40,970 nt of DNA from Eubacteriales bacterium (GTDB lineage Bacteria > Bacillota > Clostridia > Oscillospirales > JAAYXM01): positions 1 through 40,970 of the forward strand of contig JAZOAS010000151.1 in NCBI GenBank assembly GCA_045595605.1, written 5' to 3'. The translations under genes were made by a program, and so were the position numbers. Shown piece after piece: positions 1 to 40,970 of the stretch (positions within the stretch are counted from its first letter, which is position 1; each line of letters starts with the position of its first letter). The notes under the pieces were generated by a model, which saw nothing but the letters and a program-made list of their open reading frames with translations, searched no databases and had not been told where the DNA came from.

Positions 1-90
1 ATCCCGGGAAGAGACGGCTCTCTCGGAATCGGAATGAATAATGTCCACAGCGCAGTTGAGCGCGCAGTAGGCGCAGATATTCTTGGTTAA
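1..90 (+). CDS. V-type ATP synthase subunit F, C-terminal fragment (gene runs off left edge)
   Basis: Frame 1 is open from nt 1 to TAA at 88-90 (IPGRDGSLGIGMNNVHSAVERAVGADILG*). It lies directly upstream of subunits A-B-D, where subunit F sits in bacterial V/A-ATPase operons. Assignment rests on position and tail resemblance only. Confidence 0.45.
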   Translation: MPGRDGSLGIGMNNVHSAVERAVGADILG

Positions 91-126
91 AGCAGCATTG
101 CTTATAAGAAGGGAATTGATTAACAG

Positions 127-1893
127 ATGACAAGCGGAAGAATTATAAAAGTTTCCGGACCGCTCGTTGTAGCGGAGGGCATGGCTCATGCAAATATGTA
201 TGATGTTGTGCGCGTCGGAAAAGACAGACTTATAGGTGAAATAATCGAGATGCGCGGCGACCGTGCATCAATTCAGGTATATGAAGAAACTGCGGGAGTA
301 AAGTTTGGCGACGAGGTTGTCACAACAGGTGCACCGCTCTCTGTTGAGCTCGCTCCGGGTCTTATTGAAAACATTTACGACGGTATCCAGCGCCCGCTTC
401 AGAAGCTCCGCGAGGTTTCGGGAAGTAACATAAAGCGCGGTGTTGAGGTTTCAAGCATCGACCGCGAGAAGAAGTGGAGCTTTGCTCCAAAAAAGGCAGT
501 CGGAGACAAGGTTGTTTCCGGCGACATTCTCGGAACGGTTGAAGAGACTGTTATCGTTGAGCATCGCGTTATGGTGCCTCACGGTGTTTCGGGTGAGATT
601 GTCGAAATCAATGTAGGCGAATTTAGAGTTGAAGACACAATCTGCCGTATAAAGGGTGACGACGGCAAGCTTTATGATGTTTCAATGCTTCAGAGATGGC
701 CGGTCCGTCAGGGTCGTCCGTACAAGGAGAAAATGGCTCCTGATATCCCGATGATTACGGGACAGCGCGTTATTGATACAATGTTCCCGATTGCAAAGGG
801 TGGCGCGGCTGCAGTTCCGGGTCCGTTCGGAAGCGGAAAGACAGTTGTTCAGCACCAGCTTGCAAAGTGGTCGGTTGTTGACATCGTTGTATATATCGGT
901 TGCGGCGAGCGCGGAAACGAGATGACCGATGTTCTCCGTGAGTTCCCTGAGCTTCGTGACCCGAAAACTGGCGAGTCGCTCATGAAGAGAACAGTTCTTA
1001 TTGCAAATACATCAGATATGCCTGTTGCGGCGCGTGAAGCTTCGATTTACACAGGTATAACTATTGCGGAATATTACAGAGATATGGGCTACGATGTAGC
1101 CGTTATCGCGGACTCCACCTCGCGTTGGGCAGAGGCTCTCCGTGAGATGTCAGGCCGTCTTGAGGAAATGCCGGGTGAAGAAGGCTACCCCGCATACCTC
1201 TCGTCCCGTCTTGCTCAGTTCTATGAGCGCGCGGGCAGAATTATTGCATCCTGCGGTGAGGAGCGCCACGGTTCTCTTACCGCTATCGGTGCTGTTTCGC
1301 CTCCGGGCGGTGATATTTCCGAGCCGGTTGCACAGGCAACTCTCCGAATTGTAAAGGTATTCTGGGGTCTTGATTCGTCCCTTGCATACCGCCGTCACTT
1401 CCCGGCTATCAACTGGCTCAACTCATATTCTCTCTATCTCGACAGACTTTCAAATTGGTTTGATGCTTCAGTCTCGCGCGAGTTTATGAAGAACAGAAGT
1501 CAGGCTATGGGACTTTTACAGCTTGAAGCAGAGCTTCAGGAAATAGTCCGTCTTGTCGGTATTGATGCTCTCTCACCGAATGACAGACTTACGCTTGAAA
1601 CTGCGCAGATTATCAGAGAAGACTTCCTCCAGCAGAACGCCTTTTCCGATACTGACAGCTACACACCGCTTGATAAGCAGGCTCGCCTTATGAAGCTTAT
1701 TCTCAAGTACAATGAGCTTTCGGCATCTGCGATATCCAACGGCGCAAACCCGCAGGAAGTTTTCGCGATAAGCGCAAGAGAAAAACTCGGCCGTGCAAAG
1801 GATGTATCAAACGATACCTACTCGTCGGCTTATGATGAGATTGAAGCACTCATGAAGAGTGAGCTTGATGCTCTCGTTTCGAAGGAGGCATAA
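127..1893 (+). CDS. ntpA: V-type ATP synthase catalytic subunit A
   Basis: 588-aa ORF with Walker A GPFGSGKT and the [10 protein letters not shown] region typical of V/A-type A subunits. Subunit B starts 3 nt after its stop. Confidence 0.95.
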
Positions 1894-1896
1894 GAA

Positions 1897-3276
1897 ATGA
1901 TTAAGGAATACCGTACAATTGATGAGGTTGCAGGACCGCTTATGCTTGTCCGAAATGTCGAAGGCGTCGCGTATGATGAGCTCGGCGAGGTTGAGCTTCC
2001 CAACGGAAGTCGCCGCCGTTGCAAGGTCCTTGAAATTAACGGAAACGATGCTCTCGTTCAGCTTTTTGAGAGCAGCGCAGGTATAAATTTAAAAGAAAGC
2101 AAAGTTAGATTTCTCGGTCACGGTATCGAGCTCTCTGTTTCAGAGGATATGCTCGGTCGCGTTTTTGACGGAATGGGCAGACCGCGTGACGGTGGCCCTG
2201 AAATCATTGCCGATGAAAAGAGAAACATAAACGGAACGCCGATGAACCCGGCAGCGCGAAACTACCCTGATGAGTTTATTCAGACAGGTATTTCAACAAT
2301 CGACGGGCTCAATACCCTTGTCCGCGGTCAGAAGCTTCCGATTTTCTCAGGTTCAGGTCTTCCGCATGCTCAGCTTGCGGCACAGATTGCGCGTCAGGCG
2401 AAGGTGCTCTCGGCTGATGCCAAGTTTGCGGTTGTTTTTGCCGCTATCGGTATCACCTTTGAAGAGGCTGACTTCTTTATCAGCGACTTCAAGCGCACAG
2501 GTGCGATTGACAGAACGGTTCTCTTCGTAAACCTTGCAAACGACCCTGCTATCGAGCGAATTTCAACTCCGCGAATGGCGCTTACCGCGGCGGAGTACCT
2601 CGCTTTTGAAAAGGATATGCATGTTCTTGTAATACTTACAGATATTACAAACTACGCGGAAGCTCTCCGTGAGGTTTCGGCAGCTCGTAAGGAGGTTCCG
2701 GGCCGTCGCGGATATCCGGGATATCTCTACACCGACCTTGCGACTATGTATGAGCGCGCTGGAAGAAACCTTGAGAGCGAAGGCTCAATCACAATGATTC
2801 CGATTCTTTCGATGCCGGAAGATGATAAGACTCATCCGATACCCGACCTTACGGGATACATTACAGAGGGACAGATTATCCTTTCCCGTGAGCTTTACCG
2901 TAAGAATGTTCTTCCGCCGGTTGATGTTCTGCCGTCACTTTCCCGTCTTAAGGACAAGGGAATTGGCGTGGGCAAGACAAGAGAAGACCATGCCGGAACA
3001 ATGAACCAGCTCTTTGCGGCATACGCCCGCGGTAAGGAGGCAAAAGAGCTTATGACAATTCTTGGTGAAGCGGCGCTTTCTGAGATTGATAAGCTTTATG
3101 CAAAATTTGCAGATGCTTTTGAGCGAGAGTATGTAACCCAGGGGTATGACGAAAACCGTTCAATCGAGGAGACATTAAACCTCGGATGGAAGCTTCTCTC
3201 AATCCTCCCCAAGGGCGAGCTTAAGAGAATTAAACCGGAATTCATCGAAAAATACCTTCCGGATACAGAGCACTAA
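1897..3276 (+). CDS. ntpB: V-type ATP synthase subunit B
   Basis: 459 aa with characteristic B-subunit blocks ([30 protein letters not shown]). Confidence 0.95.
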
Positions 3277-3293
3277 GAAAGGGTGCGGCTTTT

Positions 3294-3938
3294 ATGGCTA
3301 CTTTAAATGTTAATCCGACGCGTATGGAGCTTAAAAAGCTGAAAACCCGCCTTACTACTGCAAGGCGAGGACATAAGCTTTTAAAGGATAAGCGCGATGA
3401 GCTCATGAAGAGATTTCTTGACATCGTCCGCGAAAACAAGAAGCTCCGCGCCGAGGTTGAAGAGATGCTCAGCGTTGCAAACCGCGGTTTTGCGTCCGCA
3501 AGCGCGGTTATGTCGAAGGCAAGCCTTGAACAGGCGCTTATGTGTCCTGTGAAAAGTGTTGAGATGAGCGTTTCTTGTAAAAATATAATGAGCGTTGAGG
3601 TGCCTGAGTTTGAGTTTGCAGAGAGCGACGGTAACACGATTTACCCCTACGGAAACTCATTCGTATCGGGTGAGCTTGACGACGCGGTTGACGGGCTTGC
3701 GCGCGTTATGCCGAGTTTGCTGAAGCTTGCTGAAATCGAAAAGACCGCCCAGCTTCTCGCTCAGGAAATTGAGAAAACGCGCCGTCGCGTTAATGCGCTT
3801 GAATATGTTATGATTCCTGACCTTATGGAGACAATCCGTATGATTACAATGAAGCTCGACGAAAACGAGCGAGGAAATCTTACGCGCCTCATGAAGGTCA
3901 AGGATATGATGCTCAAAGAGAAGTTTGAGAATAAGTAA
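3294..3938 (+). CDS. ntpD: V-type ATP synthase subunit D
   Basis: 214 aa with N-terminal NPTRMELKKLKTRL and the long helical profile typical of the V-type central-stalk subunit D. It is the last canonical gene in A-B-D order. Confidence 0.9.
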   Translation: MATLNVNPTRMELKKLKTRLTTARRGHKLLKDKRDELMKRFLDIVRENKKLRAEVEEMLSVANRGFASASAVMSKASLEQALMCPVKSVEMSVSCKNIMSVEVPEFEFAESDGNTIYPYGNSFVSGELDDAVDGLARVMPSLLKLAEIEKTAQLLAQEIEKTRRRVNALEYVMIPDLMETIRMITMKLDENERGNLTRLMKVKDMMLKEKFENK

Positions 3939-5148
3939 TGGAGATGACTCTGCCATAAGTACTGCTATTGTAACTGATGTCAGATACCGTATGAGCCTTC
4001 CTGTCATCCGTTCACTCGGAAGGACGGGGGTAAAGGTTATCTGTGCGGAGAGAGAGGCCTGCGACACTCGCGCGGCCCTCGGGTTTTATTCAAAATATTC
4101 CTCTGAAAATGTAAGGCTTTCTGATGCTGCGGAAAACCGCGAAGGTTTTCTCGCAGATTTAAGAGAGCTTTGCTTGTCGTGCGATGAACGCCCGGTTGTA
4201 ATCCCTGTCGGTATAGCTACGCTTATTGAAATGTGCAGAGAAAAGGAAGCCGTTTCTGCTTTTGCCGATGTCGCGCTTCCACCGCTTGAGTCAATCGAGC
4301 TTGCAAACGATAAGGCGCGCCTTATACCATTTGCGGAGAGTGTTGGAATACCTGTCCCGCAAACCACATTTATCCGTGACGGTGAGAGCGTTTCTGAACT
4401 TTCCGAGAGGGTAAAATACCCCACTGTTATAAAGCTTGCACGCGGTGAAATGCTCGGGCTCTCCCCTGAAGAAAGATACGCGATTATAAAAACTAAAGAG
4501 GAATTTCTCGAAAAATACCCCGCCTTCGCCGCACATGGCGAGGAGGTACTTGTTCAGCAGTATATAACAGGCGACGGTTACGGCGTTTCTGCCGTATTTG
4601 GAAAAAACGGTGAACCGCTTGAGGTTTTCTGTCACAAGAGAATAAGGGAATACCCGGCAAGCGGTGGTCCGTCCTCGTTCTGTGAAAGTGCGGACTTGCC
4701 GCAACTCGCAGAATACGCGATAAAGCTTCTTCGCGCGCTTTCATGGGAAGGCGTTGCCATGGTCGAGTTCAAAGGAAACCCGACCGACGGCTTTTACCTT
4801 ATGGAAATAAACCCGAGACTTTGGGGAAGCTCTGCTCTTGCTCCAAATTCGGGATGCAATATTCCGTATGCGATTTTTTGTGCCGCGCGCGGTGAAGTCA
4901 AGACTGAATTTAAAAAGTTTACGCCCTCTTATAAAGTCGGGCATAAGATGCGTTTTCTTCTTCAGGACCTTTTGACATTCCCGTCCTATCTCAGAAAAAG
5001 CGATAATAAGCTTAAGTTTATGTTGTCCTATTTTGCAGGACTTCTGAACCCGAAAATTTCAGACGGTGTCCTCGATATAAGGGACATCAGATCTTCGGTG
5101 AGATACTTATTACAAGCATTAAAAAAGACCGACAGCATTGTGAGGTAG
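3925..5148 (+). CDS. ATP-grasp domain protein (predicted carboxylate-amine ligase, COG3919-like)
   Basis: 407 aa with an N-terminal Rossmann-like VIRSLGRTGVKV and an ATP-grasp core (KYPTVIKLARG, QQYITGDGYGVSAVF, MVEFKGNPTDGFYLMEINPRLWGS). The only in-frame start is TTG at 3925, overlapping ntpD by 14 nt, so the start is uncertain. Confidence 0.7.
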   Translation: MRISNGDDSAISTAIVTDVRYRMSLPVIRSLGRTGVKVICAEREACDTRAALGFYSKYSSENVRLSDAAENREGFLADLRELCLSCDERPVVIPVGIATLIEMCREKEAVSAFADVALPPLESIELANDKARLIPFAESVGIPVPQTTFIRDGESVSELSERVKYPTVIKLARGEMLGLSPEERYAIIKTKEEFLEKYPAFAAHGEEVLVQQYITGDGYGVSAVFGKNGEPLEVFCHKRIREYPASGGPSSFCESADLPQLAEYAIKLLRALSWEGVAMVEFKGNPTDGFYLMEINPRLWGSSALAPNSGCNIPYAIFCAARGEVKTEFKKFTPSYKVGHKMRFLLQDLLTFPSYLRKSDNKLKFMLSYFAGLLNPKISDGVLDIRDIRSSVRYLLQALKKTDSIVR

Positions 5149-5154
5149 TGATGT

Positions 5155-5928
5155 ATGAAATTTGACTTGCATATACATACAACTGCATCGCCCGATTCCA
5201 TTCTTGAACCGGAAGAGCTTTTCAGGATTGCAAAGGAAAGAGGGCTTGACGGCGTAGCCGTCACAAACCACAATGTCCTTCAGAATGTAAAAAGCGAAAA
5301 CGGCATATATGTAATCCCCGGCTGTGAGGTTTCAACCGATGCGGGGCATATGCTTGTTTTCTTTTTGAAAAGTGATATATGCAGTGAGCTTTCAAAAAAC
5401 GAAAAGGGTGTATATTCCTACCGCGAGGTTATAGAAAAAGCGCATGGCGAGGGTGCTGTCGTATTTGCGGCGCATCCGTACTCTCCGGTTGTAGCGCGAG
5501 AGGAAGGTATATGGGACGAGCTTGACGGTGTTGAGGTTTTCAATTCCCGAATAGTCCACTCCAAAGAGTTCTTTGCAAATGAAAAGGCGGCGCTTTTATG
5601 TGTCGATAAAGGGCTTGCGTTCTCCGTCGGAAGCGATGCCCATTCCCCTGACGAGGTTGGGGTGGCGTTCTGGGAGAGCTCCCTTACGCGCGCAGATATG
5701 GAAAATGAAGATTTTGAAGAAAGGCTCAAGGCCGAACTCCTTTTCGGAAGCGGAAAAGCTTACGGAGGATACGCGCCGAGAAGTGCAGTATATAACTGTC
5801 GCAGAAAAACATATATAAAGAGAAAAATGCCGAAGAAATTCATAAAAAGCTATTTTATATGCGCTTTTTTATGGCTTCGTGATATTATAAAAGGAAAGAA
5901 GAATAGCGGATATATTGAGTTGAGGTGA
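5155..5928 (+). CDS. PHP-domain metal-dependent phosphoesterase
   Basis: 257 aa with N-terminal FDLHIHTTASPDS (the HxH motif of the PHP fold), later AAHPYS and GSDAHSP, and a basic C-terminal tail. A GAGG RBS lies 6-10 nt upstream. Confidence 0.7.
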   Translation: MKFDLHIHTTASPDSILEPEELFRIAKERGLDGVAVTNHNVLQNVKSENGIYVIPGCEVSTDAGHMLVFFLKSDICSELSKNEKGVYSYREVIEKAHGEGAVVFAAHPYSPVVAREEGIWDELDGVEVFNSRIVHSKEFFANEKAALLCVDKGLAFSVGSDAHSPDEVGVAFWESSLTRADMENEDFEERLKAELLFGSGKAYGGYAPRSAVYNCRRKTYIKRKMPKKFIKSYFICAFLWLRDIIKGKKNSGYIELR

Positions 5929-5933
5929 GATAA

Positions 5934-7289
5934 GTGATATTATACGACCTTGCAAGACGCGCAAAACACAAGCTTCGCGATTACAAAAGAAGTCGCGATT
6001 GCGAATATATAACTCCTGTCAGACGAATTGAGAAGGTCTATCCGATAAAGGGTGAGCGCATCTGCGCGATGACCTTTGACGACGGTCCGACGGTTGCAAA
6101 AACTTGCCCCGAGGTATCTGAGCTCGGGCTTACTGAGCATCTTCTCACGACTCTTGAAAAATATGGTGCCCGCGGGACCTTTGATGTTATAGGTACAACA
6201 GAGGAAAACTATCCCGATGAAGCGGGAGAGCACGGCTCGTTCTCTTGGGGCGGGGTAAAGTATGACCATTACCCCGACATAAACCGCGATACTGAGGCGG
6301 GGGCTAAAAACCGCCCTGAGCTCATAAAGAGAATAATTGACGGCGGTCACGAAATATCAAACCACGGTTACCGTCATGTGCTTTTCGGACACTTGAAGCT
6401 TGTTTATGGCGCACGCGCACACTTTGATACTATTCACGAGGTAGTTGAGGATATGATGAAGCTTGATAAGCTCATTTTATCCGAGCATAATTGCAAGATT
6501 CGCCTTGCAAGACCGCCTCACTATGTCGATAAAATTCCCGACGGAAAAACATCATACGATGCATACCGCTATGCAGGGTATAACTACATGGCGGCAAGCT
6601 TTGACGGTGGCGGCTGGCTTCCGTCGTGCGGGGATACTGAGCGCGATGTTGAGGCTATGGTTGCGCCGATTGAAAAAGCGCTTTCCGAAAACCCCGATTC
6701 GCTCAACGGTCAGATAATCTTCCAGAAGGACGGGTACAGCATGTCCCGCCACACTCCGGTTGCGGAGGCTCTCCCGAAACAGCTTGAGCTTCTGTCAAAA
6801 TACGGTTATAAGGTTGTTACCGTGTCTGAGCTTCTTGCACGCTCCTCCTTTGAAGACTGCGAAAATGAGGATGCAACCGCACTTGCAACTGCGGGATATA
6901 CGGTCGCTTACAGGAATAACACTCTCCAGCCTGAAAGAGGGCTTACCTTTGGCGAGCTTGTCGTGATGGCGACTTCTCCCGATGCGGTAAACAAAGCTTA
7001 CAGAGAATTTGTCGATTCGGATTACAACACCGAAAAGCTCTCTGTCGATGCTGCAAAAAGCTACGGCGTTTCCGAAAAACACCCGTATTTTATTGCGTTC
7101 TGTGTAGCAAGCGAGCTTGGGCTTATTGATAAAGAGAATAAGGATAAACTCTCATATAAAAGTGCTGTTACGGGAAAAATGTTCTCAGAGTTTATGAAGA
7201 AACTCGCGCCCGGGTATGAGTTTACGATTTCCTCAGGCGCGCTTAAGCGCGGAGAGGTCTTTTCCCATCTCCGCTTGGCACTTTTGTAA
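5934..7289 (+). CDS. polysaccharide deacetylase (NodB homology domain) with an uncharacterised C-terminal region of about 150 aa
   Basis: 451 aa with NodB motifs MTFDDGPT and ISNHGYRHV. GTG start is preceded by GAGGTG. Confidence 0.75.
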   Translation: MILYDLARRAKHKLRDYKRSRDCEYITPVRRIEKVYPIKGERICAMTFDDGPTVAKTCPEVSELGLTEHLLTTLEKYGARGTFDVIGTTEENYPDEAGEHGSFSWGGVKYDHYPDINRDTEAGAKNRPELIKRIIDGGHEISNHGYRHVLFGHLKLVYGARAHFDTIHEVVEDMMKLDKLILSEHNCKIRLARPPHYVDKIPDGKTSYDAYRYAGYNYMAASFDGGGWLPSCGDTERDVEAMVAPIEKALSENPDSLNGQIIFQKDGYSMSRHTPVAEALPKQLELLSKYGYKVVTVSELLARSSFEDCENEDATALATAGYTVAYRNNTLQPERGLTFGELVVMATSPDAVNKAYREFVDSDYNTEKLSVDAAKSYGVSEKHPYFIAFCVASELGLIDKENKDKLSYKSAVTGKMFSEFMKKLAPGYEFTISSGALKRGEVFSHLRLALL

Positions 7290-7302
7290 AAAAGGTGATT
7301 GA

Positions 7303-8472
7303 ATGACGAATATTATAATCCGCCTCTTCATAAAAGATGCGGAAAATGTTTCAAATATTGCGGTCAGAACGCGCTATGGAATTGTTGCGGGAGTTGTAGG
7401 AATTATATTAAATACGCTCCTTGCGCTTGCAAAGTTCGTTTTCGGCGTTATGGCGTCGAGCGTTGCTGTTACGGCGGACGCTGTCAACAATCTCTCGGAT
7501 TCCGCAACAAGTGTTCTTACTCTTGTGGGCTTTAAGCTTTCTTCAAAGCCTGCTGACCGCGACCATCCATTCGGCCACGGCAGAGTGGAATACATCTGTG
7601 CGCTAATCGTCGCGTTTTTCGTTTTACTTGTCGGGTTTGAGGTCGCAAAAACCTCTGTTTTCCGAATCGTAAGAGGCGAGGCGGCCTCGTTCTCGCTTGT
7701 GGTTGTAATAGGTCTTTGTGCTTCCGTTTTAGTCAAGCTCTGGCTTTCGGTGTTCAACAAAAATCTTGGTGCGAAAATCTCTTCTGCCGCGATGAAAGCC
7801 GTCGCCGCAGATAGTTTGTCAGACGCGCTTTCAACCGCAGTTACGCTTGTTTCCATTATCGTGGCAAAGTTTACAAAGCTTCCGATAGACGGCTTTGTCG
7901 GAATTCTCGTGAGTGTGCTTATTTTCAAAGCAGGAATAAATATTTTAAAGGACACGCTTACCCCTCTTCTTGGAAAAGCTCCTGATGCAAGCCTTGTAAA
8001 GAGGGTGCACGATGAGGTAACAAAGTATCAGAAGATTTACGGCGTGCATGATATAATAATCCACGAATACGGCCCGGGAAAGATTTTTGCATCTCTTCAC
8101 GCGGAGGTTTCCTCAAATGAGGACATCCTTGAAAGCCACGCGCTTATAGATAAAATTGAGAACGAGGTCTCGAAAAAACTGGGCGTTGAGATTCTCATCC
8201 ATATGGATCCGCTTGAGATTGAGAATGAAGAAGTCTCAGCAATACGGGACAAAGTAAAGCGGGAGATAAAAAAGCTTGATGAAAGCTTCGACATTCACGA
8301 TTTTCGCGTCGTAACAAGCGGAGATTTTAAAAATCTTCTGTTTGATGTAATCGTACCGTTTGATTACCCCGCGCCTGACAAAATAGTTCGGGATATGATA
8401 AAGGTTGCTGTTGGTGCGATTGACGCTACATTTGTTGCAAAGCCGAAAATTGACAGAAATGTCGTTGAATAG
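7303..8472 (+). CDS. cation diffusion facilitator (CDF) family metal efflux transporter
   Basis: 389 aa with six predicted TM helices, the TADAVNNLSD and DHPFGHGRVEY blocks, and a cytoplasmic C-terminal domain typical of CDF proteins. Confidence 0.85.
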   Translation: MTNIIIRLFIKDAENVSNIAVRTRYGIVAGVVGIILNTLLALAKFVFGVMASSVAVTADAVNNLSDSATSVLTLVGFKLSSKPADRDHPFGHGRVEYICALIVAFFVLLVGFEVAKTSVFRIVRGEAASFSLVVVIGLCASVLVKLWLSVFNKNLGAKISSAAMKAVAADSLSDALSTAVTLVSIIVAKFTKLPIDGFVGILVSVLIFKAGINILKDTLTPLLGKAPDASLVKRVHDEVTKYQKIYGVHDIIIHEYGPGKIFASLHAEVSSNEDILESHALIDKIENEVSKKLGVEILIHMDPLEIENEEVSAIRDKVKREIKKLDESFDIHDFRVVTSGDFKNLLFDVIVPFDYPAPDKIVRDMIKVAVGAIDATFVAKPKIDRNVVE

Positions 8473-8490
8473 AGAAAGCGAGGCAAAATT

Positions 8491-9714
8491 ATGACAGATA
8501 TCAGAGAAAAGCTAAATATAACCATTGAATCAAAGCATTGGGATGAAGCTTTTGAAAAAGCGCTCAATGAACCGGGAATTCCCGAATGGATGACTGAAAA
8601 GTTTTTGAGAGATTTGCATAAGGAGACAGACCTTCTGCCTGATACAATTGAAAATCTTGTAGAGGCAGTTCAGCTTGCGGTGGAAAACCCTGACCTCGTT
8701 CTTCTCGCAAAGACGGTGTATCATATACTTGCAAAAAAACTTCCGGGTTCGGAAGCGATTTCCAAGTATGAGCAGATAAAAGCTCCTGAGGGTATCGAAA
8801 ATCCGATGGGCTATGACCTTGTTATGGCGTTTCCTCTGGTCGCTCATCTTAAGCTCTCGTGGAAAGAACTGATTGACCGCGGAGTTGACAGTGATATTGC
8901 AAAGAAGAGCCTTATGTTCATAAACGATGTGTTAAAGGACATAGAAAGAATTGAAGGAAAACCGACCACTTCAAACTATCTGATAAACTATCATAAAGTA
9001 GGTATTTATGTAAATCAGCTCTTCATCAATCGTCTTCGCTTTGAGCTTCACGAAAACTCAAGCCGTCCGGGAAAGGTCTTTATGAACAAAAACGGCGATA
9101 TGAAGGTGCTTATGTGCAACTGCACTCTCCATAAGAGCGGATACCTTCTCGGTTCAGGAAACTATACCGACGAGGAGGGCTCATACGATGCAAACTTTGT
9201 CGAAACGGAAACTACATACGAGGGCTACGCGGTAGGGGATGATACCCATGTCGCAGAAAAGACAAGAACGGTTCTTGAGAAAAGCGAATGGACTCCCGTT
9301 TTTGTTCCGGGTGATACTGTCCTCAAGGTTCATATCTCTCCGGGACCGGGATTTACAAAAGAAGCGTGTGAGGAGTCATATGCAAGAGCAAGGGAAGTTT
9401 TCACCCGTTGCTATTCCGAATATGACTTCAAGGGCTTTGTAACCTGTTGTTGGATGCTCTCACCCGTGCTTCGCGAGATACTGAAGCCGGATTCGAACAT
9501 CATAAACTTCCAGAATAAGTTTAAGGTATTCCCTGCGGAGAATACAGCGCTTGATGTGTATATGTATGTTTATAAGCTTCACCCGAAGTCGATTGACGAG
9601 GTTGATTTTGAGAATCTACCTGAGGAGAATTCAATGCAGCGCGGAGTCAAGCAGAAGGGTCTTGAAGGGAAGTTTGTTCAGCAGTGCAACGGTTTTATTC
9701 CGTTTAAAGAATAA
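8491..9714 (+). CDS. hypothetical protein, possibly of the NAT_N/GNAT_C 'acyltransferase domain-containing' family
   Basis: 407-aa soluble ORF and the last gene before the terminator at 9719. The C-terminal block VHISPGPGFTKEACEESY...CCWMLSPVL...SNIINFQNKF resembles, from memory, the GNAT-like C-terminal domain family. This is not verifiable here. Confidence 0.45.
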   Translation: MTDIREKLNITIESKHWDEAFEKALNEPGIPEWMTEKFLRDLHKETDLLPDTIENLVEAVQLAVENPDLVLLAKTVYHILAKKLPGSEAISKYEQIKAPEGIENPMGYDLVMAFPLVAHLKLSWKELIDRGVDSDIAKKSLMFINDVLKDIERIEGKPTTSNYLINYHKVGIYVNQLFINRLRFELHENSSRPGKVFMNKNGDMKVLMCNCTLHKSGYLLGSGNYTDEEGSYDANFVETETTYEGYAVGDDTHVAEKTRTVLEKSEWTPVFVPGDTVLKVHISPGPGFTKEACEESYARAREVFTRCYSEYDFKGFVTCCWMLSPVLREILKPDSNIINFQNKFKVFPAENTALDVYMYVYKLHPKSIDEVDFENLPEENSMQRGVKQKGLEGKFVQQCNGFIPFKE

Positions 9715-9718
9715 AAAA

Positions 9719-9746
9719 ATCAGGGGAATTTCCCCTGATTTTTTTA
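9719..9746. terminator. bidirectional intrinsic terminator between the 8491-9714 gene and addA
   Basis: Hairpin ATCAGGGGA-attt-CCCCTGAT, flanked by an A-run upstream and a T-run downstream. Confidence 0.8.
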
Positions 9747-12700
9747 TATTACTTCAATAAAGTCGTCGCAGGTTGCAAGATAAAGTACAGCCTTTGAAGC
9801 GTTCTTGCCTGTCATTTCAAAAAGAGCACGACGGTAAGCAAGAACCTGCGCTTTGTATTTTTCGAGGACTTCGCCGCTTGGTCGGTTGCGGTCAGTTTTG
9901 AAATCAACGATTGTTATTTCGCCGTCCTTCTCAAAATACATATCAATAACACCCTGAAGGAGAATGTCATCCCCTGAGAGCGCGCTATTCTCTAAAAGCT
10001 CGTCTGCGGGAAGGAGAACGGAGAATTTGAACTCGCGGTAAACCTTATCGGCAGATTCCATTGCTTTTCCGATGTCGGATGTGAGAAAGGCGTGTATTCT
10101 TTCGGGAGAGATTGATTCCACCTGCGCTTTTGTGAGAAACTTCTCATCATAAAGCCGTGAAAGCTCGCGCTCAATGCCGTCGATTGAAGCGCATTTTGAA
10201 AAATCAACGAACTGCATAGCCATGTGAAGCGCTGTTCCCCGTTCTGCGGGGGAGAGCGTTTTTTCACGGATGAATCGCGGGCGCATGGGCTTTTTATGTG
10301 TAATCACAGCATCCCCGCGCGATTTTGCACCGAGCTTCGTAGCGGTGAGCTTTGACGGCGTTTTTGTCGCAAGAGAATGCGGATATACGAAAGTGGGAAG
10401 AGTTGCGCTTTCCGCATTTTCGTTTTCCTGCTCAAGGTTTTCTGCTGCTTCTTTATATGAAGCTATCTCGTCTGACGGAACGACATACGCGTCGATATCA
10501 AAATCATTTTCACCGCCGGAGAGCTCAACACCGCCGTAGGAAAAGAGCGATTCTCCCGCAGTTGTTCTGAGAAGCGGGATAAGAAACCAAAGGGCCGCGT
10601 CGTTTCGTCTTGTGAGGTTTGAAGAGTCGAGCGCGGAGTATGGGTTTTTGAAGGCAAAGTCAAAGAGCTTCTTTTTCGCATTGTCGCGGGATGCGGTAAT
10701 AAACATCTTCTCCCTTGCGCGCGTAAGCGCGACATAAAGAAGTCTCATTTCCTCGCTCTTCTGGTCTGCAAGAATTCTTCTTCGGATAGACTCTCTCATA
10801 ACCGTTGTGCAGAAAAGCGCGTTCTCGTCATCCTTGAATTTTGTGCCGATTCCAAGCTTCGGATGAATGAGAATAGGGTTCTTTATATCCTCAAGGTTAA
10901 AACTCCGTATTACATTTCCGACAAAGACGATAGGGAACTCAAGTCCCTTTGACTTGTGCATCGTCATAATGGTGACGGAATTCTGTGAAAAACTTTTCGG
11001 AACGACGATGTCCCCACCGTTTTCGATGAGCTTTGCGATGTGAGAGATAAACTTATAAAGTCCGCAGTAGCCGAGAGACTCAAAGTCCTCAGCGCACTTG
11101 TAGAACGCAAGAAGGTTTTTCTGCCTTTCCCTTCCGTATGAAAGCGCGCCGAACATTCCAAGCGCGTTTGTACGGTTGTAGATTTCCCATATCAGCTCGC
11201 TTGCGCTCATTCCTCGCGAAAGTGAGCGAAGTGTGCGGAGAAGCTCAAGGAAATCGCGACATTTTTTTGCCGCCTCGCTGTTTTTCCCGGCAAGGCTTTT
11301 CATCGAAGAGATGAACGAAGAGCCCCTCTCTTTTCGTATTTCGCACAAATCGTCAGCAGAGAAGGCGAACATCGGAGACTTGAGCGCTGCAATAAGCGGA
11401 ATGTCAGAGGTCGGATTGTCGATGACCGAAAGAAGAGAAACAATTGCGCTTACCTCGCTCTTCTCGAGAAGGGCATCAGGCTTTGGCGAAGAAAACGGAA
11501 TACCAAGACGCGCAAGCTCGCGTTCATAGCTCTCTGCGGCAGTGGAGGTGGAACGCAGAAGAACGGCAAAGTCGCTGTATCTGCAAGGGCGCTTTCCGGA
11601 ATCTTTATCGGTAATTTCAAAACCGCCATTTACAAGCTCCGCTATTTTGTTTGCCGTAAAGCGAGCTTCCGCATCGACGCCCTTTTCCTCACCCTTTACA
11701 TAGTCGATAAGGCAAAATTCTGTTTTCATTCCGTGCATGTCCGGAATATCATCCCGCGCAACGAGAAAATGGTCCTCGGTGTAGTCAACACCGCCGAGGT
11801 TTTCGGTCATAATCCGCTTGAAAAGGCTGTTTGAGGTGTCAAGAATCTCGCGTCTTGAACGGAAGTTTCTCGAAAGGGTTATGACCCGCGCCTCATCGCC
11901 TTTGGCTTCGTCATACTTCTTGAAGGTTTTGTACTTCTTCATAAATATTGACGGGTCAGCAAGACGGAAGCCGTAGATAGACTGCTTGACATCGCCGACC
12001 ATTACTATGTTTTTTTCATCGCGCGAAACAGAGCGGAAGATGATGTCCTGAATAATGTTGCTGTCCTGGAACTCGTCAAGCAAGATTTCGGTAAATGAGG
12101 CAGAAACCTCTTTTGCGGTCTCGCTCGGTATGACGGTGTCGTTTTCTTCGTCATAATCTGAGATGAGAAGGCGTATGCAGAAATGTTCAAGGTCTGAATA
12201 GTCGAGAACACCGCGACGGAGTTTTTCAGCTTCAAAGCGCTCAGAAAGCTCTGATGTGAGAGCGCAGAGTGAGGTTATGATGGGGTAGAGAAGCTCTGCC
12301 TCTTTCAGGAGAACTTCGCTTTCTGCAAGCATAAGCTTTTCGGGAATGCTCTTTATGTCCTCCTTGACAACTTTGTATAAAGCTCCGACCTTTTCGGGAA
12401 TAGTTTTATCCTCGATTTTGCGCGATGAGGGAAGTCTTTCAAGCTCAAAGGAGGAGGTTTTCTCAAAGAGCGTGTTCCAATCCTCCGAGAAGCATTCCAA
12501 AATTTTCACGGTTGCTACGGCAAGAGGCTCGGAATAAAGCTCGCTCGTGTCGGCATACTGCTGTGCATCATGAAGCAGAGTTTCAAGGGCAAGACGCGAG
12601 GAATTAAGAATCTCCGTCGCATCGCGCATAACCGCCTGACCCCAGACGGTTTCAGAAACGGAGCTTATCTTAGCTGTGTTATACGCGTCACAGGATGCCT

Positions 12701-13274
12701 GAAGCCACTTTTCGGGGTAGGGGTGACTTCGGCTTTTTTTATAAAGCTCAATAACCGAGGAGAAGAGAAGGCGGTCAGAGCGCCCGTCGTTCATATAGTC
12801 GGCAAGAGCGAGAAAGGACGGGTCTTTGCTTTCGTACATTTCTTCAATAAGCTCGGTTAAAATGTCTTTGAGGATGAGCTCTTCTTCCGATTCGTCAAGA
12901 ATACGGGAAAGCGAGGAGAGCCCTTCAAAATTGCCGTAGTTTTTCAAAAGCCACGAGCAGAAGGAGTGAACGGTTGAAATCCTCGCGCTTCCTGCAAGGG
13001 CAAGCTGGCGGCGAAGATGACGGTCATCGGGCGTTTCAGCAATTTTTTCGTGAAGCGCGCGGCTTATCTTCTTTCGGAGCTCGCCCGCCGCCGCTTTTGT
13101 GTATGTGATTATGAGAAAATCCGTAATGTCGCGATTTTCGCGCGTTATAAAGCCGAGAAGCCTCTCTACAAGAACAGCTGTCTTTCCGCTGCCTGCCGCA
13201 GCTGAAACGAGGAGAGAGCTTCCACGGTGATTTATGGCATTTTGCTGGTCAGGTGTCCAGGTTGTTTTGCTCAT
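9744..13274 (-). CDS. addA: ATP-dependent helicase/nuclease subunit A (AddA)
   Basis: 1176 aa with UvrD-type helicase motifs (AAAGSGKT, LLDEFQDSN) and a C-terminal RecB-type nuclease block (GVIDMYFEKDGEITIVDFKTD). It overlaps the addB stop by 4 nt. Confidence 0.95.
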   Translation of the reverse strand: MSKTTWTPDQQNAINHRGSSLLVSAAAGSGKTAVLVERLLGFITRENRDITDFLIITYTKAAAGELRKKISRALHEKIAETPDDRHLRRQLALAGSARISTVHSFCSWLLKNYGNFEGLSSLSRILDESEEELILKDILTELIEEMYESKDPSFLALADYMNDGRSDRLLFSSVIELYKKSRSHPYPEKWLQASCDAYNTAKISSVSETVWGQAVMRDATEILNSSRLALETLLHDAQQYADTSELYSEPLAVATVKILECFSEDWNTLFEKTSSFELERLPSSRKIEDKTIPEKVGALYKVVKEDIKSIPEKLMLAESEVLLKEAELLYPIITSLCALTSELSERFEAEKLRRGVLDYSDLEHFCIRLLISDYDEENDTVIPSETAKEVSASFTEILLDEFQDSNIIQDIIFRSVSRDEKNIVMVGDVKQSIYGFRLADPSIFMKKYKTFKKYDEAKGDEARVITLSRNFRSRREILDTSNSLFKRIMTENLGGVDYTEDHFLVARDDIPDMHGMKTEFCLIDYVKGEEKGVDAEARFTANKIAELVNGGFEITDKDSGKRPCRYSDFAVLLRSTSTAAESYERELARLGIPFSSPKPDALLEKSEVSAIVSLLSVIDNPTSDIPLIAALKSPMFAFSADDLCEIRKERGSSFISSMKSLAGKNSEAAKKCRDFLELLRTLRSLSRGMSASELIWEIYNRTNALGMFGALSYGRERQKNLLAFYKCAEDFESLGYCGLYKFISHIAKLIENGGDIVVPKSFSQNSVTIMTMHKSKGLEFPIVFVGNVIRSFNLEDIKNPILIHPKLGIGTKFKDDENALFCTTVMRESIRRRILADQKSEEMRLLYVALTRAREKMFITASRDNAKKKLFDFAFKNPYSALDSSNLTRRNDAALWFLIPLLRTTAGESLFSYGGVELSGGENDFDIDAYVVPSDEIASYKEAAENLEQENENAESATLPTFVYPHSLATKTPSKLTATKLGAKSRGDAVITHKKPMRPRFIREKTLSPAERGTALHMAMQFVDFSKCASIDGIERELSRLYDEKFLTKAQVESISPERIHAFLTSDIGKAMESADKVYREFKFSVLLPADELLENSALSGDDILLQGVIDMYFEKDGEITIVDFKTDRNRPSGEVLEKYKAQVLAYRRALFEMTGKNASKAVLYLATCDDFIEVI

Positions 13275-16200
13275 TTCTCCTCCTCCTTTTCAAGAATGTC
13301 CTTGTATTTAATTTCGCAAAGCTCACGCATACGGTCGCTTGTTCTGTCTTCATCAAAGGCACAGACGCTCTTATAGTCGCACCACTTGCAGGAATCTGAG
13401 TTTCCGTCGCGGTACGGGTTCGGGTCGATTATTCCGGAAGAAAGCTCGTCACCTATGCGCTTTAAAATGTCCTGAAGGCGCTTCTTTATGCGGTCAAACT
13501 CATTCTCGGTAAGAGCTATGGAAGAAGCTGTGAGCGAGCCGTCCCTTTTGAACGAAACGGGGATATATTTTTTCTCTTCACCAAATTCCATAGCATTTAT
13601 TATGTCAAAGTTCTTGAGAATCGCGCCCTCGCGCTTTGTGACCGTATCCTTTTCACCGCGTGTTTCTGAATAACTGCGGGCAAGCGGGACATACATAACT
13701 CCTGCCGCGTGGGGAATTTCTCCGTAGCGTTGCTCGCCCATTTCCTCAAGGGCGAACATATACAGAAGAAGCTGCATTCCGATACCGTTTACGGTTTCGT
13801 CAAGTGAAAAGTGCTTGGTTCCCGATTTGTAGTCTATAACCCTGAAATAAAGCTTACCGTCTTTTGAGAAGGTGTCGATTCGGTCAACCTTACCTGAGAA
13901 CGAAACGAGAGAAGTCTCACCCGAAATTTCAAGCGCGGGAAGGTCACCGCCGTTTGCAAAGCTGAGCTCAAATTCGCTCGGCGTAAAGCTTCCGCTTCTG
14001 AGCTCGTTGCAGATGTCAAGAACTGCGGCGATAACGGTCCTTTCAATTCTTGAAAGGAGAAACTGCATTCTGCCGGGAAGCTTTCCGGTATCACCGAGAT
14101 TCTCGGAAAGATACTCAGAAACGGCCTCGCGGGTGAATTTTCGCGCTGTATCATCGTCATAAGTTCCCTCCGCAACAAGACGGCAGATAACCTTTTCGAG
14201 GACATAATGCATGAGATTGCCCGCCTCAATCGGAGAAATCTCAGCTCTCTCCTTCGGGTATGCGGAGAGACCGTACCTGAGGAAGTACGCGTATCTGCAA
14301 GAGGAGAAGAGATCCGCGCGGGATGCGCTGAGGCGGATTTTCTTTCCGAAAACAGCCTCAATATTGTCTTTTGAGATAATCGGTCCGCGCGTATTCAAAG
14401 AGTTTCTTTGTATGTCTGAAAGCTTTTTTGAAAGCTCTGTATCCGTCTCGTCAAAGACGATTTTCTTTCCGGAAGAAACGCAGTCATCAAAGCAAGGTGT
14501 GCGGGAAAGAGCACGGGCGTCAGAAAGCGACATCGCGGAGGAAAAGTCAGGGAACTGTTCGCGTATTTTCGAAACAGAGTCTGCCTCGTACATCTCTTCG
14601 CCGTTTGAAGAAAGGGTGAGAGAGCTTATGTAAAGTTCTTTTTCAGCAGAGCAAAGAACGCTGTGGACACGGCGAAGGTCATTGAAAATTCTGTCGCAAA
14701 AAGCGGGAGCGAGAGAAATTCCAAGGTCTGAAAGCTCGCGTCTGTCATTGTCGGTAAGAAAGCCCGAATCGCTTTCAGCTGCGGGAAAAGCGCCGTCATT
14801 TGCACCGAGAACTATGCGATAGTTGCATCGCTCACCGTCAGCGCGCGAAAGGTCCGAAATATTAACACAGTCAATCGTTGCGGGAATTGTCGCAAGCTCG
14901 TACTGAGAGACGACGAGCTTGAAAAGGTGACAGATGTCCTCGGGGGCAATTTTTTCTGATTTTATACGCCCTATATCATCAATAACCTCATACAGTATCC
15001 CGAGGATAGCCTCTCCCTCCTGCGCGTCTTCAAAACGCGAGGAAAGCTCGGCAAGATAAACGGATGCCGAAACACGGCGGGGCAGATTTATTCTGTTTAT
15101 AAAATCGTACAGAGCCGTTGCAACATCCTCGCCGCCGTTGTTCTTTTTTATAGCTTCACGCAGTTCATTTACAGGCTCATAAACCTTGCGCCTTACTCGG
15201 TTTATGATATTGAGAAGGCTTTTGCTTTCTTCTGTTTCGTGGGAAGCAATACCAAATGGGTTCTTCTCGAAATCTTTTCCTGTTTGCCATTCATAGCTTT
15301 TCGGAGACCAGGTGTAGAGATAGTTTTCAAATATGTCAAGGCTTCCTGCGGAGATACCCGCAAAGCCTGTTTTGATGTATTCGGTAACAAGGTCACACTT
15401 AAAGTCGCGTACGCATATTTCAAGCGCGGTCATGATAAGTGAAACGACAGGCTTTGACAAAAGGTCGCTTGCCTGATTTGAGTATGAGGGAATGCCGAAG
15501 CGTTTTAAGACGGCCTCGCAGATGCGGAGATAGCTCTTGTCGCAGACCGCAACGGAAAAGTCGCGAAACCGCGCGCCCTCTGTGATTTTTTTGAGAACAT
15601 ATCCCGCGGCGAGCTCACATTCCTCAAAAACGGTATCTGAGGTAGAGATGCAAATCTCGGGTGCAGGGAAGGGAGAGAGACCTTTCTCCTCAGAAGAAAG
15701 AGCGAGGTCAAGGTATCCGAGTGCATCGGTCTTTTCGCGTTCAAGGAAGACCTCCTGCACTTTTATGCCGTTTTTATCCGCGAGAGAAAGAAGTGTTTTT
15801 CTTGCTGTAAGAGCTTCGTCAAATATGCTGTTATCGGCGCTCTCGCTCGCCTCACGCGGAAGCTCTAGCGTGACATAAACATCGTCTGCCGATTTGATAG
15901 CGGCATCAATTATGTCAAACTGAAGCGCTGTGAAGCCGTAAAAACAGTCAAAGTAAACCGATCTTCCACGGAAAAAGTCGGTTTTTGAAACAGAGTCTGC
16001 AACAAAGGCAAGCTCGTCGTACGCGTCAAAAGAATCTTCGCCGAGCCGGTTTTCGTACGCGGCAAAAATAAGCGAAATGTCAGAAACTTTCCGCGCAAGA
16101 GACGCGCTCATCTCACCTGCAAGGGCTGCAAGCTTTTCGGGCGAGATGCCGTATGATTTGAATTCGTCAATGAGCGCGAGCATAGCCTCAAGCTTTTCGG

Positions 16201-16531
16201 GGCGGAGCATGTCCCTTGAAAGTGAAGAGAGTGAGGGCAGGACATCAGCAACGGCGGAGTGAAGATGAAGCATCCGCGTGCCGTTTCCGATGATATTTGC
16301 CGCAACGCCGCCAAACTCAGCCTTGACCTTTGAGGCAAGGCGACGGAAGCTTGTGACCTCGGTATAAAGGGACGCGGAATTTCCGAGACGCTCGCAAAGG
16401 AGACGCTCGGTTACATGAGAAAACTGCTCAGGGACGATGAGAAGATTTCCCATATCCTTTGAGCTTTTAATCTTATCGATTATGTATGAAGTTTTTCCGC
16501 TTTTGACTCTTCCGCGCACTAAATAAAGCAT
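13271..16531 (-). CDS. addB: ATP-dependent helicase/nuclease subunit B (AddB)
   Basis: Carries N-terminal GRVKSGKTS and a C-terminal nuclease domain with Fe-S cysteines (SSCRYAYF ... CKWCDYKSVC). I place the start at ATG 16531 (MLYLVRG) because GGAGGG lies 7 nt upstream and a -35/-10 promoter sits inside the longer track ORF. Confidence 0.9.
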   Translation of the reverse strand: MLYLVRGRVKSGKTSYIIDKIKSSKDMGNLLIVPEQFSHVTERLLCERLGNSASLYTEVTSFRRLASKVKAEFGGVAANIIGNGTRMLHLHSAVADVLPSLSSLSRDMLRPEKLEAMLALIDEFKSYGISPEKLAALAGEMSASLARKVSDISLIFAAYENRLGEDSFDAYDELAFVADSVSKTDFFRGRSVYFDCFYGFTALQFDIIDAAIKSADDVYVTLELPREASESADNSIFDEALTARKTLLSLADKNGIKVQEVFLEREKTDALGYLDLALSSEEKGLSPFPAPEICISTSDTVFEECELAAGYVLKKITEGARFRDFSVAVCDKSYLRICEAVLKRFGIPSYSNQASDLLSKPVVSLIMTALEICVRDFKCDLVTEYIKTGFAGISAGSLDIFENYLYTWSPKSYEWQTGKDFEKNPFGIASHETEESKSLLNIINRVRRKVYEPVNELREAIKKNNGGEDVATALYDFINRINLPRRVSASVYLAELSSRFEDAQEGEAILGILYEVIDDIGRIKSEKIAPEDICHLFKLVVSQYELATIPATIDCVNISDLSRADGERCNYRIVLGANDGAFPAAESDSGFLTDNDRRELSDLGISLAPAFCDRIFNDLRRVHSVLCSAEKELYISSLTLSSNGEEMYEADSVSKIREQFPDFSSAMSLSDARALSRTPCFDDCVSSGKKIVFDETDTELSKKLSDIQRNSLNTRGPIISKDNIEAVFGKKIRLSASRADLFSSCRYAYFLRYGLSAYPKERAEISPIEAGNLMHYVLEKVICRLVAEGTYDDDTARKFTREAVSEYLSENLGDTGKLPGRMQFLLSRIERTVIAAVLDICNELRSGSFTPSEFELSFANGGDLPALEISGETSLVSFSGKVDRIDTFSKDGKLYFRVIDYKSGTKHFSLDETVNGIGMQLLLYMFALEEMGEQRYGEIPHAAGVMYVPLARSYSETRGEKDTVTKREGAILKNFDIINAMEFGEEKKYIPVSFKRDGSLTASSIALTENEFDRIKKRLQDILKRIGDELSSGIIDPNPYRDGNSDSCKWCDYKSVCAFDEDRTSDRMRELCEIKYKDILEKEEEK

Positions 16532-16562
16532 GTAGAGACCCTCCGAAAAAATATCTGTCTTT

Positions 16563-16591
16563 AGTATATCATATTTGCTTTCTTTCGGCAA
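16563..16591 (-). promoter_or_regulatory. putative sigma-A promoter for addBA
   Basis: Minus strand reads TTGCCG-17 nt-TATACT, with TGa upstream of the -10. Confidence 0.4.
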
Positions 16592-16599
16592 ATTTTATG

Positions 16600-16628
16600 T
16601 TGATACAACGGAGAATTTAAGATATACT
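16600..16628 (+). promoter_or_regulatory. putative sigma-A promoter for hflX
   Basis: TTGATA-17 nt-TATACT, about 30 nt upstream of the hflX start. Confidence 0.45.
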
Positions 16629-16658
16629 TATATTATAACAGATTAAGAGGACAAAAAA

Positions 16659-17933
16659 ATGGACAGTGAAAAGATATTAGAGCGCGCAGTTCTTGTCGGA
16701 CTTGCGGCGGACATATATACTGAAGACGAAAAGACAGATGAATCAACGCTTTCTGAGCTTTCTGAGCTTCTTTCCACCGCAGGCGGAGAAGAGATATGCA
16801 GAGTTATCCAGCACCGCCACGCGCCCGAGCCAAAAACGCTTATCGGAACGGGTAAGGCGGAGGAGCTTCGCGACTTTATAGAGGCAAACGATATTTCGCT
16901 TGCGGTTTTCGATAATGAGCTTTCTCCCGCGCAGACGAAAAACCTTGAGGATATTCTTGGTGTACGCGTGGTTGACCGCTCAACGCTTATTCTTGATATA
17001 TTCGCATCCCGCGCGCAGTCGAAGGAAGGCAAACTTCAGGTTGAGCTTGCTCAGTATAAATACATCCTTCCTCGCCTTGCGGGAGGCTCAAGATCGCTAT
17101 CCCGCCTTGGCGGCGGAATAGGTACGCGCGGCCCGGGTGAAACAAAGCTTGAGACAGACCGCCGTCATATAAGGCAGAGAATTTCCCGTCTTGAAGAAGA
17201 GCTTTCGACTGTCAGAAATGTCCGCTCTGAGCAAAGAAGAGCAAGACTTCGTCGTGAGGTTCCGCTTGTTGCGCTTATCGGATACACAAACGCGGGAAAG
17301 TCAACTCTTCTGAATACGCTGACAGGGGCGGGAATTCACGCCGAAAACCGCCTTTTTGATACGCTTGATACAACTTCAAGAAAGTTTAAGATAAGCGAAA
17401 CCAGCGAGGTTATCCTGTCAGATACGGTAGGGTTTATAAGAAAGCTGCCGCATCATCTCACGCGCGCGTTCCGCGCGACTCTTGAGGAGCTTCTGTATGC
17501 AGATTTGCTTCTCCATGTAGTTGACGCATCAAACCCTGAGTTTTCAGAGCACGGGCGAGTAGTCGAAAAGGTTATAGAAGAGCTTGGCGCAGGTGAAATA
17601 CCGAAGCTCACAGTTTTCAATAAATGCGATATAGCCGAAAACCTTTCGGATTTTCCGAAGAGCGAAGCTTGCGTCTGTATATCGGCAAAAACGGGCGAGG
17701 GAAAAGACGAGCTTTGCCGAAAAATTCTGCAGGCGCTTTCAAAAACTGAGCGCGAAGTTACTTTTGAAATTCCGTATAATAAATCGTCGCTTCTTGATGT
17801 CCTTCACCGCGAGGGAAAGGTCATCTCCCAGGAGTACGGAAACACTGAAATAACCGTGACGGCGATTGTAAATGATAAGATTTATGGCAGAATAAACCGA
17901 GAACTTGGAGGTGAAACACCTGATGAGCTTTAG
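16659..17933 (+). CDS. hflX: GTPase HflX
   Basis: 424 aa with the HflX N-terminal domain and G-motifs GYTNAGKST, DTVGF and NKCD. Confidence 0.95.
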   Translation: MDSEKILERAVLVGLAADIYTEDEKTDESTLSELSELLSTAGGEEICRVIQHRHAPEPKTLIGTGKAEELRDFIEANDISLAVFDNELSPAQTKNLEDILGVRVVDRSTLILDIFASRAQSKEGKLQVELAQYKYILPRLAGGSRSLSRLGGGIGTRGPGETKLETDRRHIRQRISRLEEELSTVRNVRSEQRRARLRREVPLVALIGYTNAGKSTLLNTLTGAGIHAENRLFDTLDTTSRKFKISETSEVILSDTVGFIRKLPHHLTRAFRATLEELLYADLLLHVVDASNPEFSEHGRVVEKVIEELGAGEIPKLTVFNKCDIAENLSDFPKSEACVCISAKTGEGKDELCRKILQALSKTEREVTFEIPYNKSSLLDVLHREGKVISQEYGNTEITVTAIVNDKIYGRINRELGGETPDEL

Positions 17934-18540
17934 AGTTCCAGCGGGGCGGGGAATTGACGAATTTGTAGAAAAACGCTCGCGCTTTATCGGCGAGGTCAGA
18001 TATACACCGACTGAGGAAGAGGCACTTGCGTTTATTGCAGAGATAAACGAAAAGCACAAAACCGCAACGCACAATGTCTATGCATACTCAATACGAAGTA
18101 ATAACATAATGCGCTATTCTGACAACGGTGAGCCTCAGGGGACGGCAGGGCTTCCTGTTCTCGATGTTTTCAGGAAGGAAGAAGTGTTCGACTTCTGCTG
18201 TGTCGTAACGCGGTATTTTGGCGGAATTCTGCTCGGTGGCGGCGGGCTTGTGCGCGCATATTCCCACTCTGCAAAAATTGCGCTCGATGCGGCGGGGATA
18301 GCTGTTATGCGCCTGTGGCGAGAAGCATCTCTCAGTGTGCCGTATAATATGTTTGAGATTGTCCAGAAGCTCATTACGGAAATGGGTGCAAAAAAAATCA
18401 CATCCGAGTATGGCGCCGAGGTGACCTTGTCGTTTGTGATTCCGTCCGAAGATTTTGATATGCTCGCGTCAAAGATTTTTGACACAAGTGCAGGGAAAAT
18501 TTCCCTCTCGCGCGGCGAAGAAAGATATATGGCAATATAA
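17923..18540 (+). CDS. yigZ: YigZ / IMPACT family protein (UPF0029)
   Basis: Contains the conserved block SDNGEPQGTAGLPVL...VTRYFGGILLGGGGLVRAY. The start is taken as ATG 17923, with GGAGGTG 9 nt upstream, rather than the track's TTG at 17905. Confidence 0.8.
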   Translation: MSFRVPAGRGIDEFVEKRSRFIGEVRYTPTEEEALAFIAEINEKHKTATHNVYAYSIRSNNIMRYSDNGEPQGTAGLPVLDVFRKEEVFDFCCVVTRYFGGILLGGGGLVRAYSHSAKIALDAAGIAVMRLWREASLSVPYNMFEIVQKLITEMGAKKITSEYGAEVTLSFVIPSEDFDMLASKIFDTSAGKISLSRGEERYMAI

Positions 18541-18620
18541 AAAGCTCTGCGGAAAGGCCACAGTCACATAAGGCAGTTTTGCCCTGAAAATCTGTCTTTT
18601 GGCGCATTTTTTCTCAAAAA

Positions 18621-18655
18621 AGGCAAGCGAACCGTCAGGTTAAGCTTGCCTTTTT
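18621..18655. terminator. intrinsic terminator (serves yigZ; A-run and T-run on both sides)
   Basis: AGGCAAGC..AACC-gtca-GGTT..GCTTGCCT followed by TTTTT and preceded by AAAAAA. Confidence 0.7.
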
Positions 18656-18734
18656 CGCTTAAACTGCATCCAAAATCAAGACCTTCAGGGTGCGAGCAGT
18701 TTTGAATTGAGAAATTTTTCGTTTGGATAAATAT

Positions 18735-18773
18735 AAAAATTCCGGGCATACTGTTGTATTCCCGGAATTTTTT
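18735..18773. terminator. intrinsic terminator (serves the minus-strand AEC gene; bidirectional shape)
   Basis: 9-bp stem AATTCCGGG / CCCGGAATT with inner ATAC/GTAT pairing, flanked by AAAAA and TTTTTT. Confidence 0.7.
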
Positions 18774-18856
18774 GTGCAATACAAGCGGAAAATAGCCATT
18801 CAAAACCAATACTTCCTTATGCGGCTGTGGCCAAGTATCCGCAGAGCTTTTGAATT

Positions 18857-19768
18857 TTACAAAAGTGAAAAAACGATAGGGATTGTAATTATTCCGAGAA
18901 TCGCTGACATAAAGCAGACCTTCGCGCCCGATTCCGCATCGCCGCCATATGCTTCGGGGAAAATTACGCTGTTGACGCCCATGGGCATCGCGAGAACGCA
19001 GATTGACGGTATTATCCAGCTTTGAGGAATATTGAGAAGCTTAAAGACAACAAGACAAACGAGCGGGATAACGAGAAGCCTTATTGCCGAGGCTGCATAC
19101 GATCTCCAATCGATAAAGACTGACTTTATGTTGATTCGCGCAAAGACTGTTCCCGTGAGGACCATGGCGCACGGTGTAACCGCGCCCTCAGCCATTTCGA
19201 GAATGCTTATCGCGACTGTCGGGAGTTTGATGTTCAGAAGACCGATAATGATTCCTACAAAGGTCGCAACGAGAGTGGGGTTCAAAAGACCCTTGAGAGA
19301 AATTTTCTCGCCTGAGGTGAGGATAAACAGGCCAATTGTGTAGATGTAGAGGCTGAACGGTATGCAGAAAACAAGCGTATCGAGAAACGCCACTTCACCG
19401 TAAATTGCCTTTGTGAGAGGATATGCCATATACCCGAGGTTCGGGATGGTAAAGCTGTATATGTATATGTTCCGAGTCAGTTTGTTTTTCGAGAAAAGCT
19501 TTGCAAGGAAAATCGCAATAACGCCCGTGACGGTAAGGACTATAACCGAGAAGACAAGGAGCATTATCTTGTCGCTGAGGACATCAAGCTTAAAGTTATT
19601 TGAAAATGAAAGGACAACCATTGCAGGGAGGAAGATGTTAACGATAAGCTTTGAGATATTACTGCCGGCTTCTTTTGTGAGGATGCCGCGCTTTGTGAAA
19701 AAGTATCCTACTCCCATAAAGAAGAACATACTGATAAGTTGGGTAACTGTTATAAGTGTTATCTGCAT
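18857..19768 (-). CDS. AEC (auxin efflux carrier) family transporter
   Basis: 303 aa with about 10 TM helices and the N-terminal pattern typical of the Mem_trans/AEC family. Confidence 0.8.
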   Translation of the reverse strand: MQITLITVTQLISMFFFMGVGYFFTKRGILTKEAGSNISKLIVNIFLPAMVVLSFSNNFKLDVLSDKIMLLVFSVIVLTVTGVIAIFLAKLFSKNKLTRNIYIYSFTIPNLGYMAYPLTKAIYGEVAFLDTLVFCIPFSLYIYTIGLFILTSGEKISLKGLLNPTLVATFVGIIIGLLNIKLPTVAISILEMAEGAVTPCAMVLTGTVFARINIKSVFIDWRSYAASAIRLLVIPLVCLVVFKLLNIPQSWIIPSICVLAMPMGVNSVIFPEAYGGDAESGAKVCFMSAILGIITIPIVFSLL

Positions 19769-19800
19769 TGTGATTCCCTCTCAACTATAAGTTTATACGA

Positions 19801-19833
19801 AAACAAAAAGACACTTGCTAAAAGCAAGTGTCT
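19801..19833 (-). terminator. intrinsic terminator downstream of tRNA-Leu
   Basis: 10-bp stem AGACACTTGC / GCAAGTGTCT. A T-run follows on the minus strand. Confidence 0.7.
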
Positions 19834-19834
19834 T

Positions 19835-19918
19835 TGGTGCGAGTGATGGGACTTGAACCCATACGTCATGGACACACGCCCCTCAAACGTGCCTGTCTGC
19901 CTATTCCAGCACACTCGC
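19835..19918 (-). tRNA. tRNA-Leu (anticodon GAG), CCA encoded
   Basis: The reverse complement folds by hand: acceptor GCGAGTG/CACTCGC, anticodon stem CACGT/GCGTG with loop TTGAGGG, a long variable arm, T-arm ATGGG-TTCAAGT-CCCAT, and 3' ACCA. Confidence 0.9.
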
Positions 19919-19948
19919 ATAACTCGTTGTTCAATTGACAACATGAAT

Positions 19949-19977
19949 ATTATAGTGGTTTTTGGCGCAAATGTCAA
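19949..19977 (-). promoter_or_regulatory. consensus sigma-A promoter for tRNA-Leu
   Basis: Minus strand reads TTGACA-17 nt-TATAAT exactly. An A/T-tract region lies upstream at 19978-20010. Confidence 0.7.
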
Positions 19978-20019
19978 GAAAAATTTTTGATTTTTTCAAA
20001 AAAATTTTTGGGCTCGGAT

Positions 20020-20307
20020 TTAGTCGCTTTTTTGGCTGTCTTCAGCTGTATTCTGCTGAGATTTTTCAAGCAAACGGTAAATTCCGTATGTATTTTTGTT
20101 AGATTGTTTGATTTCGTCGGTGATTACTCCGAAGGCGTAAATCATAAGTGAAGTGACCCACGAGAAAAAGACGCCGAGAATTATGAAAACCAAACCGAAG
20201 AAAGTTTCGTTCATAAGTATAAGACCGTAAATGAGAGAGAAAAGTGCGCCTATAATAAAGTAGATAAACGCGACAGCCTTGAGCTTGCTTCCGGGATATT
20301 CAAACAT
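20020..20307 (-). CDS. small membrane protein, function unknown
   Basis: 95 aa with two or three hydrophobic helices and a polar tail. RBS AAGGGGA lies upstream, and a TTGACA-18-TATACT promoter is at 20336-20365. Confidence 0.5.
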   Translation of the reverse strand: MFEYPGSKLKAVAFIYFIIGALFSLIYGLILMNETFFGLVFIILGVFFSWVTSLMIYAFGVITDEIKQSNKNTYGIYRLLEKSQQNTAEDSQKSD

Positions 20308-20335
20308 AATAATTTCCCCTTTCTGTTTTGCTTAG

Positions 20336-20365
20336 AGTATAACACGCGATTTGTGAAACTGTCAA
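20336..20365 (-). promoter_or_regulatory. putative sigma-A promoter for the 95-aa membrane protein
   Basis: Minus strand reads TTGACA-18 nt-TATACT. Confidence 0.45.
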
Positions 20366-20378
20366 TATCGGAGCGACA

Positions 20379-20410
20379 AAAAAAGGTACGTACACGAAAG
20401 TGTACGGACC
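20379..20410 (-). terminator. terminator-like hairpin next to the duplicated tRNA-Ser 3' end
   Basis: GGTACGTACAC-gaaa-GTGTACGGACC (one mismatch). A T-run follows on the minus strand (A7 on plus at 20379-20385). Confidence 0.5.
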
Positions 20411-20421
20411 TTGGCGGAGAA
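20411..20421 (-). repeat. 11-nt duplicate of the tRNA-Ser(GCU) 3' end
   Basis: TTGGCGGAGAA at 20411-20421 is identical to 20516-20526. Both copies sit immediately next to a terminator hairpin. Confidence 0.5.
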
Positions 20422-20479
20422 CTTAAGTTTTATATAAATACACTTTTATATTCAGGGAATAGTGAAGAGTGAATAGGTA

Positions 20480-20516
20480 AAAAGTAAAAGACGACAAGTC
20501 GAAACTTGTCGTCTTT
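20480..20516 (-). terminator. intrinsic terminator downstream of tRNA-Ser(GCU)
   Basis: Stem AAAGACGACAAGT / ACTTGTCGTCTTT with loop cgaa. T-rich sequence follows on the minus strand. Confidence 0.7.
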
Positions 20517-20608
20517 TGGCGGAGAAGGGGAGATTCGAACTCCCGCACCGCTTTCGCGACCTACGCCCTTAGCAGGGGCGCCTCTTCGACCAGCTTGAGT
20601 ACTTCTCC
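20517..20608 (-). tRNA. tRNA-Ser (anticodon GCU), CCA encoded
   Basis: The reverse complement begins GGAGAAGTACTCAAGCTGGTCGAAGAGG. Anticodon arm is CGCCC-CTGCTAA-GGGCG, with a long variable arm, T-arm GGGAG-TTCGAAT-CTCCC and acceptor CTTCTCC-GCCA. Confidence 0.9.
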
Positions 20609-20668
20609 AAGTCGAAAATTAAAGTCGGTATTCAGTTTTTGTAAACCGAATACCGGCTCACTTTGTAT

Positions 20669-20697
20669 ATTATAAGATAATTTGCAATTTCAGTCAA
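20669..20697 (-). promoter_or_regulatory. sigma-A promoter for tRNA-Ser(GCU)
   Basis: Minus strand reads TTGACT-17 nt-TATAAT. The 16-nt AT palindrome AGTTTTTTAAAAAACT at 20699-20714 lies just upstream (UP-element-like). Confidence 0.65.
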
Positions 20698-20716
20698 GAG
20701 TTTTTTAAAAAACTTT

Positions 20717-21496
20717 TTAGATAAGCTTTACTGTGTAATAGATGCCCGTGATAACGATGTATGCGATAAGACCGAAGATAAAGTAAATCGCAAGATCCGG
20801 AGCAAGGAACGCAGCAGCGAGGAGAAGAAGAGAGAGGAGATATGTGAGGTAGATGAGTGTGTACTTAGCATCGCTCTTGAACACAGAAACCTCACGGCCG
20901 AAGACCTTCAAACTTCCCTTGCCGACCTGAACTGCAATTGTGAAAGCAGCGAGGAGAACGACAAGAACCGCAACCGCGATGAGAACGAACATATCAGCTG
21001 AGTTTACGATGTCTGACTTGAAAAGCCAGATTCCAACGCCACTCAAAATGGAAGAAAGAGCGACCATAAAGAACTCGCGCTGGTATGAATAATAGACAAT
21101 GTAGAGAACTACGAGCGCGGGGATGAAAACATAAATAAGAGTAAGTGTTGTGCTTGAGAAGACGATAGCGAGAGCGGTTGAGACAACCGCGATAATCGCC
21201 GAAGCTATTGAGATATTCTTTCCGGAAAGAAGGCGATACTTCGTATCGATTCCTTTTGCGCGCTCAACAATAAGCATTATTATGCCGACAACGAAAAGCG
21301 CAATGAATACGCCGGAAGTGATTTTGGTAATGTTCCAGGCGGTGAGGTAGCTTGTAGTGCTCTTCATCATTCTGCTGATATTTGTAAAGAAAAGAAGAAG
21401 AGCGAAAGCGAGCGTGAAAACAAGAAGAAGCTTGTTAGTCACATAATCCTTCTTAACGGTTTCCGTTACTTCTCTTTTTGCCTTATTATCTTTCAA
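20717..21496 (-). CDS. polytopic membrane protein, function unknown
   Basis: 259 aa with about 7 hydrophobic segments. TTG start has GGGAG 9 nt upstream. I recognise no family motif. Confidence 0.6.
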   Translation of the reverse strand: MKDNKAKREVTETVKKDYVTNKLLLVFTLAFALLLFFTNISRMMKSTTSYLTAWNITKITSGVFIALFVVGIIMLIVERAKGIDTKYRLLSGKNISIASAIIAVVSTALAIVFSSTTLTLIYVFIPALVVLYIVYYSYQREFFMVALSSILSGVGIWLFKSDIVNSADMFVLIAVAVLVVLLAAFTIAVQVGKGSLKVFGREVSVFKSDAKYTLIYLTYLLSLLLLAAAFLAPDLAIYFIFGLIAYIVITGIYYTVKLI

Positions 21497-21532
21497 GGTT
21501 ATTCACTCCCTAAATCCAACATCATACTCTAT

Positions 21533-21561
21533 ATTTTACCAAAAAAAGCATCATTTGTCCA
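21533..21561 (-). promoter_or_regulatory. putative sigma-A promoter (extended -10) for the 259-aa membrane protein
   Basis: Minus strand reads TGGACA-17 nt-TAAAAT, with TGg immediately upstream of the -10. Confidence 0.45.
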
Positions 21562-21597
21562 GCATTACTTTATTAAGTTTTCCCAAAACAAAGTAAA

Positions 21598-22566
21598 TTA
21601 TTTTTTAATAGGGCGCGCGATGATTGATGCCCAGTCGTTTTTGTCGCAAATTTTGATGATTTCAAAATTCTTTTCGATGTACCCGAGAACCTCGGAAAGT
21701 CGCTCGGTGATTATTCCCGATGCGATGAAGATTCCGTCTTCCTTAACGAAATCCCCCACGAAAGGAGAAGTGGCGATGATTACATCAGACACGATGTTTG
21801 CCGCGACGATGTCGTACTTCTTGGCAGAGAAGCGCTCGCGCAAGGCGGTGTCATCGATAATGTTTCCTGCAAGAGCTTCGTATTTTTCGGTTGTAACGCC
21901 GTTTAGCTCCGCGTTGCGGAGCGCGATATCGACCGCGTTTTTGTCGATATCCATAGCGGTTGCGCTCTTTGCGCCGAGGAGACAAGCTGTGATTGAGAGA
22001 ATGCCGCTTCCGCAGCCGAGGTCGAGGATGGTGTCGCCGTCTTTTGTGTATTCCTCAATCGCTTCGAGGCAGAGCTGGGTTGTTGCATGAGACCCCGTGC
22101 CGAAGCTCATGCCGGGGTTTATTGTGAAGACAACGCGACCGTCTTCGTTTTCGCACTCCTCCCATTCCGGACGGATGAGAACGCGCTTCCCGATTTTCAA
22201 GGGGTGGAAGAACTGCTTCCAGTTCTCAGACCAGTCCTCTTCGTTCATAGTAACAAATGAAAGCTCAAGGCTTCCGAGTGAGGCATCCCATTTAAGAGAC
22301 GCGAGAAGCTCACGGACGGAGAGGAGCTGTTCGTGTCCTGCTTCGTTTTCGCTCACATAGATTTTGACGCGGACATCCTCGTTTGTCTTTTCTTTGATGA
22401 GGTCCTCGTCAACATAATCGCGGTATGGAAACTCTGAGCACATAAACTCGTCAAAGTCAGCAGAGTCTTCAATCTCAAAACCGCGGATGCCGATATCTTC
22501 AAGGGCTGAGGTAAGAGTCTCAACGCCTTCGTGTGTTGTGTCAATGGCTACCTGTATCCATTCCAT
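21598..22566 (-). CDS. prmA: ribosomal protein L11 methyltransferase
   Basis: 322 aa with the PrmA N-terminal domain and SAM motif ILDLGCGSGILS, plus the FGTGSHATT block. Confidence 0.9.
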   Translation of the reverse strand: MEWIQVAIDTTHEGVETLTSALEDIGIRGFEIEDSADFDEFMCSEFPYRDYVDEDLIKEKTNEDVRVKIYVSENEAGHEQLLSVRELLASLKWDASLGSLELSFVTMNEEDWSENWKQFFHPLKIGKRVLIRPEWEECENEDGRVVFTINPGMSFGTGSHATTQLCLEAIEEYTKDGDTILDLGCGSGILSITACLLGAKSATAMDIDKNAVDIALRNAELNGVTTEKYEALAGNIIDDTALRERFSAKKYDIVAANIVSDVIIATSPFVGDFVKEDGIFIASGIITERLSEVLGYIEKNFEIIKICDKNDWASIIARPIKK

Positions 22567-22597
22567 AAAAATTTCCGCCTTTCAAAATGCTACATAT

Positions 22598-22626
22598 ATT
22601 TTACCAAAATGCAGAGAGATATGCAA
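22598..22626 (-). promoter_or_regulatory. putative sigma-A promoter (extended -10) for prmA
   Basis: Minus strand reads TTGCAT-17 nt-TAAAAT, preceded by TGg. Confidence 0.5.
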
Positions 22627-22669
22627 CATATTTAATCTTTTCGCCTCATATCATCTTTAACGGAAAGGT

Positions 22670-23470
22670 GTGATGAATATGGTAATAAGAATCCATAAAG
22701 CGACGGTTGCAATTTTCCTTGTCGCTCTGCTTGTTTTTTGTGTGCTTCCGTATTTTCCTGCGGGAGATGTGTCTCCCGTGTCGGGCGGAACATACGAAAA
22801 CTGGGGTCTTTCGTTTCAGGAGAGCGGAAAAACTCCCATAGGAAATGCGACAAAGGATTTTTTAGGCAAGTACGATGCTTACTTTGTGGGAGATGAAGGC
22901 GAAAAGGTGATTTATCTTACCTTTGACGCAGGCTATGAAAATGGGTGCACGGAGAAAATTCTCGATACCCTGAAAAAACACGAGGTTCCCGCGGCGTTTT
23001 TCCTTGTAGGAAATTACATAGACAAAGAGCCTGAGCTTGTAAAGCGCATGGTGGAGGAAGGACATATAGTCGGAAATCATACCCTTTCGCATCCCGATAT
23101 GTCAGCGATAGAGGATGAAGGAAAGTTCAAAAACGAGCTTTCTGAGCTCGAGGAGAAATACAAGAGCGCGTGCGGTGAGGAAATGAAAAAGTTTTACCGC
23201 CCGCCGCAGGGGAAATTTTCAGAGCGAAATCTTCAAATGGCGCAGAAGCTCGGATACAAAACGGTTTTCTGGAGCCTTGCGTATGTCGATTGGTATGAGA
23301 ATAAGCAACCGTCAAGAGAGTATGCAATGAAGACACTCACCGAGCGAATCCACCCGGGAGCCGTAGTTCTTCTCCACAGCACATCAAAAACAAACGCCGA
23401 GATTTTAGATGACCTTCTCACTGAATGGAAGGATATGGGCTACCGCTTCGAGAGTATAGAGAGCTTATAA
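22670..23470 (+). CDS. pdaA: delta-lactam-biosynthetic de-N-acetylase-like polysaccharide deacetylase (PdaA-like)
   Basis: Signal anchor followed by strong block similarity to B. subtilis PdaA as I recall it (NWGLSF, KYDAYFVGDEGEKVIYLTFDAGYENG, FFLVGNY, EGHIVGNHTLSHPDM, YRPPQGKFSE, KTVFWSLAYVDW, HPGAVVLLH). The exact start among ATGs at 22670-22682 is uncertain. Confidence 0.8.
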   Translation: MMNMVIRIHKATVAIFLVALLVFCVLPYFPAGDVSPVSGGTYENWGLSFQESGKTPIGNATKDFLGKYDAYFVGDEGEKVIYLTFDAGYENGCTEKILDTLKKHEVPAAFFLVGNYIDKEPELVKRMVEEGHIVGNHTLSHPDMSAIEDEGKFKNELSELEEKYKSACGEEMKKFYRPPQGKFSERNLQMAQKLGYKTVFWSLAYVDWYENKQPSREYAMKTLTERIHPGAVVLLHSTSKTNAEILDDLLTEWKDMGYRFESIESL

Positions 23471-23478
23471 GAAAAGGC

Positions 23479-23505
23479 AGAAACGAATTTTCGTTTCTTC
23501 CTTTT
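23479..23505. terminator. bidirectional terminator between pdaA-like and M23 peptidase genes
   Basis: AGAAACGA-attt-TCGTTTCT followed by a T-rich run, with A-rich sequence upstream. Confidence 0.6.
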
Positions 23506-23508
23506 TGT

Positions 23509-25158
23509 TTACTTAATATACTTCCACGGGTTTACATATCTGCCGTTTACATGAACCTCGAAGTGAACATGCGGACCTGAGCTGTTACCTGTGCTTCCCA
23601 TTTTCGCAATCTGCTCACCCTTTGCAACCTTCTGACCAACCTTTACGGTAACTCGTGAGTTGTGAGCGTAATAGGTTTCGATACCATTGCCGTGGTTTAT
23701 AACGACGAGATATCCCCAACCGCCGCGCTTCCAGCCGGCCCATGTGACCGTACCGCCGTCAGCTGCGGAAATTCGTGTGCCCATCTTTGCGGCAAAGTCA
23801 ACACCCTTGTGCATGCTGCCACGGCGCATACCGTAGTTCGAGGAGATGATACCGCCGCTTATCGGGCGTGAGAGTTTTCCTGTTGCGACGGTCTTGGGTC
23901 TTGCTTTTGTTCCGACATGAACAACCTTTGTTACAGGCTGTTTTGTGACTGTGCTTGAGAGGATGTCACGGGAGACTTCCTTATTATCAACATAGGTGAC
24001 ATCGGCAACAACCGTTCTCGTTCCGACGCGACCCTGAGTTACAACCTTTGAAGAGCCTTTGTAGATTGAAGAATCTTCAACCTGCTTTGTTTCAAAGGGG
24101 ATAGTTTCCGTATATTCAACACGGCGGATAGCTTCAACCGAGAGGAAGGGAACTTCCTTTGCGACCGTAACATTCTTGCCGGCGCGGAGGTTTCTTGATG
24201 TGAGTGACGGGTTGAGCTCCAAAAGCTCATCTGTTGTCATTCCGTTTGCCTTGGCAATCTTATCAATGGTATCTCCGGACTTTATCTTATACTGCTTTGA
24301 TGTGTGAATTGTTGATGTGAGCTTCTCGCGAATTTCGTCATACGAAATGAGCTTTGAGGAGTCAACATATCTCTGTGAAATCTGAACATCCTGAGCAAAG
24401 TGAGCCCTAACATTCGGGTCGTTTGTGTAAAGAAGCTCGTCAAGCATATTCTGAAGAACCTCACGGCTTCGGCTTGCACCGACGACCTCACCGTCAACAG
24501 TGATAGCATAGAGAGCAGAAATTTCGTCGATTTCCGAGAAGAAGAAGGAGCGGATAGCATCCTTTGATATAACCTTTTCGCGCGGGACTATACCGAGCTC
24601 GAATTTGACGGGGAGAGTAACGCTGTACGGGCGACCGAGGATTTCTGTAGCGCGGTCCTCAACAAAGCGAAGTGCTTCGTTGTATTCCTCACGGCTGTAC
24701 ATATAGCCAAGCTCTTTGCCGTCAGCGGTAATTTTGATACCCACGCTGTAAAAGGTTGAAGCGATGAGTGTGAGCGTAACTGCAAGAAGTGAAATCGCAA
24801 GCGCAAAACGGTTTGCGCGGAACTGTGCAATCGCGACGGTCGCGGTATGCGATTTAACGCGGAGATAATCGCGGACTTTTACAAAAGCTTCAGAAAGAAC
24901 ACTCGCAAGAGCGAAGATAAAGACCGTTGCAGGGACAATAACTCGCGAATGGAAAACCGTTCCGAAAATAACTGCGGAGTGGATAACTTTTGAATAAACA
25001 AAAGAGAAGAACTCGCAAAGAAGCGCGAAGATGCCGCAGAGCACATTATATATTCTGTTGTTGGTGGTGATAGCTGAAGGAGCAACGCCGACTGACGCTA
25101 CTGCACTTTCAGAAGAATGTGTCTCGTTGGACAAAGTTCTCACCGCATTTCCTTTCAT
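23509..25158 (-). CDS. membrane-anchored LysM / G5 / M23 peptidoglycan metalloendopeptidase
   Basis: 549 aa with N-terminal TM helices, LysM (YKIKSGDTIDKIAKANGMTTDELLELNP), a G5-like block (ETKQVEDSSIYKGSSKVVTQGRVGTRTV) and M23 motifs (HKGVDFAA, YYAHNS, GSTGNSSGPHVHFEV). Confidence 0.85.
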   Translation of the reverse strand: MKGNAVRTLSNETHSSESAVASVGVAPSAITTNNRIYNVLCGIFALLCEFFSFVYSKVIHSAVIFGTVFHSRVIVPATVFIFALASVLSEAFVKVRDYLRVKSHTATVAIAQFRANRFALAISLLAVTLTLIASTFYSVGIKITADGKELGYMYSREEYNEALRFVEDRATEILGRPYSVTLPVKFELGIVPREKVISKDAIRSFFFSEIDEISALYAITVDGEVVGASRSREVLQNMLDELLYTNDPNVRAHFAQDVQISQRYVDSSKLISYDEIREKLTSTIHTSKQYKIKSGDTIDKIAKANGMTTDELLELNPSLTSRNLRAGKNVTVAKEVPFLSVEAIRRVEYTETIPFETKQVEDSSIYKGSSKVVTQGRVGTRTVVADVTYVDNKEVSRDILSSTVTKQPVTKVVHVGTKARPKTVATGKLSRPISGGIISSNYGMRRGSMHKGVDFAAKMGTRISAADGGTVTWAGWKRGGWGYLVVINHGNGIETYYAHNSRVTVKVGQKVAKGEQIAKMGSTGNSSGPHVHFEVHVNGRYVNPWKYIK

Positions 25159-25393
25159 TATTTCTGCAATACATCGGTTACAAACCGGTTACAGAGTGAT
25201 TACATTATAGCGCAAAATGGTATTATTGTCAACCCTTTTCTGTAATTGTTTACAATTGGAAAATCTTAGAAATGGCGGAATAAAGCCATTTTTAGCAAAA
25301 TAACGGGGCTTGGACTCTTTGTAACGCAACTGTAACATTGATTTGCAAGCGTTTTTGGTATAATAATAGCCGAAAGAAGTTTTGGAGGAAAGA

Positions 25394-26044
25394 ATGATGC
25401 AGATTCGCGGTGCAATTTTTGATATGGACGGAACGCTTACTGATTCCATGCAGGTATGGAGCACGATTGGAAGCGATTTCATAAAGAGTCTCGGAATGGT
25501 TCCGGCAGATGATATTGACCGCCGTTTTACGAGCATGAGCTCTTACGAAGCGGTTGAGTTTATGAAGAGGGAATACAATATCCCCGGAAGTCAGGAAGAG
25601 ATTGCCGAGCAGATTAACCTGATAGTTGAGAAGAGCTATCTTGAAAAAGTTCCGCTTAAAGAGGGAACGCTTGATTTTCTTCGCTATCTTGATGAGAAGA
25701 ACATCCCGATGTGTGTCGCGACAGCGACGGATGAATACCTCGCGGAGGCGTCGCTTACACGCCTTGGTATAAGAAAGTATTTTAAAGGTATTTTAACAAG
25801 CCGTTCGGTTGGAGTAGGAAAGACCGAACCGAAAATCTTTCTTGAAGCGGCGCGTCTTCTCGGAACAGAGCCGTCGGAGACTGCGGTCTTCGAGGATTCG
25901 GTAGTAGCAATAAGAACGGCAAATGCCGCAGGGTTTATCACGGCGGCGGTCGCGGATGAATCGTTTGCATACGCGCGCAACGAGATAAAGGAAATCGCGA
26001 CAATGTGGGAAGAAGACCTCTCGGGATATATAAATAAGGTATAA
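25394..26044 (+). CDS. HAD-superfamily hydrolase (beta-phosphoglucomutase-like subfamily IA)
   Basis: Contains motif I FDMDGTLTDS, a cap domain, and later VFEDSVVAIRTANAAG. ATG 25394 or 25397 is preferred over the track's TTG at 25382 because GGAGG lies 5-8 nt upstream. Confidence 0.8.
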   Translation: MMQIRGAIFDMDGTLTDSMQVWSTIGSDFIKSLGMVPADDIDRRFTSMSSYEAVEFMKREYNIPGSQEEIAEQINLIVEKSYLEKVPLKEGTLDFLRYLDEKNIPMCVATATDEYLAEASLTRLGIRKYFKGILTSRSVGVGKTEPKIFLEAARLLGTEPSETAVFEDSVVAIRTANAAGFITAAVADESFAYARNEIKEIATMWEEDLSGYINKV

Positions 26045-26048
26045 AAAA

Positions 26049-26074
26049 GGGCATCTGCAAATTTTGCAGATGCC
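26049..26074. terminator. bidirectional terminator between HAD gene and folA
   Basis: GGCATCTGCAAA-atttt-GCAGATGCC with A-run and T-run flanks. Confidence 0.75.
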
Positions 26075-26079
26075 TTAAA

Positions 26080-26562
26080 TTATTTTTTATATGTAAGAAA
26101 TGCGAAATATGTTCCTTCGTATTCCTTCATAGGCGAGCGGTAAGCGATTTTCCATTCGCTCTTTTCATCGAGATTTACGAAATGGCGGTCAGCCTCGCTC
26201 TCAGCCTCGATTTTTGTCACATACGCCGTGTCGCAGAAGGGGAGCATATCGCGGTAAACGCTCTCACCGCCGATGACGAAAATGTCTTCAGTCGGGGTGT
26301 CTTTAAGAAGAGCGACAATCTCCTCGGGAGTTTTGCAGACCTCAGCACCCGGAACTTCCGGAAGCGTTCTCGAGAGGATAATATTTCTTCTCTTGGGAAG
26401 CGGTTTTCCGCCGGGGAGAGATTCAAGAGTGGCTCTGCCCATAATGACGGTTTTGCCCGCGGTCATAGTCCTGAAAAACTTCATATCCTCCGGGATAGAG
26501 TAGAGAAGACCGCCGTCTTTTCCGATACCCCAGCCGATATCAACAGCTACGATAAGATTCAT
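26080..26562 (-). CDS. folA: dihydrofolate reductase
   Basis: 160 aa with LIVAVDIGWGIGKDGGLLYSIPEDMKFFRTMT and GRATLESLP, the classic DHFR N-terminal blocks. It starts 12 nt after the thyA stop, behind an AAGGTGG RBS. Confidence 0.9.
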   Translation of the reverse strand: MNLIVAVDIGWGIGKDGGLLYSIPEDMKFFRTMTAGKTVIMGRATLESLPGGKPLPKRRNIILSRTLPEVPGAEVCKTPEEIVALLKDTPTEDIFVIGGESVYRDMLPFCDTAYVTKIEAESEADRHFVNLDEKSEWKIAYRSPMKEYEGTYFAFLTYKK

Positions 26563-26574
26563 ACCTGCACCACC

Positions 26575-27405
26575 TTATACAGCAACGGGGATCTTGACAT
26601 TGAACTCGTTGTACTTATAATCCTCGAGACTAAAGTCATCGGTTGTGAACTTGTAGAAATCTGTAACATCCTTGTTTATAATAAGCTTCGGTGCGTCAAA
26701 ACTCTCTTTTTCGATAAGCTCTTTTACAAGCGGGATGTGGCGGTCGTAGATATGAGCGTCGGCAATAACATGGACAAGCTCACCCGCCTCAAGCCCCGAG
26801 ACCTGCGCCATCATGTGGATGAGAATTGCATACTGGCAGGTGTTCCAGCCGTTTGCAACGAGCATATCCTGTGAGCGCTGATTGAGAATACCGTTCAATT
26901 TATTTCCGCTTACATTGAAGGTCATGCTGTATGCACACGGGTAAAGCTGCATATCGCAAAGCTCGTCGTGGTTGTAGATATTTGTCATAATACGACGGCT
27001 ACTTGGGTTGTTTTTAAGGTCAAAGAGAACTCTGTCAACCTGGTCAAACATACCCTCGCGGTATTTGTGCTTTTTTCCGAGCTGGTAGCCGTAAGCCTTT
27101 CCGATAGTGCCTTCTTCATCCTGCCACGCGTCCCAGATACGGCTTTTGAGCTCAGATACGCGGTTTGACTTCTTCTGCCATATCCACAGAAGCTCGTCTA
27201 TCGCAGACTTGAGTGCAGTGCGGCGAAGCGTGAGAATCGGGAACTCCTCGGACAAATCGTAACGGTTTACAACACCGAACTTCTTTACTGTGTGAGCAGG
27301 GGAGCCGTCCTCCCAACGCGGGCGGACATCAAAGTCGGTATCCCAAACTCCGTTTTCAAGTATATCCTTACAATTCTGAATAAAAATCTGATCTGCGCGG
27401 CTCAT
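26575..27405 (-). CDS. thyA: thymidylate synthase (ThyA, long Bacillus ThyA / L. casei-like form)
   Basis: Blocks AIDELLWIWQKKSN, GTIGKAYGYQLGKK, NPSSRRIMT and VIADAHIYDRH match thymidylate synthase. Start is taken at ATG 27405 (MSRADQ), 6 nt after GAGGTG. Confidence 0.95.
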   Translation of the reverse strand: MSRADQIFIQNCKDILENGVWDTDFDVRPRWEDGSPAHTVKKFGVVNRYDLSEEFPILTLRRTALKSAIDELLWIWQKKSNRVSELKSRIWDAWQDEEGTIGKAYGYQLGKKHKYREGMFDQVDRVLFDLKNNPSSRRIMTNIYNHDELCDMQLYPCAYSMTFNVSGNKLNGILNQRSQDMLVANGWNTCQYAILIHMMAQVSGLEAGELVHVIADAHIYDRHIPLVKELIEKESFDAPKLIINKDVTDFYKFTTDDFSLEDYKYNEFNVKIPVAV

Positions 27406-27425
27406 AATAATCACCTCATGAGATG

Positions 27426-27434
27426 ATTATAGCA
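27426..27434 (-). promoter_or_regulatory. possible extended -10 promoter for thyA-folA
   Basis: Minus strand reads TGcTATAAT about 20 nt upstream of the thyA RBS. I see no good -35. Confidence 0.35.
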
Positions 27435-27462
27435 CAAATGGGTTATAAAGGAAAGAGAAAAA

Positions 27463-28362
27463 TTACGACAGGAATTCGTCCATCTCCTCTATTGTGATGT
27501 CCTTTTGAAGAGCAGAATTAATCGCATATCCCAAAATCCGCCCCATGTCTGAGATGTGAACATCGATATCCTTCGGCGTAACGAGAAGTCGCTCGCCGTA
27601 GTCTGAAAGCGCGCTCTTCGGGATTTCGATATTTGCATTTTCTGCAAAGCCTTCGATTATTGTTTCAATGTTAACAACCGTCGGAACGCCCATTGCGATA
27701 ACGGGAATACCCATTGTCTTTTTATTTATCGCGCGTCTTGAATTTCCGACGCCCGAGCCCGGAACGATGCCGGTATCAGTTATCTGAACGGTTTTGCAAA
27801 GCCGCTCCAACCGCATTGATGCGAGCGCGTCGATAACTATAATGCAGTCGGGAGAAACGCTTTTTATGACACCGCGTATTATCTCGCTGCTCTCAACCCC
27901 CGTCATTCCGAGAACTCCGGGCGCGACAGCCGAAACGGGGCGCATTTTTCCGAAAAGTGCGGGGAGCGTATCTACAAGGTGGCGGGTTACCATTATGTGT
28001 GAGACGGTCTCAGCGCCGATAGCGTCGGGCGTGATACCGCGGTTTCCAAGCCCCGCAATTAGCACAGCTCCACTTCCGTCGGGCAAAAGGGCAGAAAGCT
28101 CCTTTGCAACCGCGCGGATAGCGCGTGGGAATATATCAACATCGCGCCGAGAGATTCCCTGAAGCTCGACAGTCGTGTATGAGCCGACGGGTTTTCCGAG
28201 TTTTCGCGCGCCGTCCTCGTCTAAAATTTCAACTCTTGAAACGCGGAAGCCTTCGGTTTCCGAATCCTCTGCGCGTACACCGCGAAGCTCCGTCGTATTC
28301 TTTTCGTTTTCCTGCCACACCTCGCGGGCTTCCGAGGCAAGGTCTGTTCTTGAATTATTCAA
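27463..28362 (-). CDS. gpr: germination (spore) protease GPR
   Basis: 299 aa with RTDLASEA, GLGNRGITPDAIG, RPVSAVAPGVLGMTGVES, IIVIDALA and TDTGIVPGSGVGN, matching B. subtilis Gpr blocks. It is adjacent and divergent to rpsT, as in Bacillus. Confidence 0.9.
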   Translation of the reverse strand: MNNSRTDLASEAREVWQENEKNTTELRGVRAEDSETEGFRVSRVEILDEDGARKLGKPVGSYTTVELQGISRRDVDIFPRAIRAVAKELSALLPDGSGAVLIAGLGNRGITPDAIGAETVSHIMVTRHLVDTLPALFGKMRPVSAVAPGVLGMTGVESSEIIRGVIKSVSPDCIIVIDALASMRLERLCKTVQITDTGIVPGSGVGNSRRAINKKTMGIPVIAMGVPTVVNIETIIEGFAENANIEIPKSALSDYGERLLVTPKDIDVHISDMGRILGYAINSALQKDITIEEMDEFLS

Positions 28363-28444
28363 GTAAAAATCACCTCACATACAGATTTAATTTTGACATA
28401 TTTTATTACCAATATACAAATTTTTGAAAATTTCAAAAAAACTC

Positions 28445-28473
28445 TTGATTTCTGCTTCGTTAAATGGTAAAAT
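28445..28473 (+). promoter_or_regulatory. sigma-A promoter (extended -10) for rpsT
   Basis: TTGATT-17 nt-TAAAAT, preceded by TGg. Confidence 0.55.
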
Positions 28474-28505
28474 AATTCGGTAACATAATTAAGGAGGTGG
28501 ACGCT

Positions 28506-28766
28506 TTGCCCAATATTAAATCTGCTAAGAAGCGCGTTGAATTGACAAAAGTCTATGCAGCCCGCAACCAACCCGCCAAGTCGCAGCTTAAATCATCACT
28601 TAAAAAGTGCGAGGCCGCTATCGAGGGCGGCATCGACGCTCCGGCCGCTTACAATACTGCAGCTCAGAGCATTGACACAGCAGTTCGCAAGGGTATTATC
28701 CATAAGAACTGTGCAGCTCGCAAGAAGAGCCGTCTTGCTAAGAAGGCAAACGCTGCAAAAGCTTAA
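28506..28766 (+). CDS. rpsT: 30S ribosomal protein S20
   Basis: PNIKSAKKRV is the hallmark S20 N-terminus. TTG 28506 lies 8 nt after AAGGAGG, so it is preferred over the track's GTG at 28497. Confidence 0.9.
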   Translation: MPNIKSAKKRVELTKVYAARNQPAKSQLKSSLKKCEAAIEGGIDAPAAYNTAAQSIDTAVRKGIIHKNCAARKKSRLAKKANAAKA

Positions 28767-28792
28767 GCTAATTTAACATTGACATAAAAAAA

Positions 28793-28817
28793 CCTGCAGA
28801 ATACTGCGGGTTTTTTT
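28793..28817 (+). terminator. intrinsic terminator after rpsT
   Basis: CCTGCAG-aata-CTGCGGG followed by T7. Confidence 0.75.
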
Positions 28818-28879
28818 ATGCTTTATAGACATTTTATAAGTACAATTTGTGAATTTTTTGGCACAATATGGCGTAAAGC

Positions 28880-28908
28880 TTGCAAGAAGTAAGATTTTGT
28901 TGTAAAAT
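28880..28908 (+). promoter_or_regulatory. putative sigma-A promoter for the rnf-like operon
   Basis: TTGCAA-17 nt-TAAAAT, about 40 nt upstream of rnfC. Confidence 0.5.
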
Positions 28909-28947
28909 AATTGTGTATATACTAATGTAAAAACGGAGGTGAAGCGA

Positions 28948-30267
28948 ATGCCTGTTAACTTCAAAGGGGGAATTCATCCCGCGGGGAAAAAGACTGTGAT
29001 GATGAAAAAAGCCATAGAGGAAATGGACCCGCCTTCAGAAATTGTGTTGCCGCTTCTTATGCATAAAGGAACTATCTGCAGCCCCATCGTTGAGGTGGGG
29101 GACCGCGTAAGGCTCGGTCAGAAGGTTGCAGAGAGTACGGCGGCACTGTCCGCGCCGATATTCTCATCCGTATCCGGAACCGTTACGGAAATTTCTCCGC
29201 GCCTGCACCCTTGCGGTGAGGAGATTTTATCCGTTGTAATAAAAAATGATTTTGAGGACGAGGGTGTAGAGCTTCCCGAAGTTCACGACAGATTCCGTAC
29301 TCTTGATGCGGCAGAGCTTGCTCTTGTGGCAAGAGACGCGGGCATCGTAGGTCTTGGCGGAAGTGCTTATCCGTTGTCTGAGAAGCTTCTTGCATCAAAC
29401 GGTGAGGTTGACACTCTTATTATAAACGGCGCGGAATGTGAGCCGTACATAAGTGCAGACAACCGCGTTATGATTGAATATACGGAAGACCTTTACGAGG
29501 GAACTTCTGCTATTGCCCATGCGCTCGGAATAAAGAATGTCTGGATTGCGGTACAGTCGGATAAGGCGGGCGCGATTGCAGAGCTTCGAAGATTTCTTGC
29601 AAAGAAGCCCGGCATCAAGCTTTGCATAGTTCACACGAAGTATCCGCAGGGCTCGGAACGCCACCTTATAGAAGCTGTAACGGGAAGAAAAGTTCCGGCA
29701 GATAAGACCGCTGTTGATGCGCGCGTTATCACGGTGAATGTTTCGACTGCCGTTGCGCTTTCCCACGCGATAAAGGACGGAACACCGCTCACGACGAGAG
29801 TTGTCACGGTTGCGGGAAGCGCGGTTGCAAACCCGAAAAACCTCCTTGTAAGGATTGGTACTCCGATAAGTGAGCTTTTCAAGGCTTGCGGAGGCTTTCT
29901 TGAACACCCTGACAAGATAATAATGGGCGGACCGATGATGGGGTTTGCGCAAAGCTCACTTTCTGTTCCTGTTATAAAGGGGACAAACGGCCTTCTCGCA
30001 TTCTCGCGTGGCGAGGGCGAGAGCAAAAGGCAGACAAGCTGTATCCGCTGCGGAAAGTGTGTCGGCGTGTGCCCGATGAAGCTTGAACCGCTCTTTATAC
30101 ACCGCGCGTACAAGTTTGGTGACCTTCCCGAGTGCCACGAGTATAATGTGGAAGATTGCATCGAATGTGGCTCGTGCGCGTATGTATGTCCCGCAAACAT
30201 TCCGCTCGTTTCGGAATTCCGTGAAATAAAGAATAAGCTTTCGGAGGAGGATACAAATGAAGATTGA
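28948..30267 (+). CDS. rnfC: Rnf electron transport complex subunit C (divergent nucleotide/FMN loop)
   Basis: Contains FKGGIHP near the N-terminus, INGAECEPYISAD, and two ferredoxin motifs CIRCGKCVGVCP and CIECGSCAYVCP. Start is at ATG 28948, 8 nt after GGAGG. Confidence 0.9.
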   Translation: MPVNFKGGIHPAGKKTVMMKKAIEEMDPPSEIVLPLLMHKGTICSPIVEVGDRVRLGQKVAESTAALSAPIFSSVSGTVTEISPRLHPCGEEILSVVIKNDFEDEGVELPEVHDRFRTLDAAELALVARDAGIVGLGGSAYPLSEKLLASNGEVDTLIINGAECEPYISADNRVMIEYTEDLYEGTSAIAHALGIKNVWIAVQSDKAGAIAELRRFLAKKPGIKLCIVHTKYPQGSERHLIEAVTGRKVPADKTAVDARVITVNVSTAVALSHAIKDGTPLTTRVVTVAGSAVANPKNLLVRIGTPISELFKACGGFLEHPDKIIMGGPMMGFAQSSLSVPVIKGTNGLLAFSRGEGESKRQTSCIRCGKCVGVCPMKLEPLFIHRAYKFGDLPECHEYNVEDCIECGSCAYVCPANIPLVSEFREIKNKLSEEDTNED

Positions 30268-31312
30268 TACAAAGCGCTTATTCGTGTCCTCATCTCCGCA
30301 TATCCGTACGGATGACGACACCCGCTCAATAATGTTTGATGTTATCGTTGCGCTTGCGTTCCCGCTTATTATGGCGATTTACTTTTTTGGTTGGCGCGCG
30401 CTTGTGCTTACGGTAATTTCGATTGTTTCTTCTGTTTTGTTTGAGTTTCTCTTCTGCAAAATGGTTAAGAAAGACTCAACGACGAGAGACCTCTCGGCAG
30501 TTGTAACAGGGCTTCTTCTCGCGCTCTGTCTTCCTGTTTCGGTTCCGCTATGGATGCCGGTCGTCGGAAGCTTTTTTGCGATTGTCGTTGTAAAGAACCT
30601 CTACGGAGGTCTTGGTAAGAACTTTTTAAACCCCGCGCTTTCGGCACAGGCGTGTCTCTTCTCATGGCCTGCGCTTATGTCGCTCTGGACAAAGCCGAAT
30701 CTCGGCGCAAATGCGCTTTCAGCATTTGGCAACATCACGCGTGAAAAGCTTACGGCTGATGTTATCGCGTCCGTAACCCCGCTTGCGAAGATGAAGCTCG
30801 GATACCTTCCGACTGCGGCTATGGGGGATGTTGATGTCATCTCGCGCCTTCGCGATGTTGCAATGGGAAACGTTGCAGGTTCAATGGGCGAGGTATCGGC
30901 AGTTGTTATTATTGCGGCTGCAATATACCTTCTCATCCGTCGCGTTATCACGATACACATCCCCGCATCCTATGTTCTTACGGTTGCGCTCCTTACATTT
31001 ATCTTCCCACTCGGTGGAAATCCGAACCTTATCTGGTCGCTTTTCAGCGTCCTTTCGGGAGGACTTTTGTTCGGTGCTGTGTTCATGGCAACTGACTATG
31101 CGACAAGTCCCGCAACTCCGCGCGGAAGAATAGTTTACGGAATCGGTTGCGGTGTGCTGACATTTGTGCTTCGCTATTTTGGCGCGTACAACGAGGGTGT
31201 AACCTTTGCAATTCTGATTATGAATCTTATGACATTCTTCATAGAGCGCGTATGTCGTGGTCGAAGATATGGCGTTGAAAAGACAAAGGCAGGTGCTGAA
31301 AATGAAGAATAA
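30257..31312 (+). CDS. rnfD: Rnf complex subunit D
   Basis: 351-aa polytopic protein with SSSPHI, LSAVVTGLLLAL, NFLNPAL, GSMGEVS and FMATDYATSP blocks of the RnfD/NqrB family. Confidence 0.9.
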   Translation: MKIDTKRLFVSSSPHIRTDDDTRSIMFDVIVALAFPLIMAIYFFGWRALVLTVISIVSSVLFEFLFCKMVKKDSTTRDLSAVVTGLLLALCLPVSVPLWMPVVGSFFAIVVVKNLYGGLGKNFLNPALSAQACLFSWPALMSLWTKPNLGANALSAFGNITREKLTADVIASVTPLAKMKLGYLPTAAMGDVDVISRLRDVAMGNVAGSMGEVSAVVIIAAAIYLLIRRVITIHIPASYVLTVALLTFIFPLGGNPNLIWSLFSVLSGGLLFGAVFMATDYATSPATPRGRIVYGIGCGVLTFVLRYFGAYNEGVTFAILIMNLMTFFIERVCRGRRYGVEKTKAGAENEE

Positions 31313-32015
31313 AAAGTTTTCGTTCCCGAAAATCTCTTTTAAAGAGGTATCTGCCGAAAAGAAAAAAGAGGTTTTAAAGGCAACGCTTACTGTTTCAGTA
31401 GTGGCGATTGCAGCTGCGATTGTCCTTGGTGGAGTGTCAAATCTCCTCGGTGGGATTACTCTTAAAAATGCAGACAGGCGAGTCTATGATGCTATGGAAC
31501 GCCTTATGCCCGATGCAGCTTATGAAAAAATGACACCGCAGTTTGACTCTGCGGTAGCCATTGACGCTTTGTATGAAGTGAAGAAAGACGGAGAGTCTGC
31601 AGGATACTGTGTAAAGACATCTGCCAAGGGCTATGAAAACCCGATTGAGATTCTCGTTGCGATTGATGCAGAAGGGGCTGTTGCAGGCGTTGAGGTTTTG
31701 TCAATAGACGAAACAATCGGATACGGAAAAAATATCGAGAGTGAGGAATTCCTCTCTCAGTTCAAAGGCAAGAACGAGGAGCTTACGGTTGTAAGAGGAA
31801 AAGCCGATGTATCAAGTAAAATTTCGGCTGTGTCCGGTGCTACTGTTTCTTCAAATGCGGTTAAAGAGGGCGTAAACCACGCGCTCGCCGCAGTTTCTCA
31901 GCTTCGCGCAGATGCGGAAGAAAAAGCTGCGGCGGAAAAGGCTGCGGCAGAGGCAAAAGCGGCAGAAGAACTTCTGACAGCCGAGAATAATGCGGAAGGA
32001 GAGGTGGCACAATGA
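31302..32015 (+). CDS. rnfG: Rnf complex subunit G (FMN-binding), with Ala/Glu-rich C-terminal tail
   Basis: N-terminal TM anchor and an FMN_bind domain with the flavinylation motif SAVSGATVSS. Start is taken at ATG 31302 (MKNKKF), behind AGGTG, overlapping the rnfD end. Confidence 0.85.
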   Translation: MKNKKFSFPKISFKEVSAEKKKEVLKATLTVSVVAIAAAIVLGGVSNLLGGITLKNADRRVYDAMERLMPDAAYEKMTPQFDSAVAIDALYEVKKDGESAGYCVKTSAKGYENPIEILVAIDAEGAVAGVEVLSIDETIGYGKNIESEEFLSQFKGKNEELTVVRGKADVSSKISAVSGATVSSNAVKEGVNHALAAVSQLRADAEEKAAAEKAAAEAKAAEELLTAENNAEGEVAQ

Positions 32016-32617
32016 AGAAGATAATAGCTTTTCTTAAAAAGAGCGTGCTCCTTGAAAACCCCGCAATCACACTCTTCGCGGGAATAACTCCTGTTCTCGC
32101 GGTGTCAACGCGCCTTCTCGACGGTGTGTTTCTCGGGATTTCGGCGATCTTCTGTATAACAGTATCGTCACTTTTCTTCTGGATGCTCAAAAAAGTGATA
32201 CCTGAGAAGCTTTGCGATGTTGTATATATTCTTATAGTTGCGATAGTTGTTGGGCTGTGCGAGCTTCTGCTTCTTGCATTCTTGCCGTCAATTTACAAAA
32301 ACCTCGGGATATATCTGCCGCTTCTCGCGGTAAGCGGGCTTGTATTCTCCCGTTCTAAGAAGTTTTCAAAGGAAGAAAAACTCGGCAAAGCTCTTCTTGA
32401 GGGTCTTTCATGCGGAATAGGGTATTTTGTGCTTGCGGTGGCGCTTGCTCTCGTCCGTGAGTTTTTCGGCCGTGGCGCAGTGGCGGGCTTTGCGGTAATC
32501 CCTGAAAAGTACGCAATGTCACTTCTCATAAGCCCGGTTGGCGGATTTATGCTTTTTGGAATACTCATAGCTGTTTTCAGAAGCGTTTTTGCAAATAAGA
32601 GTGAGGGGGAAGAATAA
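32012..32617 (+). CDS. rnfE: RnfE-like membrane subunit (lacks canonical Cys ligands)
   Basis: 201-aa Rnf-Nqr family by overall pattern (LLENPA...LAVST, LPSIYKNLGIYLPLL, LEGLSCGIGY) and by its position between rnfG and rnfA. It overlaps the rnfG stop by 4 nt. Confidence 0.8.
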   Translation: MKKIIAFLKKSVLLENPAITLFAGITPVLAVSTRLLDGVFLGISAIFCITVSSLFFWMLKKVIPEKLCDVVYILIVAIVVGLCELLLLAFLPSIYKNLGIYLPLLAVSGLVFSRSKKFSKEEKLGKALLEGLSCGIGYFVLAVALALVREFFGRGAVAGFAVIPEKYAMSLLISPVGGFMLFGILIAVFRSVFANKSEGEE

Positions 32618-33181
32618 ATGGGAATATTTAAAATTTTATTTCTGAGCCTTGCGGCAGTTTTCTCCGAAAACCTGATATTTGCAAAATATCTCGGCTTCGA
32701 GCCGTTTCTGACCGAAACAAAAAACACAAAAACGGCAGTTTTGTCAGGACTTTCAATAACGCTTCTCACGGCTGTGACCTGCTTTGTGACAAGCCTTGTT
32801 GATATCTTGCTTCTCAAGCGTTTTTCAATAGAATATATGAGAACATTTGTGTTCGTACTCATTATGGTGGCCTTGTGGAAAGTTCTTGTATCGTGCCGCA
32901 GAAGGTTTAAATTTCAGCTTTCTTATGTTCTTTCAAGTACAGCAATTCTCGGAACCGCGCTTATAGTTTCTTCAAATGGATTCAATCCGTTTGAAGCTCT
33001 CGTTTACGGAATTTTTGCAGGGCTTGGATATATGCTTTCTTCATTTATCTTTGCCGAGATTCGTGCGCGACTTAAGTATTCAAATGTACCGAAGTTTTTT
33101 GAAGGCGTTCCGATTCTCCTCATTACGGCGGGGCTCATCGCTCTTGCGTTTGTAGGATTTCACGGAATGAAGTTTATGTAG
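32618..33181 (+). CDS. rnfA: RnfA-like membrane subunit (lacks canonical Cys ligands)
   Basis: 187-aa Rnf-Nqr family pattern (EYMRTFVFVLIMVAL, GIFAGLGYMLSSFIFAEIRARL, PILLITAGLIALAFVGF). Its ATG abuts the rnfE TAA. Confidence 0.8.
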   Translation: MGIFKILFLSLAAVFSENLIFAKYLGFEPFLTETKNTKTAVLSGLSITLLTAVTCFVTSLVDILLLKRFSIEYMRTFVFVLIMVALWKVLVSCRRRFKFQLSYVLSSTAILGTALIVSSNGFNPFEALVYGIFAGLGYMLSSFIFAEIRARLKYSNVPKFFEGVPILLITAGLIALAFVGFHGMKFM

Positions 33182-33192
33182 GAGGCAGAAAA

Positions 33193-33345
33193 ATGGAAGC
33201 CTTGATAAATATTGCAATCGCTCTTGCGGTGAGCGTTGTACTCGGCGCTGTCACAGGGGTTATCTTCGTTGCTTCAGACTCACCGAAGATAAAGAAAACA
33301 GAAGTGATAGAAGAGAAAGAGGAAAGTGCATCGGAGGTGCTCTGA
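33193..33345 (+). CDS. 50-aa single-pass membrane micro-ORF in the position of rnfB
   Basis: Absent from the track because it is under 60 aa. I translated it by hand: MEALINIAIALAVSVVLGAVTGVIFVASDSPKIKKTEVIEEKEESASEVL*. A strong AGGAGG lies 8 nt upstream, spanning the rnfA stop. Its TGA shares one nt with the next ATG. Confidence 0.45.
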   Translation: MEALINIAIALAVSVVLGAVTGVIFVASDSPKIKKTEVIEEKEESASEVL

Positions 33346-34379
33346 TGAAGAAACAGAGAAGATACAGAGGTTCAAAGCAGAGGGTCGGATTTCTCATTCC
33401 GTCTCTTGTTGCGCTTTGTCTCATCGCCGCCGGCGCTCTTTATGTCATAAACAACAATATGACATTTACAAAAGAAGGTTCGTTCTTCATTCCTGAAAAA
33501 GAAGAAACTCCGCAGGATGTGGAGACGAATCTGATAATCGAAGAGCCTGAAGAAGAGGAGAAGATTGAAGCTGTTATCCCTCAGACGCCGGTTGATAACG
33601 AAGCTTCAGGCGTCCGGGCTCTTTTTATCCCTGTCGGAAGTGTAAAGAGCCGTGAGCTATTTGATGCAGAGCTTATAAACGCAAGGAACATAAATGCGAA
33701 CATGCTCATCCTTGAGGTGAAAGCTGAGGACGGAACTCTCGCCTTTGCAACCAAGACGCGGATAGGTCAGAGTACGGGACTTGCCGGGGACAGCATAGCT
33801 CTTTCGGAGACTGTAAAGAGCGCGAAGGATGCAGGATATCGCGTGGCGCTTTATATGTCGTGCTTTAAAGATAATGAAGCGGCGCGAAAGAATCAGATTT
33901 ACTCTGTCCGTACGGCGAACAAGATAATCTGGCTTGACGGCGAGAATATGCGCTGGCTCTCGCCTTATTCGGCAGATGCAGAAGAGTATCTTGCCGAAAC
34001 CGTCCGTGAGCTTTCAGAGTTTGGACCTGATGAGATTATCCTTTCAAATGTATCTTTCCCGACATATGGAAAGACGGATATTATAGAATATGAAGACGGC
34101 GGAATTTCAAAAGAAAAGAAGCTTTCCGAATTTATTTCAAAAGTAGCGCAATCCGCAGGAAACATTCCCGTTTCTGCCGTGTATGAAAACTATAAAGGAA
34201 ACGCGCTTTCAAGAAGCGGGCAGAGCACAAAGCTTTTCGCGGATAGCTTTACGACGGTTTATATAAACGAAAACGGCGGGAACAACACCGCAGCGTTTGA
34301 GGAGGTTAAAACTCAGTTTAAAAACGCGGTTCCGATTAAAGCATCTCCGTCAGGCGATGAATATGTAATTAAAAAATAA
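33345..34379 (+). CDS. membrane-anchored putative glycoside-hydrolase-like protein (DUF4015/GHL-type TIM barrel)
   Basis: 344 aa with an N-terminal anchor (GFLIPSLVALCLIAAGALYVI), an acidic linker, then the NINANMLILEVKAEDGTLAF pattern that I associate with the DUF4015 'putative glycoside hydrolase' family. The family call is from memory. Confidence 0.5.
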   Translation: MKKQRRYRGSKQRVGFLIPSLVALCLIAAGALYVINNNMTFTKEGSFFIPEKEETPQDVETNLIIEEPEEEEKIEAVIPQTPVDNEASGVRALFIPVGSVKSRELFDAELINARNINANMLILEVKAEDGTLAFATKTRIGQSTGLAGDSIALSETVKSAKDAGYRVALYMSCFKDNEAARKNQIYSVRTANKIIWLDGENMRWLSPYSADAEEYLAETVRELSEFGPDEIILSNVSFPTYGKTDIIEYEDGGISKEKKLSEFISKVAQSAGNIPVSAVYENYKGNALSRSGQSTKLFADSFTTVYINENGGNNTAAFEEVKTQFKNAVPIKASPSGDEYVIKK

Positions 34380-34383
34380 GAAA

Positions 34384-34410
34384 AATGCGAGGTAGAAGCT
34401 ACCTCGCATT
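34384..34410. terminator. bidirectional terminator (end of rnf-like operon / end of minus-strand deacetylase)
   Basis: 12-bp stem AATGCGAGGTAG / CTACCTCGCATT with loop aag. Its right arm overlaps the last codons of the 34399-35256 gene. Confidence 0.7.
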
Positions 34411-35256
34411 TTCTGCTTTATTGAGAATTTTTGTTATATCCCGACCGTGAGCGCGGTTGTAGCGTTTTATGTCAAAAAGCTCGTTTTTATCTCCGCTCAA
34501 AAGGTTAATTTCCTCATATGTGCCAAGCGATGCGGAGAAACCGTGCTCTATTATCATTTCGCGAAGTGTGTCATTTGTCCCGCCGTATGGGTAAGTAAAG
34601 CATATGGGAGAGAAACCTAAGTTTTCTTCAAAGACGCTTTGGGAGTGCACAATGTCATCGTGCATTACTGTTTTGTAGTGTTCCTCTGCCTCGCCGTTTA
34701 TTTTGAGGCAACCGTGGCGGTCATCGAGCGAGTGCATATTGTAGGAATGGTTCTGAAATTCGCAAAGGCCGGATGATGCCATTTCCTTTATCTCATCCCA
34801 CGAAAGATGCGCATAGTTTATATGCCTGTCTATCCCGGGAGTGGAATATCTGTCAGTGTATGCGCCGACAACAGAAAAAACAGCCTTCATATTGTATTTT
34901 TTGAGAAGCGGGAAGACATTACGGTAGTCCGTGAGATAACCGTCGTCGAAGGTGAGCATAACAGGCTTCTTCGGGAGTGCGCGCTTTCCGTCGCAGAAGT
35001 CTTTTAAGTCTTTGAGCGTAACGGTTTCATACCCGCGCTCTGAAAGAAGTCTGAGGTCAGCTTCAAGCTCGCGGGGAGATATGACATATTTGCCAAGCTT
35101 TTTCGGAAGATCAAGCACCTGATGGTACATAAGCACAGGAAGCGATACGCGCTCGTCGAGATATGAGAGTGCATCTTTTTCCGTCGGCGCGAAAAGCGAG
35201 GAGAGCGTTATTACCGCCGCGAATATTAGAAAAAAGGACTGTCGGATATATTTCAT
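34399..35256 (-). CDS. polysaccharide deacetylase family protein (NodB domain), secreted or anchored
   Basis: 285 aa with a signal/anchor, then LTFDDGYLTDYRNVFPLLKKYNMKAVFSVVG and a later HSYNMH motif. Confidence 0.8.
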   Translation of the reverse strand: MKYIRQSFFLIFAAVITLSSLFAPTEKDALSYLDERVSLPVLMYHQVLDLPKKLGKYVISPRELEADLRLLSERGYETVTLKDLKDFCDGKRALPKKPVMLTFDDGYLTDYRNVFPLLKKYNMKAVFSVVGAYTDRYSTPGIDRHINYAHLSWDEIKEMASSGLCEFQNHSYNMHSLDDRHGCLKINGEAEEHYKTVMHDDIVHSQSVFEENLGFSPICFTYPYGGTNDTLREMIIEHGFSASLGTYEEINLLSGDKNELFDIKRYNRAHGRDITKILNKAENAR

Positions 35257-35378
35257 ATTTTCACCTCTTATGAAGTATCATATAAAGTATATTACGAGGA
35301 ATAATAGAGTATGACGGTGTGTAAATTAAAGTTGGCAAAATGTACAAAAAAACAGTATATTTTTGGTTAATGCTTACA

Positions 35379-35407
35379 TTGAATACAAAGACACAAAATG
35401 TTATAAT
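35379..35407 (+). promoter_or_regulatory. sigma-A promoter (extended -10) for malic enzyme gene
   Basis: TTGAAT-17 nt-TATAAT, preceded by TGt. Confidence 0.55.
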
Positions 35408-35461
35408 ACCATACAGAAATAATGGCACATCTTGTGTTTTTTTGAAAGGAAGAAATTAAAT

Positions 35462-36634
35462 ATGGATTACAGAAAGCAGGCTCTCATTTCGCATGAGGAG
35501 TGGCAGGGTAAGATTGAAGTCGTCTCCCGTTGCCCGGTCGAAACAAAGGACGATTTATCAGTTGCATACACCCCGGGTGTCGCAGAACCGTGCCTCAAAA
35601 TCAGCGAAGATGTTGATCTCAGCTATAAATATACCCGCCGCGGCAACCTTGTTGCAGTTGTAACAGACGGTACAGCTGTTCTCGGTCTTGGCGATATCGG
35701 ACCAGAGGCAGGTATGCCGGTTATGGAGGGTAAGTGCGTTCTCTTTAAGTCATTCGGTAATGTTGACGCTTTCCCGCTCTGCGTCCGCTCAAAGGATGTT
35801 GACGAAATCGTAAAAACAATTTCTCTCCTCGCAGGTTCTTTCGGCGGAATCAACCTCGAGGATATCTCAGCTCCGCGTTGCTTTGAAATTGAGCGTCGCC
35901 TCAAGGAAGTTTGCGACATTCCGATTTTCCACGACGACCAGCACGGTACAGCTGTTGTTTCAGCTGCTGCAATGATCGGCGCTTGCCGTCTTACAAAAAG
36001 AAATATCTCTGATCTTAAGGCTGTTGTTTCGGGTGCGGGCGCTGCTGCTATCGCTGTTACACGCCTTCTTATGGCTCTTGGCCTCAAGGAAGTTATCCTC
36101 TGCGATCGTAAGGGCGCAATCTACGAAGGTCGCGACGGCCTCAATGCTGAAAAAGAGGCTATGGCTAAGATTACAAACAAGAACAAGGTTGCAGGAAGCC
36201 TTGCTGATGTTATGGTTGGCGCTGATGTTGTCTTTGGTCTTTCGGGCCCGGGCATCATCACTCAGGATATGGTCCGTTCAATGAACAAGGACCCGATGGT
36301 ATTTGTTATGTCAAACCCGACTCCGGAAATCTTCCCGGACGAAGCTATCGCAGCTGGCGCTGCAGTTGTAGGTACGGGTCGTACAGACTTCCCGAACCAG
36401 ATAAACAACCTTCTTGCGTTCCCGGGTATCTTCCGCGGTGCGCTTGATGTAAGAGCAAGCGACATCAACGATGAGATGAAGGTTGCAGCGGCTTACGCTA
36501 TTGCAAACCTCATTGATGAAAAGGATCTCCGTCCTGACCGTATCATAATCGAGCCGACAGACCCGGCTGTTGCTCCGGCAGTTGCTGCTGCTGTTGCAGA
36601 GGCTGCAAGAAAGACAGGCGTCGCAAGAATCTAA
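35462..36634 (+). CDS. NAD(P)-dependent malic enzyme (short form, no PTA domain)
   Basis: Blocks LSVAYTPGVAEPC, DGTAVLGLGDIGPEAGMPVMEGK, GINLEDISAPRCFEIE, FHDDQHGTA and GAGAAAIA are typical of bacterial malic enzymes. Start is at ATG 35462 (MDYRKQ). Confidence 0.9.
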   Translation: MDYRKQALISHEEWQGKIEVVSRCPVETKDDLSVAYTPGVAEPCLKISEDVDLSYKYTRRGNLVAVVTDGTAVLGLGDIGPEAGMPVMEGKCVLFKSFGNVDAFPLCVRSKDVDEIVKTISLLAGSFGGINLEDISAPRCFEIERRLKEVCDIPIFHDDQHGTAVVSAAAMIGACRLTKRNISDLKAVVSGAGAAAIAVTRLLMALGLKEVILCDRKGAIYEGRDGLNAEKEAMAKITNKNKVAGSLADVMVGADVVFGLSGPGIITQDMVRSMNKDPMVFVMSNPTPEIFPDEAIAAGAAVVGTGRTDFPNQINNLLAFPGIFRGALDVRASDINDEMKVAAAYAIANLIDEKDLRPDRIIIEPTDPAVAPAVAAAVAEAARKTGVARI

Positions 36635-36646
36635 AGAAAAACAAAA

Positions 36647-36682
36647 ACAAGTCCGAAAACAAAGTTTTCGGACTTGTTTTTT
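36647..36682. terminator. bidirectional terminator between malic enzyme and thioesterase genes
   Basis: 14-bp perfect stem ACAAGTCCGAAAAC / GTTTTCGGACTTGT with loop aaa, flanked by an A-run and a T-run. Confidence 0.8.
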
Positions 36683-37403
36683 ATTTGTATTCAAGTTTGC
36701 AGGCAAACATAGTATCGCCGTCAGAGTTGAGCCCCTTTGCGAGAATAGAATTGCCGTCTTTTTCGTGGAAAACTGAAAGCTCAGTTCCCTCTAAGACTTC
36801 TTTGCGGTAATCAATCTGCAAGGATTCCAAGGTGTCATCCTTTCCGGGCGAGATTGCGTCGAGAATATAATTTGCATATTTAGTGTTGTTTACATGGTTG
36901 TTTGAATCAATTTCGCAAAAACCCGGGTTTACGACATGCGGAGCCGAGGTGGCTTCAAAATCGGGAACCTTTCCGAGCTTTTCTTCGAACATCATTTCTG
37001 AGCAGAATTCCTCATCAAGAGAGTATATGTCGGATGCGGAAACAGGACGCCTGCTTTCACTGTTGATTACTACCCATTCAGAGCTACCGATGATAAGGCG
37101 GTTTCCGTTTTCGTCCTCAATACAGCATTCTCTTCTGTGGCTGAGCCTGCCGGGCTTGAGTGGCCAGGTCCTGACGATTACCTTCTGATGGTTTTCGGGC
37201 GCGGATATGATTTGAAATCTTGTCCGTGTAAGAACCCATAAGTAAGAAAGCGCAGACATCTTATCAAAGCCGACTCCAAGCTCTTCGGCGTGAAGCCCTG
37301 CCGCATCCTGAAAAAGCTCAAGTATTGCAGAGGGTTTTATGCGGTTGAATTTATCAAAGTCATTTGCGCGGAGTATATACTCCCTTTTCCATATGGAACT
37401 CAT
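36681..37403 (-). CDS. acyl-[acyl-carrier-protein] thioesterase
   Basis: 240 aa with the double hotdog pattern of the Acyl-ACP_TE family (RANDFDKFNRIKPSAILELFQDAAGLHAEELG, YLWVLTRTRFQI, CEIDSNNHVNNTKY). Confidence 0.8.
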   Translation of the reverse strand: MSSIWKREYILRANDFDKFNRIKPSAILELFQDAAGLHAEELGVGFDKMSALSYLWVLTRTRFQIISAPENHQKVIVRTWPLKPGRLSHRRECCIEDENGNRLIIGSSEWVVINSESRRPVSASDIYSLDEEFCSEMMFEEKLGKVPDFEATSAPHVVNPGFCEIDSNNHVNNTKYANYILDAISPGKDDTLESLQIDYRKEVLEGTELSVFHEKDGNSILAKGLNSDGDTMFACKLEYK

Positions 37404-37445
37404 ATTTACATCTCCTGTGTTTTTGGATTATGTCGTTGAAGCAGA

Positions 37446-38162
37446 TTACATTCCAAACCCGCCGCCGACGGAGAGCGTTTCACCCGTCACAAACTCTGCC
37501 TCGGCGAAGAAGAGCGCGGCATGAGCAACATCCTCAGGTGTTCCGATTCTCCCGAGCGGAGTTTCGCCGCAGAGAGCGCGCATATCGTCGTCCGACAGGT
37601 GAGCGTTCATCTCGGTCGCAATAACACCCGGAGCGATGCAGTTTACGCATATTCCAGATGGACCAAGCTCTTTTGCAAGGGCACGAGTAAAGCCGATTAC
37701 ACCTGCTTTTGAAGCAGAGTAGTGTGTTTCGCAGGATGCGCCAAGAAGCCCCCATACGGACGAAATGTTTATTATCTTACCGCTTTTTTTTCGAATCATA
37801 GCCTTCGAAGCTTCTTTGGAACACAGAAAAACTGATTTCAAATTAGTATCAATCATCCTGTCCCACGAAGATACGGAAATATCCGAAAGGAGAGAAAACT
37901 CTGCGATTCCCGCATTGTTTATGAGAATGTCGATATCACCGACTGTCTCAAAAAGCGCTTTGACGCTCACTTCGTCTGAAACATCGCAGAAAACGGGGGT
38001 AAGGGAGAAACCTTCCTCCGTAAGTTTTTCAGAAAGAGCGGGGAGAGACTCAGTGGTTTTGTTGTATGTCGCAAATACGGAATATCCTGCTCTCGCAAAA
38101 GTATCTGCGATGCAGTAGCCTATTCCGCGGGATGCGCCTGTGACAAGAACGGTTTTTTTCAT
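37446..38162 (-). CDS. fabG: short-chain dehydrogenase/reductase, 3-oxoacyl-ACP reductase-like
   Basis: 238 aa with TGASRGIG, NNAGI and the catalytic YSASKAG. It lies upstream of and co-oriented with the thioesterase. The substrate is not established. Confidence 0.7.
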   Translation of the reverse strand: MKKTVLVTGASRGIGYCIADTFARAGYSVFATYNKTTESLPALSEKLTEEGFSLTPVFCDVSDEVSVKALFETVGDIDILINNAGIAEFSLLSDISVSSWDRMIDTNLKSVFLCSKEASKAMIRKKSGKIINISSVWGLLGASCETHYSASKAGVIGFTRALAKELGPSGICVNCIAPGVIATEMNAHLSDDDMRALCGETPLGRIGTPEDVAHAALFFAEAEFVTGETLSVGGGFGM

Positions 38163-38178
38163 ATATATCTCCCTCCGG

Positions 38179-38207
38179 TTGATATTTTGAATTTGATGTG
38201 ATAAAAT
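38179..38207 (+). promoter_or_regulatory. sigma-A promoter (extended -10) for ybaK
   Basis: TTGATA-17 nt-TAAAAT, preceded by TGa. Confidence 0.5.
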
Positions 38208-38230
38208 TTACTCCAAAGGAGTAGTAAAAA

Positions 38231-38701
38231 ATGGAAAAGACAAATGTAATGAGAATACTCGACCGCGCAAAGCTCCCTTACACTCCGCACTATTACGAAA
38301 GTGATGGTGCGATAGCGGGAGTTGAGGTTGCAAAGATTATTGAAAAACCGTGTGAATGTGTTTTTAAAACACTTGTAACGGCCGCAAAAAGCGGTACAAA
38401 TTATGTGTTTATGATTCCCGTCGCCGAGGAGCTCGACCTCAAAAAAGCGGCAGCCTCGGTTGGGGAAAAGTCAATAGAGATGCTTCCGTCGAAGAAGCTT
38501 CTTCCGACAGTGGGGTATATCCACGGCGGATGCTCGCCTATCGGAATGAAAAAACAGCTTCGTACTACTGTTCATGAAAGTGCTCTCTCGTGTGAAAAAA
38601 TTGTTTTCAGCGCAGGAAAGATTGGAACGCAGGTTGAAATGACGCTTTCCGATTTATCAAAGGTTGTAAAGATTGAAACAGCGGATGTTATTAAACCATA
38701 A
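38231..38701 (+). CDS. ybaK: Cys-tRNA(Pro)/Cys-tRNA(Cys) deacylase YbaK
   Basis: 156 aa with TNVMRILDRAKLPY, FKTLV and GGCSPIG blocks of the YbaK editing-domain family. Confidence 0.85.
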   Translation: MEKTNVMRILDRAKLPYTPHYYESDGAIAGVEVAKIIEKPCECVFKTLVTAAKSGTNYVFMIPVAEELDLKKAAASVGEKSIEMLPSKKLLPTVGYIHGGCSPIGMKKQLRTTVHESALSCEKIVFSAGKIGTQVEMTLSDLSKVVKIETADVIKP

Positions 38702-39182
38702 GTGAGAAGATGACTTTCTCAAGCTCAGCTGCGACACCGTCTGATGTCCCGGGAAGAATGGTAAGTGTTGCGATATAGGTGTTGTCACTTGCATCGTAAA
38801 TAACTTTTTTAATTCTGGTATCTTTCGAGAAGAACTCTGAGATAATGCACGGGATGCTGTTCAATGTTTTTGTTTCGAAAGAAGAAAGTTCGATGTCGTC
38901 ATAGCCCTCGTCCTTCATCATGGAAACAAAATTGCGCTCGTCCATATCGGATACGCCGTCCTGCTTTTCTTCTCTGAGGATGGTTACATTAGATCCTGTT
39001 TCCTCGTCCATAATAACGAAATCAATTTCAGAGCCGAGATGCGACACGGTGTATTTTTCGGGGTACTCCACACAGTATCCGTTATCGGATGAGTAGGTTG
39101 TGAGCTTGCTTGGTTGAGACGTGCAAGCGCAAAGTATGCAAATAAGAGAGATTGCTAAAATAGCAGAAATAATTTTCTTCAT
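38691..39182 (-). CDS. lipoprotein, function unknown
   Basis: MKKIISAILAISLICILCAC carries a lipobox (L-C-A-C). ATG 39182 lies 8 nt after GGAGGA. The 3' end overlaps the ybaK end by 11 nt (convergent). Confidence 0.6.
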   Translation of the reverse strand: MKKIISAILAISLICILCACTSQPSKLTTYSSDNGYCVEYPEKYTVSHLGSEIDFVIMDEETGSNVTILREEKQDGVSDMDERNFVSMMKDEGYDDIELSSFETKTLNSIPCIISEFFSKDTRIKKVIYDASDNTYIATLTILPGTSDGVAAELEKVIFSLMV

Positions 39183-39212
39183 AAATTTATCCTCCGTAAA
39201 TGACATAAAACT

Positions 39213-39241
39213 ATTTTAACAGAAAAAAGAGAATATAACAA
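39213..39241 (-). promoter_or_regulatory. putative promoter (extended -10) for the lipoprotein gene
   Basis: Minus strand reads TTGTTA-17 nt-TAAAAT, preceded by TGt. Confidence 0.4.
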
Positions 39242-39244
39242 TAG

Positions 39245-39277
39245 AAACATAGGACAAAGTCCTATGTTTTTTCTTTT
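39245..39277 (+). terminator. orphan terminator-like hairpin in a divergent intergenic region
   Basis: 11-bp stem AAACATAGGAC / GTCCTATGTTT with loop aaa, followed by TTTcTTTT. Confidence 0.4.
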
Positions 39278-39279
39278 CA

Positions 39280-39301
39280 AAAAGTTGTCAAAAAGTTGTC
39301 A
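39280..39301. repeat. perfect tandem 11-mer (AAAAGTTGTCA x2)
   Basis: Units lie at 39280-39290 and 39291-39301. The minus strand reads TTGACAACTTT twice, giving two perfect -35 hexamers. Confidence 0.8.
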
Positions 39302-39350
39302 AGAACGAAATTAAATAAGGTATATAATATATGGGAAAGGAGGTGAAAGA

Positions 39351-39872
39351 ATGAAAATAGCAGAGGACCTTATAAGAAAGGGGAGTATAAACCGTCCGGG
39401 AACAAAGAATTCGTGCCGCTATATAACCGTTCACGATACGGGAAATAAGACGGTAGGCGCAGGCGCGAGCGCACATGCAAGCTACATAAAAAGCCTAAAA
39501 AGCAGGACGAGCTGGCACTATACGGTTGATGACAGGGAGATTTACCGCCACATCCCCGACAGCGAAAAGAGTTATCACACTTCGGACAAGTTCGCAAACG
39601 AAAACTCGATTGCAATCGAGCTTTGTGTAAATTCAGACGGCGACTTTGAGAAAACTCTTGAAAATGGTGCATGGCTCGTGAGAGAGCTTATGGGAAAACA
39701 CAAAATTGAAGAGAAAAACATCCGCCGTCACTTCGACTGGACAGGAAAGAAATGTCCTGCAAGTCTTATGGACGGCGGATGGGAAAAGTTTCTCGCGAAA
39801 TGTCGTGGGCAGCCGAAAAGCATAAGCATTGATGAACTTCGCGAAATGGGCTACACAAGTATTTCGCTGTAA
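39351..39872 (+). CDS. N-acetylmuramoyl-L-alanine amidase (Amidase_2 / PGRP fold)
   Basis: 173 aa with ITVHDTGN, SWHYTVDD, YHTSD, SIAIELC and RRHFDWTGKKCP, the zinc-amidase blocks of CwlA/phage-type amidases. I see no obvious wall-binding domain. Confidence 0.85.
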   Translation: MKIAEDLIRKGSINRPGTKNSCRYITVHDTGNKTVGAGASAHASYIKSLKSRTSWHYTVDDREIYRHIPDSEKSYHTSDKFANENSIAIELCVNSDGDFEKTLENGAWLVRELMGKHKIEEKNIRRHFDWTGKKCPASLMDGGWEKFLAKCRGQPKSISIDELREMGYTSISL

Positions 39873-39883
39873 CGCAAATAAAA

Positions 39884-39920
39884 AACAGCACCAACCTTCG
39901 GCTGGTACTGTTCTTTATTT
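39884..39920. terminator. bidirectional terminator after the amidase gene / NUDIX gene
   Basis: ACAGCACCAAC-cttcg-GCTGGTACTGT (with G-T pairs), flanked by an A-run and a T-rich run. Confidence 0.6.
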
Positions 39921-40009
39921 GGCTAACTCCGGCTAAATTGTACATATATGCAGCTAAGCCCGAAGAAAAGTACACTATTTTGGTACTTGGTAAATTGGAA
40001 GTTGTCTTA

Positions 40010-40453
40010 CTATTTCAAATCATATATCCACTTGTTATCTTTTTGATAATAGAAGAATTCACTCAAGTCATCTTCTGTAAAGACACGAAGCATATCATTC
40101 ATATCAATGGATAAGTTTAAACTAGAAAGATTCTCAATATTTTCCCACCAGACTTCACCTTCGGAAGAAGAGAGCAGATCGCCCTCAAACTGTGTTGCTT
40201 TATAAAAAAACACAACATATCTGCATTCGTTCTCATACCAATCTTTTATACCGCATAATTGGGGAGAATAGATAGTTAGTCCTGTTTCCTCCTGTACCTC
40301 TCGTATAACCGCATCCGTAAAAGATTCTCCCAACTCTACATGACCGCCAGGAAAGGTAATTCCAGGCCAATCTTTCTTTTTCCTATCAATAACGACAACT
40401 TTGTTTTTGTCGCATATCATACACATGTTGGTAAATTCAACTTTTTCAAACAT
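40010..40453 (-). CDS. NUDIX hydrolase (MutT-like)
   Basis: 147 aa with the Nudix box GGHVELGESFTDAVIREVQEETGL. It is markedly more AT-rich than its neighbours. Confidence 0.85.
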   Translation of the reverse strand: MFEKVEFTNMCMICDKNKVVVIDRKKKDWPGITFPGGHVELGESFTDAVIREVQEETGLTIYSPQLCGIKDWYENECRYVVFFYKATQFEGDLLSSSEGEVWWENIENLSSLNLSIDMNDMLRVFTEDDLSEFFYYQKDNKWIYDLK

Positions 40454-40489
40454 TACATTGTCCTCATCAAATTCTTATTTATAAAACTT

Positions 40490-40517
40490 ATTATACCATA
40501 AAATCTATGTATTTCAA
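40490..40517 (-). promoter_or_regulatory. putative promoter (extended -10) for the NUDIX gene
   Basis: Minus strand reads TTGAAA-16 nt-TATAAT, preceded by TGg. The -35 abuts the repeat array. Confidence 0.45.
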
Positions 40518-40684
40518 TGATGCCTCGCCTGCGGCGATATGATGTTATGCTACGCATAATGATGTTGCTCGTTTCACTGGCAGTGATGCGATGTTTGCCA
40601 TAAAATGTGGCGAAGCCACGCATAATTAGGCGAAGCCGTCATCATTGGCAAAGCCAACATCATTTGCCGCAGGCAAACATTATT
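40516..40684. repeat. nested palindromic array of about eight degenerate 18-24-nt units (four per arm)
   Basis: Right-arm units: GGCGAAGCCACGCATAATTA, GGCGAAGCCGTCATCATT, GGCAAAGCCAACATCATTT, GCCGCAGGCAAACATTATT. The left arm carries their approximate reverse complements in mirrored order. The apex is ATAAAATGT at 40600-40608. Confidence 0.65.
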
Positions 40685-40690
40685 CAAAAA

Positions 40691-40727
40691 AGCACCTTTG
40701 TCTTGGTAGACAAAGTTTCTTTTTTGT
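40691..40727. terminator. terminator downstream of tRNA-Ser(UGA) (bidirectional shape)
   Basis: CTTTGTCT-tggt-AGACAAAG, flanked by A6 and a T-rich run. Confidence 0.65.
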
Positions 40728-40816
40728 TGGCGGAGGGAGAGGGATTCGAACCCACGTGGGGTTTCCCCCAAACGGTTTTCAAGACCGCCTCGTTATGACC
40801 ACTTCGATATCCCTCC
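40728..40816 (-). tRNA. tRNA-Ser (anticodon UGA), CCA encoded
   Basis: The reverse complement begins GGAGGGATATCGAAGTGGTCATAACGAG. Anticodon arm is GCGGT-CTTGAAA-ACCGT, with a long variable arm, a GGG-TTCGAAT-CCC T-loop and acceptor TCCCTCC-GCCA. Confidence 0.9.
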
Positions 40817-40853
40817 GTGTATATATGGCCTGTCTCTCGAAAAGCCATATATG

Positions 40854-40882
40854 ATTTTAACAAAAAACAAGCGCGTTGTCAA
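40854..40882 (-). promoter_or_regulatory. sigma-A promoter for tRNA-Ser(UGA)
   Basis: Minus strand reads TTGACA-17 nt-TAAAAT. Confidence 0.6.
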
Positions 40883-40890
40883 GAAGTTTT

Positions 40891-40970
40891 TTACTGAATA
40901 TTTTCGACTTCCGGAGTATTTCCTTCAATGCTTACTTCGGCCTTCAACGGAACTATTGCAATATAGCTGT
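40891..40970 (-). CDS. possible 3' end of an unidentified gene running off the right edge
   Basis: The minus-strand frame is open to the window edge and ends ...SYIAIVPLKAEVSIEGNTPEVENIQ* with TAA at 40891-40893. Only 26 codons are visible and I recognise no motif. Confidence 0.2.
   Translation of the reverse strand, partial: SYIAIVPLKAEVSIEGNTPEVENIQ

Follow-up and report, generated by a model that had tools for sequence, protein, structure and literature searches.

Rnf-type operons that lack the membrane iron-sulfur ligands and ferredoxin-input domains in uncultured Oscillospiraceae

We observed that an rnf operon from an uncultured Eubacteriales bacterium encodes RnfE-like and RnfA-like proteins that lack all four cysteines of the membrane [2Fe-2S] centre, together with an RnfB of which the membrane helix alone is left. 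The operon lies within a 40,970-nucleotide stretch of contig JAZOAS010000151.1 (assembly GCA_045595605.1), called the window below. Since both the membrane Fe-S centre and the ferredoxin-input subunit are gone, the complex would have lost the classical role of a ferredoxin:NAD+ ion pump. We find it plausible, with our judgement close to evenly balanced, that it is instead a membrane complex descended from Rnf that has been stripped of its ferredoxin-input branch and works as a one-way conduit from NADH to the outside.

Homologues of rnfC, rnfD, rnfG, rnfE and rnfA, all five with Pfam/NCBIfam matches, follow one another on the forward strand, which also carries the rnfB remnant and the DUF4015 gene. 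The initial annotation had given this C-D-G-E-A order correctly and had stopped short of the rnfB remnant and the translationally coupled DUF4015 gene that come next. A candidate promoter upstream of rnfC (TTGCAA-17-TAAAAT, 28880-28908, forward strand) was found by consensus scan, with 9/12 matches. The start of the DUF4015 gene (33345-34379) overlaps the stop of the rnfB remnant by 1 nt, so the gene is probably co-transcribed with the rnf genes. Its product, with an N-terminal anchor and a putative glycoside-hydrolase-like domain, matches PF13200 at 68 bits, and the sole match in a profile search of the PDB was the uncharacterised entry 4s1a. A strong, bidirectional terminator-like hairpin of the intrinsic type (34382-34412, 14-15 bp stem) closes both the unit from rnfC to DUF4015 and a convergent deacetylase gene.

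Ligand columns of RnfE and RnfA and the reduction of RnfB

Both the rnfE-like gene (32012-32617, 201 aa) and the rnfA-like gene (32618-33181, 187 aa) encode members of the Rnf-Nqr family PF02508, matched at 132.5 and 84 bits, respectively. Their scores against the NCBIfam subunit models fall far under the cut-offs, at 109.7 bits for rnfE (TIGR01948, cut-off 213.4) and 109.3 bits for rnfA (TIGR01943, cut-off 229.3). The cluster ligands of A. woodii are RnfA C25 and C113 and RnfE C25 and C108 (PMC11889175), and the corresponding columns were located by aligning the window proteins with phmmer to chains of known structure (7zc6, 9eri, 8ahx and 7xk3). At the first RnfE column the window reads GITP in place of GMCP, which puts T26 (codon 32087-32089) at the ligand position, and at the second it reads VSG in place of VNC, or S108-G109 (codons 32333-32338, with G109 at 32336-32338). 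The RnfA-like protein has GFEPF for GICPF, giving E28 (codon 32699-32701), and SST for TNC, giving S107-T108 (codons 32936-32941, with T108 at 32939-32941). The codons at all four positions were checked. The alignments to solved Rnf/Nqr structures thus confirm the central claim of the initial annotation, that all four canonical cysteines are missing; every peptide that it quoted is present, and only its numbering needed correction. The other cysteines that it listed do lie outside the ligand columns.

The changes extend beyond the ligands. The A. woodii residues assigned to the Na+ path are replaced or deleted here (RnfE R67/E115; RnfA E88; RnfA T110, T111 and N112). C68 and K116 of the RnfE-like protein occupy the places of the A. 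woodii RnfE ion pair R67/E115; C68 was found in this window alone, with Arg in relatives. The RnfA-like protein also carries an 8-residue deletion at the canonical RnfA VEM...LY segment. Its AlphaFold model has a pLDDT of 60 (low confidence) with RnfA/NqrE as best PDB matches at TM-scores of 0.62-0.68, and supports only that the RnfA/NqrE fold is retained.

The rnfB remnant (33193-33345), preceded by an AGGAGG ribosome-binding site 7 nt upstream, encodes 50 aa that comprise a transmembrane helix and an acidic tail, with no cysteine. It aligns to the N-terminal helix of the full-length RnfB of relatives, returned zero matches in a Pfam search and evolves at a dN/dS of ~0.3. Both the small [4Fe-4S] domain, known as B8, which in canonical Rnf supplies the membrane cluster, and the polyferredoxin domain are absent from it. 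The initial annotation had overlooked this reduction. In every Cys-deficient locus the B8 domain (PF04060) has been removed by a clean deletion of ~52 aa, which was found in no canonical locus, and B8 domain and cluster ligands were lost together in two independent lineages. A. woodii loses Fd:NAD+ activity and can no longer grow autotrophically when the cysteines of either the [2Fe-2S] cluster (AE1) or the RnfB [4Fe-4S] cluster (B8) are mutated (PMC11889175). By analogy with these mutants, ferredoxin-dependent NAD+ reduction and ion translocation are expected to be absent. The earlier proposal that the canonical ferredoxin:NAD+ path cannot run is supported as far as the sequence goes, the AE1 ligands being gone and RnfB being a Cys-free 50-aa helix.

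Recurrence, selection and the question of decay

The substitutions are found again in 19 RnfA-like and 17 RnfE-like proteins, and the Cys-deficient state was found in ~20 independent assemblies of uncultured Oscillospiraceae/Eubacteriales. Because it recurs across four sources (NCBI, ENA, JGI and Logan assemblies), an assembly or sequencing error is excluded. As a control we used 80 metagenome loci whose RnfD is 42-54% identical to that of the window. Both cysteines were present in 50 RnfA and 59 RnfE ORFs of this set; one complete control operon (L032) lacked some ligand cysteines, and the remaining exceptions were fragmentary ORFs or ORFs truncated at contig ends. On these sequence counts the ligand loss is far from chance. 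L032, which came from a metagenome scan with an RnfD profile, is an independent Cys-deficient case; that scan otherwise returned only relatives at <=54% identity and no additional members of the clade. A genome scan gave at least five MAGs of the clade, every one labelled 'Eubacteriales bacterium'. MAGs of the clade include GCA_045636165.1, GCA_054278675.1 and GCA_045533555.1. Existing annotation describes these operons as ordinary 'RnfABCDGE' subunits or hypothetical proteins.

In a tree built from 721 RnfC and RnfD columns, the Cys-deficient loci form one clade with 100% bootstrap support. Its sister, L014, is a fully canonical operon with an RnfD 61-62% identical. Cys-deficient and canonical relatives alike carry a DUF4015 gene downstream of rnf; the idea that DUF4015 partners the Cys-less form in particular was rejected, given that the canonical sisters L014 and L015 have it too.

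The closest pair within the clade (dS 0.3-0.45) gave dN/dS values of 0.13-0.20 for the RnfE-like and 0.15-0.18 for the RnfA-like protein, compared to 0.06-0.09 for RnfC and RnfD and ~0.03 for canonical RnfA. By this sequence measure all operon genes are shown to be under purifying selection, with the constraint on RnfA three to five times weaker than in canonical operons. Canonical pairs share 60-63% identity in RnfD, 66-72% in RnfA and 59-68% in RnfE, whereas Cys-deficient pairs with 61-70% in RnfD share only 34-42% in RnfA and 37-45% in RnfE. RnfC and RnfG track RnfD in the Cys-deficient pairs as they do in the canonical ones. These dN/dS values, together with the intact ORFs, reject the notion that the genes are pseudogenes.

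Could the operon nonetheless be a slowly decaying relic? Its Fd:NAD+ function would be gone, and what kept it in the genome would be no more than a remaining use for RnfC and RnfD, or for the operon's transcription into the downstream DUF4015 gene, while RnfA, RnfE, RnfG and the RnfB stub were being lost. We consider this unlikely. It accounts for the stepwise reductions in the clade, in which first the B8 domain, then the polyferredoxin and finally all but the stub of RnfB were lost, and for the common sister lineage L012, which has lost the FMN domain of RnfG and kept the other genes. The relic reading also fits the pace at which RnfA and RnfE evolve, two to four times that of their canonical counterparts, and the occurrence of Cys-deficient RnfA in metagenomes, where most of these proteins are rare singletons. 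However, the dN/dS of these two subunits is not close to 1, and 12 or more loci contained no frameshift or stop in either gene; the ORFs are intact and of constant length across the clade although identity drops to 37-40%. Translational coupling is still intact, and RnfG keeps a normal rate relative to RnfD. The clade has also gained features, namely an N-terminal RnfG motif, an acidic C-terminal tail on RnfB and a much tighter junction between rnfB and DUF4015, the last being the only clade-specific feature of DUF4015. The initial annotation had favoured a repurposed complex over simple decay. Maintenance of the genes is borne out by the comparative survey; repurposing is not demonstrated, and the stepwise reduction is in part loss.

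Retained cofactor sites and possible electron paths

The RnfC protein (28939-30267) is canonical in appearance, with an NADH/FMN module and two [4Fe-4S] motifs. It scores 498.8 bits against TIGR01945 (cut-off 246) and 347 bits against A. woodii chain 9eri_C, contains GLGGSAYP, NGAECEPY and both CxxCxxCxxxCP motifs, and is 62-89% identical across the clade. RnfD (30257-31312, 351 aa) passes its cut-off at 312 bits (TIGR01946, 207) and is conserved more strongly than any other subunit of the operon, at 61-90% identity. When it is aligned to 9eri_D and 7zc6_D, both riboflavin ligands (N125 and D280) are seen to be retained, as is Thr174, the flavinylation site (codon 30776). The rnfG-like gene (31257-32015, likely true start ATG 31302) encodes an N-terminal membrane anchor and an extracytoplasmic FMN_bind domain (PF04205, 60.6 bits) and scores 83.6 bits against TIGR01947, under the cut-off of 102. 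In relatives the protein begins with MKNKK, in line with the later start. The flavinylation Thr of its SGAT motif is retained (codon 31842; alignment to 7zc6_G and 9eri_G), and the SGATVSS and GY motifs are conserved in the clade. A. woodii needs RnfD N123, D249 and T156 and RnfG T185 and Y113 (PMC11889175), and the equivalents of these residues are conserved here.

Immediately before Thr174, a Val takes the place of Ala. All members of the core clade share the motif DVIASVTPL, where canonical relatives have D-A-x-x-x-A-T-P, and an independent Cys-deficient lineage has Pro before the flavinylated Thr. In a model protein, an Ala-to-Val change halved flavinylation (PMC12052999). Because Val or Pro precedes the Thr in these lineages, the FMN site of RnfD may also be changing.

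We propose that both ferredoxin:NAD+ oxidoreductase activity and cluster-gated Na+/H+ pumping would be lost from the complex. Electrons would instead pass from NADH to RnfC (FMN and two [4Fe-4S] clusters), on to RnfD (riboflavin and FMN) and to the FMN of RnfG at the outer membrane face, which would hand them to an extracytoplasmic acceptor and so regenerate NAD+. RnfA, RnfE and the RnfB helix would be retained as a structural scaffold for RnfD and RnfG. This NADH-to-outside route is supported by the conserved FMN, Fe-S, riboflavin and covalent-FMN residues of RnfC, RnfD and RnfG and their normal relative rates, and it has a precedent in NQR/RNF-like systems that use the RnfD/RnfG half (PMC8238504, PMC11334425). 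Several observations speak against it. L012, with no RnfG FMN domain, misfits a wire that ends at RnfG; neither the operon nor the window encodes an acceptor, a reductase, a cytochrome or an ApbE flavin transferase; the RnfD flavinylation Thr is preceded by Val; and the clade as a whole shows progressive loss.

Alternatively, the activity of RnfC might be confined to the cytoplasmic face, where it would be a membrane-anchored NADH dehydrogenase or diaphorase, or a PrdC-like donor to a cytoplasmic partner, with the membrane subunits as a mere anchor. Relatives with a polyferredoxin RnfB could then short-circuit electrons from ferredoxin through RnfB and RnfC to NAD+ in a non-pumping reaction. 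The intact RnfC is consistent with this, as are its weak match to the PrdC model (169 bits, cut-off 490), the contact between RnfC and RnfB through a C-terminal RnfC helix in A. woodii (PMC11889175) and the 21-24 cysteines that relatives' RnfB hold long after B8 and AE1 were lost. Yet the riboflavin and FMN residues of RnfD and the flavinylation site of RnfG are invariant, and since a mere anchor would need none of these, such a role is disfavoured. The short circuit does not apply to the window, because its RnfB has no Fe-S domain. We regard a purely cytoplasmic function as distinctly unlikely.

It is less probable still, and in our view very much so, that the RnfA/RnfE pair serves as a redox-independent cation channel or transporter in which Glu28 of the RnfA-like protein, buried in the membrane, takes over from the cluster. 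RnfA/RnfE is an inverted-repeat, alternating-access module and a proposed Na+ carrier (PMC11889175), and E28 is kept in 17 of the 19 members of the window's subclade, with Lys in the other two. In the wider Cys-deficient clade, however, the column holds T, P, S, K and others, so that no residue is conserved there, and the residues of the A. woodii Na+ path have been replaced or deleted. A new role for a replacement residue was rejected for the same variability.

Finally, that RnfA/RnfE still hold an Fe-S or other redox centre through non-canonical ligands or subclade cysteines, with electrons still crossing them, is hardly credible: 12-13 of the 18-19 proteins from the window's subclade keep RnfE-like C83 and C134 and RnfA-like C55, but the equally maintained sister subclades L005-L007 and L010-L012 lack them, the electron donor is gone because the window's RnfB has no Fe-S domain, and B8 and the ligands were co-lost twice. 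An alternative four-Cys site built from the remaining cysteines is likewise not supported, their conservation being confined to one subclade.

Relation to known complexes and significance

The window shares the gene order rnfC-D-G-E-A-(B) with the canonical Na+/H+-translocating ferredoxin:NAD+ oxidoreductase RnfABCDGE (7zc6, 9eri, 8ahx), and all its subunits are homologous. As in canonical Rnf, RnfC and RnfD pass the NCBIfam cut-offs, and RnfC, RnfD and RnfG have their cofactor residues. It differs in RnfA, RnfE and RnfG scores under the family cut-offs, in the RnfA deletion, the replaced Na+-path residues and the Val before the RnfD Thr, in having none of the [2Fe-2S] ligands, and in an RnfB that is a helix only, whereas the canonical subunit comprises a helix, the PF04060 domain and a polyferredoxin.

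A second point of comparison is the two-subunit NQR/RNF-like systems (Meheust et al. 2021, PMC8238504; Huang et al. 2024, PMC11334425). In these, too, the RnfD/RnfG half is the only part of the semicircular pathway in use, with a cytoplasmic NAD(P)H-binding input and a proposed one-way transfer to extracytoplasmic FMN; the RnfD-type flavinylation site is altered there too, while the window keeps the RnfD Thr. Like them, the window has an adjacent anchored FMN_bind subunit with a flavinylation motif (the RnfG-like PF04205 protein with SGAT). Their RnfD-like protein carries the PF00175 NAD-binding domain as a fusion, and they have no RnfA, RnfE, RnfC or RnfB, whereas RnfD of the window contains PF03116 only, input comes from a separate, intact RnfC, and separate genes for RnfA and RnfE, both cluster-less, and for the RnfB helix remain. 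They occur mainly in Actinobacteria and the candidate phyla radiation (CPR), in contrast to the spore-forming Clostridia lineage of the window.

The Na+-NQR, postulated to derive from an rnf operon minus rnfB (Reyes-Prieto et al. 2014, PMC4014512), shares an rnfCDGEA-type operon that lacks a functional RnfB, the retention of the RnfB helix, and the structural retention of a subunit that loses its cofactors (NqrA in that case, RnfA and RnfE in the window). Na+-NQR kept the four cysteines and the [2Fe-2S] cluster, gained the NqrF input and lost the RnfC cofactors; the window lost the opposite half and has no visible new input or output module. Its RnfC/NqrA homologue retains the Fe-S and FMN motifs, unlike the cofactor-less NqrA. 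No NqrF-type gene was found in the operon or the window, and scores against nqr models were far under the cut-offs.

Our literature search for Cys-less RnfA/RnfE, DUF4015 with Rnf and Oscillospiraceae rnfB returned no earlier description. The fuller proposal is that these operons represent an unrecognised class of cluster-less 'half-Rnf' in spore-forming gut Oscillospiraceae, which would export electrons from NADH to the extracytoplasmic side, perhaps with the co-transcribed cell-wall DUF4015 enzyme, and which would have arisen through ordered dismantling of the ferredoxin branch, independently at least twice. We advance it tentatively, since in its entirety it is somewhat unlikely.

Current models make the [2Fe-2S] cluster central to the pump. 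Reviews describe the membrane cofactors of Rnf and Nqr as strictly conserved (PMC12174285). A maintained clade with neither the cluster nor the RnfB input offers a natural 'AE1/B8-null' complex that could serve to test the RnfC-RnfD-RnfG half alone. Whether RnfA/RnfE or RnfD hosts ion translocation is disputed between studies of A. woodii Rnf and V. cholerae Nqr (PMC11889175), and material from this clade could test it; if the complex still translocates ions, the RnfD/RnfG half alone would be able to couple electron transfer to ion movement. Metabolic reconstructions that credit gut or rumen Oscillospiraceae with Rnf-based energy conservation through these operons are probably wrong. In conclusion, the clade is a live case of a family shedding and rewiring its modules, and it mirrors the loss of rnfB postulated at the origin of NQR.

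The rnf operon and its cluster ligands

The operon comprises, on the forward strand, rnfC (28939-30267), rnfD (30257-31312) and genes for RnfG-like (31257-32015, with the start probably at 31302), RnfE-like (32012-32617) and RnfA-like (32618-33181) proteins. These coordinates bear out the order C-D-G-E-A of the initial annotation, which had missed an RnfB remnant after rnfA. This 50-codon ORF (33193-33345, forward strand), with an AGGAGG ribosome-binding site, is free of cysteines and aligns to the membrane helix at the RnfB N-terminus. RnfC and RnfD scored above their NCBIfam cut-offs (498.8 vs 246 and 312 vs 207), and the RnfG-like (83.6 vs 102), RnfE-like (109.7 vs 213) and RnfA-like (109.3 vs 229) proteins scored below theirs.

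We aligned the RnfE-like and RnfA-like proteins to the solved Rnf/Nqr chains 7zc6, 9eri, 8ahx and 7xk3. The [2Fe-2S] ligands of A. woodii are RnfA C25 and C113 and RnfE C25 and C108 (PMC11889175). The ligand columns hold T26 and G109 in RnfE-like and E28 and T108 in RnfA-like, with codons checked. All four ligand cysteines are thus missing, as had been claimed from the sequence alone, and the peptides and other cysteines quoted at that stage were accurate. In addition, RnfE-like has C68 and K116 where A. woodii RnfE has the ion pair R67/E115, T110, T111 and N112 of A. woodii RnfA become L, S and S in RnfA-like, and an 8-aa deletion in RnfA-like takes out the segment bearing E88. C68 (KLCDVV; 32213-32215) was seen in the window only, with Arg or Lys in all relatives. 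The best PDB matches of the RnfA-like AlphaFold model, a low-confidence model (pLDDT 60), were RnfA/NqrE.

Distribution of cysteine loss and reduction of RnfB

We observed the substitutions again in 19 RnfA-like and 17 RnfE-like proteins (48-89% identity) from NCBI, ENA, JGI and Logan assemblies. As a control, we used 80 metagenome loci with RnfD relatives at 42-54% identity; both cysteines were present in 50 RnfA and 59 RnfE ORFs. The sole complete control operon lacking the full ligand set was L032 (Ga0123356_10026239, 409-4237), the remaining exceptions being fragmentary ORFs or ORFs cut by contig ends. Chance or assembly error was rejected, given the recurrence across the four sources and the control loci with both cysteines. 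An exhaustive profile search covered 1.84 billion representatives; among its best 150 RnfA-family matches and 22 sequences found earlier, only ~56 of the 172 had both cysteines, and those without were mostly singleton metagenome proteins.

In a neighbour-joining tree on 721 RnfC and RnfD columns, all Cys-deficient loci (those with ligand cysteines missing from RnfA/RnfE) form one clade with 100% bootstrap, sister to the canonical locus L014. Basal L010 and L011 keep one of the four cysteines, at RnfE site 1. L032 falls among canonical operons in the RnfD tree, outside the clade, and so represents an independent loss event. Its ligand columns hold T and S in RnfA and S and C in RnfE. L012, a common sister lineage (RnfD in 30 index blocks; an RnfD cluster of 24 member sequences), has an RnfG of only 80 aa (9052-9294), an anchor alone without the FMN_bind domain; its RnfC, RnfD, RnfE, RnfA and RnfB are still intact. 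Separately, L009 (660-5396, an Angelakisella sp. MAG) carries a very divergent rnfC-, rnfD-, rnfE- and rnfA-like set without rnfG, rnfB or ligand cysteines, followed by a DUF4015 gene.

RnfB lengths in the relatives are graded, from 273-276 through 230-248 and 168 to 48-50 aa. The canonical sisters L013, L014 and L015 have 273-276 aa, including the small [4Fe-4S] domain (PF04060). A clean ~52-aa deletion in every Cys-deficient locus takes out exactly this domain; in L002 and L004 half of the polyferredoxin is gone too (168 aa), and in the window, L003 and L016 the helix alone remains. The small domain, carrying cluster B8, passes electrons to the RnfA/RnfE cluster (PMC12174285; PMC11889175), so that donor and acceptor were lost together. 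The same paired loss is found in L032, whose 234-aa RnfB lacks the B8 domain. The RnfB proteins of L005, L006, L007, L010, L011 and L012 keep 21-24 cysteines despite loss of the B8 domain and have gained an acidic C-terminal motif, EEFDExEYF, absent in canonical RnfB.

Downstream and neighbouring genes

A DUF4015 gene (33345-34379) overlaps the stop codon of the RnfB stub by 1 nt at its start, and a strong bidirectional terminator lies 3' of it (33345-34412 with the gene). The rnfB-DUF4015 gap is 3-58 nt in Cys-deficient relatives, compared to ~320 nt in canonical sisters, where it holds a promoter-like site (L014 11686-12007). Since DUF4015 also follows canonical sister operons, the linkage is the ancestral state, the tightening alone being new. 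DUF4015 occurs fused to YkyA-type domains, like polysaccharide deacetylases (PMC12700454); its only PDB relative, 4s1a, is itself uncharacterised.

The host is an uncultured spore-former, with the GPR germination protease encoded in the window. Cell-wall and sporulation genes (5934-7289, 22670-23470, 23509-25158, 27463-28362, 34399-35256 and 39351-39872) include three polysaccharide deacetylases, an M23/LysM/G5 peptidase, GPR and Amidase_2. The window opens with genes for subunits A, B and D of a V/A-type ATPase (127-3938), after which come those for an ATP-grasp protein, a protein with a PHP domain and a 451-aa protein with a polysaccharide-deacetylase domain (3925-7289). Reverse-strand ORFs at 20717-21496 and 38691-39206 (259 and 171 aa) gave no Pfam match at E <= 1e-5.

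Retained cofactor residues, selection and candidate function

RnfC could be aligned to its A. woodii counterpart over the full length (347 bits) and has the motifs GLGGSAYP, NGAECEPY and two copies of CxxCxxCxxxCP. In RnfD, N125 and D280 (the riboflavin ligands N123 and D249 of A. woodii) are conserved, as is T174, equivalent to the T156 that carries FMN there; RnfG likewise retains the Thr of SGAT and its GY motif. In A. woodii all of these features have proved essential (PMC11889175). Immediately N-terminal to the RnfD Thr, 15 of 16 canonical loci have Ala and L019 has Ser; the Cys-deficient clade has Val or Ile there (V173-T174 in the window, 30773-30778), and L032 has Pro. This change goes in parallel with cluster loss. 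An Ala-to-Val substitution cut ApbE flavinylation to ~50% in a model protein (PMC12052999). The RnfG-like N-terminus (31302-31370) bears a clade-specific basic cytoplasmic KKFSFPKISF before the membrane helix, also kept in the 80-aa L012 RnfG, and its C-terminus (31908-32012) an extra ~35-aa Ala/Glu/Lys-rich tail in the window's subclade.

With four ligands gone and RnfB a Cys-free helix, sequence argues for excluding both the canonical ferredoxin:NAD+ route, as the initial annotation had claimed, and a cluster-gated pump mechanism. The best-supported reading, which we hold tentatively, is a half-Rnf, an Rnf-derived complex without the ferredoxin-input branch. NADH electrons would pass through RnfC to RnfD and on to RnfG-FMN at the outer face of the membrane, and from there to an external acceptor. 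RnfA and RnfE may be retained as a scaffold, together with the RnfB helix, which packs on the RnfG helix in A. woodii (PMC11889175). Neither an electron acceptor nor ApbE is encoded within the window, which counts against a half-Rnf; further weak points are the altered RnfD motif, the absence of the RnfG FMN domain in L012 and the clade's trend towards reduction.

Slow decay of the locus is unlikely. Identities between Cys-deficient pairs are 61-70% for RnfD, 34-42% for RnfA and 37-45% for RnfE, compared to 60-63%, 66-72% and 59-68% between canonical pairs; RnfC and RnfG retain their usual relation to RnfD. In the closest pair, window and L016 (dS 0.3-0.45), dN/dS was 0.13-0.20 for RnfE-like, 0.15-0.18 for RnfA-like and 0.13-0.21 for RnfG. 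RnfC and RnfD gave 0.06-0.09 in other pairs, and among the subunits of canonical operons constraint is strongest on RnfA (~0.03). These data show that constraint on RnfA/RnfE is relaxed several-fold and that purifying selection clearly persists, so on the question of maintenance or decay they speak for maintenance. It is rather improbable that RnfC is active on the cytoplasmic side only, and we give little credence to RnfA/RnfE having turned into an ion channel. The former RnfA ligand column holds Glu in the window's subclade only and T, P, S, K and others elsewhere, which argues against a new conserved role there; an alternative metal site in RnfA/RnfE seems scarcely plausible.

We found no prior report of Cys-less RnfA/RnfE in the literature searched, and one Cys-less RnfE in NCBI is labelled 'hypothetical protein'. 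A 2025 review describes the membrane cofactors of Rnf/Nqr as strictly conserved (PMC12174285). The nearest precedent of a half-Rnf is the two-subunit 'NQR/RNF-like' system, without the RnfD flavinylation site, for which one-way electron transfer from NAD(P)H to extracytoplasmic FMN has been proposed (PMC8238504; PMC11334425).
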